The notes under the pieces were generated by a model. It was not told where the DNA came from. It saw nothing but the letters and a program-made list of their open reading frames with translations, and ran no database searches. The position numbers were made by a program, and so were the translations under genes. A stretch of DNA of 64,000 nt, taken from the NCBI RefSeq assembly GCF_053078305.1, contig NZ_CP166879.1; one strand, given 5' to 3'. Within the stretch, counting starts at the first letter, position 1; every line of letters begins with the position of its first letter. Shown in pieces: positions 1-64,000 of this stretch.

Positions 1-8
1 GTCTTCAA

Positions 9-36
9 GAGCCAGCGCCCGCTGGCTCTTTTTTTA
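9..36 (+). terminator. Rho-independent terminator, presumably the 3' end of the upstream gene (asnS in K-12)
   Basis: GAGCCAGCG-ccc-GCTGGCTC hairpin followed by a run of 8 T, read directly. Confidence 0.6.
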
Positions 37-384
37 TCTTTTCTGTCAAGTTATCTGTTTGTTAAGTCAAGCAATCTATTTGCAACCCCGCCATAACGAT
101 CATCCTGTTACGGAATATTACATTGCAACATTTATGCGCAAAAAATAATCCGCATTCTTATTGCGGATTAGTTTTTTCTTAGCTGATAGCACAATTTTCA
201 TACTATTTTTTGGCGTTCTGGATGTCTGAAAGAGGATTTTGTGCCAGGTTGATAAAGTTTCCATCAGAAACAAAATTTCCGTTTAGTTAATTTAAATATA
301 AGGAAATCATATAAATAGATAAAAATTGCTGTAAATATCATCACGCCTCTATGGAAATATGACGGTGTTCACAAAGTTCCTTAA

Positions 385-448
385 TTTTTACTTTTAGTTA
401 CATATTTTTTCTTTTTGAAACCAAATCTTTATCTTTGTAGCACTTTCA
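385..448 (+). promoter_or_regulatory. ompF promoter-proximal OmpR-binding region (F1-F2-F3-like sites)
   Basis: TTTACTTTTAGTTACATATTT, TTCTTTTTGAAACCAAATCT and TTATCTTTGTAGCACTTTCAC lie 150-210 bp upstream of the ompF ATG and match the remembered K-12 ompF control region. Confidence 0.6.
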
Positions 449-595
449 CGGTAGCGAAACGTTAGCTTGAATGGAAAGATGCCTGCAGACACATAAAGAC
501 ACCAAACTCTCATCAATAGTTCCGTAAATTTTTATTGACAGAACTTATTGACGGCAGTGGCAGGTGTCATAAAAAAACCATGAGGGTAATAAATA

Positions 596-1669
596 ATGAT
601 GAAGCGCAATATTCTGGCAGTGATCGTCCCTGCTCTGTTAGTAGCAGGTACTGCAAACGCTGCAGAAATCTATAACAAAGATGGCAACAAAGTAGATCTG
701 TACGGTAAAGCTGTCGGTCTGCATTATTTTTCTAAAGACAATGGTGTAAACAGTTACGGCGGAAACGGCGACAAAACTTATGCCCGTCTTGGTTTTAAAG
801 GGGAAACACAAATCAATTCCGATCTGACCGGTTATGGTCAGTGGGAATATAACTTCCAGGGTAACAACTCTGAAGGCGCTGATGCCCAGAAAGGTAACAA
901 AACTCGTTTGGCATTCGCAGGTCTGAAATTCGCTGATGCGGGTTCTATCGACTACGGTCGTAACTACGGTGTGGTTTACGACGCACTGGGTTACACCGAT
1001 ATGCTGCCTGAGTTTGGCGGTGACACGGCATACAGCGATGACTTCTTCGTTGGTCGTGTAGGCGGCGTTGCTACCTATCGTAACTCCAACTTCTTCGGTC
1101 TGGTTGACGGCCTGAACTTTGCCGTTCAGTACCTGGGCAAAAACGAACGTGCTGGTATTCCTGAGCGTTCCAACGGCGACGGCGTCGGTGGCTCTATCAG
1201 CTACGAATTCGAAGGCTTTGGTATCGTAGGTGCTTACGGTGCAGCAGACCGTACCGACGCCCAGGAAGCCGAATTCCGCGGTCAGGGTAAAAAAGCTGAA
1301 CAGTGGGCAACTGGTCTGAAGTATGACGCGAACAACATCTACCTGGCAGCGAACTACGGTGAAACCCGTAACGCTACGCCAATTGAAGGCGGCTTCGCCA
1401 ACAAAACGCAAGACGTTCTGTTAGTTGCGCAATACCAGTTCGATTTCGGTCTGCGTCCGTCCATCGCTTACACCAAATCTAAAGCGAAAGACGTAGAAGG
1501 TATCGGTGATGTTGATCTGGTGAACTACTTTGAAGTGGGCGCAACCTACTACTTCAACAAAAACATGTCCACCTATGTTGACTACATCATCAACCAGATC
1601 GATTCTGACAACAAACTGGGCGTAGGTTCAGACGACACCGTTGCTGTGGGCATCGTTTACCAGTTCTAA
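596..1669 (+). CDS. ompF: Outer membrane porin OmpF (loop-variant allele)
   Basis: 357-aa ORF; signal peptide [22 protein letters not shown] and beta-barrel core match remembered E. coli OmpF; divergence is confined to loop segments. Confidence 0.95.
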
Positions 1670-1694
1670 TAGCACACCTCTTTGTTAAATGCCG

Positions 1695-1726
1695 AAAAAA
1701 AAAGGACTTTGGTCCTGTTTTTTTTA
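1695..1726 (+). terminator. ompF intrinsic terminator
   Basis: A-run, AGGAC-tttg-GTCCT hairpin, then T-run immediately after the ompF stop. Confidence 0.55.
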
Positions 1727-1854
1727 TGCCTTCCAGAGCAATCTCACGTCTTGCAAAAACAGCCTGCGTTTTCATCAGTAATAGTTGGAATTTTGTAAAT
1801 CTCCCGTTACCCTGATAGCGGACTTCCCTTCTGTAACCATAATGGAACCTCGTC

Positions 1855-3045
1855 ATGTTTGAGAACATTACCGCCGCTCCTGCCGACCCGATTCTGGGCC
1901 TGGCCGATCTGTTTCGTGCCGATGAACGTCCCGGCAAAATTAACCTCGGGATTGGTGTCTATAAAGATGAGACGGGCAAAACCCCGGTACTGACCAGCGT
2001 GAAAAAGGCTGAACAGTATCTGCTCGAAAATGAAACCACCAAAAATTACCTCGGCATTGACGGCATCCCTGAATTTGGTCGCTGCACTCAGGAACTGCTG
2101 TTTGGTAAAGGTAGCGCCCTGATCAATGACAAACGTGCTCGCACGGCACAGACTCCGGGTGGCACTGGCGCACTACGCGTGGCTGCCGACTTCCTGGCAA
2201 AAAATACCAGCGTTAAGCGTGTGTGGGTGAGCAACCCAAGCTGGCCGAACCATAAGAGCGTCTTTAACTCTGCAGGTCTGGAAGTTCGTGAATACGCTTA
2301 TTATGATGCGGAAAATCACACCCTTGACTTCGATGCACTGATTAACAGCCTGAACGAAGCTCAGGCTGGCGACGTAGTGCTGTTCCATGGCTGCTGCCAT
2401 AACCCAACCGGTATCGACCCTACGCTGGAACAATGGCAGACACTGGCACAACTCTCCGTTGAGAAAGGCTGGTTACCGCTGTTTGACTTCGCTTACCAGG
2501 GTTTTGCCCGTGGTCTGGAAGAAGATGCTGAAGGACTGCGCGCTTTCGCGGCTATGCATAAAGAGCTGATTGTTGCCAGTTCCTACTCTAAAAACTTTGG
2601 CCTGTACAACGAGCGTGTTGGCGCTTGTACTCTGGTTGCTGCCGACAGTGAAACCGTTGATCGCGCATTCAGCCAAATGAAAGCGGCGATTCGCGCTAAC
2701 TACTCTAACCCTCCAGCACACGGCGCTTCTGTTGTTGCCACCATCCTGAGCAACGATGCATTACGTGCGATTTGGGAACAAGAGCTGACTGATATGCGCC
2801 AGCGTATTCAGCGTATGCGTCAGTTGTTCGTCAATACGCTGCAGGAAAAAGGGGCAAACCGCGACTTCAGCTTTATCATCAAACAGAACGGCATGTTCTC
2901 CTTCAGTGGTCTGACAAAAGAACAAGTGTTGCGTCTGCGCGAAGAGTTTGGCGTATATGCTGTTGCTTCTGGTCGCGTAAATGTGGCAGGGATGACACCA
3001 GATAACATGGCTCCGCTGTGCGAAGCGATTGTGGCAGTGCTGTAA
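1855..3045 (+). CDS. aspC: Aspartate aminotransferase
   Basis: 396-aa ORF matching remembered AspC ([20 protein letters not shown]...). Confidence 0.97.
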
Positions 3046-3051
3046 GCGTTA

Positions 3052-3088
3052 AAAACAATGAAGCCCGCTGAAAAGCGGGCTTTTTTAT
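3052..3088. terminator. Bidirectional intrinsic terminator between convergent aspC and gloC
   Basis: AAGCCCGC-tgaaaa-GCGGGCTT hairpin flanked by an A-run and a T-run. Confidence 0.7.
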
Positions 3089-3095
3089 GTGTGCC

Positions 3096-3743
3096 TTACC
3101 AGACGGGCATTTCGTCTTGCAGGAAGGGATTATGCAGGCGTTCATAACCAAGTGTGGATAATGGTCCGTGACCCGGAATAAATGTCACGTCATCCCCCAG
3201 TGGCAGCAATTTATCTTTGATTGAAGAAATCAGTTGATTATGATCGCCACGCGGGAAGTCACTGCGCCCTACTCCGCCTTTGAAAATAACATCGCCAGAA
3301 ATCAGCAGCTTTGCCCGATCATCAAAAAACACGACATGACCCGGCGTATGCCCAGGGCAATGTAACACCTGTAAAGTCACATTCCCTATGCTGATGGTAT
3401 CGCCTTCTTTCAGCCAACGATCTGGCGTCAGCGGCTGACACTCTTCCAGACCAAACATACGACTTTGCGCAGGCAAGCCTTGCAGCCAGAACTCATCTTC
3501 TTTTTCCGGGCCAAAAACCGGCACGCCGTAATGTTGCGCCAGTTCCGCCGCTGCGCCAACGTGGTCCAGATGACCATGCGTCAGCAGGATCTGCATCAGT
3601 GTCAGGCCGCTGGCATCAACTTCCTGTTTGATTTTTTCCGCATCGCCGCCAGGATCGACCAGTGCGGCCAGTCGGGTTTGTTCACACCAGATCAATGAAC
3701 AGTTCTGGGAGAATGCGGTGACCGGAATAATACGATAGTTCAT
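3096..3743 (-). CDS. gloC: Hydroxyacylglutathione hydrolase GloC (YcbL), metallo-beta-lactamase fold
   Basis: 215-aa ORF with THGHLDH metal-binding motif; position after aspC. Confidence 0.9.
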
Positions 3744-3769
3744 ACTGCCCCTGTTTCGTTAAGCAATTA

Positions 3770-4318
3770 CTACCAGTGCCGTGCTGGCCCGGTATCAATA
3801 TGCACAAAGTTACTACGTGGGTAATATCCTACACCACCTGCGCGCATAGATAACGCGGCTTTGCGAATATTGCTTAACGCGATACCTTCAATATGGAAAT
3901 CCATCGCCTGGCCTTTAGTGTGATAGCTTTTCTTCGCTACTCCACGGCTGCGGGCGCGTAGTTCATTGTTGGTATCAATGGAACGATAACCGGAAATGAG
4001 TTGCACCGGTTTGCGGGTGCCTAATAACCCTTGCAGGCGATACAACTGGTCGAATAATCCTGGGTCGATGGACTTTATTTTGTTCGCGCGGTAATCGCGG
4101 AAAAAATGGTTAAGTTTTGCCAATTCTTCCTGAATATAGCCTCTGCCATCGAAAAACTCCGCTTTGATTGACTCTCCGGTATGAAGATTATTGAGTGTCA
4201 AAATGCGCGGGCGTGGGGTAGAGAGTGTTGCAAACGCAGGGGTCGGCAGGATGGCGGCACCGAGTGCAACGCCACCAAGCGCCAGCAATTTGCGGCGATT
4301 AGCGTCGAATTTGTCCAT
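3770..4318 (-). CDS. mepK: Peptidoglycan L,D-endopeptidase MepK (YcbK), Tat-exported
   Basis: 182 aa from MDKFDANRRKLLALGG (twin-arginine signal); the ORF-track start 3 codons upstream is rejected. Confidence 0.9.
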   Translation of the reverse strand: MDKFDANRRKLLALGGVALGAAILPTPAFATLSTPRPRILTLNNLHTGESIKAEFFDGRGYIQEELAKLNHFFRDYRANKIKSIDPGLFDQLYRLQGLLGTRKPVQLISGYRSIDTNNELRARSRGVAKKSYHTKGQAMDFHIEGIALSNIRKAALSMRAGGVGYYPRSNFVHIDTGPARHW

Positions 4319-4498
4319 GATAATCAAGTCTACAGGTCAATGTTATCGTTTATATGCACTTCTGGCGCACAAGAGGCACCTTAACCGCCCGTAAAGCAGA
4401 CGTCAAGATGACTCAACCCCAGCAGTGACGGGGGCTGCAGAGAACCACCCCCAATCATGCTAATTATTACGACAACTGATTTCCCCGAACTACTTCAT

Positions 4499-6346
4499 TT
4501 ACCTGATTAATTGTTCCGCTTTCGATACGATTTGCGAGCTGGATCGCGCAGGCAGATCATAATTGTAAATATCTGTACGATACTGGGTACGACCATCTGC
4601 ACCAACAAAGGCCGTCAGGTAGTAGAGATTCACCGGAATCGACTGCCGAATATTGACGTAACGTGTATCACCCTGCTTCAGCGCATCAGAAATACGTTTG
4701 TCATTCCAGCCTGCATCCTGCAACAGCATATTCGCCAGATCGGAAGCTTTATTCACTCGTACACAGCCTGAGCTCAATGCGCGTGTATCACGCTTGAACA
4801 GATTGTGGTTCGGCGTGTCATGCAAATAAATGGCCTCTGAACTCGGCATATTGAATTTATAGCGCCCCAGCGAGTTCCGTGGGCCTGGAGCCTGCTGGAA
4901 GCGAAACGGTAAATTCGAGGCCGTGATTGTAGACCAGTCAACCTGCCATGGGTCAATCGCTTCTCTGCTGTTCCAGCCGCGCATCACCGTATAGCCATGG
5001 CTTTCGAGATATCCCGGATCGTTGCGCACTTTCGGCAGAATATCTTTGCGTGCCAGAGTTGGTGGTACGTTCCACGGCGGGTTTACCACTACGTTGTTAA
5101 GTGCACTGCTCATCATCGGCGTTTTGCGATCGGGGCGACCGACAATGACTCGCGAATCCAGCACCTGATTGCCGTTCTGATAGTAGACCAGCGAATAGGC
5201 CGGAATGTTAACCATGATCCCGGTAGAAAGCTCTGTTGGCAGCAAGCGCAATCGCTGGATGTTGAGTGCCAACACGCCAGCACGCTGGGCGGGCGTTACG
5301 TTTAACCAGTCACGCGTTGCCGGGCCAATAGCACCATCTGCCCCCAATCCTTGCCATGCCTGAAAACGTTTAACGGCTTCCACCAGTTCATTATCGTAGG
5401 CGGCGCGAACGGCAGGCGCAGGTTTACTACGAGACGTCGTTTGCTTATCCATCGGCTTAGTTTCTGCTGTTTCAACAGTAACAGCGGATGGACTGACTAC
5501 CGCGTCAGTTGGCGTGTCATCGCCAGGTAGAGTAATTTTCGGCCCCCCGTCCAACATGCCTGTGCGTTGCAATATTTCACGCAACGCCGGTACGTCGTTA
5601 CTCCACTGCCCTGGGCGCAACGTTGCTTTGCCGGTCAGTTGGGGCCACGGTTTGGTGTCACTGAGTAAGGCCAGTAACGATTGATGCATCGCCGCATATT
5701 GCGGATGCTGCGGTGCCAGTCCTGCAACAAACGTAGGCAATTGACCTTTATCCAGCGCCTGCTGCCATTGGTTAATCACCGAAAGCGGCGGCGTTGCAAG
5801 CGCATAAGGTTTACTGCTATATAGCCAGCGAGTGCCTTTGACCGGAATATTTGCAATGAAATGGAGATAGCCCATCATCGCATCAGAGAGCACCACGTCG
5901 CGTGCCATCCCGTTAACACCAGGATCGGTCAGTAACTCTACCCATTTATTAAACTGCGGCTGGAAACCGGCAATCGCCACCTCTGCCAGCTGTTGCTGGA
6001 AGGCTTTAACAGCATCACGGTTTTCCCACATGGGTTGCATATCGCGTGCGGCATACAACAGTTGAAGCTGGTTAAGATAAACCGGCTTGTAACCTGCGGG
6101 TAATTGAGATTCGATTTGCGTGCGGGCTTTTTCTGCCGCACCTTCAGGCAATGGCTGGATCCCCGCCATTATTGCCGTGGCTTGCGCCTGCGGCAGTGCC
6201 TCGCCCTGTTCACTGACAGCCACCGGGCTGTCGCCAGGGATTACTTCAGGCTCATCGGCCTGCGCATTGAACAGTGGAGCGAATGTTACGGCCAGGCACA
6301 AACTGATTGCCGACAGCCGACGACCACACATCATATTAAGCAACAT
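4499..6346 (-). CDS. ldtD: L,D-transpeptidase LdtD (YcbB)
   Basis: 615-aa ORF with N-terminal signal peptide and YkuD-type catalytic region (HDTPNHNLF...SSGCVRV). Confidence 0.9.
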
Positions 6347-6567
6347 CCCTTGCCCCCTGTTTTTATCATACTCTGAATAGCCAGGCTGTTATTTTACGAC
6401 TTGCCTGTACAACGCCAATACTCACGAAAGTATGACGAGCAAGCCTGTTACTCATCAGGCTTATTTTCAGTATATAAACGCCGATACGTTTTTACATAAC
6501 CTAATGTAAAGAAGTTTAAAGAAAAGCGCGCCGTAATGTGCCACTTTTTTAGTGCAGAAACGGAGTT

Positions 6568-6602
6568 TTCGGAAAAAGAAAAGGCGGCATTGCTGCCGCC
6601 TT
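6568..6602 (-). terminator. Intrinsic terminator after mukB
   Basis: AAGGCGGCA-ttgc-TGCCGCCTT hairpin with a U-run on the minus strand. Confidence 0.6.
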
Positions 6603-6606
6603 AATT

Positions 6607-9600
6607 TTAACTCGCCTGAGAAGGCGCTTCGTCACTTCCTGGAAGCGTTTCAGGGAGTTGCGGCGCAAATCCTCGCAGGCCGACGACGTGAACGTGTTCG
6701 GTATTCTGGAAGACTTTACGCACCAGTTTATAGGTGGTGCCTTTCTCCGGGCTGATATTTTCCGGCGCTGCGATGATGAGCTGCATTTGCAAACGCTCAC
6801 ACAATTCAAACAGCGTGGCGATAGAACGAGCATCCAGTCGCGCTGCTTCATCGAGGAACAGCAGGCGGCAAGGAGAGATATCTTTACCGCGCAGGCGGCG
6901 AGATTCATCTTCCCAGCTTTGTACCACCATCACCAGAATCGACATACCGGTACCAATCGCCTCACCGGTCGACAATGCACCAGACTCTGCGCGCAACCAG
7001 CCATCGGAACCACGGTTAACCTCAACTTCCATTTCCAGATAGTTGCGGTAATCCAGCAGTTCTTCGCCAATGGTCTGCGGCGTGCGCTGCCCCATATCAA
7101 TCTGCGGATTAAGACGCTGATACAATTTCGCCAGCGCTTCCGAGAAGGTCAGACGGTTGCTGTTAAACAGATCCTGATGCTGCTCATGCTGTTCAGAGAG
7201 CACATCCAGCAGCATGGCGTGTGTTTCACGCACGTTCACGTTGAGGCGCACGCTGTTCACCTGACCAAACGATACGTTCTGCAACCCCTGGTTGAGCATA
7301 CGGATACGGTTCTGCTCGCGCTGAATGGTTTTGCGAATGATGTTCGCCACGCTGCGGGAACTGATCGCCAGTTTCTGTTCACGGGAGGTTAATTCTTCGG
7401 TCAGACGGCTAAGTTCGATCTCCATCTGTTCGATAGCTTCCACCGGATCATCGGTACGAATAATATCCTGACGAATACGTTCACGCAGATGCTGATAAAC
7501 CGCCACGAAGAACTGAATTTTACGCTCCGGACGTTTCGGATCTTCCGACATGCGCAGCACGTCGCGCAGATGTTCGTTATCCGCCACCGCCAGACGCAGC
7601 GCACCTAACGCCTTATCCGACATGGAACGCAAATCATCAGCGGAGAGATAAGCCAGCTCACGACGGTGTAAGCGCCGTTCAACGCCGTTATCTTTCACCA
7701 TGCGCATGACTGCACACCAGCCCGCTTTCGCGGTCACTACCTGCTCGCGCATCTCAAAGTAATCACGCTCCAGCTTGCGCAGTTTGCGGGTCAGGTTGTC
7801 CATCTCCGCTTCGCAGAAGGTGAGCGCTTTTTCCAGTTGATTGCGGCGCGAACGGTTATTGCTCAGTTGTGCATGCAGCTCGTCACGGCGAATACGTGCC
7901 CGCTCTTCTGCCCCGCTATCAGCACGCACGCCGATATCCTGCAATTCACGTTGCAGATCGTTGAGTAGCTCTTTTTTGGTGTCGTAAGAACTTTTCAGCG
8001 AAGCCAGCACCTGGTTGTACTGACTCAACTGCGCTGCGTGACCGCGCAACGCTTCGCGAGCGCGGGTACGCTCCGCTTCCGCCTGTTCCAGACGTTCACG
8101 CAGTTTTTCGTTGAGATCGTTGTTACCGCTAAGCATTTCTGCCGAGTCAGAGTAGCTAAAGTGCGCACGACGCTGCACCACTTCCGTCAGGGCAAACGCC
8201 TGCTGACGGGCATCGCGCTGCATCTGCTGAGAGTACGCGTAATCTTCTTTTAACTGTTCGAACTGTTCCGGGTCGCTCTGCAATACCGAAACGATCGGTT
8301 CCAGTTTCGCCAGTTGATTGCCAAACTGCTGAACAAAACGCGCGGCTTCCTGGGCTTCATCCAGACGTTCGCGGATTTCATCGACGCGATCCGCCAGGCT
8401 GTCATCAGCCAACAGGTTGAGACGCGGCAGAATGCGGTTCAGCGCCGTAACGCCCTCTTTCGCCTGCTCAAACTGAATACGCTGCTGCTGGTTATCATTT
8501 TCATGATTACTCAACGCCCGCTCCAGTTCGACGCGACGGCTGTTCAGTTGACGGATTTCTGCTTCCGGGTCAGACTCAAACGCCACCGCCAGATGACTAC
8601 CGATAAAGCGGCTGAACGCCTGATGCAAACGCTGGGTTTTCTGTACATCAAAGGAGAGCGTGGCGAAGCGTTCGGAAAGCACTTCACGCTCGGCATGGAG
8701 ACTTTCAATACGGCTTTCACGCGCAGCACGACCAAACAGCGGCACTTCCGGGAAACGTGAATAACGCCACTGACGATCGGCGATTTTCACCACCACCGCT
8801 TTTTCCAGCTCATCAACGCTGAACACGCTGTCATCGAATGACTGCGGATCCCCTTCGATCAAATAGAGATCTTCCGGGCAATCGGTCAAGCCTTCCAGGT
8901 GTTCAGTTACCTGTGATAGATCTGGCACCACGATGGCGTGGCGTGACGGGCCATACAGCGCTGAGAAGTACGGCGCATCTTCCAGGCTAACGTCGTCATA
9001 AATTTCTGACAGCAGCACACCACCAAAACGCTCCGCCAGCGCGTTCAGACGCTGATCTTCAGAGCCGCCAGGCTGGCTTAAACGTTCGATCTCTTCATCG
9101 ACGGCGTTTTTGCGCGCGCCTACTTCATCGCGTTCAACAATGGCCTCGCGCTCACGCTCCAGCAACTGTTGCAGATATTCAGTGACGTCCTGGCTGGAGG
9201 TGAACTCTTCGCCGCATTGTTCGCTCAACTGGTTGAGACTGTTTTGCGCTGCCAGCCAAACCGGTGCACGCTGCATCAAACTCTGAATGCGAGACTGCAG
9301 CTGTTCCTGCTCCTGGCGCAGTGCCATACGCTCTTCGCGGGCGTTAGACACGCTATCGGAAAGAGAGGCAATACGCGCTTCCAGCTCCTGATGCAGGGCT
9401 TCCAGTTCGTCGATATCAAAATTCTTGCCCTGACGTTTGCAGAAATCTGCCAGCAGACGCTCAGCTTCTTGCTGCTCGCGCAGACGCTGTTCCAGTTCAC
9501 TTAAGCGCATCCGCAACGGTTGAACCTGATCTGCCAGGTGACGCTGCTCGACCCCTTCGCGCAGCAGTTCGCGGGCGACATCCCACGCCTCGTTACGCGC

Positions 9601-11067
9601 CAGCGGGCCGTTGATTGCCATCACCAGCTGATAAGCCTGCTCAAACTGGCTGTGCGCGGTTTGCGCCATGCTCATTTTCTGCTCAAGAGAGAGCATTTTT
9701 TCAGTCGCTTCCAGCTCTTTCGCCTGGAAGGTTTCCAGCCATTCGGCGGCGCTGTCGGCGGTTAAGTCCGGCAGATGGCACAGTTCTTTGGCACGATTAA
9801 GCGCAGCAATCGCCTGGTTATACTGGATCGCGCGCGTTTGCTGGACGTCCAGCGCCTGCTGGTAGTCAGCAAGCTGGCTTTTCAGCTCGTCCACTTCCAG
9901 TTCGGCAGCTTCCGCACGAGCCTCGTTCTCTTCCTGGCGTTCGATGGCTTCTGCCACCACTTCGTTTTGCTCTTCCAGACGGATCTGCAGCTCATCGAGA
10001 TCCGCTTCGTAGCGTTCGATCTTCTCCTGCTGACGCAGTGCGGTTTGCACCAGATTCAGGTGATCGCTGGCCGCCTGATAATCCGCTTCCAGATCGCCTT
10101 CGGCACCGTTGTGCTCTGCCAGCTCACGCGCCATATCGACGTGTTTGTACTGCTCAGCCGCCAGTTGCTGACGCGAAGTATGTAGCTCGCGACGAAACTC
10201 CAGCGCTTTGTCGAGATGGACACGGCGCTCGTTGGCGTGACGCATGTAGTCCGCCGCCACGTAGTTGGTAGCTTCGCTGATCAGATGCTTAAACAGGTCA
10301 CGGTCCGACTGGGTGACACGAATCGCTTCCAGCGTCATGCGGTTTTCACGCAGCGCCGCTTCCATGTCCTGGAACGCTTTACGCACGCCGCTGTTTTCCG
10401 GCAACAGGTAGTCGCGCAGAGAACGGGTAATGGCACTGGAGATCCCGCCATACAGCGAAGCTTCGATCAGACGATAGAATTTGCTACGGTCAGATGCGGA
10501 GCGCAGACGACGCGCGATGATGCCCAGATCGAACATCAGCGAGTGGTAATCGGTAATGGAGTTGAACTGTTTAAACTGCACGCCTTCCATCGCCTCGAGC
10601 TTGTCTTTCAGCTCGTTAAGCGGCAGCACGCGCGCCTGGCGTTCGTTCAGAGTTTCGGTCACCAGCTGTGTCGGCTGCACCGACATCGGCAGTCCCTGAA
10701 TGGCAAATGGTTTGATATCCACTTTACGATCGCGTCCGGCAACCTGTTGCAGACGCACACCGACCACCACGCGCTGGTGGCGCGAGTTAATGGTGTCGAG
10801 CATCGAATAACAGACACCCGCTTTCAGCTTACCGTGCAGACCTTTATCGCGCGAACCGCTGGTGGCCCCGGCTTCCGTAGTGTTACGGAAATGCAGCAGG
10901 GTCAGGTCGGGGATCAGCGCCGTAACGAACGCCGCCATGGTGGTGGATTTACCCGCCCCGTTACCGCCAGAAAGCGTCGTGACCAGCTCGTCAAGGTCAA
11001 AAGTTCGGGCAAAAAAGCCGTTCCAGTTAATCAGCGTCAGTGAGCGAAATTTACCGCGTTCAATCAT
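6607..11067 (-). CDS. mukB: Chromosome partition condensin subunit MukB (SMC-like ATPase)
   Basis: 1486-aa ORF; N-terminal Walker [10 protein letters not shown], long coiled coils, C-terminal ABC signature. Confidence 0.97.
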
Positions 11068-11771
11068 TATTGTTCCTCTCCGCTATCTGGCTGATTCTCT
11101 TCGGTTTCATCGTTGAGTTGCAGATGATTTTCAATCGGCATTGCTTCGCCATCACGAATCAGGCGACGCTGTGCTTCACGGGGATCGTCGCCAGCACGCA
11201 CATCGGCTCCGAAGCGGAACACCGATTCGGTAATGCGGAACTTGCTGCTGTCGTGGCCCATAAACCACACCATGCCTAAACGACGCAGACGGTTGAGCGA
11301 AGAACGTACTTTCTCCTGCAACTTCTGACGGTCAACGTCTGAACCGGTTGAACGGTTGTTCACCAGTTTCAGCAGTTTCGCTTCATCGGCCAGGGTGAGC
11401 AGTTCGTCGTACAGTTCCTGTTGAGTAAAAATCCCCTCATTCGCCAGCCGTTCCGGGCTGAGATAGAGATAGCAGAGGATTTTCCCGACCATCATATCCA
11501 GTTCCGACAAGACGGAACGAGGGATCAGCGTGGTGGAACGTGGACGTAAATAGAAGAACCCTTCCGGTGCACGAATAAGCTCAACGTTATAACGCGCGTA
11601 AAACTCTTCCAGATATTCCTGAAAATCCATCAGGAATGCATGATTATCCAGTTCGTCGAGGCCAATATGGCGGCCTGAACGTAAGGCGCTGTCCAGCGCC
11701 GGAAATAACGGATTCGCCAGCGCCTGCGCCAGCTTAACCGGCAACACTTGTTCAATATTTGTCGATGACAT
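11067..11771 (-). CDS. mukE: Condensin subunit MukE
   Basis: 234 aa from MSSTNIEQV; stop overlaps the mukB start; the ORF-track start is 9 codons longer. Confidence 0.9.
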
Positions 11772-13074
11772 GCGCCTGTACCTTGGCTCCGTAATCATTA
11801 ATCGGCTGCCATTTCGCTGGCAGTCCGGTGAAATCTGCTTGCGCTACGCCAAGACGTACCGCCTGATCAATAACAATGCGCGCAACGTCAAAGTGACGTG
11901 CACGCGGATACTGTGACAGATATTCGCGTACCACCAGACCAAGATCCAGCGGCACTTGTCTGGTTTTGTACACAGCAAGTTGTTCTTCGATGATCGCCGC
12001 CAGCTGTTCGCGGATCTCGTTAAACTCTTCGTATTCCAAATCTGGCGGAAGTTCCCCAGTCACTTCTTCATCGCGCAGTGCCATCTCTTCGTCACGCATA
12101 TCCAGCAGACGATCGGCATTGGCATAAGTTAGCGCCCACGGCTCATCAAAATAGGTTTGTACCGACTGACGTAACCGCTGAGCAAAGACGCGGTTTTTAT
12201 CCATATCGATCGCGGTACGAATAAATTTGTGTACGTGGCGGTCGTAGCCAATCCACAAGTCGATGGATTGCTGGCCCCAACTGATAATACGGTCGAGTTT
12301 GCTCTGCAGATCGAACACCAGACGATCGACAAAATGCAGATCGTCATGAGTCATCGTCGCATCCTGAATGCGCAACAGATTAGCCTGCAATTTGTCGCCT
12401 GCCGCTTCCAGTGTATCCTGCAATTCACGCAGCGTTCCGGAAGTTTCCGAAAGCAACAATTCACAGCTGGAAATCGCCGCCCGCCAGTCTTTGTTCAGCA
12501 ACTGGGCGATATCGTCCTTCACCTGCTGCTGCTGTTCGTCCATCAGACGTTGCGTCAGGTCGATACTGTCGAAAATTTCTGCTACCGAATATTTCAGTGG
12601 CGCATAGACATTACGGTGCCAGTGAAATTCATCACCGCCCTCTTCGGCGGCATCTGCTGCGCGTTTGAGCTCACCCGCCACAATCGACAACTGCATAGAA
12701 AGGCGCAGCGTAGAAAACTCGCGCTGACGGATGTAATAGTCAGTAATGCCGATGCCGAGCGGCGTCAGACGGTAAATTGCGTTCCCTTCTGCCTGCTCGC
12801 TGGTAAAGCGGTTCAGCAGACGTTGACGCACCATGTCGTTGATCGCGTTATTGGCGCGCACGCCGATGGTTTCGCTGGTTTGCTCAAACGCATCACTCAC
12901 ATGGCGGAATGCATCCACCAGCTCGCCTTCACTCATCTCACCATCCAGACGCTCGCCGTTCAGCGTGGCAACCGCCAGCAGAAAAGAGAGTCGGTCTACC
13001 GGCAGCGAGATGGAGAAGTCATTTTTTCTGGCCCAGGCAACCAGTTCGGGGACTGTCTGGGAAAATTCACTCAT
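11752..13074 (-). CDS. mukF: Condensin kleisin subunit MukF
   Basis: 440-aa ORF; overlaps the mukE start; conserved muk operon order. Confidence 0.95.
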
Positions 13075-13856
13075 ACTTTATCCTTGCTCTGCGGTTTGCG
13101 CGCGGTGACATGAATATAACGCCCCAGGGTAATATACGGTTCCTGACGGCAATAACGCGTTTCTAATTCAAGTAATGCTTCATAGCAGTCGCGCTGCTGG
13201 TGCTTCTCGCGCAGATAATCATGAAACACGCGAACGCCTGTCTTACCCATAATTTGCCAACCAGCTTCTTCCAGCCACAGATAAACCTGCGCCGGGTCGC
13301 GTGGATAATCTGGCGAAAGCGTCCGTTTTTTCTTTTTCGGCATTCCCGCCTGCACGTAATCAAAATTCCCGGCGACCATGTTATGCATCAACAAACCATG
13401 CGCATTGTAGAACATTAACGACAACACGCCGCCTGGACGCAACACTGACCACAGGGTCTGCAATACGCTGCGGGGATCAGCCACCCACTCGAGCACCGCA
13501 TGGAACAATATCAGATCAACGGGCGTTTCCAAATGCGAAGCAACATCCTGAGCGGCGCAATGTATAAATTGCATGTTGTCGCTCACACCTTTTGCTTCTG
13601 CCGCCTGTTTTGCGCGGTCGATCATCTGCGCAGAAAGATCGCATAAAATGACCTGATGCCCGCGCTCGGCCATTTTGATTGCGGTCTGCCCTTCTCCACC
13701 GCCCGCATCCAGCACACGCAGTTTTTGCGGACCCATTTCCGCCAGCACGCGATCGAGATCCTGCCACAGAATAGCCTGTCGAAGCTGCCCTTTGGTGGTG
13801 CCGTAAATGTTACGGGAAAACTTTTCCGCAATATCATCAAAATTGCGATCCTGCAT
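13071..13856 (-). CDS. cmoM: tRNA cmo5U34 methyltransferase CmoM (SmtA), SAM-dependent
   Basis: 261 aa from MQDRNFDD; SAM-binding motif VLDAGGGEG; 4-nt overlap with mukF. Confidence 0.9.
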
Positions 13857-13991
13857 TGCTTTCTCCACCGGTTGGCTAAGACGTTTTCTGATAAAGACGC
13901 TATTTTGTCACAGCCACGGCGAGAATGAACCCGTCTGGTGTAATATCGCTGGCGATCCCTTGCTATATGGTTAAAAAAGGAACCAGAAAGG

Positions 13992-14771
13992 ATGCTTTTT
14001 ACACTGAAAAAAGTGATTGGCAATATGTTGCTGCCACTTCCGCTGATGTTGTTAATTATTGGCGCTGGCCTGGCGCTGCTGTGGTTTAGCCGTTTTCAAA
14101 AAACCGGGAAGATTTTTATTAGCATTGGGTGGCTGTCACTCTTGTTATTGAGTTTGCAACCGGTAGCCGACCGCCTGCTGCGTCCCATCGAAAGCACCTA
14201 TCCGACATGGAATAATTCGCAAAAAGTGGACTATATCGTGGTGCTCGGAGGTGGTTATACCTGGAACCCGCAGTGGGCACCGAGCTCTAATTTAATCAAT
14301 AACAGTCTGCCACGCCTGAATGAGGGTATCCGTTTATGGCGCGATAATCCGGGTTCAAAACTGATCTTCACGGGAGGCGTAGCAAAAACCAATACGGTGA
14401 GTACAGCGGAAGTAGGTGCCAGAGTTGCGCAATCGCTGGGCGTACCGCGCGAGCAAATTATCACCCTGGATTTGCCAAAAGATACCGAAGAAGAAGCTGC
14501 GGCAGTGAAACAGGCGATTGGTGACGCCCCTTTCCTGCTGGTGACCTCCGCATCACATCTGCCGCGGGCGATGATCTTTTTTCAGCAGGAAGGGTTAAAT
14601 CCGCTACCAGCCCCGGCGAATCAGTTGGCCATCGACTCGCCGCTTAATCCGTGGGAACGGGCAATCCCTTCTCCGGTCTGGCTGATGCATAGCGATCGTG
14701 TTGGCTATGAAACGCTTGGCCGCATCTGGCAGTGGCTGAAAGGTCCGTCAGGCGAGCCACGGCAAGAGTGA
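13992..14771 (+). CDS. elyC: Envelope biogenesis factor ElyC (YcbC), DUF218 family
   Basis: 259-aa ORF with N-terminal transmembrane segment; conserved position. Confidence 0.85.
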   Translation: MLFTLKKVIGNMLLPLPLMLLIIGAGLALLWFSRFQKTGKIFISIGWLSLLLLSLQPVADRLLRPIESTYPTWNNSQKVDYIVVLGGGYTWNPQWAPSSNLINNSLPRLNEGIRLWRDNPGSKLIFTGGVAKTNTVSTAEVGARVAQSLGVPREQIITLDLPKDTEEEAAAVKQAIGDAPFLLVTSASHLPRAMIFFQQEGLNPLPAPANQLAIDSPLNPWERAIPSPVWLMHSDRVGYETLGRIWQWLKGPSGEPRQE

Positions 14772-15641
14772 TTTTGATGCCAGATCGAAGTTGCGCCGAC
14801 TAAATCGTCCGGTATTAACCAGTTGCGCAACTTCATCCCATAACACATACAACCAACGCCGCCAGATGAACGACTCCGCCACTGGCGCGCGTTGCAGGTA
14901 ACTCCAGAGCAAATCTTCCGCCAGAGAATTATCCATTAGTCGGAACAGTTCGTATTCTCGCGGTGCCCAAAGCATTAGTCCCGGCCCGACCATCGCCAGT
15001 AACTGATCGCTGCGCGAATCTTTCAGCATGCTGCGTAAACAGAAGTTACCGTGAATCAACACACAATTGTCGTTAAAGCCTTCAAATAATGCCGGGAGAC
15101 ATTCGCGAGTGCGAAACAGGATCCGCTTATCCTGCATCGTCAGACCGGTGTTATTGAACTGATTGAGCGTGGTCCATAGCACTTCAACATGTTGCCGGTA
15201 CCATGAGGGCCAGAAATTTTCCTGAGTATTGTCGACCGCGCCGACGCAACCGCGACTGTCCTGACGGTGCCAGGCCAGTAAGGCTTCAACGATTTGGTCT
15301 TTGAGCTGTTCCCAGCGTTCTGGTGTTCGGGCTGGTGCCTCCACCGAAACACCACGCATCCGCTCCAGTAGCAGGACATCAGGGCCGGGGTGTTCTTCAT
15401 GCGTCATCACACCATAAATAGTCGGCATACGGACAGTCCCACTTCTTGCCAGCATGGTGGTTTTCCATGCCAGTTGTCGGGCTTTTCCGGGCGTACTAAA
15501 GCTTCTTGCCATTAGCGGCATTGGGTTTCCCTGGCTGTCATACAAAGCCCACAACGCCGTATCCGCTTTTTCATTGACGCACTCAATACGACTGAGTTTT
15601 TCGCCCAGTAAATGGCTTAATTCGGCACGCAGCTGTTCCAT
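14748..15641 (-). CDS. ycbJ: Putative phosphotransferase/kinase-like protein YcbJ
   Basis: 297-aa ORF; 3' end overlaps the elyC 3' end by 24 nt (convergent). Confidence 0.85.
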   Translation of the reverse strand: MEQLRAELSHLLGEKLSRIECVNEKADTALWALYDSQGNPMPLMARSFSTPGKARQLAWKTTMLARSGTVRMPTIYGVMTHEEHPGPDVLLLERMRGVSVEAPARTPERWEQLKDQIVEALLAWHRQDSRGCVGAVDNTQENFWPSWYRQHVEVLWTTLNQFNNTGLTMQDKRILFRTRECLPALFEGFNDNCVLIHGNFCLRSMLKDSRSDQLLAMVGPGLMLWAPREYELFRLMDNSLAEDLLWSYLQRAPVAESFIWRRWLYVLWDEVAQLVNTGRFSRRNFDLASKSLLPWLA

Positions 15642-15794
15642 TCAGATTACCCTCATAAAAGCTACTGCTTTCATAATGAGCGCCAATATAAAAGATGTCA
15701 CCTGAATGAGATCAATTGTTGAAAAGAAAAATTGAGGAAAATCGTAACGGTACGACACTCCTCCCAAAATTGGCTGGAGTGTCGTGAAGTGAAA

Positions 15795-16720
<926 letters not shown>

Positions 16721-16771
16721 AGTTCCTCCAGATGGATCGGGTTATGAATGCATAAATCTTATCATAATCAT

Positions 16772-18004
16772 TTATGCGACGGGGTCTATTTCCCAGCCGG
16801 TGCGGCAATCCGTAAAGAGACCTTGCGGGCAGTGTCCTAATGTCACCCGCGTTGCCTGCTGCCAGTTAGCGAAATCAGTAATCGCCTGACGTAACCCTTT
16901 TTGCAGCGTTGTCGTTGGTTTAATACCTTCCTGTAACCACAGAGAGATAACTTCAAGGATGCCTGTCTGGCGATGCATTTTGGCATCCATTCGCCCAACT
17001 AATTGCCCACGATGTAATAACGGCAGAACAAAATAGCCATACTGGCGTTTCGGCGCTGGGGTATAGCACTCCAGCCGGTAGCTAAAATCAAAAAGCTGCT
17101 CTGCGCGTTTGCGATCCCAGACAACAGGATCAAAAGGCGAAAGTACCGCGCTGTGCGTTGCAGTGAGCTTTCCGGCCAGCGCTCGCTCGAGTAGCGGCAG
17201 CAAATCAGCATGCAGCCAAAGATTGCCCAATTTTTCAACATGCACAGCAATGATTTGCCGCTGTTCAGCCCTCGCTTCGCGCCACGCTGCCAGTGCCGGA
17301 CGTTTCAGCCGATAGTAATCTGCCAGCCACTGTTCGCGGAATATTCCCAGGCTACGCGCACTGTTATCCAGCATGATGATTTCTGCTTCTGTTTGCGAAA
17401 CGAGATCGCGCTCATCATCCCAGTCAGGCATGACACGGTGGGTTAAATCATAAACGCGCTGGAAGTTGCGCCGTTCAATCACCATCACCTTTCCGGCAGT
17501 AAATAAACCTTCCAGATGCCGTTTATGCGGCTTCCATTCCCACCAGCCGCTTGCACCTTTACGAGGATGCTCAAAATCGGCTGAACGTACCGGCCCCTTA
17601 TCATGAATATGCTGAATTAACTGTGCAATTTCCGCCTCATGTTCCTGCATCCAGGCGTCTTTGTATTTCCAGCCCATTTTTTCAGGTGCCAGCATGCGGT
17701 GGCGAATAAGACGAAAGTCGCTGCGTGGCATAAAGCAGGCTTCATGCGCCCAGTATTCCATTAATTCGCCACGCGCCAGAGACTCATCCAGCCACTGGGC
17801 AGGATAATTTCCCAGACGACTGAAAAGCACCAGATATGGACTACGGGCAACAATATTAATGGTATCGATTTGCAGCAAGGACATGCGGGAGATCGTTGCC
17901 GGAATATCCTCCAACGACGCTCGACGGCGGGGTTTGTTTAACAGGCCTTGCGCGGCAAGGTGAAGATTACGCGCATCAGCAAGGGAGAGGTGCGGCAGCG
18001 ACAT
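16772..18004 (-). CDS. ycaQ: Winged-helix DNA glycosylase YcaQ (interstrand cross-link repair, AlkZ-like)
   Basis: 410-aa ORF in the conserved position upstream of kdsB/ycaR. Confidence 0.85.
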   Translation of the reverse strand: MSLPHLSLADARNLHLAAQGLLNKPRRRASLEDIPATISRMSLLQIDTINIVARSPYLVLFSRLGNYPAQWLDESLARGELMEYWAHEACFMPRSDFRLIRHRMLAPEKMGWKYKDAWMQEHEAEIAQLIQHIHDKGPVRSADFEHPRKGASGWWEWKPHKRHLEGLFTAGKVMVIERRNFQRVYDLTHRVMPDWDDERDLVSQTEAEIIMLDNSARSLGIFREQWLADYYRLKRPALAAWREARAEQRQIIAVHVEKLGNLWLHADLLPLLERALAGKLTATHSAVLSPFDPVVWDRKRAEQLFDFSYRLECYTPAPKRQYGYFVLPLLHRGQLVGRMDAKMHRQTGILEVISLWLQEGIKPTTTLQKGLRQAITDFANWQQATRVTLGHCPQGLFTDCRTGWEIDPVA

Positions 18005-18040
18005 TCATGACTCCATCAATCGAACGCTGCCGCGGCGTAA

Positions 18041-19027
18041 CTAGTTGCCAGAAGCCAGCGAGGTTAGTTGCGCAAGCAGTTTCGCTGGTTCATCACCTGA
18101 AAGCTGTGCGTCAACGGGCAAATACCACCAATTTTCTTCTGCAAAGGCCCGGCATTTCACCGCATCTTTTTCAGTCATTACCAGCGTTTGCCCGGTGCTT
18201 ACCAACGCGCTGACATCCGCATGGTTCAAAGACTGATGATCGGCCAGCGGTACACATTTTTCCGGTTGTACGCCGCACATCTTCAGCGTGGCAAAAAAGC
18301 GCGGCGGATGCCCAATCCCTGCCATCGCCACCACATGTTCAAGCTGAGCAACGTCACAACGCGTACCGGTACGTAAATTCACCGCCTGACCCGGCAGCAG
18401 ATGCATGGGGATTTCACCGCTGCGGGGGACACCGCCGTTGACGATTACCGCATCAACTGACTTTAAGCGCCCCGCTCGCTCACGCATTGGCCCCGCCGGC
18501 AACCACCAGCCATTGCCAAAGCGACGCACACCATCAATAACGACAATTTCCACATCACGCGCCAGACGGTAATGCTGTAAACCGTCGTCGGTTACGATGA
18601 TCTGCACATCAGGGTGTTGCGCCAGAATGGCTTTTACCGCATCAAAACGAACGGGAGAAACCGCAACAGGCGCATCAGTGCGTTGATAAATCAACACAGG
18701 TTCATCACCCGCCTGTGCTGTGGTGGTATCTGCCGACAATAACAGCGGATAAGATTCAGCCTTACCACCATATCCCCGCGATACGACCCCCACGCGAATA
18801 CCGCGCTGTTGCAACTGTTCCACCAGCCAGACAACGACCGGGGTTTTTCCGTTGCCGCCTGCGGTGAGATTACCAACCACGACAACCGGTACGGGGGCAC
18901 GCCAGGCGCGCTTCAGTTTTAGTTTATAGCAAAGACGGATCGCGCCACTCACCAGGCCATACAACCAGGAGAGTGGCAGCAATAGCCGCCACAAAGGGGA
19001 TTCACCAGACCAGATTTTTTCGATCAT
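18041..19027 (-). CDS. lpxK: Tetraacyldisaccharide 4'-kinase
   Basis: 328-aa ORF; P-loop [15 protein letters not shown]; overlaps the msbA stop. Confidence 0.95.
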
Positions 19028-20772
19028 TGGCCAAACTGCATTTTGTGAAGTTGCGCGTAAACGCCGCGGTGCTCAAGCAAATCGTTATGCGTACCGCGTT
19101 CCACAATGACACCATCCTCGACGACCACGATTTCGTCTGCCTTTTCAATGGTAGACAAGCGGTGGGCAATCACCAGAGAGGTACGGTTTTTCTGCAACTC
19201 ATCCAGTGCCGCCTGAATCGCACGTTCGGATTCGGTATCCAGAGCCGAGGTAGCTTCATCCATAATCAGAATCGGGCTATCACGCAGCAAGGCTCGAGCG
19301 ATAGCAATACGCTGACGCTGACCGCCAGAGAGCAGCACGCCGTTTTCACCAATCACTGTATCGAGACCGTTATCCATCTTATTGATGAAGTCCATGGCGT
19401 AGGCCATACGCGCCGCTTCTTCAATTTGCTCACGGCTGTACTGTTCAGTCCGTGCGTAAGCAATGTTGTTAGCAACCGTATCGTTAAACAGATGGACATT
19501 CTGCGACACCAGAGCAACCTGGTTACGTAACGACGCCAGGGTATACTCGCGCAGATCGTGACCATCCATCAGGATTTCGCCTTCATCAATATCGTAAAAA
19601 CGCGTGATCAGGCTGGCGATGGTTGATTTACCTGAACCAGAGCGTCCAACCAGAGCAACCGTCTTCCCTGCCGGAATTTTCAGGTTGATGTTACGCAAGG
19701 CGGGTACGTCACGTCCCGGATAAGTAAAGGTGACATTGCGGAATTCCACGTCGCCAGTCGCACGCTCGATCACGCGCTTACCTTCGTCTTTCTCCTGCTC
19801 ACTGTCCAGAATGGTAAACAGCGTCTGACAAGCCGCCATACCGCGCTGGAACTGGGCGTTAACGTTAGTCAGCGATTTCAGCGGACGCATCAGTGCAATC
19901 ATTGAAGAGAAAACAACGGTAATCGTACCGGCAGTCAGGCTATCCATGACACTTGGGAAGCTCGCCGCATACAGAACAAACGCCAGCGCCAAAGAGGCGA
20001 TCAGCTGAATGATCGGATCAGAGATGGAAGAGGCTGAAACCATTTTCATCCCCTGAAGACGCATTCGGTTGCTGACTTTATCGAAGCGTTTCGTTTCCAC
20101 TTCCTGACCACCGAAAATCAATACTTCTTTATGGCCTTTCAGCATTTGTTCAGCGCTGGTGGTCACCTGCCCCATGGTGTTCTGCATGTTTTTACTGATG
20201 TTGCGAAAACGCTTCGATACTACGCGAATCGCAATCGAAACAATCGGTGCCAGCACAATCAAAATGATCGACAATTGCCAACTGTAATAGAACATCATGA
20301 TGAACAGGCCGATGATCGACGCACCTTCACGCACAACAGTAATCAGTGCGCCAGAAGAGGAAGAAGCAACCTGTTCGGAATCGTAGGTGATACGTGACAA
20401 CAGCGTACCCGTTGACTGTTTGTCAAAGAATGAAACCGGCATTCCCATCATGTGACCAAACAGGCGGCGACGCATGGTCATTACCACCTTTCCTGATACC
20501 CAGGAGATACAGTAGCTGGAGACATAGCTGGTGATACCACGCAAAATCATCAGCCCGATCACCACCAGCGGCATCCACACCAGCACGGAGCGATCTGTTT
20601 TACCAAAGCCATCATCAAGAAGTGGCTTAAGGAGCGATAACATGAAGGTATCGCTGGCTGCGTTGAGGATTAACGCTACGCCCGCCACGATCAGACCCGC
20701 TTTAAAAGGCGCAATGGTTGGCCACAGTCGGCGGAATGTCTGCCACGTAGAGAGATCTTTGTCGTTATGCAT
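19024..20772 (-). CDS. msbA: Lipid A export ABC transporter MsbA
   Basis: 582-aa ORF; six-TM domain plus ABC ATPase ([17 protein letters not shown]). Confidence 0.97.
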
Positions 20773-20808
20773 TCAAAAAACCAGCATTTGTTGAAATAGC
20801 CGCATATT

Positions 20809-23073
20809 CTACCCGTTATCCACTGGCACGCCAAACCACTGATGATACCAACGAGGTAAAATTTGCTCCCTGAGGCTGCTAATCCGCCAGCCTTGCGCTG
20901 AAAAATCGACCGTTACTTGCCCCTGATGAGGAGTATCAAGCCACGTATAACCTTGCTGTTGATAGCGATGCTTAACTTTGTTAGAGGGCAGTCGCCATGC
21001 GTTATAGCGCGATGCCGATGCGAGTGCCACTTTTCCATTCACTCGCTGAATTAATGGCAACGATGATGAGGTATTACTGCCATGGTGAGGTACCTGAAGC
21101 AATGTTGCCTGCACTTGCTGCCAGTAACGGCTTAGCATCTTTTGTTCAGCTGGGGCTTCAATATCACCGGTTAGAAGAATGCTATTCGTCCCGTCATCAA
21201 CCTTAACCACACAGGAATGGTTATTTCCTTTATCGTTGCTACCTTGTAAAGGCCAGTGCGCGCTGAAACGCAATCCTTGCCATTGCCACGCTTCGCCACG
21301 CACACAGGGCTGATGATGTTCCCAGTTTAACGGACTTCTGATCCATAACATCGGCCATATATGCAATATTGAATCCAGCCCTCCCCGGTGATCCAGATGT
21401 TCATGGCTCAGAATAACGCCTTCCGGTTCAAGATTATGCCAGTGGAGCCAGGGGATAATCAGTTGTTGCCCACTATCCCCTTCGGGCCAGGCCAGTCCCG
21501 TGTCATAGAGAATCGCTTTGCCGTTTCTGGCTATCACCATTGCCAGCCCTTGCCCGACATCAAGCATGTACACTTGCCACTCGTCAGGTCGAGGTTTTTG
21601 CCACAGCGGCCAGCACATCAGCAAGCCTACAGCCACACACATTGCTGGCAACGTTCGCCAGGCGTTTAATCGCCATACCACCAGTAAGAACCATGGGGAA
21701 AATGATAGCCATTGCCAACGTTCAGCAATGTTGATCCACCCTTCTGGCAAACTCTTTAACCCCCAGAAAAGTAAAGCCAAAGACCGGTCGGCAAGAAACC
21801 ATAACCCTTGCTCCAGGATTAACGGCCCGCTTAAATGCACAACCATCGCGGCGAGGATCAACGGAACCGTGATAAATGTCACCAAGGGAATTGCTAATAG
21901 ATTTGCAATAAACGAGGTCAGACTAATGCCATGAAATATGACGATTTGCACGGGCATAAGCAGAAGTGTGATTCCCAGTTGCAGATGGATGAGGGAAACA
22001 ACTGCACGCAATACCGGCGGCAGTTGCCACTCAGGACAGGGAAACCACTGATACCAAAATATCAATGCCGCGACCGCAGCGGCAGAGAGCCATAAACTTT
22101 GCGAGAGAATGGCAACAGGATCCATCAGCAAAATTGCCGCCAGACAACATATCCATACATCCCAGCCACTCCACTGTCGCCCACTTAACTTAAGCATTCC
22201 CCACGTAGCAAGCGCCACAACGGTACGCAATGCAGGAGGTTGCATTCCCGTCAGCCAGGCATAAAAAGCAGCACAGCAGATTCCGCCAATTAATGGCATT
22301 TGCCAGTGGATCCAGCGCCCAGGCAGAAAAATTTGTCCACTGCGAATGAGTCCGGCAGCCAGCAACGCCGCAAAAGCGATGTGCAATCCCGATATCGCCA
22401 TTAAATGCGCCGTTCCAGTATCACGCATGATATTTTTGATTTCTTTAGGGACGGATAACCGTTCCCCCATACCTAAACCAAGAATAACCGCATTCCACGG
22501 ATAGGGTTGCAGCGTTGTTTGTAGTGACGCCAGATACTGTGCACGCAGGCTACAATTCGGTTCAATAACACTTGCCTGCAGAAAGCGGCCGGTGAGCGGC
22601 TGATGCTGGGCAATGGCATAACGCTGGCTATCAAAGCCGCCATCATTAAGTTGACCATGAACGGCACGAACTTTGAGTTTCATTGACCACAGTTGTCCGG
22701 CACAAACCGCTTGCGGAAGATATTCGCCATACAGCACAAGGCCTGGCGCAGGGAATATACGTCGACCTTGTAGATAAGTAATTTGACCGTAATGAGTGGT
22801 CATGCCGTCAGTAGCAGTGATCTCAACAATTGCATCCTGCGTCGCGCCAGTTAAGGTTTCTCCTGCCAACAAAATTTGCTTTGCTGATAATATGCCCCAA
22901 ACGAAAAACAGCAACGTCAGCGCGATATAACGGACGGTTTTAACAGGGATAAATGCCAGTACGCAGGCGAAGAGAGTCAGAAACGCAAGGGTTAATGTCC
23001 CAGGCAATTGGGGCAAAATCAGCAACGGAAAAATTCCGCAAATTATGCATACGCCGACTGTCGTTATTTTCAT
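20809..23073 (-). CDS. ycaI: ComEC/Rec2-family inner membrane protein YcaI
   Basis: 754 aa from MKITTVGV; polytopic membrane domain plus C-terminal metallo-beta-lactamase-like region (HEHLDH). Confidence 0.85.
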   Translation of the reverse strand: MKITTVGVCIICGIFPLLILPQLPGTLTLAFLTLFACVLAFIPVKTVRYIALTLLFFVWGILSAKQILLAGETLTGATQDAIVEITATDGMTTHYGQITYLQGRRIFPAPGLVLYGEYLPQAVCAGQLWSMKLKVRAVHGQLNDGGFDSQRYAIAQHQPLTGRFLQASVIEPNCSLRAQYLASLQTTLQPYPWNAVILGLGMGERLSVPKEIKNIMRDTGTAHLMAISGLHIAFAALLAAGLIRSGQIFLPGRWIHWQMPLIGGICCAAFYAWLTGMQPPALRTVVALATWGMLKLSGRQWSGWDVWICCLAAILLMDPVAILSQSLWLSAAAVAALIFWYQWFPCPEWQLPPVLRAVVSLIHLQLGITLLLMPVQIVIFHGISLTSFIANLLAIPLVTFITVPLILAAMVVHLSGPLILEQGLWFLADRSLALLFWGLKSLPEGWINIAERWQWLSFSPWFLLVVWRLNAWRTLPAMCVAVGLLMCWPLWQKPRPDEWQVYMLDVGQGLAMVIARNGKAILYDTGLAWPEGDSGQQLIIPWLHWHNLEPEGVILSHEHLDHRGGLDSILHIWPMLWIRSPLNWEHHQPCVRGEAWQWQGLRFSAHWPLQGSNDKGNNHSCVVKVDDGTNSILLTGDIEAPAEQKMLSRYWQQVQATLLQVPHHGSNTSSSLPLIQRVNGKVALASASRYNAWRLPSNKVKHRYQQQGYTWLDTPHQGQVTVDFSAQGWRISSLREQILPRWYHQWFGVPVDNG

Positions 23074-23228
23074 GCACCCCTCCCTGTTTATGGAAAGTGT
23101 GCAACTTTGTTGAGCGGTTGTCTGGTGGGAATTTTGCGTTCCCCGAGGCACATTCAGAAGAATTTAACGAAAGGGTGAAAACTGCTCAAAACTCTGCGAG
23201 GCAGCTTCCAGTTCCTGATTAGAGAAAT

Positions 23229-23256
23229 GAAAAAAGCACCCGACAGGTGCTTTTCT
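23229..23256 (-). terminator. ihfB intrinsic terminator
   Basis: GCACC-cgaca-GGTGC hairpin with flanking A/T runs downstream of ihfB. Confidence 0.55.
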
Positions 23257-23279
23257 CGCGTTCAAGTTTGAGTAAAAAC

Positions 23280-23564
23280 TTAACCGTAAATATTGGCGCG
23301 ATCGCGCAGTTCTTTACCAGGTTTAAAGTGAGGAACGTATTTTCCTTCCAGTTCTACTTTATCGCCAGTCTTCGGATTACGTCCGGTACGTGGTGCGCGG
23401 TAGTGCAAAGAGAAACTGCCGAAACCGCGGATTTCAATACGCTCGCCCTGCGCAAGAGTCGAGGCCATATGCTCCAGCATCTCTTTTACTGCATCTTCAA
23501 CCGTCTTGGCGGGAATGTGCGATTGCTGGGTGGCAAGTCTTTCTATCAATTCTGACTTGGTCAT
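23280..23564 (-). CDS. ihfB: Integration host factor beta subunit
   Basis: 94-aa [39 protein letters not shown]... Confidence 0.97.
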
Positions 23565-23618
23565 GATTCCTCCGGTTCCTTAAAGGCAAATTAAGCGGCT
23601 GCTGTTGCTGCATTGATT

Positions 23619-23640
23619 AAGGGCGGCCGTAGCCGCCCTT
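23619..23640 (-). terminator. Hairpin downstream of rpsA (weak terminator or processing structure)
   Basis: AAGGGCGGC-cgta-GCCGCCCTT 9-bp stem without a clear U-run. Confidence 0.35.
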
Positions 23641-23723
23641 AGTGCTTGATTACAGGACGAAACCTGCAATCTGTCAAGTAAACTCAACAAACTTCGGAAT
23701 AAAAATCCCGAAGAGTCAGAGAA

Positions 23724-25397
23724 TTACTCGCCTTTAGCTGCTTTGAAAGCTTCAGCCATTGCGTTGTTGGAGAAGTTTGCATCTTCCTGTTTGTTAACAG
23801 TTGCGATTGCATCTTTCTCGTCAGCTTCGTCTTTCGCACGAACAGACAGGCTGATTGCACGGTTTTTACGATCAACGCCGGTGAATTTAGCTTCAACTTC
23901 GTCGCCAACGCTCAGAACCAGGGTAGCGTCTTCAACGCGGTCACGGGATGCTTCAGAAGCACGCAGGTAACCTTCAACGCCGTCAGCCAGTTCTACGGTT
24001 GCGCCTTTAGCGTCAACTGCAGTTACTTTACCGGTTACGATAGCGCCTTTCTTGTTCAGAGCAACCCAGTTGTTGAACGGATCTTCTGCGAGCTGTTTAA
24101 CGCCCAGGGAGATACGTTCACGTTCTGCGTCAACCTGCAGAACAACTGCAGCGATTTCGTCGCCTTTTTTGTATTCACGAACTGCTTCTTCGCCTGCAAC
24201 GTTCCAGGAGATGTCAGACAGGTGAACCAGGCCGTCGATGCCGCCGTCCAGGCCGATGAAGATACCGAAGTCAGTGATAGACTTGATTTTACCTTCAACA
24301 CGGTCGCCCTTATTGTGGGTTTCCGCGAACTGCTGCCACGGGTTAGCTTTGCACTGTTTCAGACCCAGGGAGATACGACGACGTTCTTCGTCGATATCCA
24401 GAACCATAACTTCCACTACATCGCCAACGTTAACAACTTTGGACGGGTGGATGTTTTTGTTGGTCCAATCCATTTCGGAAACGTGTACCAGGCCTTCAAC
24501 GCCTTCTTCGATTTCAACGAAGCAGCCGTAGTCGGTCAGGTTGGTCACGCGACCAGTCAGTTTGGTACCTTCCGGATAACGTTTAGCGATAGCTACCCAC
24601 GGATCTTCGCCCAGCTGTTTCAGGCCCAGGGATACACGGGTACGTTCGCGGTCGAACTTCAGCACTTTAACAGTGATTTCGTCGCCCACGTTGACGATTT
24701 CGCTCGGATGCTTAACGCGTTTCCAAGCCATGTCAGTGATGTGCAGCAGGCCGTCAACGCCGCCCAGATCAACGAATGCACCGTAGTCAGTGAGGTTCTT
24801 AACGATACCTTTAACTTCCATGCCTTCCTGCAGGTTTTCCAGCAGCTGATCGCGCTCTGCGCTGTTTTCGGATTCGATAACGGCACGACGAGAAACAACA
24901 ACGTTGTTGCGCTTCTGATCCAGCTTGATTACTTTAAATTCAAGCTCTTTGCCTTCCAGGTGCAGAGTGTCACGCACCGGACGAACGTCTACCAGAGAAC
25001 CTGGCAGGAACGCACGAATACCGTTCAGCTCAACAGTGAAGCCGCCCTTAACTTTGCCGTTGATAACACCGGTAACAGTTTCAGCATCTTCGTAAGCTTT
25101 TTCCAGCGTGATCCAGGCTTCGTGACGTTTAGCTTTCTCACGGGACAGCAGAGTTTCACCGAAGCCGTCTTCTACTGCGTCCAGAGCAACGTCAACTTCG
25201 TCACCTACCTGGATTTCCAGCTCGCCCTGGGCGTTTTTGAACTGCTCAGCCGGGATGGCGGACTCAGATTTCAGACCAGCGTCAACCAGTACTACATCTT
25301 TGTCGATAGCAACAACAACGCCACGAACGATAGAACCCGGGCGGGTTTCGATTTCTTTTAAGGACTCTTCAAAGAGTTGAGCAAAAGATTCAGTCAT
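23724..25397 (-). CDS. rpsA: 30S ribosomal protein S1
   Basis: 557-aa ORF with six S1 repeats. Confidence 0.98.
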
Positions 25398-25507
25398 GTT
25401 TAATCTTCAGGTTTATATTTAACGTCCACCTGGCTCCATGCCGGATGGGGTTGTTTAACATACCCGCTGTCATTCCATTGCAACGGGGGTACTGCAAATT
25501 CGGTCGC

Positions 25508-26191
25508 TTATGCGAGAGCCAATTTCTGGCGCGCGTATTGTAGCGTTTTTTCAATCACTTGCTCAATGCTTAAGGTGGTGGAATCCAACACTAAAGCATC
25601 GGCTGCCGGAACCAGTGGCGCTACCGCTCGGTTACGATCGCGGTCGTCGCGTTCTTTGATCTCGGCCAAAAGGCGTTCAAAGTTAACACTAAAGCCCTTC
25701 TCCTGCAACTGTAGCATGCGGCGATGCGCACGTTCTTCCGAGGAGGCGTCAAGGAAAATTTTCACTGGCGCATCAGGGAATACCACCGTTCCCATGTCGC
25801 GGCCATCGGCAATCAGGCCTGGTAATTCGCGAAACGCGCGTTGGCGACGCAATAATGCTTCACGAACGCGTGGGAATGCCGCGACTTGTGAAGCAGCATT
25901 CGCCACTTCCTGAGTACGAATTTCGCCGCTGACATCTTCCCCTTCGAGGATCACTTCCAGATTGCCATTGGTCGACACAAAACGTACATCCAGATGGGAT
26001 GCCAGCGGCACCAGCGCATCTTCCGAAGCAACATCAACATGGTGATGTAATGCCGCTAGTGCCAGTACGCGATAAATTGCACCCGAGTCCAGCAGATGCC
26101 ATTGCAACGCTTCCGCCATAGCCTTACACAAGGTGCCTTTCCCTGCACCGCTTGGGCCATCAATGGTAATAACCGGGGCAATTGCCGTCAT
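25508..26191 (-). CDS. cmk: Cytidylate kinase
   Basis: 227-aa ORF; P-loop GPSGAGKGT. Confidence 0.97.
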
Positions 26192-26363
26192 CTTTATCTC
26201 CTTAAAACAGGCGTACCGTTAACATAACCGCGCGCATTATACGCGCCGACGCCACAAATCGTTAACGTTGTGTGCAAAAACCAGTTTTGTCTGTATTCAG
26301 ATGGGGATTTATTGCGCAATTATAGCGGGCTGGCAGAAGACCAGCCCGAAAGATGACAATGAT

Positions 26364-27128
26364 TTACTTACCAGAGGCGATACGATCACGGATGTGTTGC
26401 GCACGCTCTGTTGATGGTGGGTGAGAGTCAAACATGGACTGGGTGCGACCGCCATCCAGGCTAGCCAGTTTTTCAAAGCTGCCAACCAGCCCCTGGGTGC
26501 TGATGCCACGTTTCTTCAACAGATCAAAGGAGAAATCATCTGCTTCGGACTCTTTATCACGGGAGTATTTAGCATTGATAGCGCCTTCTGCGATATCGCC
26601 TAATTGTGAGCGGGAAAGCTGGGAAGCCACACCGCTGGTAGCTGAAATGGCATCGCGTGCGGCAACGATCGCATAAGAAGCTTTCATTTCAGCCAGCGAG
26701 TGACCCAACGCGACGTGGCCCAGTTCATGGCCCAGAACGCCTTCAATTTCGTTATCGTTCATCATGTCCATCAGGCCACTGTAAACACGAACACAGCCGT
26801 TCGCCATCGCCCATGCGTTGACGTCGCTGGTCATATAAACCTTATAGTTGACCGGCGTGCCATTAATATTGTTACCCAATGCTTTGGCGATTTTTGCCAG
26901 ACGTTTACCGTACTTGCTGGATTTACTTGCGACTTGATTGCCGCTGTCCATTTCGGCACAGCCCTGATTGGCAATCGCTTTTGCATCGGCATCGCTTAAC
27001 GTTGCTGCTTTATAGGCATTTAAACCGGAGCTGATAGCCATATTGGTATCAATACCGTGGGTATTTTGACACCCTGTCAGTAATGCTGCAGAGGTCGCAA
27101 TCGCCAGCAGTAATTTAGTATTCTTCAT
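26364..27128 (-). CDS. ycaL: M48-family metalloprotease lipoprotein YcaL
   Basis: 254 aa from MKNTKLLLAIATSAALLTGC (lipobox); HELGH zinc motif. Confidence 0.9.
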   Translation of the reverse strand: MKNTKLLLAIATSAALLTGCQNTHGIDTNMAISSGLNAYKAATLSDADAKAIANQGCAEMDSGNQVASKSSKYGKRLAKIAKALGNNINGTPVNYKVYMTSDVNAWAMANGCVRVYSGLMDMMNDNEIEGVLGHELGHVALGHSLAEMKASYAIVAARDAISATSGVASQLSRSQLGDIAEGAINAKYSRDKESEADDFSFDLLKKRGISTQGLVGSFEKLASLDGGRTQSMFDSHPPSTERAQHIRDRIASGK

Positions 27129-27225
27129 GTGAATCATCCGTTGATTAATCATATATAAATATTATGTATCAACAACTTACATTGACAAGCGACGCTACCA
27201 TTAATCAAAATGACTCACAAGGTCC

Positions 27226-27259
27226 GAAAAAAAACGCCGGCAATGTGCCGGCGTTTTGA
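27226..27259 (-). terminator. Intrinsic terminator after aroA
   Basis: ACGCCGGC-aatgt-GCCGGCGT hairpin flanked by A-run and T-run. Confidence 0.65.
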
Positions 27260-27296
27260 TAAAGAAAGATTTGGCTATTTATTGCCCGTTGCTCAT

Positions 27297-28580
27297 TCAG
27301 GCTGCCTGGCTAATCCGCGCCAGCTGCTCGAAATAATCCGGAAATGTTTTGGCCGTACATTTGGGATCAAGAATCGTCACTGGTGTATCTGACAACGCCA
27401 CCAGCGAAAAACACATCGCCATCCGGTGATCATTGTATGTCGCGATCTCGGCAAAGTTCAGTTTTTCCGGTGGAGTGATACGAATGTAATCGTGCCCCTC
27501 TTCTACTTCCGCACCGACTTTACGCAGTTCTGTTGCCATCGCAAACAGGCGATCGGTCTCTTTAACACGCCAGTTATAGATATTGCGCAGCGTGGTGGTG
27601 CCTTTTGCAAATAACGCCGCGGTGGCAATGGTCATCGCCGCATCGGGAATATGGTTCATATCCATATCAATAGCGTTCAGTTCACCACGCGTACAGGAAA
27701 TATAATCATCGCCCCAGCAAATGGTCGCGCCCATTTTTTCCAGCACATCAGCAAAGCGAATATCACCCTGCATACTGTTACGTCCAATACCGGTCACTTT
27801 TACAGTGCCGCCTTTGATTGCTGCTGCTGCCAGAAAGTAAGAAGCCGAAGATGCATCGCCTTCGACCAAATAAGTACCCGGAGACTGATAAGACTGCCCG
27901 CCTTTTACGACAAATTGTTGATAGTGCTGATTTTCAATTTCAACACCAAACGTCTTCATCAGATTGAGTGTGATGTCGATATAAGGTTTAGAAACCAGAT
28001 CGCCTTTAATACGAATCACCGTATCTTCCGGCGCAAGAGGCGCAGTCATTAACAGTGCGGTGAGGAATTGGCTGGAAACGGAGCCATCAACGTCAACGTT
28101 GCCGCCAGTAAAGCCGCCCTGTAAACGCAACGGCGGATAATTTTCTTGTTCCAGGTAAGTGATCTTCGCCCCGCCCAGGCGCAGCGCATCCACCAGATGA
28201 CCAATCGGGCGCTCTTTCATACGCGGCTCACCGGTCAGCACAATATCATTGCTACCCAGACAAAGAGCTGCCGCCAGCGGGCGCATTGCCGTTCCGGCAT
28301 TTCCGAGGAACAACTCCAGGGCACCTTCTGCGTGTAATGGACCGCCGTTACCGATAATTTCGCAACGCGTACGATCGGCTGAAAGCGTATAGCTTACCCC
28401 TAACGCTGCTAATGCATTCAGCATATGGCGCACGTCATCGCTATCCAGCAGATTGGTTAATACTGTTTTGCCGTGTGCTAATGCCGCCAGCAATAAAGCG
28501 CGGTTAGAAACGCTCTTGGAACCGGGCAGATTAATAGTGCCATCGACACGAGCGATGGGTTGTAACGTCAGGGATTCCAT
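27297..28580 (-). CDS. aroA: 3-phosphoshikimate 1-carboxyvinyltransferase (EPSP synthase)
   Basis: 427-aa [26 protein letters not shown]... Confidence 0.97.
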
Positions 28581-28600
28581 GAACTCAACTCTCTACAACA

Positions 28601-28631
28601 GAAATAAAAACCCCACAGGCTGGCTGTGGGG
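28601..28631 (-). terminator. serC-aroA intercistronic hairpin (attenuator-like)
   Basis: On the minus strand CCCCACAG-ccagc-CTGTGGGG followed by a U-run, between the serC stop and the aroA start. Confidence 0.5.
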
Positions 28632-28650
28632 ATTAAGCAAAATTTCGGCA

Positions 28651-29739
28651 TTAACCGTGACGGCGTTCGAACTCAACCATGAAGTCTGTCAGCGCTTTAA
28701 CGCCTTCCAGCGGCATGGCATTATAAATAGACGCGCGCATTCCGCCGACCACACGGTGACCTTTCAGTGCATGAAGGCCTGCAGCAAAAGACTCTTCAAG
28801 GAACAATTTGTCAAGCGCACTGTCCGCCAACTGGAACGGCACGTTCATCCGCGAACGGTTAGCTTTCGCCACGTCATTGCGGTAGAAATCGCTGTTATCA
28901 ATCACCCCATATAGCAGTTCTGCTTTTTGCTGATTGATTTTATCCATTTCAGCTACACCGCCGTTCGCTTTCAGCCATTTAAAGACCAGACCAGACAGAT
29001 ACCAGGCAAATGTCGGCGGCGTGTTAAACATGGAGCCATTATCGTTGAGGATGGAATAATCCAGAATCGACGGACACGCGACATTCGCTTTGCCCAGCAA
29101 ATCTTCACGGACGATGACGATTGTCAGGCCTGCCGGGCCGATATTTTTCTGCGCGCCAGCGTAAATCACGCCATAACGGCTGACGTCAATCGGACGGGAA
29201 AGAATGGTTGAAGAGAAGTCGGCGGCAACCACCACATCTTTGCCGAAGTCTGGCGTTTCGTCGATGGCGATACCGTCGATGGTTTCATTCGGGCAGTAAT
29301 GCATATAAGCAGCATTATCAGAGAGTTGCCATTCACGCATTGGCTTAACCGCGCGCAGACCATCAACAGTCACTTTGGCGTCAAAGACATTAGGCGTGCA
29401 GTATTTTTTCGCTTCTTTAATGGCACTTGCCGCCCAGTAACCGGCATCAACATAATCTGCGGTGGTTTTATCACCGAGAATATTCAGCGGTACCGCAGCA
29501 AACTGACCGCGACCACCGCCATGGCAGAATAATACCTTGTAGTTGGAGGGGACATTAAGAAGATCGCGAAAATCCTTCTCGGCTTCCTCTGCAACCTGAA
29601 TGAACTCTTTGCCACGGTGACTCACTTCCATCACCGACGTACCAAGACCGTTCCAGTCGCGCAGTTCCTGTTGAGCCTGTTTAAGCACCTCTGCCGGTAG
29701 CATTGCCGGACCAGAACTAAAATTGAAGATTTGAGCCAT
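28651..29739 (-). CDS. serC: Phosphoserine aminotransferase
   Basis: 362-aa [18 protein letters not shown]... Confidence 0.97.
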
Positions 29740-29937
29740 TTCCCCTCACCACGTTGCGTTGCTATTAACCCGCGGTCAATCGATTGCGACCACAGGTAAT
29801 ACATTATTCCTGTGGCTATCGGTTTTATCATTCAGTGACACACATCGCAATGAGTAAAACCGTTGAGGGCAAAAATGTGGCTTGCATCACACAAAAGAAT
29901 CTCTCGGATTATTAGCAAAAAGCCGATGTTTTTACTG

Positions 29938-30630
29938 TCAGGTCACCCGTTTTGCCCGACTTGCCTTCGTCCATTCTGGATTTGCACAGCGCGGACATAA
30001 TTGTTTTTCCCCCGCTTTCATATGAATGATTTCACTACAACGAATACAGGCATAGTCCGCCGACTCCGGCACCACTTTGTAACGCTGCGTACAATCACTG
30101 GGTAAAATAAGTAAACCCGGTTTCACCTTGTCATCTTCAAAGAAATAGACACTGATTTGCCCGTTGGTTTCGAGAATCGCCAGACGTACTTGCCCCAACT
30201 GCTCTACACCGCGCAATCGTAGCTCCATAAAGAACTCAAATTCCGTCATGTTGGAGTTATTGAGTTTCGACCAGGCCAGCTCGCCATCTTCAATAATGAC
30301 AACCGGCTTACCTTCCAGAAGATCTTCCAGTTTTTCACTGTGTGCCATCAACCACATTACCAGGCGGTATAACAACGCCAGAGTGATAAAGACGATAAGT
30401 ACCGGGACCATCGGCACATCATCATAAAACGCCACATCTCCCGCCGCTGACCCCAGCGTCAGAATGATTAACACTTCAAACAGCGACATCTGCCGCACTC
30501 CGCGTCTTCCGGTCATTTTGAGGAACAAAAAAACCAGTACAAAGGTGTACAGACTACGTAGTGCAACTTCGCCAAGGAAATCAAAAGGCACTTTATCAAA
30601 TGCCATACGGTGGAGATCGAACGCCTTCAT
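29938..30630 (-). CDS. ycaP: Inner membrane protein YcaP (DUF421 family)
   Basis: 230-aa ORF with transmembrane segments and a C-terminal CxxC pair; conserved position. Confidence 0.85.
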   Translation of the reverse strand: MKAFDLHRMAFDKVPFDFLGEVALRSLYTFVLVFLFLKMTGRRGVRQMSLFEVLIILTLGSAAGDVAFYDDVPMVPVLIVFITLALLYRLVMWLMAHSEKLEDLLEGKPVVIIEDGELAWSKLNNSNMTEFEFFMELRLRGVEQLGQVRLAILETNGQISVYFFEDDKVKPGLLILPSDCTQRYKVVPESADYACIRCSEIIHMKAGEKQLCPRCANPEWTKASRAKRVT

Positions 30631-30759
30631 TTTTATGCTCTTAACGTGGTTTATCCGCTAAAAGCATAGTCAACAGTTCATCGGCATGGCGGCGGTGATA
30701 GCGCCTTTGAGATAAAACCCGTATTATTGCGCGCTTTCCGTACGACTAAAGTGATTTTC

Positions 30760-32520
30760 ATGACGCAAACATTTATCCCCGGCAAAGATGCCGCACTGGA
30801 AGATTCCATCGCTCGCTTCCAGCAAAAACTTTCAGACCTCGGCTTTCAGATTGAAGAGGCCTCCTGGCTGAATCCCGTGCCTAACGTCTGGTCTGTACAT
30901 ATTCGCGACAAAGAGTGCGCACTGTGTTTTACCAACGGTAAAGGCGCAACCAAGAAAGCGGCGCTGGCTTCTGCACTCGGTGAATATTTCGAGCGTCTCT
31001 CAACCAACTACTTTTTTGCTGATTTCTGGCTGGGCGAAACCATCGCCAACGGTCCATTTGTGCATTATCCCAACGAAAAATGGTTCCCACTGACCGAAAA
31101 TGACGATGTGCCAGAAGGGCTGCTCGATGACCGTCTGCGCGCATTTTACGATCCGGAGAATGAATTGACCGGCAGTATGCTGATTGACCTACAATCCGGT
31201 AACGAAGATCGTGGTATTTGCGGTCTGCCGTTTACGCGCCAGTCCGACAATCAGACCGTTTATATTCCGATGAATATCATTGGTAACCTGTACGTTTCTA
31301 ACGGTATGTCTGCTGGCAATACCCGTAACGAAGCACGCGTTCAGGGGTTGTCCGAAGTTTTCGAACGCTACGTGAAAAACCGCATTATTGCTGAAAGCAT
31401 CAGCTTGCCGGAAATCCCGGCAGACGTGCTGGCGCGTTACCCAGCGGTGGTTGAAGCGATCGAAACACTGGAAGCAGAAGGTTTCCCGATCTTCGCATAT
31501 GATGGTTCCCTTGGCGGCCAGTATCCGGTGATTTGCGTGGTACTGTTTAATCCTGCTAACGGCACCTGCTTTGCCTCTTTCGGTGCGCATCCTGATTTTG
31601 GCGTAGCACTGGAACGTACAGTGACCGAGCTGCTGCAAGGTCGTGGCCTGAAAGATTTGGATGTGTTTACTCCGCCAACCTTCGATGATGAAGAAGTCGC
31701 TGAACATACCAACCTCGAAACGCACTTTATCGATTCCAGCGGTTTAATCTCCTGGGACCTGTTCAAGCAGGATGCCGATTATCCGTTTGTGGACTGGAAT
31801 TTCTCCGGCACCACGGAAGAAGAGTTTGCTACGCTGATGGCTATCTTCAACAAAGAAGATAAAGAAGTTTATATTGCCGATTACGAGCATCTGGGCGTTT
31901 ATGCTTGCCGTATTATCGTGCCTGGCATGTCCGATATTTATCCGGCTGAAGATCTGTGGCTCGCGAATAACAGTATGGGCAGCCATTTACGTGAAACGAT
32001 TCTTTCGCTACCAGGCAGCGAGTGGGAAAAAGAAGATTACCTGAACCTCATCGAGCAACTGGATGAAGAAGGTTTTGATGACTTTACCCGCGTGCGTGAG
32101 CTGTTGGGTCTGGCGACCGGGTCGGATAACGGTTGGTACACCCTGCGTATCGGTGAATTAAAAGCCATGCTGGCGCTGGCTGGTGGCGATCTGGAACAGG
32201 CTCTGGTCTGGACCGAATGGACGATGGAGTTTAACTCATCGGTATTCAGCCCGGAACGCGCCAACTATTATCGCTGCCTGCAAACGTTGTTATTACTGGC
32301 ACAGGAAGAAGATCGCCAGCCGCTGCAATATCTGAATGCGTTTGTTCGCATGTACGGCGCAGATGCCGTGGAAGCCGCCAGTGCGGCAATGAGCGGCGAA
32401 GCGGCGTTTTATGGCTTGCAACCAGTAGATAGCGATCTGCACGCGTTTGCTGCACATCAGTCGCTGTTGAAGGCCTACGAAAAGCTGCAGCGCGCCAAAG
32501 CAGCATTCTGGGCAAAATAA
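30760..32520 (+). CDS. ycaO: YcaO-domain protein (ribosomal protein S12 methylthiotransferase accessory factor)
   Basis: 586 aa from MTQTFIPGK; the ORF-track start 11 codons upstream is rejected. Confidence 0.9.
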   Translation: MTQTFIPGKDAALEDSIARFQQKLSDLGFQIEEASWLNPVPNVWSVHIRDKECALCFTNGKGATKKAALASALGEYFERLSTNYFFADFWLGETIANGPFVHYPNEKWFPLTENDDVPEGLLDDRLRAFYDPENELTGSMLIDLQSGNEDRGICGLPFTRQSDNQTVYIPMNIIGNLYVSNGMSAGNTRNEARVQGLSEVFERYVKNRIIAESISLPEIPADVLARYPAVVEAIETLEAEGFPIFAYDGSLGGQYPVICVVLFNPANGTCFASFGAHPDFGVALERTVTELLQGRGLKDLDVFTPPTFDDEEVAEHTNLETHFIDSSGLISWDLFKQDADYPFVDWNFSGTTEEEFATLMAIFNKEDKEVYIADYEHLGVYACRIIVPGMSDIYPAEDLWLANNSMGSHLRETILSLPGSEWEKEDYLNLIEQLDEEGFDDFTRVRELLGLATGSDNGWYTLRIGELKAMLALAGGDLEQALVWTEWTMEFNSSVFSPERANYYRCLQTLLLLAQEEDRQPLQYLNAFVRMYGADAVEAASAAMSGEAAFYGLQPVDSDLHAFAAHQSLLKAYEKLQRAKAAFWAK

Positions 32521-32851
32521 AATCAAATAGCCTACGCAATGTAGGCTTAATGATTCGTCTGAGTTATATTACGGGGCGTTTTTTTAATGCCCCGCTTTAC
32601 ATATATTTGCATTAATAAAATAATTGTAATTATAAGGTTAAATATCGGTAATTTGTATTTAATAAATACGATCGATATTGTTACTTTATTCGCCTGGTGC
32701 TCCCTTTTAATTAACTGTTTTAGCGGAGGATGCGGAAAAAATTCAACTCATTTGTTAATTTTTAAAATTTATTTTTATTTGGATAATCAAATATTTACTC
32801 CGTATTTGCATAAAAACCATGCGAGTTACGGGCCTATAAGCCAGGCGAGAT

Positions 32852-32880
32852 ATGATCTATATCAATTTCTCATCTATAAT
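32852..32880 (+). promoter_or_regulatory. focA-pflB promoter: FNR site (aTGAT-ctat-ATCAA) with downstream TATAAT -10
   Basis: Near-consensus FNR dyad at 32852-32865 and TATAAT at 32875-32880 in the AT-rich focA upstream region. Confidence 0.6.
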
Positions 32881-32925
32881 GCTTTGTTAGTATCTCGTCG
32901 CCGACTTAATAAAGAGAGAGTTAGT

Positions 32926-33783
32926 GTGAAAGCTGACAACCCTTTTGATCTTTTACTTCCTGCTGCAATGGCCAAAGTGGCCGAAGAGGCGGGTGTCTAT
33001 AAAGCAACGAAACATCCGCTTAAGACTTTCTATCTGGCGATTACCGCCGGTGTTTTCATCTCAATCGCATTCGTCTTCTATATCACAGCAACCACTGGCA
33101 CAGGCACAATGCCCTTCGGCATGGCAAAACTGGTTGGCGGCATTTGCTTCTCTCTGGGGCTGATTCTTTGTGTTGTCTGCGGAGCCGATCTCTTTACTTC
33201 CACAGTGTTGATTGTTGTTGCTAAGGCGAGTGGGCGCATCACCTGGGGTCAGTTGGCTAAAAACTGGCTAAATGTCTATTTTGGCAACCTGGTCGGCGCA
33301 CTGCTGTTTGTACTTTTAATGTGGCTTTCCGGCGAGTATATGACCGCAAATGGTCAATGGGGACTAAACGTCCTACAAACCGCCGACCACAAAGTGCACC
33401 ATACTTTTATTGAGGCCGTCTGCCTTGGTATCCTGGCAAACCTGATGGTATGTCTGGCAGTATGGATGAGTTATTCTGGCCGCAGCCTGATGGACAAAGC
33501 GTTTATCATGGTGCTGCCGGTCGCGATGTTTGTTGCCAGCGGTTTTGAGCACAGTATCGCAAACATGTTTATGATCCCGATGGGTATTGTAATCCGCGAC
33601 TTCGCATCTCCGGAATTCTGGACCGCTGTCGGTTCTGCACCGGAAAATTTTTCTCACCTGACCGTGATGAACTTCATCACTGATAACCTGATTCCGGTTA
33701 CGATCGGTAATATTATCGGCGGTGGTTTGTTGGTTGGGTTGACATACTGGGTCATTTACCTGCGTGAAAACGATCACCATTAA
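32926..33783 (+). CDS. focA: Formate channel FocA (GTG start)
   Basis: 285 aa from V/MKADNPFDLLLPAAMAK, GTG at 32926 in frame; the 398-aa ORF-track version runs through the AT-rich promoter region. Confidence 0.9.
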   Translation: MKADNPFDLLLPAAMAKVAEEAGVYKATKHPLKTFYLAITAGVFISIAFVFYITATTGTGTMPFGMAKLVGGICFSLGLILCVVCGADLFTSTVLIVVAKASGRITWGQLAKNWLNVYFGNLVGALLFVLLMWLSGEYMTANGQWGLNVLQTADHKVHHTFIEAVCLGILANLMVCLAVWMSYSGRSLMDKAFIMVLPVAMFVASGFEHSIANMFMIPMGIVIRDFASPEFWTAVGSAPENFSHLTVMNFITDNLIPVTIGNIIGGGLLVGLTYWVIYLRENDHH

Positions 33784-33837
33784 TGGTTGTCGAAGTACGC
33801 AGTAAATAAAAAATCCACTTAAGAAGGTAGGTGTTAC

Positions 33838-36120
<2,283 letters not shown>

Positions 36121-36159
36121 TTAGATTTGACTGAAATCGTACAGTAAAAAGCGTACAAT

Positions 36160-36189
36160 AAAGGCTCCACGAAAGTGGGGCCTTTTTTA
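36160..36189 (+). terminator. pflB intrinsic terminator
   Basis: GGCTCCAC-gaaa-GTGGGGCC hairpin (GNRA loop) followed by TTTTTT. Confidence 0.65.
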
Positions 36190-36311
36190 GCACGAGAGCC
36201 TTTTTTGTCAGCTATCTATACTTTAAGGTGACTGCCAAAACAGACTCGACGTAGCCTTCGAGCTGCGCACCAACACGGCCTCAGATGGGCCACATCTGGA
36301 GAAACACCGCA

Positions 36312-37052
36312 ATGTCAGTTATTGGTCGCATTCACTCCTTTGAATCCTGTGGAACCGTAGACGGCCCAGGTATTCGCTTTATCACCTTTTTCCAGGGCTG
36401 CCTGATGCGCTGCCTGTATTGTCATAACCGCGACACCTGGGACACGCATGGCGGTAAAGAAGTTACCGTTGAAGATTTGATGAAGGAAGTGGTGACCTAT
36501 CGCCACTTTATGAACGCTTCCGGCGGCGGCGTTACCGCATCCGGCGGTGAAGCAATCCTGCAAGCTGAGTTTGTTCGTGACTGGTTCCGCGCCTGTAAAA
36601 AAGAAGGCATTCATACCTGTCTGGATACCAACGGTTTTGTTCGTCGTTACGATCCGGTGATTGATGAACTGCTGGAAGTAACCGACCTGGTAATGCTCGA
36701 TCTCAAACAGATGAACGACGAGATCCACCAAAATCTGGTTGGAGTTTCCAACCACCGCACGCTGGAGTTCGCTAAATATCTGGCGAACAAAAATGTGAAG
36801 GTGTGGATCCGCTACGTTGTTGTCCCAGGCTGGTCTGACGATGACGATTCAGCGCATCGCCTCGGTGAATTTACCCGTGATATGGGTAACGTTGAGAAAA
36901 TCGAACTTCTCCCCTACCACGAACTGGGCAAACACAAATGGGTGGCGATGGGTGAAGAATACAAACTCGATGGTGTTAAACCACCGAAGAAAGAAACTAT
37001 GGAACGCGTGAAAGGCATTCTTGAGCAGTACGGTCATAAGGTAATGTTCTAA
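36312..37052 (+). CDS. pflA: Pyruvate formate-lyase activating enzyme (radical SAM)
   Basis: 246 aa from [20 protein letters not shown]; radical-SAM CxxxCxxC motif (CLYCHNRD). Confidence 0.97.
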
Positions 37053-37057
37053 TTTCC

Positions 37058-37096
37058 CCGTAAAGCGGCAACTTTATTGAGTTGCCGCTTTTTTAT
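37058..37096 (+). terminator. pflA intrinsic terminator
   Basis: AAGCGGCAAC-tttattga-GTTGCCGCTT 10-bp stem followed by a T-run. Confidence 0.7.
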
Positions 37097-37261
37097 TCCG
37101 CGCTGCATAAATAATTCAGAGCTCTATTTCTCACGCCCTTACAGCACAGCTTCCAAATGTATTACCCAAACCGCCAGTATATGTCCTGCGGCTTGCGCGC
37201 ATTTCTCGATTATGTAAAAACGGGTCAGATCTGCCAGAGTCAGCATCACCGACCACAATAA

Positions 37262-38692
37262 TTATTTACTATTCGCTTTACGCGCCAGCAGCGGGAATAT
37301 CAGTCCTAATCCTACCAGCACAAACGGCGTTGCAACATTCAGCGCCAACTGGAAGGTCCACTCTGCAGTGAAGGCTTCCATTTTCGGGAAGATCCCCGTC
37401 AAACAGGCAAAGGCGGTAAAGGCAAAACACCAAATCCCGACGGTCATTGCCAGAGGCTTATTACGAATAAAGACATATTCTGGTTTATATTTCTGCGCCA
37501 GGCGAACGACTGCAATAAATGCAACAAATACCCATAAATAACGCAGCGGCATCACTACCGAGTTAAGATTCAACAGCCATTTATAGAGATTGTTCATATC
37601 ACCGATGCCGAGAGTCGGCAGCATAATCAGAATTGCCACCAGCACCAGGGTCAGAAAATAGCCATTAACGGGCGTACCAGAAGCGTTGGTACGACATAAA
37701 CTGGCTGGAATATATTTGCTGTCAGCATCACCTAATAGCACTTTAAGCGGGGCATCAATCGAGAATACCAGCGCAGCTACTTGTCCCAGGGTATTCGCAA
37801 TGGCGTAAATCACCATTAAAGTATTACCCATGTTGTAATACTCGCCCAGCTTCTGAAAAGCGTAATATTGACCGTTAGTCATTAAGTCATCCGGGATATT
37901 ACGCGAGTCAAACATCATCCCCATCGCCAGTGAGCCCAGAATGGCACAAACCGCAACCATCACCGCCAAGCATAGCATCCCTTTTGGAAATTCTTTTCCT
38001 GGGTTGCGCGTTTGATTAACGTAAGGAGAAATCTTCTCTGCTCCGCCAACCGCGAAAACCAGCATTGAAATAGTGGTAATGTAGGTAAAGTCGATATGAG
38101 GAATGAACGTTTCCCAGGTAATGTTTGTGGTCGCAATATGCACTTCAGTAATCGCAGGCGCGGTTACCGCCATCGCCACATACAGGAGCGACATAACAAA
38201 CATCGCAATCCCTGCCACAGAACCGACGATTTTCAGCGATTTCATACCGCGTGAAGCAACCCACATAAAGAAGATAAACAGCACCAGCGTTAACCCCTGT
38301 AACGCTACGACTGAATATTCTTTGATTAGCGAACCGTCGCCTTTCATCGCCCAACCGAGCGCAATCAGTATTGCCTGGGGTTTTTGTGCCAGATAGGGAA
38401 TATGCACCACCCAGTAGGTCCACGCGGCGAGGTAAGCCAGTCCGGGTCCCATCGTGTGTTTAATCCAAGTACTGACCCCGCCTTTCCCATCTTTGAAGGT
38501 CGAGCCTAACTGACCAACAATTAGCGCATAAGGTGTGAAATAGAGCGCAAAGATAAACACCCATGAAAAAACAACCACCAGCCCCTGGTTGGCATAGTTA
38601 TTAACAACGTTGCCAAAACCCCAGACAGTGATAAAAGACATCAGCGCAATGTTGTACCATCGCAGCTGTTTTTCCTGAACATTCCCAGCCAT
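37262..38692 (-). CDS. ycaM: APC-family amino acid transporter YcaM
   Basis: 476 aa from MAGNVQEKQLRWYNIAL; polytopic membrane protein; the ORF-track start is 64 codons longer. Confidence 0.85.
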   Translation of the reverse strand: MAGNVQEKQLRWYNIALMSFITVWGFGNVVNNYANQGLVVVFSWVFIFALYFTPYALIVGQLGSTFKDGKGGVSTWIKHTMGPGLAYLAAWTYWVVHIPYLAQKPQAILIALGWAMKGDGSLIKEYSVVALQGLTLVLFIFFMWVASRGMKSLKIVGSVAGIAMFVMSLLYVAMAVTAPAITEVHIATTNITWETFIPHIDFTYITTISMLVFAVGGAEKISPYVNQTRNPGKEFPKGMLCLAVMVAVCAILGSLAMGMMFDSRNIPDDLMTNGQYYAFQKLGEYYNMGNTLMVIYAIANTLGQVAALVFSIDAPLKVLLGDADSKYIPASLCRTNASGTPVNGYFLTLVLVAILIMLPTLGIGDMNNLYKWLLNLNSVVMPLRYLWVFVAFIAVVRLAQKYKPEYVFIRNKPLAMTVGIWCFAFTAFACLTGIFPKMEAFTAEWTFQLALNVATPFVLVGLGLIFPLLARKANSK

Positions 38693-38901
38693 AGACAAAT
38701 CCTTCGCCAAAATTAAAGGGGCATCTGTAAAACGAGGGATTATGCGCGGCAAATAAGAAGTGCGGAAATAGCGAAATGCAAAATTATAACCTGCTGCACA
38801 TTTTATTTTTAAACGAATAAAATTTGGAAAAAAGCAAGTCAGATAGAAGAAACAAAAAAGCAGAGTGTGAAACAGTAAGTTCACACTCTGCTTGAATTCA
38901 T

Positions 38902-40050
38902 TTACACGTGAGCAACGGGTTTCGGCGTATGACCGGCGTTGCGAAGCAGCATCAGCAAATAGATAAACGATACGCTGGCGATCATGATAAACAATAAATT
39001 ATCGGAGAAATTCTGCATTAGCATAGCGGTAAATGACGGGCCAAGCAGACTTCCCACGGTATAGCTCAACAGTAAGGCCTGGTTCATCGCCACCAGTTGA
39101 TGATGTTCAACTTTCTCGCAAGCCCAGGCCATCGCCACCGGATATAGCGTAAAGCCAGCGGCACCGAGGATGAATAACGCTGGGGCCATCGCCGCCTGGC
39201 TAAGCATCGCGATACTGCCGAGAATGACGACAAAGACCTGAACACGCAACACCAGCAGTCGACCAAACTTATCCGCCAGACGTCCAATCGGCCATTGTCC
39301 GAGGATACCCGCACTGACCAGTACCGCCATCCAGAAACCAATGCTGGCATTGCTCACCCCTTTGTGATTGAGGTACAACGGCATCAGGCCATATAGAGAT
39401 CCCAGAACGATTCCTGAGATAATGCAGCCATTCACGCCAAGCCGCGCCTGACGGAGTTTTAGCATTGACGTAATTGACGTCGAATCATGGTTTTCAGCCT
39501 GCTGATTCAGGACACGCGTAAACAACAGCGGTAAGATCCCTGCCAACGTCAAACCTGTAACCCACGGCAATACGCTCATCAGCTCGGTTGAGACTTTGCT
39601 GACCAGTAACTGGCCTAAAAACGTTCCCACGTAATAAACCATCATATACGCAGCAAGCAAACGCCCACGGTTACGTGACGTCCCACTGCACATCAGCGCG
39701 CTCTCAACGACTACCCAAATCATGGCACAGCCGACGCCCGCGACAAAACGCCACGCCAACCAGCTCCAGAAACCAATCATCAGGCCAAGGCCGGCACAGC
39801 CAGCGGCAAAAATGAAGGAGGCCAGATAATAGCTGCGGTTAAAGCCAATGCGTTTAATGACATACCCTGTCAGCAATGTACCGACAAGGTTGCCGGTAAA
39901 ATAGGATGAGCTGACAACGCCTACCTGCCATGTGGACATGTGTTCCTGGGCGAGCCAAAGCGGCACGAGTGTATTTAACACCGCGATCGCCAGAGTCAAC
40001 AAAAGCAGGCCAGACAGCAAAAGCATGACAGGCCGGGTATACGTGGACAT
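38902..40050 (-). CDS. ycaD: MFS transporter YcaD
   Basis: 382-aa ORF with 12 predicted transmembrane segments. Confidence 0.9.
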
Positions 40051-40364
40051 GAATTAAAACCGTGAGGAAGTTCAAATTTCATGCGCATCATGCCACCGCC
40101 AAAAACATTGTCAATGGGTGAAAATACGCGCATATCGCAGCGGCGGTATTATCGATTTATATTACTCATTCATAACGCTAATACTGAAGAGATGATTAAT
40201 CTCATCTGATTGTTTTTATTGATCTAACACAAATTTCATACGCTTCGTTCAGTCGAAAAATTTCATGGTCACAGCAAACTCATATTTCCCGTCTATGCTT
40301 TCAGAGCAATGCATCGCGTCTGACCGATTTCAGACGTACCACTGACTCTCGAAAGGAGAAGAGG

Positions 40365-40991
40365 ATGACCAAACCGTATGTTCGTCTTGATAAAAATGAT
40401 GCTGCCGTTTTGCTTGTTGATCACCAGGCTGGTTTACTTTCCCTTGTACGGGATATCGAACCCGATAAGTTTAAAAATAACGTGCTGGCGCTGGGTGACC
40501 TGGCTAAGTATTTCAACTTACCAACTATTCTTACCACCAGTTTTGAAACCGGTCCTAACGGCCCATTAGTTCCAGAACTGAAAGCACAATTCCCCGATGC
40601 ACCTTACATTGCTCGCCCGGGCAATATTAATGCCTGGGATAACGAAGATTTTGTAAAAGCAGTCAAAGCGACAGGTAAAAAACAGTTAATTATTGCCGGT
40701 GTGGTAACCGAAGTTTGCGTGGCATTCCCGGCGCTTTCAGCCATTGAAGAGGGGTTTGATGTGTTTGTCGTGACTGACGCATCAGGGACCTTTAATGAAA
40801 TTACCCGGCATTCGGCGTGGGATCGCATGTCGCAAGCTGGTGCGCAATTGATGACATGGTTCGGCGTGGCTTGCGAGCTACACCGTGACTGGCGTAATGA
40901 TATTGAAGGACTGGCGACGTTGTTCTCTAACCACATTCCTGATTATCGTAATTTGATGACCAGTTATGACACGTTAACGAAGCAGAAATAA
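40365..40991 (+). CDS. ycaC: Isochorismatase-family hydrolase YcaC
   Basis: 208-aa ORF MTKPYVRLDKNDAAVLLVDHQAGLL... Confidence 0.93.
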   Translation: MTKPYVRLDKNDAAVLLVDHQAGLLSLVRDIEPDKFKNNVLALGDLAKYFNLPTILTTSFETGPNGPLVPELKAQFPDAPYIARPGNINAWDNEDFVKAVKATGKKQLIIAGVVTEVCVAFPALSAIEEGFDVFVVTDASGTFNEITRHSAWDRMSQAGAQLMTWFGVACELHRDWRNDIEGLATLFSNHIPDYRNLMTSYDTLTKQK

Positions 40992-40995
40992 AAGA

Positions 40996-41018
40996 GAACC
41001 GGGGCCGAAACCCCGGTT
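40996..41018. terminator. Bidirectional terminator between convergent ycaC and dmsC
   Basis: AACCGGGG-ccgaaa-CCCCGGTT perfect hairpin. Confidence 0.6.
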
Positions 41019-41026
41019 GTTACTGA

Positions 41027-41890
41027 TTAGCTTGCGACGGCCATCCCCACGGTCATATGCAAACCATAGAATACGCCGCGACCGATTAATTCCCCTGCCA
41101 GAAGCAGAATGAATGAGACGGATAGTAGCGGAACCGCAGGCTGATAACCTTTTAGCTGTGGTGCAATCCACAAGCACAGGGCAACGGCCAAAAGCACGAT
41201 CCGCCAGGACATCAGCGCACCATAGTCCGGCACCAGCGCTGCGGCCTGCTGCACAGAACTATGAATAGTCGCCAGCTCTGCGCCCTGCATCACTGACATC
41301 ACGCCACTCACTACCAGTGCAAGTACAGAAATGGCTGGCAGCAGACGCATCGCCCAGCCATCGACGCCAGCCAGACTCAGCAACAGGTAACCCAGTAACG
41401 GGCCGCCCATAAACATTGTCAGGAAGAAGCCCATCGGCGTCCAGATGCTGTACCAGGTCGGAACGGTATCAATGCTGTTATAGACACGCACCATCATCCA
41501 GACAAAGACTACGCCAAGAACCATCGTCACTACCAGCCACAGCGTACGCAATGCCGGTGACAGCTTTTTCAGCATTGCCAGCAACCAGCCGATGCCGCCT
41601 ACAGCAAAAAAGATCGAACCGCTGGCGATTTCGTTACTGAGTGCTGAAGCCCCTACCCGGTTGAGCGAGTTAAAGGCGCGCATCGGTGAACCAAGATGGA
41701 GCATAGAGGCGATAAAGCCAATGCCCATCAGCACCCATAAGCCAAACATGCAGGCGATAACACGCTGCTGGGTTTCTGCTCGCAGGTCGCCTTTGAGCAG
41801 CGCCAAAGCCAGAACGATAAAACCACCCGCCACACATTGCCCGAAGACCGTGAAGATCATCAGCGGCCATTCATGCCATCCACTTCCCAT
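41027..41890 (-). CDS. dmsC: DMSO reductase membrane anchor subunit
   Basis: 287 aa from MGSGWHEWPLMIFT; the ORF-track start is 21 codons longer. Confidence 0.93.
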   Translation of the reverse strand: MGSGWHEWPLMIFTVFGQCVAGGFIVLALALLKGDLRAETQQRVIACMFGLWVLMGIGFIASMLHLGSPMRAFNSLNRVGASALSNEIASGSIFFAVGGIGWLLAMLKKLSPALRTLWLVVTMVLGVVFVWMMVRVYNSIDTVPTWYSIWTPMGFFLTMFMGGPLLGYLLLSLAGVDGWAMRLLPAISVLALVVSGVMSVMQGAELATIHSSVQQAAALVPDYGALMSWRIVLLAVALCLWIAPQLKGYQPAVPLLSVSFILLLAGELIGRGVFYGLHMTVGMAVAS

Positions 41891-41891
41891 C

Positions 41892-42509
41892 TCACACCTC
41901 CTTCGGGTTTGCCAGATAGCCAGTGGTATCCCCGGTCGGGCGGCTATTGGCATTGGGTTTGATCACAATATTCGGTTTGGTAAAGTGAGCTCGCGGCAAC
42001 GGCGCAACGGCCGCCAGATCGCCATGTTTTTTACGCAGCTCGTCGATAGGGCCGAAATCCAGCGCCCGCAGCGGACAAGATTCAACACAGATCGGCTTTT
42101 TACCCTCCGCAACACGGTCATAACAACCATCGCATTTGGTCATATGGCCTTTCGTTTCGTTATATTGCGGTGCGCCATACGGGCAAGCCATATGGCAGTA
42201 GCGGCAACCAATGCACACATCTTCATCGACCACAACAAAACCATCTTCACGTTTATGCATCGCACCGCTCGGGCAGACTTTAGTACAAGCCGGATCTTCG
42301 CAGTGGTTGCACGAAATCGACAGATAGTAGGCAAACACGTTCTGGTGCCAGACACCGTTATCTTCCTGCCAGTCGCCACCAGCATATTCATAAATGCGGC
42401 GGAAGCTGACTTCTGGTGTCAAATCTTTGTAGTCTTTACAAGCCAGCTCGCAGGTTTTGCAACCGGTGCAACGGCTGGAATCAATAAAAAATCCATACTG
42501 GGTTGTCAT
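41892..42509 (-). CDS. dmsB: DMSO reductase iron-sulfur subunit (4x [4Fe-4S] ferredoxin)
   Basis: 205-aa ORF with four CxxCxxC...CP clusters. Confidence 0.97.
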   Translation of the reverse strand: MTTQYGFFIDSSRCTGCKTCELACKDYKDLTPEVSFRRIYEYAGGDWQEDNGVWHQNVFAYYLSISCNHCEDPACTKVCPSGAMHKREDGFVVVDEDVCIGCRYCHMACPYGAPQYNETKGHMTKCDGCYDRVAEGKKPICVESCPLRALDFGPIDELRKKHGDLAAVAPLPRAHFTKPNIVIKPNANSRPTGDTTGYLANPKEV

Positions 42510-42519
42510 CGGTTACTCC

Positions 42520-44964
42520 TTACACCTTTTCAACCTGAACAAGGTTTGTATGTGACGGATTCCCCTTAGCGAGAGGAGACGGACGTTGAGTGGTCAGTAC
42601 GTTAATACAACCACCCTTATCGACACGTTTTGCATCCGGGTCATACCAGGCACCTTCACCCAGTGCGACCACACCCGGCATCATTCGTGGCGTCACTTTC
42701 GCCTCAATATGAACCTCACCACGATCGTTAAAGATCCTGACTTTATCGCCGTTGTGGATACCGCGTTTTTGGGCATCAAGCGGGTTGATCCACATTTCCT
42801 GACGGCAAGCCGCTTTCAGCACATCAACGTTGCCGTAAGTTGAGTGAACGCGAGATTTATAGTGGAAACCCGTAAGCTGCAGCGGATACTGTTTGTTCAG
42901 CGGATCCTGATAACTTTCAAAGCCCGGCGTGTAGATCGGCAGTGGATCGATCACATCGCCTTCTGGCAATTCCCAGGTAGCGGCAATGTCAGCCAGCGCC
43001 TGCGAATAAATCTCAATTTTGCCCGATGGCGTAGTCAGTGGGTTTGCCTGCGGATCTTCACGGAAGGCTTTATAAGCAACGTGATGCCCTTGTGGGTCGC
43101 GCTTTTTAAAGATCCCCTGCTTGCGGAACTCTTCAAACGTTGGCAGTTCAGGAATCGCTTCCCGCGACTGGGCATACAGATGCCGCATCCACTCTTCCTG
43201 TGTACGACCTTCAGTAAACTGTTGCTCAACGCCAAGACGTTTTGCCAGTTCGCTGGTCATCTCATAGATGGTCTTACATTCAAAGCGCGGTTTAATCACC
43301 TGATCGTTGAAAATCACGTAAGACATATTCCCGCAGGATGCATCCAGCGCAAAGTCCATCTGTTCGGAAGCGGTGCAGTCAGGCAGCAGGATGTCAGCAT
43401 ATTTCGCCGATGAAGTCATGTGGCAGTCGATAACCACAATCAGCTCGCACTTCTTATCATCCTGGAGGATTTCATGGGTACGGTTGATTTCAGAATGCTG
43501 GTTAATCAGGCAGTTACCGGCATAGTTCCAGATCATTTTGATCGGCACATCCAGCTTATCTTTCCCGCGCACACCATCACGCAGCGCCGTCATTTCCGGG
43601 CCACGTTCAATGGCATCGGTCCACATAAACATCGAAATGCTGGTCTGGATCGGGTTTTCCAAGGTCGGCATACGGACAAACGGTAAGCTGTATGAACCTT
43701 CACGCGCGCCGCTGTTCCCTCCATTAATACCAACGTTACCGGTCAGAATCGCCAGCATCGAGATAGCGCGAGTCGCGATTTCGCCGTTGGCGTGGCGCTG
43801 CGGCCCCCATCCCTGGCTGATAAACGCCGGTTTGGTACTGCCGATTTCACGAGCCAGTTTGATGATTTTGTCTGCCGGAACACCGGTGATTTGCGAGGCC
43901 CATTCCGGTGTTTTAGCCACGCCATCTGGCCCTTCACCCAGAATATAAGCTTTATAGTGGCCATTTTTCGGCGCACTGGCTGGCAGGGTTTTCTCGTCAT
44001 AGCCAACGCAATATTTATCGAGGAATGCCTGATCCACCAGGTTTTCGGTGATCATGACATACGCCAGACCGTTAACCAGTGCGGCATCTGTTCCTGGACG
44101 AATAGGGATCCACTCATCTTCGCGCCCGGCACCGGTGTCGGTATAGCGCGGATCGATGATGATCATGCGGGCATTAGATTTCTGGCGTGCCTGTTCAAGA
44201 TAGTAAGTCACCCCACCGCCACTCATTCGCGTTTCGCCAGGGTTATTACCAAACAGCACTACCAGCTTACTGTTTTCGATATCCGACGGGCTGTTGCCAT
44301 CTGCCCAGCCGCCGTAGGTATAGTTCAGACCTTCCGCAATTTGCGCGGAAGAGTAGTCACCGTAATGGTTCAGATAACCGCCGCAGCAGTTCATCAGCCG
44401 CGCGACCAGGGTATTTCCCGGCGGCCAGGAGCGGGTCATGGTGCCACCCAGCGTACCGGTGCCATAGTTAAGATAGATGGATTCGTTGCCGTACTCTTTG
44501 ATCAGGCGCTGCATATTGGTCGCGATGATGTCGTAGGCTTCTTCCCAGCTAATGCGCTCGAATTTGCCTTCACCGCGCGCCCCGACTCGTTTCATCGGAT
44601 ATTTCAGGCGGTCCGGATTATAGACACGGCGACGCATGGAACGCCCACGCAAACAGGCGCGAACCTGGTGCAGGCCGTCGTAATTGTCATCGCCGGTATT
44701 GTCCGTTTCGACATATTTGATTTCACCGTCCACGACGTGCATACGTAGCGGGCAGCGACTACCACAGTTAACTGTACAGGCGCTCCAGATAACCTTTTCG
44801 TCTGATTTTGTTGGAATGGCGCTATCGACAGCGTGCGCAATCCGACTAAAAGGTAATGTTAATGCGCTGCTGGCCATTGCCAGGCCGCCGATCGCTGTCG
44901 TTTTTACCAAACCACGGCGACTCACCTCAGCAGCCAATACCGCATCAGGGATTTTCGTTTTCAT
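42520..44964 (-). CDS. dmsA: DMSO reductase catalytic subunit (molybdopterin, Tat-exported)
   Basis: 814-aa ORF; twin-arginine signal (EVSRRGLVKT); molybdopterin oxidoreductase family. Confidence 0.97.
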   Translation of the reverse strand: MKTKIPDAVLAAEVSRRGLVKTTAIGGLAMASSALTLPFSRIAHAVDSAIPTKSDEKVIWSACTVNCGSRCPLRMHVVDGEIKYVETDNTGDDNYDGLHQVRACLRGRSMRRRVYNPDRLKYPMKRVGARGEGKFERISWEEAYDIIATNMQRLIKEYGNESIYLNYGTGTLGGTMTRSWPPGNTLVARLMNCCGGYLNHYGDYSSAQIAEGLNYTYGGWADGNSPSDIENSKLVVLFGNNPGETRMSGGGVTYYLEQARQKSNARMIIIDPRYTDTGAGREDEWIPIRPGTDAALVNGLAYVMITENLVDQAFLDKYCVGYDEKTLPASAPKNGHYKAYILGEGPDGVAKTPEWASQITGVPADKIIKLAREIGSTKPAFISQGWGPQRHANGEIATRAISMLAILTGNVGINGGNSGAREGSYSLPFVRMPTLENPIQTSISMFMWTDAIERGPEMTALRDGVRGKDKLDVPIKMIWNYAGNCLINQHSEINRTHEILQDDKKCELIVVIDCHMTSSAKYADILLPDCTASEQMDFALDASCGNMSYVIFNDQVIKPRFECKTIYEMTSELAKRLGVEQQFTEGRTQEEWMRHLYAQSREAIPELPTFEEFRKQGIFKKRDPQGHHVAYKAFREDPQANPLTTPSGKIEIYSQALADIAATWELPEGDVIDPLPIYTPGFESYQDPLNKQYPLQLTGFHYKSRVHSTYGNVDVLKAACRQEMWINPLDAQKRGIHNGDKVRIFNDRGEVHIEAKVTPRMMPGVVALGEGAWYDPDAKRVDKGGCINVLTTQRPSPLAKGNPSHTNLVQVEKV

Positions 44965-45134
44965 AATGGCTCACTCAAGCTTGCTCACGATTGATTCCAG
45001 TAACAAACCGTATTGTGTAATTATTTCTATAGCAGATCGCTATATAGGCTTGTATACATCGAATAATTTGAAAATCAAAGAGATAGGTAGATTTTCACTC
45101 GAAAGTAGTATTACGTGTAAGTGAGGAGTAATTA

Positions 45135-45148
45135 TTGTTCGGTATCAA
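45135..45148 (-). promoter_or_regulatory. FNR binding site of the dmsA promoter (TTGAT-accg-AACAA on the dmsA strand)
   Basis: Consensus FNR dyad ~175 bp upstream of the dmsA start codon; dmsABC is a classic FNR-activated operon. Confidence 0.7.
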
Positions 45149-45191
45149 AGGGAGACAAAAAAAGCGCCCGCAGGAGGTTTAACGCTACTTA

Positions 45192-45253
45192 CTCCCCTTG
45201 ATGATTTGCTTATTTTTCAATGAGTAAATCAAAACAAGGGGAGCAAATAAGCA
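45192..45253. repeat. Interleaved inverted repeats immediately 3' of int: candidate prophage attL core / Int binding region
   Basis: CTCCCCTTG (45192-45200) and TGCTTATTT (45207-45215) are each repeated in inverted form as CAAGGGGAG (45235-45243) and AAATAAGCA (45245-45253). Confidence 0.4.
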
Positions 45254-45263
45254 CAAGTTACAA

Positions 45264-46256
45264 CTAATCGATGGACAGTTTATGGACACTTTCAGCCAGC
45301 GGATTAAAGCTGATTGCATCCTGTAAAAAGTCCGGCGAAAAATGCGCATACGTCATCGTTTGTTGAATCGTGGCATGGCCCAGGATTCGTTGTAGCGTAA
45401 CGATATTTCCGCCATTCATCATGAAATGTGTAGCGAATGTATGACGCATGACATGGGTGGCCTGCCCTTTCGGTAAGTCCGGCTTCACCTCCTGAAGGAT
45501 CTCCCGAAATCTGAGGTAATCAGCCTGGTACAACAATCCGGTTCTGCGGGTTTTAATTAACGCAAGTACCGCATCAGAAACGGGAACGGCGCGAGATTTT
45601 CCGTTCTTGGTGTTAAAGAACATCACGCGGTTACCTACAATATGTTCCCCACGTAAACCAGCTGCTTCACCCCACCTTGCCCCCGTGGAAAGACACAGAA
45701 TGGCAACACGCCGCGCATCTCCATCGAGTCGTTCAAGCAGTCGTTCAATCTCCTCATCTGAAAGAAAGGCCATCTCTGTGTTCCTGACTTTCAGCTTACG
45801 TATTCCCCGAACCGGGTTTTCGTTATGGAACACCTCACCCTCAATCAGCGAGCTGAACATTGCAGACAAGGCACACAAATCGCGGTTAATGCTGGAAGGC
45901 ATTAACCCGGCCTGTAATTTGTCGGACCGGTACCCGAGCATAAATTTTCGCGTCATCTGACTGGCACGAGGATCACCCATCTCACGGTTTATCTTTTCCA
46001 GTCTGACCCTGTAGGTATCCCCGTAATCCTGGTTACGACCATCAAGCAACCACCAGGCCTCTATCAGTTCGGATAACCGACGCTGATCTGCTGGCTTAGC
46101 CTGCCATGGCTTATCATGAAAATTCTGCAAAACATACCTTTCAAACTCCTGCGCCTTTGACTTCAGGGTAAAAATCTTACGAATCCGCTTTCCTTCCGTC
46201 CCTTGTGGCCTTACATCAACCTTATAACGTCCGTCTTTGAGTTGCTTAATCGACAT
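45264..46256 (-). CDS. int: P2-type tyrosine integrase
   Basis: 330 aa from MSIKQLKDGRYKVDVRP; strong similarity to remembered P2 Int (LSTGARWGEAA, HxxRHTFATHF, ILGHATIQQTMTYAHF); ATG with GGAGGGG Shine-Dalgarno. Confidence 0.9.
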   Translation of the reverse strand: MSIKQLKDGRYKVDVRPQGTEGKRIRKIFTLKSKAQEFERYVLQNFHDKPWQAKPADQRRLSELIEAWWLLDGRNQDYGDTYRVRLEKINREMGDPRASQMTRKFMLGYRSDKLQAGLMPSSINRDLCALSAMFSSLIEGEVFHNENPVRGIRKLKVRNTEMAFLSDEEIERLLERLDGDARRVAILCLSTGARWGEAAGLRGEHIVGNRVMFFNTKNGKSRAVPVSDAVLALIKTRRTGLLYQADYLRFREILQEVKPDLPKGQATHVMRHTFATHFMMNGGNIVTLQRILGHATIQQTMTYAHFSPDFLQDAISFNPLAESVHKLSID

Positions 46257-46325
46257 GATTAGCCCCTCCAACGGATAAATTAACCAAACACTCCCTGCGG
46301 GATGAAACCCGCTCGATGTGTAACG

Positions 46326-46673
46326 TCAGCCAGCATTGCGGCCTGATCGGGATGATTTTTGGGTAACGTCGATTGAAGCCAGATCGCCCTCCGACTGAGA
46401 AGATCCATCAAGAGAGAGAGCCGGGGCAATTTGACCCCCAGCTTCAAACGTTTCATCAGTTGTTAACCAAAGTGCATATTTTTTAAAACGTAAATTTTTT
46501 GTGATCTTTAATAAGATCTCACTTCCGATTCCATCTTGCCTTCCCGTTTCGTAATACCTCTGCGTATTAACAGGAATCCCTGTAAGCTCAAAGAATTGCT
46601 TCCTTGTAAGCCTCTCACTTTTCCGGATCATCAAGATTTTTTCACCGATACTTATTGACAGTGTCGAATTCAT
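46326..46673 (-). CDS. P2 C-type immunity repressor (HTH)
   Basis: 115 aa from MNSTLSISIGEKILMIRKSERLTRKQ; resembles remembered P2 C (EKIVLMRKSEYLSRQQLADLTG, GQIAPAL); upstream of int on the same strand. Confidence 0.8.
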   Translation of the reverse strand: MNSTLSISIGEKILMIRKSERLTRKQFFELTGIPVNTQRYYETGRQDGIGSEILLKITKNLRFKKYALWLTTDETFEAGGQIAPALSLDGSSQSEGDLASIDVTQKSSRSGRNAG

Positions 46674-46774
46674 ACCACTAAAATCCTCGCAAAAGTGTCG
46701 TAATTTCGACATTAAACAAACCAAAACAAACCTTCATAAGGTGCAATAGGCGCACCTGTGCGAGAGGATAACAA

Positions 46775-47299
46775 ATGCGGGACTTCATTGCCGATAAAGA
46801 GTTATCTGACACCGATCACACAACTGGAGCGGCGTACATCAACGCCGATACCAGTCAACAAGAAGCAACAGATAACAACGACGAACAAAAGCCACAGCGC
46901 ACATATAAAAAAGGGGCAACCCTGCGGCTGGATGGCCCAATAGCCGGGCTTTGCTCACTTGAAAAAGGGGCCGCCTACATCGGATTAACAAAAACAGCAT
47001 TACGCGCAGCTCTCCAGCGTAACCAGATGCCAGGGCATAAAACCCGCTCAAACCCTGAAGATGAGAATTCGGATGGTGTTTGGTGGTTTAACGTCAGAGA
47101 GTGGGACAAGCTGGCCGACGAACTCCCGGAATGTGAGCCACCAGAATGGCACAACTGGAAAAGCTACTGGACATACGACCGCCAGAAAAGAAAGTTTACC
47201 CCGGCTGATAAGGAAGATTGCCAGACCGTCAATGGAAAACGGGTTTACAAAGGCAGAAAGTCAAAGCTGGAACAGAGCCAGGATGTAAACGAACGGTGA
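46775..47299 (+). CDS. Cox-like excisionase/early regulator with N- and C-terminal extensions; start uncertain
   Basis: The central segment ATLRLDGPI...AAYIGLTKTALRAAL...DGVWWFNVREWD aligns by eye with P2 Cox; first gene of the rightward early operon, divergent from C. Confidence 0.55.
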   Translation: MRDFIADKELSDTDHTTGAAYINADTSQQEATDNNDEQKPQRTYKKGATLRLDGPIAGLCSLEKGAAYIGLTKTALRAALQRNQMPGHKTRSNPEDENSDGVWWFNVREWDKLADELPECEPPEWHNWKSYWTYDRQKRKFTPADKEDCQTVNGKRVYKGRKSKLEQSQDVNER

Positions 47300-47305
47300 T
47301 GAACG

Positions 47306-47701
47306 ATGAGCGGCAAAAATAAGTCAGAAAAAAACACAACCGTCCTTAAGCAGTTAAGCCTCCTGAAAGAGGAACACAAGGACGCCACGATACTGATGCA
47401 TCTGGAAGGCTCACCGAAAATAACAATCACAACAACCTATAGCGAGTTACACAAAGAGCTTGAAGGATTAATTAACTTTTGTTCAAAGCTAAAAGCGAAT
47501 GAAAACATTGATGACCTGATACTTAAACCAGAAGCAGAGTTCGGGCACTTTTGCGAAAGTAGAGAAAATGGATGCATCGGAATAATGCTATACGCAACCC
47601 GCGGAATAATGATTAATCTGCCCGTTGAGCAGGCTGTGGATATATTCGGAGAAATGGCACTTAATAAAACCACTATTTACAAAAGAAAAATGCCGGAGTA
47701 A
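47306..47701 (+). CDS. Hypothetical phage early protein (lower-GC moron candidate)
   Basis: 131-aa ORF starting 7 nt after the cox-like stop; GC ~40% by hand count against ~55-60% in the rest of the prophage. Confidence 0.5.
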   Translation: MSGKNKSEKNTTVLKQLSLLKEEHKDATILMHLEGSPKITITTTYSELHKELEGLINFCSKLKANENIDDLILKPEAEFGHFCESRENGCIGIMLYATRGIMINLPVEQAVDIFGEMALNKTTIYKRKMPE

Positions 47702-47714
47702 CCCGGCATGGTTA

Positions 47715-47909
47715 TTAGTATGTTGGTCCCTTAGAAAAGTTCCAGGAACTCTTGCGAGGGTATTTATGAAGTACTTTTTCGCGGACATCGTTAGCCAGAT
47801 CTCTGATTTGATCGTGCTTATCATCAGAAGACGGAGGAACTTCGGGGATTTTATCCACGATTTCAATTACTGATTTAAGCATTTTTATTAATTCATCGTC
47901 GTAAGACAT
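47715..47909 (-). CDS. Hypothetical small protein, reverse-oriented inside the early operon
   Basis: 64 aa from MSYDDELIKMLKS with a perfect AGGAG Shine-Dalgarno 6 nt upstream; convergent with the 47306 gene; lower GC. Confidence 0.5.
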   Translation of the reverse strand: MSYDDELIKMLKSVIEIVDKIPEVPPSSDDKHDQIRDLANDVREKVLHKYPRKSSWNFSKGPTY

Positions 47910-48016
47910 TGTTATCTCCTTTTTCTGGTTGTGTGGAAACACCAGAATACCACGCGCCGGGCGTGGTTAAACATCCCGGCACTGATTTTCATTTAACTTA
48001 AACGGGGTTTTCCGAT

Positions 48017-48355
48017 ATGACACAGCGACGCAGCTTCCGCACTGGCGCAGAACGCCACGCAGCCCGTTTCTCAACCAGCGCATCACGCAGCAACTCGCAC
48101 TACAGCCTGCAGGAAACGCACGCCACACCTGACGGGCATCCGGTTAAACAAACCGGTAAACACACCTGGCTGATTAATGATGCCGGAATTGTCATTCACC
48201 GGGGCGCACGCAACCCGATTACCGGAAATACCTGTTACTCCCTGACTCGCGGAGATGAGCAGTTCGGGCAGGATTTCACCCTGCACGAAGCATTAAGAAC
48301 GGCAGACCGGTTAATCAGCGGTCGCAGTTTTCAGCACCCGGAACATCGCCGCTGA
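48017..48355 (+). CDS. Hypothetical phage early protein
   Basis: 112-aa ORF in the early operon; no recognisable motif. Confidence 0.45.
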   Translation: MTQRRSFRTGAERHAARFSTSASRSNSHYSLQETHATPDGHPVKQTGKHTWLINDAGIVIHRGARNPITGNTCYSLTRGDEQFGQDFTLHEALRTADRLISGRSFQHPEHRR

Positions 48356-48374
48356 TAAATAAAAGGATTCAGCC

Positions 48375-48617
48375 ATGATCGAAGCCTACAAAATACTTAT
48401 TAATAATGCGTTGCAGCGTTATCACTTCGAACTCGCAAACCGGGGGGTAACCCGGGACGAAGGACTTCGTAACTCACTGCGGGGCGCAATTATGGGACTG
48501 TATAACTGCGCACTGGGCAGCGATGACCGCGAAGCACTGGAAGAATTAAAAGTTATTGTGGCCGAACTGTTTGAAGGTGAAATCGTTGAGCCTTATTTCA
48601 CAGAGGTGGCAGCATGA
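48375..48617 (+). CDS. Hypothetical phage early protein
   Basis: 80-aa ORF with AAGGAT Shine-Dalgarno; stop overlaps the next start (ATGA). Confidence 0.5.
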   Translation: MIEAYKILINNALQRYHFELANRGVTRDEGLRNSLRGAIMGLYNCALGSDDREALEELKVIVAELFEGEIVEPYFTEVAA

Positions 48618-48739
48618 GCGTATTTCTTTCATGGGTGATTCTGATTATTTCCGTGCTTATGGCGATTGGCATTATGCGAATTATCGAAGCGCTGAAAAAT
48701 ATCGAATCTTTATTTACTGGCGAAGAACGCCGTAAATAA
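48614..48739 (+). CDS. Small hydrophobic (single-TM) peptide, translationally coupled
   Basis: 41 codons MSVFLSWVILIISVLMAIGIMRIIEALKNIESLFTGEERRK; absent from the ORF track (<60 aa); ATGA overlap with the upstream gene. Confidence 0.4.
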   Translation: MSVFLSWVILIISVLMAIGIMRIIEALKNIESLFTGEERRK

Positions 48740-48818
48740 ATAACCAACCGGACAGAAAACATTAAAACCATCCGCATCTGCGGAGGGCTTCACTCAATCC
48801 AGAAACGGAGAAACAGCT

Positions 48819-49097
48819 ATGAGCACCAATACACCTACAGAAATAAACAAACTATTTACCGACCCGGCGCATATTGAATTGACGCAAAAAACGCTGACTG
48901 AAATAACCAATGTACTGGATGAAAGAATATCAGAAATAGATAAAGACAAGCATTTTGCTACTTACATGGCCCTGCAAATGCAAAGCATGGCAATGGTGAC
49001 AGCAAAACAGACCATCAGTGAACTCTATATGAAAAACCTGCGCCTTGAGCACGAACTGGCAGAACTCCGGGCACAGTCCGGCCAGTTTTCAGCGTGA
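48819..49097 (+). CDS. Hypothetical phage early protein
   Basis: 92-aa ORF with ACGGAG Shine-Dalgarno; helical C-terminus. Confidence 0.5.
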   Translation: MSTNTPTEINKLFTDPAHIELTQKTLTEITNVLDERISEIDKDKHFATYMALQMQSMAMVTAKQTISELYMKNLRLEHELAELRAQSGQFSA

Positions 49098-49108
49098 GGG
49101 GCAGGACG

Positions 49109-49360
49109 ATGAACAGCATATTTACCGCCACAAGACGAACCCTGCTGACGCATTTCACCGATGCCGCGGGCCGCGAATTCATGGTGGAAAGTTATTTAAT
49201 CACAACGACCACGCCGTGCCCGTCAGACGCTGATTATCTCTACATCCATCTGGCTGACGGAACACAAATCACCGCGATTGCCAGTACCGTTCGCGAAGTA
49301 ATGACCATCAGAGGGGCATGGAAATCAGAAACACAAGCCCACGGAGAGCTGCGGCCATGA
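49109..49360 (+). CDS. Hypothetical phage early protein
   Basis: 83 aa from MNSIFTATRR with GAGGGG Shine-Dalgarno; stop overlaps the next start. Confidence 0.5.
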   Translation: MNSIFTATRRTLLTHFTDAAGREFMVESYLITTTTPCPSDADYLYIHLADGTQITAIASTVREVMTIRGAWKSETQAHGELRP

Positions 49361-49569
49361 TCAGCAAGTACACCACCAACGCACGTAAACCCGGTAAAGA
49401 CGCACGCCACCACATCGCCGTACTCCGCAATCTGTTACTGGAGGAAATCGACGACTTCACGGCGACGCTGAGCGGTCCGGGCGCACCAGTAACACCAGGT
49501 GAGATCCACCGGGACCTTAAACGCCGTATTGAAAACGCCATTGATTACACCCTGAACCCGACCGAATAA
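49357..49569 (+). CDS. Hypothetical phage early protein
   Basis: 70 aa from MISKYTTNARKPGK; ATGA coupling to the upstream gene. Confidence 0.45.
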   Translation: MISKYTTNARKPGKDARHHIAVLRNLLLEEIDDFTATLSGPGAPVTPGEIHRDLKRRIENAIDYTLNPTE

Positions 49570-49595
49570 CCGGAACAGTAACGGAGGTTATCGCG

Positions 49596-50150
49596 ATGAG
49601 ACTTACACCAATGGGAATACCGGGCAAAGCCCCGGCACATGTGAAGGCGTGGACACAGCAGGAAGATCGGTTACTCATCTCGCTTTATCAGGAACACAAC
49701 ACACATCAGATGGCTGAACGAATTCAGCGAACCCGTAAAGCAGTTATGCACCGGATTCGTTTTTTACGTAATCGTGGGCTGATTGGCCGCAAGAGAAAAG
49801 CACCACTGAGTACAGAAGCCATAGCCTTTCTTATTAAAAACCGTCATGTAAAAACCGCACAGGAAATGGCTCTGGAAGTGGGATGTAGTGAGTGCACAGT
49901 GAGGTACACACTGCGTAAACGGGGTTACAACCTGAAAAAATGCGGTGAGAACCACCATTGCGCCAGATACAGCGATCATCTGGTTGAGCTGGTCACGGAG
50001 CTACGCGACATACACAACATGACGTTCTGCATGATCGCTGAACACATCAACAGCACGATACAGATGCACATTAACGACGATGCGGCGTTTCATCTCTACC
50101 ACCGCCGCACAGCGGCTGACGCCGCGCTCTGTGAACTGTTACCGGGCTGA
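49596..50150 (+). CDS. Putative DNA-binding early protein with two HTH-like segments
   Basis: 184-aa ORF with GGAGG Shine-Dalgarno; two helix-turn-helix-like stretches judged by eye; no family assigned. Confidence 0.5.
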   Translation: MRLTPMGIPGKAPAHVKAWTQQEDRLLISLYQEHNTHQMAERIQRTRKAVMHRIRFLRNRGLIGRKRKAPLSTEAIAFLIKNRHVKTAQEMALEVGCSECTVRYTLRKRGYNLKKCGENHHCARYSDHLVELVTELRDIHNMTFCMIAEHINSTIQMHINDDAAFHLYHRRTAADAALCELLPG

Positions 50151-50269
50151 GTGATCATCATGCACACACAAAAAAACCGCTTGCCATGCCGCAATCAGTC
50201 AGGTTACATTCCCACTGCACCTCATAAAACGGGTGCCGGGATTACCACCCCGCCGACTACACAAGCGCA

Positions 50270-50291
50270 CAACCGCGCCAGCGGTTTTTTT
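50270..50291 (+). terminator. Intrinsic terminator inside the prophage early region
   Basis: AACCGC-gcca-GCGGTT hairpin followed by TTTTTTT. Confidence 0.5.
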
Positions 50292-50470
50292 GTGCGTACT
50301 GTATCGCCACGTCTTTTTCGCGTCAGAATTATGGCGGGGCGTACGGGGCCGACTTCGGTCGGGCCGGGGTCTTGTGTAGCCGGTTGTGGTAACCCTGTAC
50401 GTCTCGCCACCCTGAGATTACCGCCTCGGGTTGGTGAGTTTTCACAACTTACTACACAAGGGGCCACACC

Positions 50471-50698
50471 ATGGCAAACCGCAAACAACAGCGCGTCCGC
50501 GCTGAGCGTCTTCACATCCGCACCGAAATCAACCGCAGACTCTGGCGCGCATCACGCGTCGCGCAAATCATGTACATCAACATGCTGCATGAACACGCAC
50601 ACGCGCTGTCAGACCGTTACTGTGCCGCCGTCTTCAGCTACCTGGCGGATGACCTGGCAGAGCTGCAGGACCTTATCAACCAGCAACACCACCACTAA
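50471..50698 (+). CDS. Hypothetical phage protein
   Basis: 75-aa ORF with AAGGGG Shine-Dalgarno; basic N-terminus, His-rich C-terminus. Confidence 0.45.
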   Translation: MANRKQQRVRAERLHIRTEINRRLWRASRVAQIMYINMLHEHAHALSDRYCAAVFSYLADDLAELQDLINQQHHH

Positions 50699-50766
50699 AC
50701 AACATCCTGAAGCCATCCCGCACCCGTGCGCGGGAGGCTTCCGCACGTCTGTTACCGGAGGTTCTC

Positions 50767-51189
50767 ATGAAGAACGTTAAGGGACTTTCAGATATTCAGG
50801 ATTTTTTTAACTGGATGTGGGCAGTGGATCCCCGGCTGGCTTCCCGCCTGAACGACTGGCACGACTATTACCGCCGCGCCTGTAAACAGGCCGCCAGACG
50901 CGTCACCACATACGGGGATTTCTCCTTCACCGTTGACGGCAGTTACCGCGTGGACGTGAAAGGCGATGGTGATGGTTTTGGTTTTGGTTTATTTCACATC
51001 AACGGAACCGACAGCACCGCCATCAGCTGGTCGTCGTCAGAGATGACGCTTGTTCTGGAAATGACAAACCACAGCGTGGCCGTGAAAGGTATATACACCG
51101 CAGAAGACTTTATCGGTGAATACCAGCGCCTTCTCGTGCTGTACCGGGCAGCGTTTCAGGCGGCAACTGCCGGGGAGTGCGACGCATGA
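50767..51189 (+). CDS. Hypothetical phage protein
   Basis: 140-aa ORF with GGAGG Shine-Dalgarno; stop overlaps the gpA start (ATGA). Confidence 0.5.
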   Translation: MKNVKGLSDIQDFFNWMWAVDPRLASRLNDWHDYYRRACKQAARRVTTYGDFSFTVDGSYRVDVKGDGDGFGFGLFHINGTDSTAISWSSSEMTLVLEMTNHSVAVKGIYTAEDFIGEYQRLLVLYRAAFQAATAGECDA

Positions 51190-53705
51190 GCGACCATAAC
51201 GCACAACTGGCGTACCCGTGGAACGCCCCGCTGCCGGTTATCGATCCTGAAACGTTCGGCAGAGCGCAACCAACCGCATTACGCCAGGCCATTCAGAGCT
51301 ACATCAACGAAGACATTCGCACTGACGCCAGACTGGATGAAGAAACCGTCGCCTTCCTGACAACCACAGACGAAGGGAAGCGAATTAATTCGCATCTTCA
51401 CCACGACGAAGAGCGTCGGATCAGACTGGAAAAACTGACGCGACACAAACGCGAAAATCCACCCACGCTGGTATCTGAAGCCATGGCAGAGCTGCGCGCC
51501 CTGCCGCCGTTTCTTGCCGGTCCGCTCATCCGTGACCTGGCCCGCCTGAGCCGCAAACAGGAGAGCGCACGCCGGGAAGGGCTTAAGAATAACAGCGCAT
51601 ATGCGGCGGATAACTTCGTTCGTCACGGCCTGCGTGCCCGCCTGAAACGTATCGCCCGTGTGAATGAACGCTTTGCCACCCCGGCCTTTAAGGCCACCGC
51701 CGCCCGCGAACGGCTGGATGAACTGCTTATGCTGCCGCAGCTGAGCCGTGACGAAATCCAGCGCCTTGCCACCCTGACCGCCACCGCGTTTTCCGCCGCA
51801 CTGGAGCGCGCATGTGATGAGGTCATCGAAAAGACCGGCAGGGGTGACGATGACCTGTTCACCTGGTTACTGACCTACCAGCCACTGGCACGCATGGCGT
51901 TAAAACTGGGTATCACACCACCCTGCTGGCCGTCGCTGGAAATCAGACCCGACCGCCGCACCGCCCCCGACCCGGAACAGGTGCCGGGTGCGGTCATGCG
52001 CCTTTCCTGTGCGACATGGTGGAACAGTCAGTTAAGACACCTCCGGGACATCTGGCGTGAAGAGCTGTTACGCGCCGCAGGTCTGGTGTCACGTAAGACA
52101 TCGGTATATATCAGCCATGAAGCGTTACTGGACTGGCGCGAAAAACGCCAGCGCACCCGCGATTTTCTGAAGGCCTGGGACATCGAGAACGAAGAGGGAG
52201 AACGGTTCAGCCTTGAGGATATCTACTGGGCAGGTCTCTCTAATCCGCGTAACCGCCGTAACGAGATGATGGCCTGCGTCCGGGGAATGGAGCAGGTCGC
52301 CGAAGCACGCGGCGACCTGGCGTTTTTCGTCACCGTCACAGCCCCTTCCCGTTTTCACAGCGTGAACGATGACGGCAGCCTGAACCCGAAATACTGCGGA
52401 GCAACGGTACGTGATGCCAGTGATTATCTGGTTTACCGCTTTTTCGCCGCCGTCCGCAGGGCCATCAACAAGGCCGGGCTGGGCTGGTACGGCGTGCGCA
52501 CAGTGGAGCCCCACCACGACGGTACACCGCACTGGCACATGCTGGTATTCACCAGCCCGGAAAACGAAGCCCGTATCACTGAAATCATGCGCAACGCCGC
52601 CATCAGGGAGGACCGCGCAGAGCTGGGTGATGATATCTCCCCGCGTTTTAAATGCGAAAAAATCGACCCGGCAAAAGGCACACCGGCGAGCTATATCGCG
52701 ACCTATATCGGTAAGAACCTGGACGCCAGCGCCTTCATGGGGAATGACCCGAAAACCGGCAAACCTTACGTCGATAAGGAATCAGGCAAAACCATGGCCG
52801 AAACCGTGGAGAACGCCATCGGCTGGGCGGCCCTTCACCGCATCCGCCAGTTCCAGTTCTTCGGTATCCCTCCCCGCCAGGTATGGCGCGAACTCCGCCG
52901 CCTTGCCGGGCAGATGGCCCGTAACCCGGCTGCCCCGCAGCGTCTGGACCATGACGACATTGACGCCATACTGGCCGCCGCCGACGTGGGATGTTTTGCC
53001 ACCTATATCACCCGCCAGGGTGGTGTGCTCATTCCCCGCAACACGTACCTGGTCCGCACCGCATACGAAACTGCCGAAGAGGCCAACGACTACGGCGAAT
53101 TCCCGCAACGCATTTACGGCGTCCGCGCCCCGTCACTCGGGGAGCGCTACACCATATGCACCCACCCGGACACCTGGAAACTGGTCAGACGTAAGCCGGA
53201 AAACGAAGACCGCACGGACGAGGGTTTTGACGTTGAGTGCGGCTTTGCCGCACCTTGGACTCGTGGCAATAACTGTCCCCCTGACCAGAATCTGACCATA
53301 AACGACCCGCCAGAAAGGCAGCCGGACGGACGCAGGGAGCAGCGACTTACCCTGCCGGAAGGTGATTTGGGTGAATGGTTAAGGTCACTGACCCCCACAG
53401 AGCGAAAACAACTCACCAGGCAGCTGAAAAACCCGCCACCTGACACGGAAACCGTGAAAAACGGCGGCATCAGTGCGCCCGCTGGCGGCGTTCGCGTGAG
53501 TGTCGCACTGACCGCTGAGCCACACATCACCGCACAAATCACCCGTGAGCTTGATGCGCTGGGCGTGCAGCTGCATGAAAGCGCCGTCGTTTCCGTCCGG
53601 CACGGTGCCCGCGTGCGCCTGGCTGACGGGCGCACCGCGTACTGGAATGACAGCACCCGCCGCATTGATATCACCCCCGCACCGAATACGGAGGCGCCAC
53701 AATGA
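51186..53705 (+). CDS. Rolling-circle replication initiator endonuclease (P2 gpA-like)
   Basis: 839 aa from MSDHNAQLAYPW (ATG with GGGGAG Shine-Dalgarno; the ORF track uses a GTG 9 nt upstream); HUH motif GTPHWHMLVF; size and position as in P2/186. Confidence 0.85.
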   Translation: MSDHNAQLAYPWNAPLPVIDPETFGRAQPTALRQAIQSYINEDIRTDARLDEETVAFLTTTDEGKRINSHLHHDEERRIRLEKLTRHKRENPPTLVSEAMAELRALPPFLAGPLIRDLARLSRKQESARREGLKNNSAYAADNFVRHGLRARLKRIARVNERFATPAFKATAARERLDELLMLPQLSRDEIQRLATLTATAFSAALERACDEVIEKTGRGDDDLFTWLLTYQPLARMALKLGITPPCWPSLEIRPDRRTAPDPEQVPGAVMRLSCATWWNSQLRHLRDIWREELLRAAGLVSRKTSVYISHEALLDWREKRQRTRDFLKAWDIENEEGERFSLEDIYWAGLSNPRNRRNEMMACVRGMEQVAEARGDLAFFVTVTAPSRFHSVNDDGSLNPKYCGATVRDASDYLVYRFFAAVRRAINKAGLGWYGVRTVEPHHDGTPHWHMLVFTSPENEARITEIMRNAAIREDRAELGDDISPRFKCEKIDPAKGTPASYIATYIGKNLDASAFMGNDPKTGKPYVDKESGKTMAETVENAIGWAALHRIRQFQFFGIPPRQVWRELRRLAGQMARNPAAPQRLDHDDIDAILAAADVGCFATYITRQGGVLIPRNTYLVRTAYETAEEANDYGEFPQRIYGVRAPSLGERYTICTHPDTWKLVRRKPENEDRTDEGFDVECGFAAPWTRGNNCPPDQNLTINDPPERQPDGRREQRLTLPEGDLGEWLRSLTPTERKQLTRQLKNPPPDTETVKNGGISAPAGGVRVSVALTAEPHITAQITRELDALGVQLHESAVVSVRHGARVRLADGRTAYWNDSTRRIDITPAPNTEAPQ

Positions 53706-54106
53706 CCCGCTTTTATTGCGCCATGCAGCGCCAGCGTTTTGACGAAATGATGCGCCAGCGCACGCCCTTACTGACCCTGAACAACATTGCCACGGGGCCA
53801 CAACCGGGCGATGAGCTGGAAATCACGGTCGTCAGTCCCGATCGCACCACCACGGCCATCATCACCGACATACTCAACGGACGACCGGACAGCACCAACC
53901 GCAGCTGGCTTGTCGCCGTTCGTCCGCGCCGTCCGCCCGGAGAGCCGGAGCCGCTCACGCCTGCCGGAAAAATCATGCGGCAGTACCACGAAGAGCAGGA
54001 ACACAAACACAACGCAGAACTGACCAGAACACTGGCATCGATTAACCGCAAAGCGGCAATTGCCCGCTATGTGCATTCAGCCGCAGGCAGACAATCACGC
54101 AGGTAA
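53702..54106 (+). CDS. Hypothetical protein, first gene of the accessory cassette after gpA
   Basis: 134-aa ORF; ATGA overlap with the gpA stop; ACGGAGG Shine-Dalgarno; Pro-rich central segment. Confidence 0.55.
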   Translation: MTRFYCAMQRQRFDEMMRQRTPLLTLNNIATGPQPGDELEITVVSPDRTTTAIITDILNGRPDSTNRSWLVAVRPRRPPGEPEPLTPAGKIMRQYHEEQEHKHNAELTRTLASINRKAAIARYVHSAAGRQSRR

Positions 54107-54154
54107 ACAAAGACCATGAACATAACCAGAAACAGCCAACTAAAGGAGCGCACC

Positions 54155-54325
54155 ATGAACAGCACCAGGAGGATCAGCGACAGAGAGCTTACGAAAATGA
54201 TTGAGTCGGCACAGCAGCTGCTTTCACGACAAAACCCGGTCGTGGAAGAAACATGGTGGGAGAATTTACTGGCAGCACTGACCGAACTCCGGGAACGCCG
54301 GAACAACGAAGGAGCCGCCAAATGA
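54155..54325 (+). CDS. Hypothetical small helical protein
   Basis: 56 aa from MNSTRRISDRELTKM with AAGGAG Shine-Dalgarno; the ORF-track start at 54116 lacks one. Confidence 0.45.
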   Translation: MNSTRRISDRELTKMIESAQQLLSRQNPVVEETWWENLLAALTELRERRNNEGAAK

Positions 54326-54648
54326 AGACCCCAGGAATGACCGGAAAGGAAATCATTTTACGCTACCTGGAAACGCACACACGTTTCAGCGCCCCAGAAC
54401 TGGTAGAAAAACTGGGCGTGAAAAGAACCGTCATTAATCAGGCCGCCGGGAAAATGGTACGGGAAGGCCTGCTGGTTGTGGATGGATACACGGACAAGAT
54501 AACGCATTACCGGAAGCCAACGGAAAAGGAACGACAGGAACTGGCGCAACGGGCTGAACGGCAGCAGGAAAAATCAGTCATCGAAGCCTGCAAGCGCAGC
54601 GAAATCATGAAGCGAATTCTGTTTATCTACGGCGCTGCATTCCGTTAA
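54322..54648 (+). CDS. Putative winged-helix DNA-binding protein
   Basis: 108 aa MKTPGMTGKEIILRYLETHTRFSAPELVEKLGVKRTVINQAAGKMVREGLLV...; ATGA overlap with the upstream gene; AAGGAG Shine-Dalgarno. Confidence 0.5.
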   Translation: MKTPGMTGKEIILRYLETHTRFSAPELVEKLGVKRTVINQAAGKMVREGLLVVDGYTDKITHYRKPTEKERQELAQRAERQQEKSVIEACKRSEIMKRILFIYGAAFR

Positions 54649-54661
54649 AGGAGCTGGTGAG

Positions 54662-54688
54662 TCGGGGCAAAAATTCTTTTTGCCCCGG
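54662..54688. terminator. Bidirectional terminator between the accessory cassette and the ogr-like gene
   Basis: Perfect palindrome CGGGGCAAAAA-ttc-TTTTTGCCCCG. Confidence 0.7.
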
Positions 54689-54713
54689 CGAAGCAGCAGA
54701 CAAGCGAAGCGCG

Positions 54714-54977
54714 TCAGGAACGCCGCGACAGTAGTTCAAGCGCATACCGGCGATCTTCCGGGCGCATGGCATCAACAAGAAACTTCACCATATTGCGACC
54801 GGAGCGGGCGCCGGGGCTGAGGGTATGGGAAAAGGTCATCGTACAGACGAAGGTGTGCCCGCATTCGACATCACTGCATGCACAGTACAGATCCGCAAGT
54901 TCAGGGGTTTTCCAGTCTGTCTTCCGGATGACAGCAGGTGCGCCACAGTCAGGACACCGGGCTTTAAAAATCCGCAT
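54714..54977 (-). CDS. Ogr/Delta-family zinc-finger late-gene transcription activator
   Basis: 87 aa from MRIFKARCPDCG...YCACSDVECGHTF, matching the remembered Ogr pattern CPxC...YxCxNxxCxxTF; GGGAGG Shine-Dalgarno. Confidence 0.75.
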   Translation of the reverse strand: MRIFKARCPDCGAPAVIRKTDWKTPELADLYCACSDVECGHTFVCTMTFSHTLSPGARSGRNMVKFLVDAMRPEDRRYALELLSRRS

Positions 54978-55014
54978 CTTACCTCCCGATAACACGTATC
55001 CCGGGGAAGACATT

Positions 55015-56067
55015 TTACCCGACCGGCACCACTTTTTCTTCCGCCACATGCCCGGCTTCCACATCAAAACGAAGATAAAGGTGTTCCGGTATATCGGGAT
55101 CGCTGTTCACGGCGTTCATGATTTTACGCTGAAGCGGTATCACCTCATCCTTGCGGTACGTTTCACGCGTCGTTTCCGGGTTAGGGATGGTGGCCCCGTT
55201 CGTGGGGATGATCCCCGCAAGACCGGCAGGAAAGCGGTGTGCCGTAAACACATCCTGGGCGCTGATCCCCTTGATGTTTGAAAATTCATCCTTGGCGCTC
55301 ACCTCACCAATCGGAATAATTTTCACCCCATCCGGCGAACCTTTGGGGATGTTGATGTACAGATTGCGGAAATTTCCCAGCCCCTTAGACTCCGCCACCT
55401 TCTCGCGGATCTCATCCTCCATCTCCGTGGTGATCCCAGGGTCGTTCGTATACAGCAAAAAGCCCATATGCGCCCCGTTGTTGTAGTAACGGCGACGAAA
55501 AAGGCTGGCCTCGCTGTTCAGCAGCGCCGAGTGAATGCCACCGATATAATCCGGCAGCCCGTAAATTTGCTGACGCGGATCATACATCCGCAGAAAGATA
55601 ATATCTTCCGGCGTATAGACCAGCGCGGGACCTTCCTGAAGCACCACGAACTCACCGGTTTTGCGGCGCCGGAGATACAGCGACGGAAGCGGCTCAAGTG
55701 CCACGACGTCGCCGAATACGTTACGCACCTTGAGCAGGGCGAGATCGCCGAACAACAGGTAGTCAAATACCGCCTGTTCCATCTGGTCCGTTGTGAGGCC
55801 ACCACCGGTATAGCCCCCCGCCACCATGTTACGGCGGGCATACAGCACCCCACCGTGCTGGGCGTTAAGGTTCGGGAGCTGCGCCAGTGCCAGGCGGTTA
55901 ATCGGCAGCTGCCAGTGGTTGTGTTCGTTGTCATACCAGATGTTATGGTAGTCCGTGCCGGTGGTCAGCACCGGTTCCGGCTGACCAAACGTGATTGTGC
56001 TGCCACGTGCGGGCGTGAATGCTTTTTTCGTCACGCGTGACGTTTTGTTTCTGCGTTTCTTGCTCAT
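55015..56067 (-). CDS. Portal protein (P2 gpQ-like)
   Basis: 350 aa from MSKKRRNK, ATGA-coupled to the terminase stop; size and position as P2 Q. Confidence 0.75.
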   Translation of the reverse strand: MSKKRRNKTSRVTKKAFTPARGSTITFGQPEPVLTTGTDYHNIWYDNEHNHWQLPINRLALAQLPNLNAQHGGVLYARRNMVAGGYTGGGLTTDQMEQAVFDYLLFGDLALLKVRNVFGDVVALEPLPSLYLRRRKTGEFVVLQEGPALVYTPEDIIFLRMYDPRQQIYGLPDYIGGIHSALLNSEASLFRRRYYNNGAHMGFLLYTNDPGITTEMEDEIREKVAESKGLGNFRNLYINIPKGSPDGVKIIPIGEVSAKDEFSNIKGISAQDVFTAHRFPAGLAGIIPTNGATIPNPETTRETYRKDEVIPLQRKIMNAVNSDPDIPEHLYLRFDVEAGHVAEEKVVPVG

Positions 56068-57890
56068 GCGGCTTTCCCGAAGGCCCATGTGGACGGGCGT
56101 TCATAGTCATAATCTACAGGCTCATTAATCACGGCGTGCGAAATGGCAAAAAACACATCCGCATGCCCCGTAACATCCGACCGTTCCGCCACGAACGTCA
56201 GCGCGTTACCGCTTTTTGTGGTGGTGCGGCGTATGGACATGAACGACGCGGGGATCTCCGTGCGTTCACGGCTGGCCTCATCAATGGCGTCTTTCGCCCA
56301 CTCGATACGCTTATGGGCCACCACGTCTATCATTTTCATCACCAGGCGGTTTTTGCTCTCCACGCTGTAAAGAATGGCGTTAGCCTCACGTGGCGCAAAG
56401 CGACTGACGATATCAAACACCCCTTTCCCGATACCGGTGATATCTATGCCGATATAGGTAATGTTAAAGCGCTGCATCAGTTCGCGGATCTGATCGGCCT
56501 GCCAGGTGAAGTTAAATCCCTGCCACTGCCAGACGGCGAGTACACGGAACCGCTCGCCCTCATGGACAGGCGGAGCCACAATCACAAACGTGGAATTATC
56601 CCCGGACCTTGACGGGTCAAAGCCCGCCCATACCTCACGATTGCCGAACGGACGTGCCGCCGTGGGATCGTAGTCACCCCACGTCTCCATCTCCACCTCG
56701 CACCTGACCAGTTCGGAGAACTTAAATACCGCATCCTTGCTGTCAACAAACTCGCAGCCGTACAGCATCGCATAGGTGGTCGGGTTGTAGCGGTTCCTGA
56801 TACGTTCAATATCAACCCGTGCAGACAGGCCACCCGCCACCGCCTCTTCCAGCCGGATAATGTAGCGCCAGATCCCGTCAGGGCATTCACAGCCCACACG
56901 CATCGCGCTTTCTTTCGGAAACTCAACCGCACGACGCGCCGGGTCATCCCCGCGCCAGTCGTCACCATTCCAGACCAGATAAGCCTGGTGGGTTTTGGCG
57001 CTGGGTGTGGAAAAATACGTCGTGCGGTATTTGTCGTGGGTCGCCATTGCCGAGGCCACTTCATGCAGTCGCGTGAATTTTGGGATCCAGAACACCTCAT
57101 CGCCGTAAAGGTGGCCGTTAAATCCCTGGGCGGTGCTGACATTGGTGGACAGGAAGCGCAGCATTGCACCATTGCTCAGACGGATATGCTTACCCGTGAG
57201 CGTGATCCCAAACTGCAGGGCGAAGTTAATAATATATTCACGAAAGATTTCCGCCTGTACCCGTGACGCAGAAAAGAAAATCTGGTTATCACCGGTCACC
57301 ACCGCATCTTCGAACGCTTCCCATGCAAAATACCAGGTCATGCCGATCTGGCGGCTCTTGAGGATGAAACGGCGCTCACGGTGCCGGTTCTCGCGGCAGT
57401 GCAGCTGGTAGGCATAAAGATTTTTACGCGCCCATTCATCCAGCATTTCAGCAGTCAGTCCGGAAACGTCGTTTTTCCGGTAGCGCCGCTTTTTCCCTTC
57501 TCCCCCGCCGCAGGTCCCCGCAGCCGCGCCGTCCTCATACCCTGCCGGACGCAGGGCGGCAATTTCCGCCATCCTTTCAGCGTGTTTGTTTTTCTGGGCG
57601 ATGATCTTCACGTGCTGCGCGATAAGTTCACGCAGTTCGGCAAGTTCACACTCTGTCTTGCCCTCCCGTCCGGTCAGCACATCAATACGCCGGGCGATCA
57701 CGTCCTCAACGGATTCAGCGGGCAGCAGGGCGGCCCACTGCCCCACATCACACCAGTGGTAAACCGTGCGCGGCGGAATACCGAGTTCCGCCGCAATATC
57801 GCGGGGGTGCCACCGCTTCAGGTAAAGCGATCGCGCCGCCTCTTTGATTTCGTCAGAATATTTAGCCATGCGCCCATTATGGCGGCGCAT
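56064..57890 (-). CDS. Terminase large (ATPase) subunit (P2 gpP-like)
   Basis: 608-aa ORF directly upstream of the portal gene, divergent from the scaffold/capsid genes as in P2; exact start uncertain. Confidence 0.8.
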   Translation of the reverse strand: MRRHNGRMAKYSDEIKEAARSLYLKRWHPRDIAAELGIPPRTVYHWCDVGQWAALLPAESVEDVIARRIDVLTGREGKTECELAELRELIAQHVKIIAQKNKHAERMAEIAALRPAGYEDGAAAGTCGGGEGKKRRYRKNDVSGLTAEMLDEWARKNLYAYQLHCRENRHRERRFILKSRQIGMTWYFAWEAFEDAVVTGDNQIFFSASRVQAEIFREYIINFALQFGITLTGKHIRLSNGAMLRFLSTNVSTAQGFNGHLYGDEVFWIPKFTRLHEVASAMATHDKYRTTYFSTPSAKTHQAYLVWNGDDWRGDDPARRAVEFPKESAMRVGCECPDGIWRYIIRLEEAVAGGLSARVDIERIRNRYNPTTYAMLYGCEFVDSKDAVFKFSELVRCEVEMETWGDYDPTAARPFGNREVWAGFDPSRSGDNSTFVIVAPPVHEGERFRVLAVWQWQGFNFTWQADQIRELMQRFNITYIGIDITGIGKGVFDIVSRFAPREANAILYSVESKNRLVMKMIDVVAHKRIEWAKDAIDEASRERTEIPASFMSIRRTTTKSGNALTFVAERSDVTGHADVFFAISHAVINEPVDYDYERPSTWAFGKAA

Positions 57891-58035
57891 CCGGCCCGCA
57901 TTCAGGCAGAAAATTTCGGCTGTGTTCGGCTATCCCGCGTTATCCGAAGACAGCCGAATTCAGCCAGTAGCCCCCCGCTGTAAAAATCCCGACACTCACC
58001 GGAGTTCTTCAGATTTTCACGTAAAAGAGGCCACG

Positions 58036-59085
58036 ATGCCGCAGCCAACGTTGATGACCGACTGGATATGTATCGCCACATCAGGACCGACCGTTGACGG
58101 CCGCGAAATTGATCCGCAGTGGCTGACTGATGCCGCTGAAACCTATTCCCGCAACACCTACACGGCGATGCTGTGGCCCTGGCATGAGGAAGAAATCGGA
58201 CACCGCCAGTACACCAGTAATCTGGGTGAAGTGGACTCACTGAAAGCGGAAACCGGCGAGGACGGTAAAACCCGCCTCTACGCACGGCTGGTCCCTAACC
58301 AGTACCTGATTGAAGCCAACAGACTGGGGCAGAAGCTGTTCACATCCGCCGAGATAGTGGAGAACTTCGCCCGGAGCGGACGCGACTATCTCCTGGGCGT
58401 GGCGGTGACGGATATCCCCGCCAGTCTGGGGACGGAAAAAATCCGCTTCACCCTGAACAACGAGGAATACACGGCACAGCGGGCGAACTGCCAGACGTTC
58501 ACGCTGGGCAGCCTGTCACCGGACACCTCCCCGCCCCCCCGTAAACCTGAATCATTCCTGAAACGCCTGTTCAGCGCAGGACAGACCGACAACACCGACA
58601 CCAGTAAGCCTGATACAGGCGAGGACGCAAAAATGGACGAAATTAAAGCACTGCTTGAAAAGCTGATCACCCTGGTGGAAGGCGGCAGCGCCGCTGCCGC
58701 TGGCGAGGGCACAGCAGACACACCGGAAGAAGCAAAAGCCGAAGTCGCGGAAATCGCCGCCGAAATCGCCGATGCCGCCGCAGAGGTGGCAGAACTGGCA
58801 GAAGAAGTGGAAGCCGCCCCGGAAGATGAGGTTAAGGCTGAAGCCTTCAGCGCCGCGAAAGCGAAGCTGGAAGACGCGATTAAAGCGTTCAGTGCCATCA
58901 CACCGGAAAAAGGCGAACGTTACCGCCGCTTTGCCGCCCGTCGCCGGGACGACACCGACAAAGAAGAAATCAAAGCTATTGCCGAAAAACTTAACGACCT
59001 GACCACGAAGCTGTCAGCAACCGGCATCACGCCACGACCGGCTGGCACACCGGCAGAAAGCGAAAAACCGTTTGACTTTGTTTAA
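58036..59085 (+). CDS. Capsid scaffolding protein (P2 gpO-like)
   Basis: 349 aa from MPQPTLMTDW with AAGAGG Shine-Dalgarno; LLGVAVTDIPASLGTE resembles P2 gpO LVGLAVTDDPASLGTE; Ala/Glu-rich helical C-terminal half. Confidence 0.75.
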   Translation: MPQPTLMTDWICIATSGPTVDGREIDPQWLTDAAETYSRNTYTAMLWPWHEEEIGHRQYTSNLGEVDSLKAETGEDGKTRLYARLVPNQYLIEANRLGQKLFTSAEIVENFARSGRDYLLGVAVTDIPASLGTEKIRFTLNNEEYTAQRANCQTFTLGSLSPDTSPPPRKPESFLKRLFSAGQTDNTDTSKPDTGEDAKMDEIKALLEKLITLVEGGSAAAAGEGTADTPEEAKAEVAEIAAEIADAAAEVAELAEEVEAAPEDEVKAEAFSAAKAKLEDAIKAFSAITPEKGERYRRFAARRRDDTDKEEIKAIAEKLNDLTTKLSATGITPRPAGTPAESEKPFDFV

Positions 59086-59096
59086 GGACACGCAAC

Positions 59097-60125
59097 ATGC
59101 AACTGAACCAGAAAACCGAATCACTGCTTCGTAAGTACGCTGCCGGACTGGGCGCGGCAAACGGGGTTGACGACGTCACACGCTATTTTGCGCTGTCTGA
59201 CCCGAAGGAGACCGCGCTGCGTGACGCCATCATGCACTCCGACGAGTTTTTATCAAAACTGCCGAACGTGCTGGATGTTGAACAGGTGACAGGCCAGGTG
59301 GTTACCACCGGCGTTCCGGGCCTCCATACCGGACGTAAAAAAAATGCCCGTTTCACCCTTCCGCTGGGTGTTACCGGGAATGAATACAAGCTGGCTGAAA
59401 CCGATTCCGGTGCCCACCTCCTGTACACCACACTGGTCACCTGGGCAAACGCAGGCGGTGAAAACGAGTTCTTTAACCGCATTCAGAATTTTGTTAACAG
59501 ACAGATCGCGCTGGATATCCTGCGCATCGCCTTTAACGGTACCAGCGTGGCCGAAGATACCGACCCGGTAACCAACAAAAACGGCGAGGACGTCAACACC
59601 GGCTGGCATGCCATCGTCAAAGGCCGCAGCGCAAAACAGATCGTGGAGGCTGGCCCGACGCTGGGCAAGGGTGGCGACTTTATCGGGCTGGATGCAGCCG
59701 TGGCAGACCTCGTGCACACCCTCATTGATGAGTCGTATCGCGGTCATCCGGATCTGGTGGTACTGGTTGCGCCCGATCTTGTGGCACAGGACAAGGTGAC
59801 GCTGCTTAACGCCATCGACGCCCCCACGGAAAAAGTGGCCGCGCAGCTTATCGGTCGCCAGATCGCCGGGCTGACAGCATACACCCCGCCGTTCATGCCG
59901 GAAGGACGCCTGATTGTCACCACGCTGGCAAACCTTCACATCTACACGCAGCGCGGCACCCGTCAGCGCCGTGCGGAGTGGAACGACGATCGCAAGCGTT
60001 TTGAAAACAACTATCTGCGCATGGAAGGTTACGCCGTGGAGCACGACGAAATTTACGCGGCCTACGACAAGCTGACCATCAAGGGCGCAGAAGCGGCAGA
60101 AGAGCCCGCATCTGGCGGCGCATAA
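59097..60125 (+). CDS. Major capsid protein (P2 gpN-like)
   Basis: 342-aa ORF; GKGGD...LDA and HPDLVVLV motifs resemble P2 gpN; position after the scaffold gene. Confidence 0.8.
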   Translation: MQLNQKTESLLRKYAAGLGAANGVDDVTRYFALSDPKETALRDAIMHSDEFLSKLPNVLDVEQVTGQVVTTGVPGLHTGRKKNARFTLPLGVTGNEYKLAETDSGAHLLYTTLVTWANAGGENEFFNRIQNFVNRQIALDILRIAFNGTSVAEDTDPVTNKNGEDVNTGWHAIVKGRSAKQIVEAGPTLGKGGDFIGLDAAVADLVHTLIDESYRGHPDLVVLVAPDLVAQDKVTLLNAIDAPTEKVAAQLIGRQIAGLTAYTPPFMPEGRLIVTTLANLHIYTQRGTRQRRAEWNDDRKRFENNYLRMEGYAVEHDEIYAAYDKLTIKGAEAAEEPASGGA

Positions 60126-60142
60126 GCACAGAGGGCGGCGCA

Positions 60143-60841
60143 ATGACACCCTGCCAGCGACACCGGGCGAAAATCCGCACACAGGAGGCACTCGAACGCC
60201 GGGAGGCGCTGACGGCCTCCCCGGTCAGCTTCCACCTGTTACGCGCGGAGCTTGATCGCGATGTGGCACGGCTGCGCAGTCTTCCGGTCCGTGAAGAGCG
60301 GCTGGCGTTCAAGCGCGACATTCTCCTGCCGCGCTGGCTGCCCGTCGCGGAGCGCTATATCGCTGACGGAAAGCGCCACGCCTGCCCGGTACTGGTGTAC
60401 TGCATCATCTGGCTGTTCGACACGGGCGACCTGAGTCGCGCCCTTGACTGGGCAGACATTGCCATCAGTGAAGGCCAGGCCACGCCGGACAACTTCCGCA
60501 GCACCCTGCCCGCCTTCGTGGCAGACACGGTGCTGCAGTGGGCCACCGACAACAGCGAGGCCGGACACAGCATAGAACCGTATTTTTCGCGCACCTTCAG
60601 GAACGTCACCACCTCGTGGCGGCTGCATGAGGAAATCCGCGCGAAGTGGTTCAGATTTGCCGGGCTGTATCTTCTGCGCGACGAGGCGGGCAAACCGAGA
60701 GCCACCGCGATTAATGATACTGCCGTACTGGAAAAGGCAGACGCATACCTGGCACAGGCGGCAGCACTGAGCCGTACCGCTGGCGTAAAAAGTATCAGGG
60801 CGCGCATCAGGGCACGCATCAGCGCCCTTAATGCAGCGTAA
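60143..60841 (+). CDS. Terminase small (endonuclease) subunit (P2 gpM-like)
   Basis: 232-aa ORF after the capsid gene with AGAGGG Shine-Dalgarno; gene order. Confidence 0.7.
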   Translation: MTPCQRHRAKIRTQEALERREALTASPVSFHLLRAELDRDVARLRSLPVREERLAFKRDILLPRWLPVAERYIADGKRHACPVLVYCIIWLFDTGDLSRALDWADIAISEGQATPDNFRSTLPAFVADTVLQWATDNSEAGHSIEPYFSRTFRNVTTSWRLHEEIRAKWFRFAGLYLLRDEAGKPRATAINDTAVLEKADAYLAQAAALSRTAGVKSIRARIRARISALNAA

Positions 60842-60948
60842 ACGACTACCCGCAGGGCCGGGCGGGCGCGGGAGGAGGCATCAGTGACGGAAACTGTATG
60901 GCCGTGGAATCCCGGACAGCCCGCCTTTTTATTCATATGAGGCACGTC

Positions 60949-61422
60949 ATGAGCGAACCGAGCTTCAGCGTCAGCGGTAAACCGCTGAAATCCACACCGC
61001 AGACGGTGACAAACGGCGAGCCGTTCTGGCCGGACCTTAATCTGGCTGAGCTTCAGGGGTCACGCACGCTTCCGGCTGATTTACCCGACGACACGGCGGC
61101 CATGGCGCTACTTGCCGCAGTGGCCGAGGTAAACACCACGCTGGCGCCGGTTGTGGCGCACTGGAAGGCGCAGGGGCATGAACGCGCCGCAGACGTACCG
61201 GGGGCCAGGCTGGGCGATGAAACCCAGCTGGTCGCACAGTACAAAAAGGCCGTTTATGCCCGTGCCAAGGCCGATCTTATGGGCGAGTTCGCCACCATTG
61301 GTCGCCGTGAAACCTATCCGGGGCAGGAAAGCGAGGACACACGCGCCACCTTACTGGCTGAAGCCTCGCTGGTCATGCGTAACATGCTGGGGCACAGACG
61401 CGCGGGAGTGCACATTATATGA
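60949..61422 (+). CDS. Head completion/stabilisation protein (P2 gpL-like)
   Basis: 157 aa from MSEPSFSVSG; WPDLNLAEL...AVAEVN...YKKAVYARA resembles remembered P2 gpL. Confidence 0.65.
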   Translation: MSEPSFSVSGKPLKSTPQTVTNGEPFWPDLNLAELQGSRTLPADLPDDTAAMALLAAVAEVNTTLAPVVAHWKAQGHERAADVPGARLGDETQLVAQYKKAVYARAKADLMGEFATIGRRETYPGQESEDTRATLLAEASLVMRNMLGHRRAGVHII

Positions 61423-61892
61423 ACCAGCTGGAAAGCCTGACCGCCTTCATTACCGAAAATCTGCCGCCTGACGCCATGCAGTTCTTCATGAGCAGTCAGG
61501 AAGACGCGCAGCTTATCCGCAGTCAGAAGGCGCTGGGTAACGACCAGATCCGCATGGGCGTGATGACGTACACCGGCGTGATTGCATGGGATAACTTCCC
61601 GTTCCGCAAATACTCACCGGGGCTGGTTTACGCGCTGGTCATGGCCTGGCTGGAAGAGCACGCGGACCCGCTGAGGGAGGAATTCCGCCCGGAGGATGTG
61701 AACGTCGACCCGCAGTTTAACGATGAGGACTCGTGCCTTCTCGATATCACGGTGGGACTGGCTGACCCGCTGATCATCCGGGTTCAGGAAGACGGCCCCG
61801 TTCCGTACAGGGGGAAACGCTGGACACTGGTTAACCCTGAAATCTGGACGGCGGAAACCATGGATCTGTTTGTCAGCAGGAGCCGCGAATGA
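61419..61892 (+). CDS. Putative tail completion protein (gpR-like)
   Basis: 157-aa ORF ATGA-coupled to gpL; weak by-eye resemblance to P2 gpR (LVYALVMAWLEEHADP). Confidence 0.4.
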   Translation: MNQLESLTAFITENLPPDAMQFFMSSQEDAQLIRSQKALGNDQIRMGVMTYTGVIAWDNFPFRKYSPGLVYALVMAWLEEHADPLREEFRPEDVNVDPQFNDEDSCLLDITVGLADPLIIRVQEDGPVPYRGKRWTLVNPEIWTAETMDLFVSRSRE

Positions 61893-62599
61893 TAAGCGGC
61901 CAGCTGAACCCGCAGCAGCTGGCAGAAGCACAGGCGATGCTTCAGTCGCTGGATCTGCCCCCGAAAAAACGCCGTCGCCTGTTATGGCGTATTGCCCGGC
62001 ACGGCATTATCGCCGCTGCCAGACGCCATCAGCGCGATCAGGCCGCACCGGACGGTACAGCATGGGCACCCCGGAAACGCGGTAAGGGGAAAATGTTCAG
62101 AAAGCTGCCGCGTCTTCTGGCGGTCCGTGAGATGCCCGGACAGGATGCCGTAAAGGTTTATTTCCGTAACGGCAATCACACCAGTGGCAGGAGCCGCATC
62201 AGTGCCGGTGCCGTGGGCTGGGTTCACCACAACGGCGCAGAAATCCGGGTCAGTGCTGACAGCTTCAGCGGTCAGGACCAGAACGGGCAGACCGCCACCC
62301 GCCGACAGGCAAAACGACTGCGGGAGCTGGGCTTTAAGGTACGCCAGAAGGGGCGCTGGCGGAAAGCATCCATGAAATACCTGTTAACGCTTTCGCGGGC
62401 GCAGGCCGGGTTGCTGATCACCATTATGGAAGATCAGATTATCGCCGGACCACGCCAGCAGAAGGCCCGGACATGGACCATTACCCTTCCGTCGCGCGTC
62501 TTTCTGGGGGTAACAAACGAAGAATTTTCACACATCCTGGCACGCCAGATGAACGCAATGGGCTACGGCCTGGACGTTGACGCACAGGATATCAGATAA
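61889..62599 (+). CDS. Putative virion morphogenesis / tail completion protein (gpS / Mu G-like)
   Basis: 236-aa ORF ATGA-coupled to the upstream gene; position in the head-tail joining module. Confidence 0.4.
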   Translation: MISGQLNPQQLAEAQAMLQSLDLPPKKRRRLLWRIARHGIIAAARRHQRDQAAPDGTAWAPRKRGKGKMFRKLPRLLAVREMPGQDAVKVYFRNGNHTSGRSRISAGAVGWVHHNGAEIRVSADSFSGQDQNGQTATRRQAKRLRELGFKVRQKGRWRKASMKYLLTLSRAQAGLLITIMEDQIIAGPRQQKARTWTITLPSRVFLGVTNEEFSHILARQMNAMGYGLDVDAQDIR

Positions 62600-62610
62600 G
62601 GAGTCACACC

Positions 62611-63756
62611 GTGAGCTGGCCGAATGTAACCGTAAGCCATCAGAACCGTTTCAACGGTGCCACCCGTGAAGTGGAGCGCACGCTGCTTTTTGTGGGCTAT
62701 GGCAAAAAGAACACAGGTAACACCCTTTCCGTCTCCCCTGAGACCGACCTGGACGACGTGCTGGGACCGGATGAAAGCCTGCTTAAATCCACGCTTACCG
62801 CCGCAATCGCCAACGGTGGCCAGAACTGGTTTGCCTATGTTCACGTTCTGTCTGAACCCAAACCCCCGGCACCGGAGGGTGGCGACGCTAACGCCGCATG
62901 GGTGGACGCGGTGAAAAAAGCGCAGACCATTGCTTCTGCCGAGGGCGTGGTGATTGCCATTGACATCACGGCCAAAGATGCCGTTAACCGCGCCACCGAA
63001 ACCCGCGCCCTGCTTCAGTCCGCTTATGGCCGCTTTGTCTGGTTCATGCTGTGCGTGGCCGGACCGGGCAAGGATGAAGCATGGGCGGCATACGTCACCC
63101 GCATCAGTGCCATACAGGACGGCGTGGCAGCACCTGGCGTGATGGTGGTTCCCCGCTTATGGGGAAATGAGCCCGGCGTACTGGCGGGCCGTCTCTGTAA
63201 TCCTTCCGTCACCGTTGCGGACAGTCCGGCACGTGTGGCAACCGGTGCCCTGGTGGCGATGGGTAACGATGAGATCCCGCAGGACGGCAAGAAACAGCCC
63301 CTTGAGCTGGCCACGCTGCGCTCGCTGGAAGGCAAACGCTTCAGCGTGCCCATGTGGTATCACGATTTCGACGGGCTCTACTGGTCAGACGGACGCACCC
63401 TTGATGTGGAGGGGGGCGATTACCAGGTCATCGAAAACGTGCGCGTGGTGGATAAGGTCTCCCGCCGTGTACGTCTGCGCGCCATTGCCCGCCTTGCGGA
63501 TCGCGCACTCAACAGCACACCGGGCAGCATTGCCGCCAGCCAGACATATTTCAGCCGCACGCTGCGTGAAATGGCGCTCGCCACGGAGATTAACGGCGTA
63601 CCGTTCCCCGGCGAGGTTAAACCGCCACAGGACGGGGATATCACCATCGTCTGGACCAGCAGTACACACGTGCAGATTTACATTGTGGTACGCCCCTACG
63701 AGAGCGCAAAAGCCATTGGCGTAAGTATTGAACTCGACACAGCACTGGAGATCTGA
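62611..63756 (+). CDS. Putative tail sheath-type structural protein (GTG start)
   Basis: 381-aa ORF with TAAGGAG Shine-Dalgarno, followed immediately by a small structural ORF; assignment by position only. Confidence 0.35.
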   Translation: MSWPNVTVSHQNRFNGATREVERTLLFVGYGKKNTGNTLSVSPETDLDDVLGPDESLLKSTLTAAIANGGQNWFAYVHVLSEPKPPAPEGGDANAAWVDAVKKAQTIASAEGVVIAIDITAKDAVNRATETRALLQSAYGRFVWFMLCVAGPGKDEAWAAYVTRISAIQDGVAAPGVMVVPRLWGNEPGVLAGRLCNPSVTVADSPARVATGALVAMGNDEIPQDGKKQPLELATLRSLEGKRFSVPMWYHDFDGLYWSDGRTLDVEGGDYQVIENVRVVDKVSRRVRLRAIARLADRALNSTPGSIAASQTYFSRTLREMALATEINGVPFPGEVKPPQDGDITIVWTSSTHVQIYIVVRPYESAKAIGVSIELDTALEI

Positions 63757-63757
63757 C

Positions 63758-64000
63758 ATGGCCGGAAATGAACGTATCAGCGGCGGCGCGTTTGATATCA
63801 ACTACGACGGGATCATGATCCACGTGGAAAGCGCCACCGTCACCATCACCGACAACAGCGCCGTGGCACAGACGCGCGGCGTGCCGAACGGCTACACCCG
63901 TGGTTCTGTTTCTGCCGATGTGGAGGTGGAAGTCGACGCGCAGAACTTTAAAAAGTTTGGTGCCGTGGCCCGCTCTGCGGGGTCGTGGCGTGCCATTCCT
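63758..64000 (+). CDS. Putative tail tube-type structural protein (partial, runs off the window end)
   Basis: ATG at 63758 with GGAG Shine-Dalgarno; open frame to the window end (MAGNERISGGAFDINYDG...). Confidence 0.3.
   Translation, partial: MAGNERISGGAFDINYDGIMIHVESATVTITDNSAVAQTRGVPNGYTRGSVSADVEVEVDAQNFKKFGAVARSAGSWRAIP

Follow-up and report, generated by a model that had tools for sequence, protein, structure and literature searches.

The gene at 58036-59085 of the window, i.e., of the whole 64,000-nucleotide stretch analysed, is in all likelihood a gpO-type gene for head assembly, carried by a P2-like prophage (Peduoviridae, Irrigatiovirus-like) that resides in the chromosome of E. coli. 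Its product would belong to a long-form subfamily that combines a protease, a linker, and a scaffolding domain with an acidic module; the assembly mechanism proposed below is a likely one, drawn by analogy with P2 gpO. Translation probably also starts in frame within the gene, at Met200 (ATG 58633), which would yield a 150-aa scaffold-only protein. We lean, not strongly, towards the view that the gpO gene consists of two nested genes here as well as in Irrigatiovirus-like long forms, K139, phi3, and many metagenomic lineages, and that P2, being devoid of the internal start, is the atypical member. The nested start is the sole potentially new element, the domain family and the length being already known. 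The protein family, its annotation, and its lineage-normal long form are those of an ordinary prophage head gene.

The gene and its surroundings in the window comprise the following elements.

58036-59085, plus strand: full gpO-family gene, 349 aa plus stop, recognized by the open reading frame and its translation and by Pfam, PHROG, and RefSeq matches
58025-58030, plus strand: Shine-Dalgarno sequence AAGAGG of the full-length gene, 5 nt before ATG 58036, with an anti-Shine-Dalgarno duplex of -5.8 kcal/mol
55015-56088, minus strand: portal gene, a neighbour in the head module
56064-57890, minus strand: large terminase gene (TerL), divergent from the gpO gene
59097-60125: P2-family major capsid protein gene, directly downstream of the gpO gene
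60143-60841: small terminase gene (TerS), a neighbour in the head module
60898-61422: gpL gene, a neighbour in the head module

Around 58036-59085 the order of the P2-type head module (Q and P divergent; O, N, M, L) is thus present. The protein matches Pfam PF05929 (Phage_GPO) over residues 9-266, scoring 152.3 bits where the gathering threshold is 33.6 (E 2.7e-44). It also matches PHROG 73, 'head scaffolding protein', with E 4.3e-67, and PHROG 11933, 'head maturation protease', over residues 6-144. RefSeq contains a 99.8%-identical E. coli gene of equal length labelled 'GPO family capsid scaffolding protein', which lies in a P2-like prophage of E. coli 04-00955 flanked by dmsA and serS. An earlier reading made from the sequence alone (hereafter the sequence-only reading) had named the product a gpO-like scaffold. 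The Pfam score, PHROG 73, and the P2-type head cluster bear this out, and the label is correct as far as it goes; it is incomplete, since the protein is also a predicted prohead protease (D21/H50/S104). The start was set at 58036 and not at 57844, where a longer, TTG-started open reading frame begins, because every homologue begins with MPQ or MTQ at the position of 58036; the longer frame is unsupported.

The opposite strand carries an unbroken frame of 171 codons (58386-58901, minus strand), and the signal might belong to this frame as a real gene overlapping gpO. Such an assignment is improbable in the extreme: the antisense product, a low-complexity Ser/Ala sequence, mirrors the Ala/Glu codons of the sense strand and matches no Pfam or PHROG family. 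The sense frame is backed by hundreds of homologues whose substitutions are conservative. Conservation specific to the antisense frame, with changes silent on the minus strand but altering the plus-strand protein, was not seen.

The N-terminal half of the gpO protein is divided as follows.

58036-58470, plus strand: protease domain, residues 1-145; AlphaFold2 (AF2) pLDDT 93-98 over residues 11-130, and a match to PHROG 11933
58096-58098, 58183-58185, and 58345-58347, plus strand: catalytic-triad candidates D21, H50, and S104, respectively, from the alignment to P2 D19/H48/S107
58471-58623, plus strand: linker, residues 146-196, Pro/Thr/Ser-rich and variable, predicted to be disordered except for a short helix at 174-178

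This N-terminal part is a predicted prohead serine protease with D21, H50, and S104 as its putative catalytic residues. All three are invariant in alignment A1; in the 122-sequence alignment, H50 and S104 do not vary, and the conservation of D21 is at least 90%. Chang et al. reportedly assigned D19 and H48 as catalytic residues of P2 gpO in 2009. The S107A variant of P2 gpO is a protease-dead mutant (PMC7552001). The linker (residues 146-196) is poorly conserved, with many gaps in the alignments, and its AF2 pLDDT falls below 50 at residues 146-163 and 181-197. No sequence relatives of the window protein were found in the PDB. A Foldseek search of the PDB yielded nothing significant: the top match was the HCMV protease (E 0.08), and the C-terminal half drew talin/catenin helical bundles. 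No assemblin fold is claimed on this basis.

The sequence-only reading had put the protein at about 65 aa longer than P2 gpO. This proved accurate, as P2 gpO has 855 nt and 284 aa in the phage collection, and the window protein has 349 aa. It had further called the protein an unusual length variant, which holds only against the family as a whole and fails within the Enterobacterales clade. Among the 120 nearest protein clusters (90% identity), 92 have a length of 340-370 aa. Homologues of equal length (343-366 aa) align at 100% query coverage and come from clusters of more than 10 genera of this clade, i.e., Escherichia, Salmonella, Citrobacter, Enterobacter, Serratia, Yersinia, Erwinia, Pectobacterium, Photorhabdus, Providencia, and others; a single E. 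coli cluster has 606 members. Among isolated phages the closest is Salmonella phage SW3 (Irrigatiovirus), with an open reading frame of 353 aa, and viral contigs contribute 33 further complete genes encoding 349-356 aa. An exhaustive family search gave 1126 gpO representatives. For the 138 sequences of at least 250 aa among the best 150 of these 1126, the median length is 294 aa (interquartile range 285-304), and 13 of the 138 (about 9%) have at least 335 aa. An independent 345-aa gpO is published for Burkholderia phage KS14 (PMC3091744). The long form is therefore standard for its phage lineage and a minority form family-wide. Equal-length homologues as the common form had been named beforehand as the outcome that would speak against an unusual length; this is the situation in the clade, so the long form is not unusual in its lineage. 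The length statistics were taken from protein-cluster searches because tblastn against isolated phages lost the C-terminal half, which was masked by low-complexity filtering and divergence; no match in that search covered at least 80% of the query.

The C-terminal half, residues 197-349, is predicted to be all-helical and would act as an internal scaffold, a role transferred from P2 gpO. The AF2 model, built on the 122-sequence alignment, places helices at residues 197-220, 230-260, 265-286, and 309-328. Its parts are listed below.

58633-58833, plus strand: acidic module, residues 200-266, clade-specific, comprising helix 197-220, a Gly/Ala loop, the acidic helix, and an NPEDEV motif
58723-58815, plus strand: Ala/Glu-rich helix, residues 230-260, amphipathic, net charge -10, AF2 pLDDT 75-85
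58746-58771, plus strand: a 12-nt unit in 2.2 copies (CGCCGAAATCGC), encoding AEIAAEIA, reported by Tandem Repeats Finder
58828-58893, plus strand: helix, residues 265-286 (EVKAEAFSAAKAKLEDAIKAFS), from AF2 and aligned by hhalign to the first helix of short-form scaffolding domains
58894-58959, plus strand: Arg-rich disordered linker, residues 287-308 (..ERYRRFAARRRDD..), AF2 pLDDT below 50 at 290-307
58960-59082, plus strand: last helix, residues 309-328, and C-terminal tail (..TPRP..P..KPFDFV), from AF2 and from hhalign in both modes

When the C-terminal domain is modelled alone, AF2 returns the same helices with a pLDDT of 62, and because of this low confidence no tertiary fold is claimed for it. 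Pfam, PHROG, and NCBIfam searches with this domain returned nothing useful. The last helix has five of its five LIVMF residues at a/d heptad positions, and P335, P339, and the tail motif are conserved. This helix and the tail are presumed, by analogy, to be the capsid-protein-binding end. The Arg-rich linker is found in nearly all long forms and is the main source of their length spread of 343-372 aa.

The Ala/Glu-rich stretch, including the string AEIAAEIADAAAEVAELAEEVEAA quoted in the sequence-only reading, is present in the protein as described there. Residues 226-285 contain 35% Ala and 23% Glu with a net charge of -13. The term low-complexity is right as to composition, the Shannon entropy being 2.1 bits in the 231-260 segment vs. 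about 3.7 bits in the N-terminal half; it is misleading in that the stretch is conserved across genera. Tandem Repeats Finder reports only the 12-nt unit in 2.2 copies, thus the stretch is not a repeat array, and no copy-number variation of this unit was seen among close relatives. All six LIVMF residues of helix 230-260 occupy a/d positions of the heptad, and none occurs at the 22 other positions. This pattern in the predicted helix fits a coiled coil or a helical bundle, and the earlier suggestion of a helical region consistent with a coiled coil is upheld to that extent. In 34 diverse long forms, the stretch follows the pattern EVAxIAEEIADAAxEVAELAxEVAxNPEDEV with its hydrophobic and Ala positions conserved. 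At residues 223-258, no substitutions occur in E. coli relatives of 91-99% identity, and across genera this stretch belongs to the best-conserved portions of the C-terminal half. Judged by this conservation, the stretch is compositionally simple yet under constraint.

A slippage-generated, neutral low-complexity insertion into a tolerant coiled-coil region would also produce the compositional bias, the entropy of 2.1 bits, and the 12-nt unit behind AEIAAEIA, and scaffolding proteins in general tolerate sequence drift. We nevertheless consider a neutral origin very unlikely. Residue-level conservation extends across genera at 40-55% overall identity and includes the a/d hydrophobics, IADAA, and NPEDEV. 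In close E. coli relatives the stretch changes neither in length nor in sequence, and the only indel among them, +TDN at residue 183, lies in the linker that follows the protease. Length differences among long forms fall in the Arg-rich linker, outside the stretch, and the charge of the stretch is compensated by the rest of the scaffolding domain.

As to where the extra residues of the long form sit, the domain boundary lies about 200 aa from the N-terminus in long and short forms alike. The scaffolding domain itself is bimodal in length, about 100 aa in short forms vs. about 150 aa in long forms. In global mode, hhalign places the whole 109-aa short-form domain on domain residues 67-150 of the long form (probability 51%, E 2.4e-5), pairing EDE-M-TKEQF with EDE-V-KAEEF. 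In local mode, competing registers appear in the middle of the domain, and the last helix and the tail align robustly in both modes; because of the rival registers, the correspondence is firm for the C-terminal ~40 aa only. With modest confidence, the alignments suggest that the extra ~65 aa are the acidic module, residues 200-266, placed before an ancestral two-helix scaffolding domain. The module has a net charge of -17 in the window protein and a mean of -17.1 over 87 long forms. The post-module remainder averages +9.2, so that the long-form domain totals -7.9, and short-form domains have a mean of -8.6.

P2 gpO provides the framework for a mechanism: its domain map is published, its protease trims the capsid protein, the portal, and itself, and its C-terminal domain is the internal scaffold (PMC7552001). 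By analogy, the helical C-terminal domain of the window protein would self-associate and co-assemble with the major capsid protein encoded directly downstream, giving a procapsid. The protease would then trim the capsid protein, the portal, and the scaffold, and the scaffold fragments would leave, as transferred from P2. The acidic helix may add an oligomerisation surface and may pair electrostatically with the clade-specific Arg-rich segment. Together, the acidic module and the Arg-rich segment could keep the scaffolding domain at a net charge of about -8, the level of short forms. In the window protein itself, the post-module remainder is only +2 vs. about +9 on average, which weakens the charge-pairing idea here. 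Finally, initiation at Met200 would supply a protease-free 150-aa scaffold in excess over the full-length protease-scaffold.

The candidate internal start consists of two elements.

58621-58625, plus strand: GAGGA, candidate internal Shine-Dalgarno sequence, 7 nt upstream of ATG 58633, duplex -7.3 kcal/mol
58633-59085, plus strand: candidate nested in-frame open reading frame from Met200, encoding a putative scaffold-only protein of 150 aa, 15.9 kDa, and pI 4.5

At -7.3 kcal/mol, the internal duplex is as strong as, or stronger than, most of those scored at the starts of neighbouring head genes (-3.5 to -8.8 kcal/mol). Met200 lies at the boundary where the disordered linker ends and a helix begins at residue 197. 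The conservation of the site was assessed in samples ranked by similarity to the query and thus biased to relatives of the window protein: M occupies the Met200 column in 113 of 122 relatives, and the DNA of the exceptions reads GTG in four cases, TTG in one, and ATG two codons upstream in one, the site being absent from three, including P2. Of 98 unique viral-contig genes, taken with the same bias, 72 have ATG at the site and 12 have GTG; the remaining 14 lack it. Of 84 homologous genes, 49 have GAGGA before the site at a spacing of exactly 7 nt. A Shine-Dalgarno core at 5-10 nt is found in 24 of 29 lineages defined at 70% identity, vs. 10.9 expected from synonymous resampling (P about 6e-9, an approximate value that treats lineages as independent); the background of such cores is 4% per in-frame codon. 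Gene by gene, the anti-Shine-Dalgarno duplex is not individually significant against synonymous recodings (p 0.07-0.9), and only the lineage count is significant. In all 29 lineages, the mRNA is predicted to fold more weakly at the site than on average over the gene (mean z +1.08).

It is possible, if somewhat doubtful, that the gene makes a single polypeptide as in P2, with Met200 as a conserved hydrophobic helix cap and GAGGA as a by-product of needed acidic residues or a translational pause site. P2 gpO does work as one chain and without the site, which is likewise absent from the other P2-type C-terminal domains, those of phiX216, RSY1, 3LV2017, ESSI-2, Mannheimia phiMhaA1, and Smp131. A peptide rich in E, D, and G fairly often yields a Shine-Dalgarno-like sequence, as the resampled mean of -5.1 kcal/mol vs. 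the observed -5.9 kcal/mol illustrates. Neither a nested product nor an internal start for gpO homologues was found in annotation or in the searchable literature, a body that does not extend to the P2 gpO studies of Chang et al. (2008, 2009). However, a hydrophobic cap would allow L, I, or F and any Val codon, and the site is ATG, GTG, or TTG in 119 of 122 relatives. In viral contigs, Val occurs at the site 12 times and is encoded by GTG each time, vs. 26% GTG among the other Val codons of the same 12 genes. Among 12 Val-site sequences with 31-81% identity, the 11 whose site residue aligns in the column all have GTG. As a same-codon control in the 12 sequences, not one of the 13 four-fold columns that are fully conserved is restricted to a single codon as the Val site is, and the conserved Val266, an ordinary Val, uses GTC, GTT, and GTG. 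The excess of Shine-Dalgarno cores over the 10.9 lineages expected and the locally unfolded mRNA in every lineage also argue against a single product. We retain initiation at Met200 as the preferred reading. A profile search for stand-alone scaffold proteins with the alignment of the long C-terminal domain gave three matches within a candidate limit that low-complexity sequences had filled.

There are precedents for a scaffold that is translated in frame inside a protease gene, namely lambda C/Nu3, Mu I/Z, and herpesvirus UL26/UL26.5, and the window gene has the same sequence hallmarks. In herpesviruses, the start of the UL26.5 scaffold is nested inside the UL26 protease gene. The nested scaffold of lambda C/Nu3 is said to have been described by Shaw & Murialdo in 1980. 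A nested in-frame scaffold start is also documented for Mu I/Z (PMC4378225). Since the internal start of these systems is in frame, the protease carries the C-terminal targeting region of the scaffold. The lambda, Mu, and herpesvirus proteases belong to families different from that of gpO, and the nested scaffold in gpO is a candidate predicted from sequence.

The gene as such, a recognisable and annotated prophage head gene in its lineage-normal form, matters little. The domain map of the long form, with its acidic heptad module, Arg-rich linker, and conserved net charge, offers testable hypotheses on scaffold self-association. If the internal start is real, many Peduoviridae would use a single gene to produce protease and scaffold at a fixed ratio, like lambda, Mu, and herpesviruses. 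The P2 model, with a protease on every scaffold copy, would become the exception. Genome annotation would be affected, as a coding sequence would be missing from the annotation of thousands of prophages, and so would the practice of generalising from the results on P2/P4 assembly.

To our knowledge, P2 gpO is the only member of the family that has been studied experimentally. P2 gpO belongs to the same Pfam family, and its gene lies likewise between a divergent large terminase gene and the capsid gene. It also shares the architecture of an N-terminal protease with an aligned triad, a flexible middle part, and a helical C-terminal scaffolding domain from residue ~195-200. The minimal P2 scaffolding fragment comprises residues 195-284 (PMC7552001), and the position of Met200 corresponds to the start of this fragment. 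On the other hand, the two proteins are 25% identical overall and 39% identical over residues 7-139, and their C-terminal domains are not reliably alignable. The P2 domain has about 90 aa vs. 150 aa in the window protein. It is devoid of the acidic Ala/Glu module, the Arg-rich linker, and a start-like codon with a Shine-Dalgarno sequence at the domain boundary.

The short 'M-type' gpO proteins of about 280-310 aa, such as those of Vibrio phage K139 (orf17) and Pseudomonas phage phi3, have the same protease, last helix, and tail as the window protein. Their boundary motif, acidic-acidic-x-x-M/V-[TND]-K-E-Q-F with a Shine-Dalgarno sequence, is shared with the long forms. Unlike the window protein, they have a two-helix domain of about 100 aa and lack both the 67-aa acidic module and the Arg-rich linker.

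The gpO proteins of SW3 and of the Enterobacterales prophages (~350 aa) resemble the window protein closely, being 50-92% identical and 343-366 aa long with the same architecture throughout. These long forms share the Ala/Glu helix, NPEDEV, the Arg-rich linker, the ..KPFxFV tail, and the boundary Met with its Shine-Dalgarno sequence. As compared to the SW3 type, the linker (ERYRRFAARRRDD) is less basic in the window protein and in its relatives from E. coli, with a remainder of +2 vs. about +9, and their Shine-Dalgarno sequence is GAGGA at 7 nt vs. GGAG at 5 nt. As a separate observation, the deposited annotation of the gpO-type gene of SW3 begins too late.

At least two types of C-terminal scaffolding domain (C-domain) occur in the gpO family, as seen from the comparison of L002, L128, L130, L132 and other loci with L125, L126 and L001, and the protease domains can be aligned throughout. 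The P2-type C-domain reads ..ARLNDVHEAV.. or ..ERFADVREAV.. and has no start-like codon at the boundary between the linker and the scaffolding domain. The second, which we call the 'M type', is characterized by the pattern acidic-acidic-x-x-M/V-TKEQF, with a start-like codon present at this boundary. Between the sets of short and long C-domains, the scaffolding domain turned out to differ little in net charge, -8.6 for the short forms vs. -7.9 for the long forms. The long forms keep this value despite an added module with a charge of -17, since their remainder is Arg-rich, at +9. This suggests that the total charge of the scaffolding domain is under selection.

The reading frames of two homologues are as follows:
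L001:4001-5062 (MK972714.1 12634-13695), scaffolding protein ORF of Salmonella phage SW3, 353 aa, with the conserved N-terminus MPQSHYRTDW...
L029:3001-3612 (IMGVR_UViG_2504756088_000008), frameshifted gpO homologue, reading frame closing after 203 aa

The deposited SW3 coding sequence starts at L001:4058 and encodes 334 aa. This start is probably too late, truncating the protease domain, since the ORF with the conserved N-terminus begins 57 nt earlier. The L029 homologue closes in an unrelated tail, ..LISPPRATEKKWKN*, and its tblastn match still spans residues 1–349; it is a frameshift, which reflects a pseudogene or an error in sequencing.

Opposite the Ala/Glu region of the gene under study lies a further reading frame:
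58386-58901, minus strand, antisense ORF of 171 codons with a Ser/Ala low-complexity product

It has no match in Pfam or PHROG and was rejected as a gene, being a mirror artefact of GCN/GAR codons.

A Foldseek search of the PDB with the full-length AF2 model of gpO gave human cytomegalovirus protease (2wpo_A) as the best match, which is not significant (E 0.08, probability 0.72). A nested scaffold ORF, for which gpO has a candidate, is present in herpesvirus assemblin genes, and this makes the match, non-significant as it is, intriguing.

The closest complete genome for comparison of the prophage is that of E. coli 04-00955. It allows the left prophage end to be placed, the region covering about 42520-64000 of the window:
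42520-44964, minus strand, dmsA, from this comparison
45264-46271, minus strand, phage integrase ORF, next after dmsA
51177-53705, replication endonuclease ORF
54714-55067, minus strand, Ogr/Delta-like zinc-finger ORF, immediately before the portal gene
56064-56088, minus strand, 25-nt overlap of the large-terminase and portal ORFs when the latter is read from its first ATG

The related portal gene is slightly shorter in the RefSeq annotation, at 1053 nt. The related prophage of E. coli 04-00955 stops before serS, and it includes:
L116:32781-34841, tail-fibre gene, split in the annotation into two pseudogene fragments

After this prophage come two genes of the Hok/Gef family, and the tail-fibre and Hok/Gef region corresponds to DNA past the window end.

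Follow-up and report, generated by a model that had tools for sequence, protein, structure and literature searches.

In P2 (Peduovirus), the order of the late genes, L-X-Y-K-lysA-lysB-lysC-R-S, places gene X and the lysis cassette between L and R, as the earlier note on this DNA had correctly stated, while the sheath and tube genes FI and FII are far away. In the prophage carried by the window, i.e., the whole stretch of 64,000 nucleotides of contig NZ_CP166879.1 (assembly GCF_053078305.1) that was analysed, four plus-strand ORFs follow gpL with no lysis gene between them, exactly where that note had placed them. The question raised by this locus is whether the lysis genes simply lie elsewhere, have been lost, or are missing at this point because the tail module stems from another lineage. 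We consider it very probable that the late genes in 61419-64000 encode the neck and proximal tail of an HP1-group member of the Peduoviridae, and that the lysis-free L/R junction represents the ancestral order of this group. The HP1 group is a division of the family based on tail proteins (PMC10612066).

The prophage is located in E. coli between dmsA and serS and displays the capsid cluster typical of the P2 family, with the portal and large terminase genes divergent from those of the scaffold, capsid, small terminase and gpL. The head genes were assigned from BLASTP and annotation (for the scaffold, BLASTP and the annotation in NZ_CP035498.1), and the five genes that follow from profile matches:

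55015-56088 (55015-56067 with the RefSeq start), minus strand, portal (gpQ-like)
56064-57890 (ending at 57869 with the RefSeq start), minus strand, large terminase (gpP-like)
58036-59085, plus strand, capsid scaffold (gpO family)
59097-60125, plus strand, major capsid protein of the P2 family (gpN-like)
60143-60841, plus strand, small terminase (gpM-like)
60949-61422, plus strand, gpL, head completion protein/head-tail adaptor Ad1 (PF05926, E=2.5e-34; phrog_71)
61419-61892, plus strand, gpR-family tail terminator/tail completion protein (PF06891, E=3.3e-18; phrog_65, tail terminator)
61889-62599, plus strand, gpS-family neck protein (Ne1/tail completion) of 236 aa (PF05069, E=7.3e-07; phrog_26, E=2e-30)
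62611-63756, plus strand, contractile tail sheath of the HP1 orf23 type (PF10758, DUF2586, E=2.6e-129)
63758-64000 (gene cut by the window end), plus strand, tail tube of the HP1 orf24 type (PF10772, Phage_HP1_Orf24, E=1.3e-25)

Since a full capsid module is present, a tailocin or another contractile element without a head was ruled out.

The Pfam assignments of gpL, gpR, gpS, sheath and tube are far beyond chance, and the PHROGs agree with them (Ad1 adaptor, tail terminator, tail completion/Neck1, tail sheath and tail protein, respectively). At E<=0.1, the sheath matches DUF2586 only and the tube Phage_HP1_Orf24 only; the former possesses the conserved core fold of contractile sheaths and the latter the beta-sandwich fold of tail tube/Hcp proteins. 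The R-like, S-like, sheath-like and tube-like identities proposed earlier are thus confirmed by Pfam, PHROGs and, for sheath and tube, by fold; instead of holins, endolysins or proteins of unrelated function, the profile searches returned neck and tail families for the four ORFs. Although the gpL ORF is open from 60898, the start giving 157 aa agrees with the relatives, e.g., gp06 of the Salmonella phage SI7 (73% over 157 aa). The gpR-family protein shares 62% with SI7 gp07 and 27% with HP1 orf21. The gpS-family protein (PF05069 score of 29.6 bits for a cutoff of 24.3) is 37.5% identical over 80 aa to S of P2, a protein with the role of Ne1 (PMC4362835). Both ends of P2 gpS align to it and flank an insertion of ~70 aa, which is lacking in P2 gpS and, in the alignment, common to all HP1-group homologues, including HP1 S (orf22, 227 aa). 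Only the first 80 codons of the tube gene occur within the window, the full length being 153 aa in the near-identical NZ_CP035498.1.

The coupling of the ORFs by ATGA overlaps, as suggested in the earlier note, holds for L/R (61419-61422) and R/S (61889-61892) but not for S/sheath and sheath/tube, which are separated by gaps of 11 nt and 1 nt, respectively. The two overlaps suggest that the neck-protein genes are translationally coupled. A Shine-Dalgarno sequence of the GGAG type occurs 6-10 nt upstream of every downstream start (61404-61408, 61878-61882, 62600-62603 and 63747-63750), with AAGGAG 7 nt upstream of the GTG start of the sheath gene. The late block would constitute one long transcription unit starting from the divergent P/O promoter region and activated by the prophage's own Ogr/Delta-type protein. 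The sole strong terminator-like site on the plus strand of the late region occurs after the last baseplate gene (position 41415 of L001), whereas P2 has a terminator after S. A scan of the late region for sigma-70 promoters and terminators gave no enrichment over shuffled sequences. L001 contains 8 matches to the P2-type Ogr consensus TGT-N12-ACA, a number not above chance (10.6 expected), and none of them lies between P and O. This intergenic region does contain another dyad, as a candidate element.

No holin or endolysin was found in the segment 60.9-64.0 kb of the window, and the alternative-frame and minus-strand ORFs of this segment gave no Pfam match. A coding role for the long minus-strand or alternative-frame ORFs in 61.4-64.0 kb was rejected in the absence of family matches, such ORFs being expected because the DNA contains ~60% GC. 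The lysis genes do lie elsewhere, one of the two possibilities envisaged beforehand: in near-identical prophages they begin 5 nt past the tube gene, which places them ~225 nt outside the window. The prophage occurs in 11 of 5426 complete E. coli genomes, at 98-99.9% identity, and all 11 carriers contain the same block of tube, holin, N6/N4 DNA methyltransferase, M15 endolysin and i-/o-spanin genes. In NZ_CP035498.1 (strain 04-00955), which harbours the whole prophage and is 99.9% identical over window positions 55000-64000, the order is tube, holin, methyltransferase, M15 peptidase, Rz-like protein, chaperone, tape measure and baseplate. Its gene set looks complete, yet the annotation splits the tail-fibre gene into two pseudogene fragments. 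The lysis proteins belong to PF04550 (holin), PF01555 (methyltransferase), PF13539 (M15_4) and phrog_1152 (spanin); the holin is of the P2 Y type (39% to P2 Y), a conserved o-spanin ORF overlaps the i-spanin gene, and downstream of the spanins lie the genes for the tail chaperone and tape measure, then those for baseplate and fibre. Judging by these 11 prophages, the cassette of the present genome, outside the window itself, presumably occupies the same position. A defective P2-type prophage, from which X and the lysis cassette would have been deleted between L and R, has a practically negligible probability. Nothing but the absence of these genes at L/R speaks for it, whereas a complete cassette (holin, endolysin, i- and o-spanin) follows the tube gene, the tail genes are not of the P2 type at all, and the clean ATGA found at L/R also occurs in SI7, K139, phiO18P, ESSI-2 and ACA1.

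According to the HP1-group reading, the late order runs O, N, M, L, R, S/Ne1, one-domain sheath (DUF2586) and tube (HP1 Orf24 family), then Y-type holin, DNA methyltransferase, M15 endolysin and overlapping i-/o-spanins, then chaperone, tape measure, baseplate and fibre, and the lysis-free L/R junction is an ancestral state resulting neither from deletion nor from recent head/tail recombination. The sheaths of ESSI-2 and phiO18P have been modelled as one-domain proteins (PMC9230969). The sequence L-R-S-sheath-tube, then lysis, then chaperone/tape measure, also occurs in HP1, SI7, K139, phi3, phiO18P and ESSI-2, while ACA1 shares L-R-S-sheath-tube but has no annotated lysis gene between tube and chaperone. 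Each virion protein of the prophage, from portal through baseplate, has a counterpart in both HP1 and SI7. The late region of HP1 (Hpunavirus), orf15-orf35, is collinear with it gene for gene: portal and terminase, divergent from scaffold, capsid and small terminase, then L (orf20), R (orf21), S (orf22), sheath (orf23), tube (orf24), hol, lys, orf25, chaperone, tape measure and baseplate (orf28-35). The sheath and tube are 48% and 52% identical to those of HP1, and the homologues of orf28, 29, 30, 34 and 35 38-59%; the tail proteins comprise the Pfam families DUF2586, HP1_Orf24, DUF2590 and HP1_ORF34. An HP1-like genus has been described previously (PMC2771037). The prophage nevertheless differs from HP1 in its host, E. 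coli, in an identity limited to 27-59% at the protein level, in the methyltransferase gene located between holin and endolysin, and in its M15 peptidase endolysin, the HP1 lys product being annotated as a lysozyme; for neither endolysin nor holin of the prophage did BLASTP return an HP1 protein.

Over its entire late region, the prophage is closest, among isolated phages, to SI7, SW3 and SW5 from Salmonella, which belong to Irrigatiovirus (Peduoviridae). This genus is included, together with Seongnamvirus, in the HP1 group (PMC10612066, Table 2). From ogr and the terminase to the last baseplate gene, the prophage shares ~70% nucleotide and 47-86% amino acid identity with them, and the order in SI7 is identical (holin, M15 endolysin at 86%, Rz-like spanin and overlapping o-spanin ORF), except that the SI7-group cassette is devoid of the methyltransferase. 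The early region of these phages differs from that of the prophage (int 50%, rep 39%). With an intergenomic similarity to SI7 of ~40% (VIRIDIC-like BLASTN calculation) and an unrelated early region, the prophage falls outside Irrigatiovirus. The genus criterion of the ICTV is a nucleotide similarity of at least 70% over the whole genome. Against isolated phages, megablast covered 32% of a 9-kb query at 71%, with no close isolated relative in the collection.

With P2, the prophage shares the divergent Q-P/O-N-M-L cluster, the gpL, gpR and gpS families, the Y-type holin, an Ogr/Delta-type zinc-finger activator, a gpA-type replication nickase and a tyrosine integrase beside att. However, P2 possesses X and a lysis cassette between L and R, which the prophage does not, and its sheath and tube, members of other Pfam families, are encoded by a separate operon ~9 kb downstream. 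The late region is thus not of the P2-group/Peduovirus type, with no X and lysis genes between L and R and no FI/FII-type sheath and tube. No BLASTP or tblastn match was obtained to FI, FII, V, W, J, I, U and D of P2, and no homologue of P2 X was found (best tblastn E=0.06).

By BLASTP, the products of Q, P, O, N, M and L match P2 whereas the sheath, tube and baseplate proteins do not, a pattern which could suggest that in this very prophage a P2-type head and a foreign tail were recently fused between L and R. Such an event is highly improbable. The portal is 78% identical to that of SI7, 52% to HP1 orf15, 34% to P2 Q and 31% to that of P88, and the large terminase 76% to SI7 gp02, 47% to HP1 orf16, 41% to P2 P and 36% to that of P88; head proteins are nearer to HP1 than to P2, as also observed for the major capsid protein (68% to SI7, 34% to HP1 and 29% to P2). 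In addition, the identity to SI7 is similar for head (52-78%) and neck/tail (47-86%) proteins, the nucleotide similarity to SI7 is unbroken across the L/R junction (window 59259-62136), and the L-R-S-sheath-tube order is conserved across six or more genera. Head and tail share one history, both being nearest to SI7, and the idea that a tail of different lineage makes this prophage a mosaic has to be abandoned.

A replacement at the level of the family is another matter, namely that an ancestor of the HP1 or P2 group gained a much older paralogous contractile-tail module. We regard this as an even question. The HP1- and P2-group sheaths are reported to be as deeply diverged as myovirus tails in general, whereas the heads coalesce much later (PMC10612066), and the sheath and tube families (DUF2586, HP1_Orf24) differ from FI/FII of P2, with no BLASTP match, while R, S and the head still match P2 families. 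On the other hand, a quicker evolution of the tail proteins could mimic a deeper divergence. The ancient divergence of the HP1-group tail module from that of P2 (PMC10612066) is a property of the family and not of this prophage; such a replacement is compatible with the HP1-group reading because it concerns the history of the family.

The mosaic joint lies elsewhere. The early module, from int to rep, resembles that of P88 (classified in Xuanwuvirus, P2 group) and shares the dmsA-serS site, while the remainder of the prophage, beginning with ogr and the portal gene, is SI7/Irrigatiovirus-like. Nucleotide identity to P88 and vB_EcoM-569R5, a P88-like phage with no genus in its record, reaches 70-94% in patches up to ~50.76 kb of the window. 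P88 shares early genes (DUF4761 66%, DUF4754 82%, derepression protein 81%, rep 53%) and, like the prophage, a hok/gef gene at the right end; 569R5 has the same integration site beside dmsA as the prophage and an integrase 88.8% identical at the amino acid level. Their late regions are of the P2 type, R and S coming after L, X, holin and M15 endolysin, with sheath and tube far away, and the similarity of their virion proteins to those of the prophage either does not exceed 37% identity or is undetectable. From these comparisons, the prophage appears to be a mosaic with its joint between the early (P88-like) and late (SI7-like) modules, not at L/R.

With somewhat better than even confidence, we view the prophage as an inter-group recombinant of the Peduoviridae, which would represent a new genus-level lineage if isolated. 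The module from int to gpA (window ~45.26-53.7 kb) would come from P88-like P2-group phages and bring along both an immunity element made of the isrK/C4 antisense RNA and derepression protein and integration at the dmsA-serS att site, whereas the whole virion and lysis module would come from a higher-GC, Irrigatiovirus-like lineage of the HP1 group. The late-expressed DNA methyltransferase would have been inserted independently between holin and endolysin, as in phiO18P (Aeromonas; Bielevirus, HP1 group), which displays the same order and an N6-methyltransferase at the same place. Since the two enzymes share only their family domain (47% over 57 aa), they were likely acquired independently at the same position. 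No exact direct repeats of at least 12 nt were found as att cores at the prophage ends; all that the two ends share is a 20-nt motif, variable at its centre.

The lysis-free L/R junction is not an anomaly but the standard late order of the HP1 group. In P2-family phages, the lack of lysis genes behind gpL is the hallmark of this group and indicates neither decay nor a head/tail chimera. The current understanding of the Peduoviridae is unchanged by these results, which support the new names tail sheath and tail tube for the DUF2586 and Phage_HP1_Orf24 proteins, respectively, of enterobacterial prophages. The lineage is rare among complete E. coli genomes, and it shows that closely related integrases at a single chromosomal site can be followed by virion modules of either the P2 or the HP1 group, a modest case of modular exchange between two deep branches of the Peduoviridae.

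Five closely packed open reading frames on the plus strand of the window follow the P2-family capsid cluster at its 3' side.

Head, neck and proximal-tail genes in the window (the first five form the P2-family capsid cluster)
55015-56088, minus, portal
56064-57890, minus, large terminase
58036-59085, plus, scaffold
59097-60125, plus, major capsid
60143-60841, plus, small terminase
60949-61422, plus, L, head completion/adaptor (Pfam Phage_GPL, E=2.5e-34; PHROG Ad1 adaptor)
61419-61892, plus, R (Pfam P2_Phage_GpR, E=3.3e-18; PHROG tail terminator)
61889-62599, plus, S (Pfam Phage_tail_S, E=7.3e-07, above the curated cutoff; PHROG tail completion/Neck1, E=2e-30)
62611-63756, plus, sheath (Pfam DUF2586, E=2.6e-129; PHROG tail sheath, E=1e-146)
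63758 to window end, plus, tube (Pfam Phage_HP1_Orf24, E=1.3e-25; PHROG tail protein)

An earlier note had remarked that no lysis cassette follows gpL and had named the next four frames R-like, S-like, sheath-like and tube-like. The observation and all four names are correct, since they agree with the profile matches and the gene junctions, and no family match was obtained for alternative-frame or minus-strand ORFs across the L-to-tube region. The ATGA coupling ascribed to these frames holds for the L/R and R/S overlaps, whereas S and sheath are separated by 11 nt and sheath and tube by 1 nt; a GGAG-type ribosome-binding motif precedes all four downstream starts (R, S, sheath and tube). The P2 order given for comparison is also accurate, i.e., L-X-Y-K-lysA-lysB-lysC-R-S; FI and FII belong to another operon.

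The order found here is that of Haemophilus phage HP1, namely orf20(L)-orf21(R)-orf22(S)-orf23(sheath)-orf24(tube)-hol-lys-orf25-orf26-orf27(TMP), and it recurs in Salmonella phage SI7 (Irrigatiovirus), Vibrio K139, Pseudomonas phi3, Aeromonas phiO18P and Cronobacter ESSI-2. Pseudoalteromonas ACA1 has L-R-S-sheath-tube in common, but its tube-chaperone interval contains no annotated lysis gene. The HP1-like group has already been set apart from the P2-like group (PMC2771037) and, according to its tail proteins, comprises Irrigatiovirus, Seongnamvirus, Hpunavirus, Longwoodvirus, Phitrevirus and Bielevirus (PMC10612066, Table 2).

Sequence searches detect no relative of known structure for either the sheath or the tube, and the Pfam family of the sheath is still labelled 'unknown function'. 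Sheath homologues occur in 76 phage records, HP1-group genera among them, and those of ESSI-2 and phiO18P have been modelled as one-domain sheaths (PMC9230969), in agreement with the fold test performed here. The S protein comprises 236 aa versus 150 aa for P2 gpS, the Ne1 neck protein whose mutants produce tails unable to join heads (PMC4362835). In an alignment with seven homologues, HP1-group S proteins match P2 gpS at both ends, and a conserved basic insertion of ~70 aa (residues ~130-205), present in all the HP1-group gpS/Ne1 homologues aligned, is missing from P2 gpS.

The E. coli prophage of the window occurs in 11 of 5426 complete genomes (98.2-99.9% identity), including NZ_CP035498.1 (strain 04-00955; prophage region L001), where it lies between dmsA and serS. 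In this genome, the full-length tube gene encodes 153 aa and the lysis genes begin 5 nt after it, with a holin (PF04550, 39% identical to P2 gpY), an N6/N4 DNA methyltransferase overlapping the end of the holin gene (PF01555; L001 29520-30272, ~window 64519-65271, just past the end), an M15_4 peptidase endolysin, and an Rz-like i-spanin (phrog_1152). An unannotated +1-frame ORF overlapping the Rz-like gene (L001 30803 or 30860 to 31096) codes for a lipoprotein signal (…LLMITSGC…), shares 44% identity with ESSI-2 gp15 and is conserved in SI7 as well; this is probably the o-spanin, in an overlapped arrangement resembling P2 lysB/lysC. Downstream follow the tail chaperone, DUF6890, tape measure, DUF2590, gpJ-like and gpI-like genes, then the fibre, its chaperone and three homologues of HP1 orf33-35. 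Because the tube-to-chaperone block is kept in all 11 carriers, the cassette can be placed, from the carrier sequences, ~225 nt past the window end. The suggestion that the lysis genes lie elsewhere was thus well founded, holin and endolysin being located directly after the tube in NZ_CP035498.1 and the other carriers. The methyltransferase, found in 11/11 carriers, is lacking from the SI7 cassette, and phiO18P possesses a different one at the equivalent position (only 47% over 57 aa). The tail-fibre gene of strain 04-00955 (L001 35817-37877) is annotated as two pseudogene fragments, and for this reason that prophage copy may be defective.

The other proposal, a tail module from a different lineage, predicts a head/tail chimera at L/R. 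Every prophage protein was compared by BLASTP with SI7, HP1, P2 and P88.

Amino acid identity of head proteins to SI7, HP1, P2 and P88, respectively
Portal: 78%, 52%, 34%, 31%
TerL: 76%, 47%, 41%, 36%
MCP: 68%, 34%, 29%, 31%
L: 73%, 32%, 28%, 29%

Neck and tail proteins show 47-86% identity to SI7, in the same range as the head proteins, and the nucleotide similarity to SI7 runs unbroken across the L/R junction (window 59259-62136), which rules out a chimera at this point; the mosaic joint lies elsewhere. The integrase shares 88.8% identity with its counterpart in vB_EcoM-569R5; the record of this P88-like prophage shows the same ycaC-dmsCBA flank, and the two therefore share the att site. Early genes resemble P88 (DUF4761 66%, DUF4754 82%, derepression protein 81%), the gpA-like rep is 53% identical to P88 versus 39% to SI7, and patchy nucleotide similarity to 569R5 and P88 (70-94%) extends up to ~50.76 kb, with 68% within rep. 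Starting at ogr and the portal gene (54.8 kb), the prophage shows similarity to SI7 alone; P88 and 569R5 differ in their P2-type late regions (L-X-holin-endolysin…R-S), and Xuanwuvirus, the genus of P88, has been placed in the P2 group (PMC10612066, Table 2). GC content rises from ~49% early-left to ~58% in the late region (flanks 51-53%). Since int-to-rep matches P88-like phages, the late region matches SI7 only and GC shifts, the prophage appears as a hybrid of a P88-like lysogeny/replication module (45264-53705) and an Irrigatiovirus-like virion/lysis module (54800-64000 and past the end). Similarity to SI7 over the whole prophage being ~40%, it should be placed outside the genus Irrigatiovirus.

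In the early region, isrK (63.6 bits) is directly followed by C4 antisense RNA (79.6 bits; Rfam, window 50217-50414) and, just 3', by an ORF (50471-50698) for a 75-aa 'derepression protein' (PF25738, 81% to P88 gp14), an assembly that looks like P1/P7 immI-like antisense-RNA antirepressor control in a P2-family prophage. The motif GATGGAC-N6-TGGACAC occurs with differing central hexamers at both prophage ends (window 45270-45289 and L001 10033-10052, in the int 3' end; L001 43006-43025, just before serS); its left copy is also present in 569R5, and the motif is a candidate for an att or Int-binding element. A search of the prophage ends for exact direct repeats of at least 12 nt found none. 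A full-length STnc130 sRNA match (122 bits, window 45055-45189), between dmsA and the integrase, directly adjoins the left end, and the right end carries two Hok/Gef toxin genes (L001 42261-42401 and 42732-42872), 48% identical to P88 gp52 and 86-88% identical in DNA to Stx-phage hok loci. Window 37094-38852 (~1.76 kb, between pflA and ycaD), with a minus-strand ORF for a 540-aa amino-acid permease (PF13520), is missing from NZ_CP035498.1, a chromosomal difference between strains that has nothing to do with the prophage.

A gene adjacent to that of the portal encodes an Ogr/Delta-type zinc-finger protein, which upon induction would activate the divergent terminase/scaffold promoters; the rightward transcript would cover head, neck, sheath, tube and lysis genes before the rest of the tail genes, with translation of L, R and S coupled through their ATGA overlaps. 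The only strong plus-strand terminator-like hairpin of the late region stands 3' of the last baseplate gene (L001 41415). The P2 activator consensus TGT-N12-ACA is absent from the terminase/scaffold intergenic region; a dyad in this region, TTCGGCTGT-N25-ACAGCCGAA (inner TTCGG…CCGAA, 57915-57958), may be a site for the Ogr-like late activator.

Tail modules of the HP1 and P2 groups are reported to have diverged far more than their heads, and one of the two groups has probably taken up a paralogous tail module of older origin (PMC10612066). Such an acquisition is an event at the level of the family, not one that took place in this prophage, and the apparent anomaly is explained by the known architecture of the HP1 group, in which this gene order is normal.
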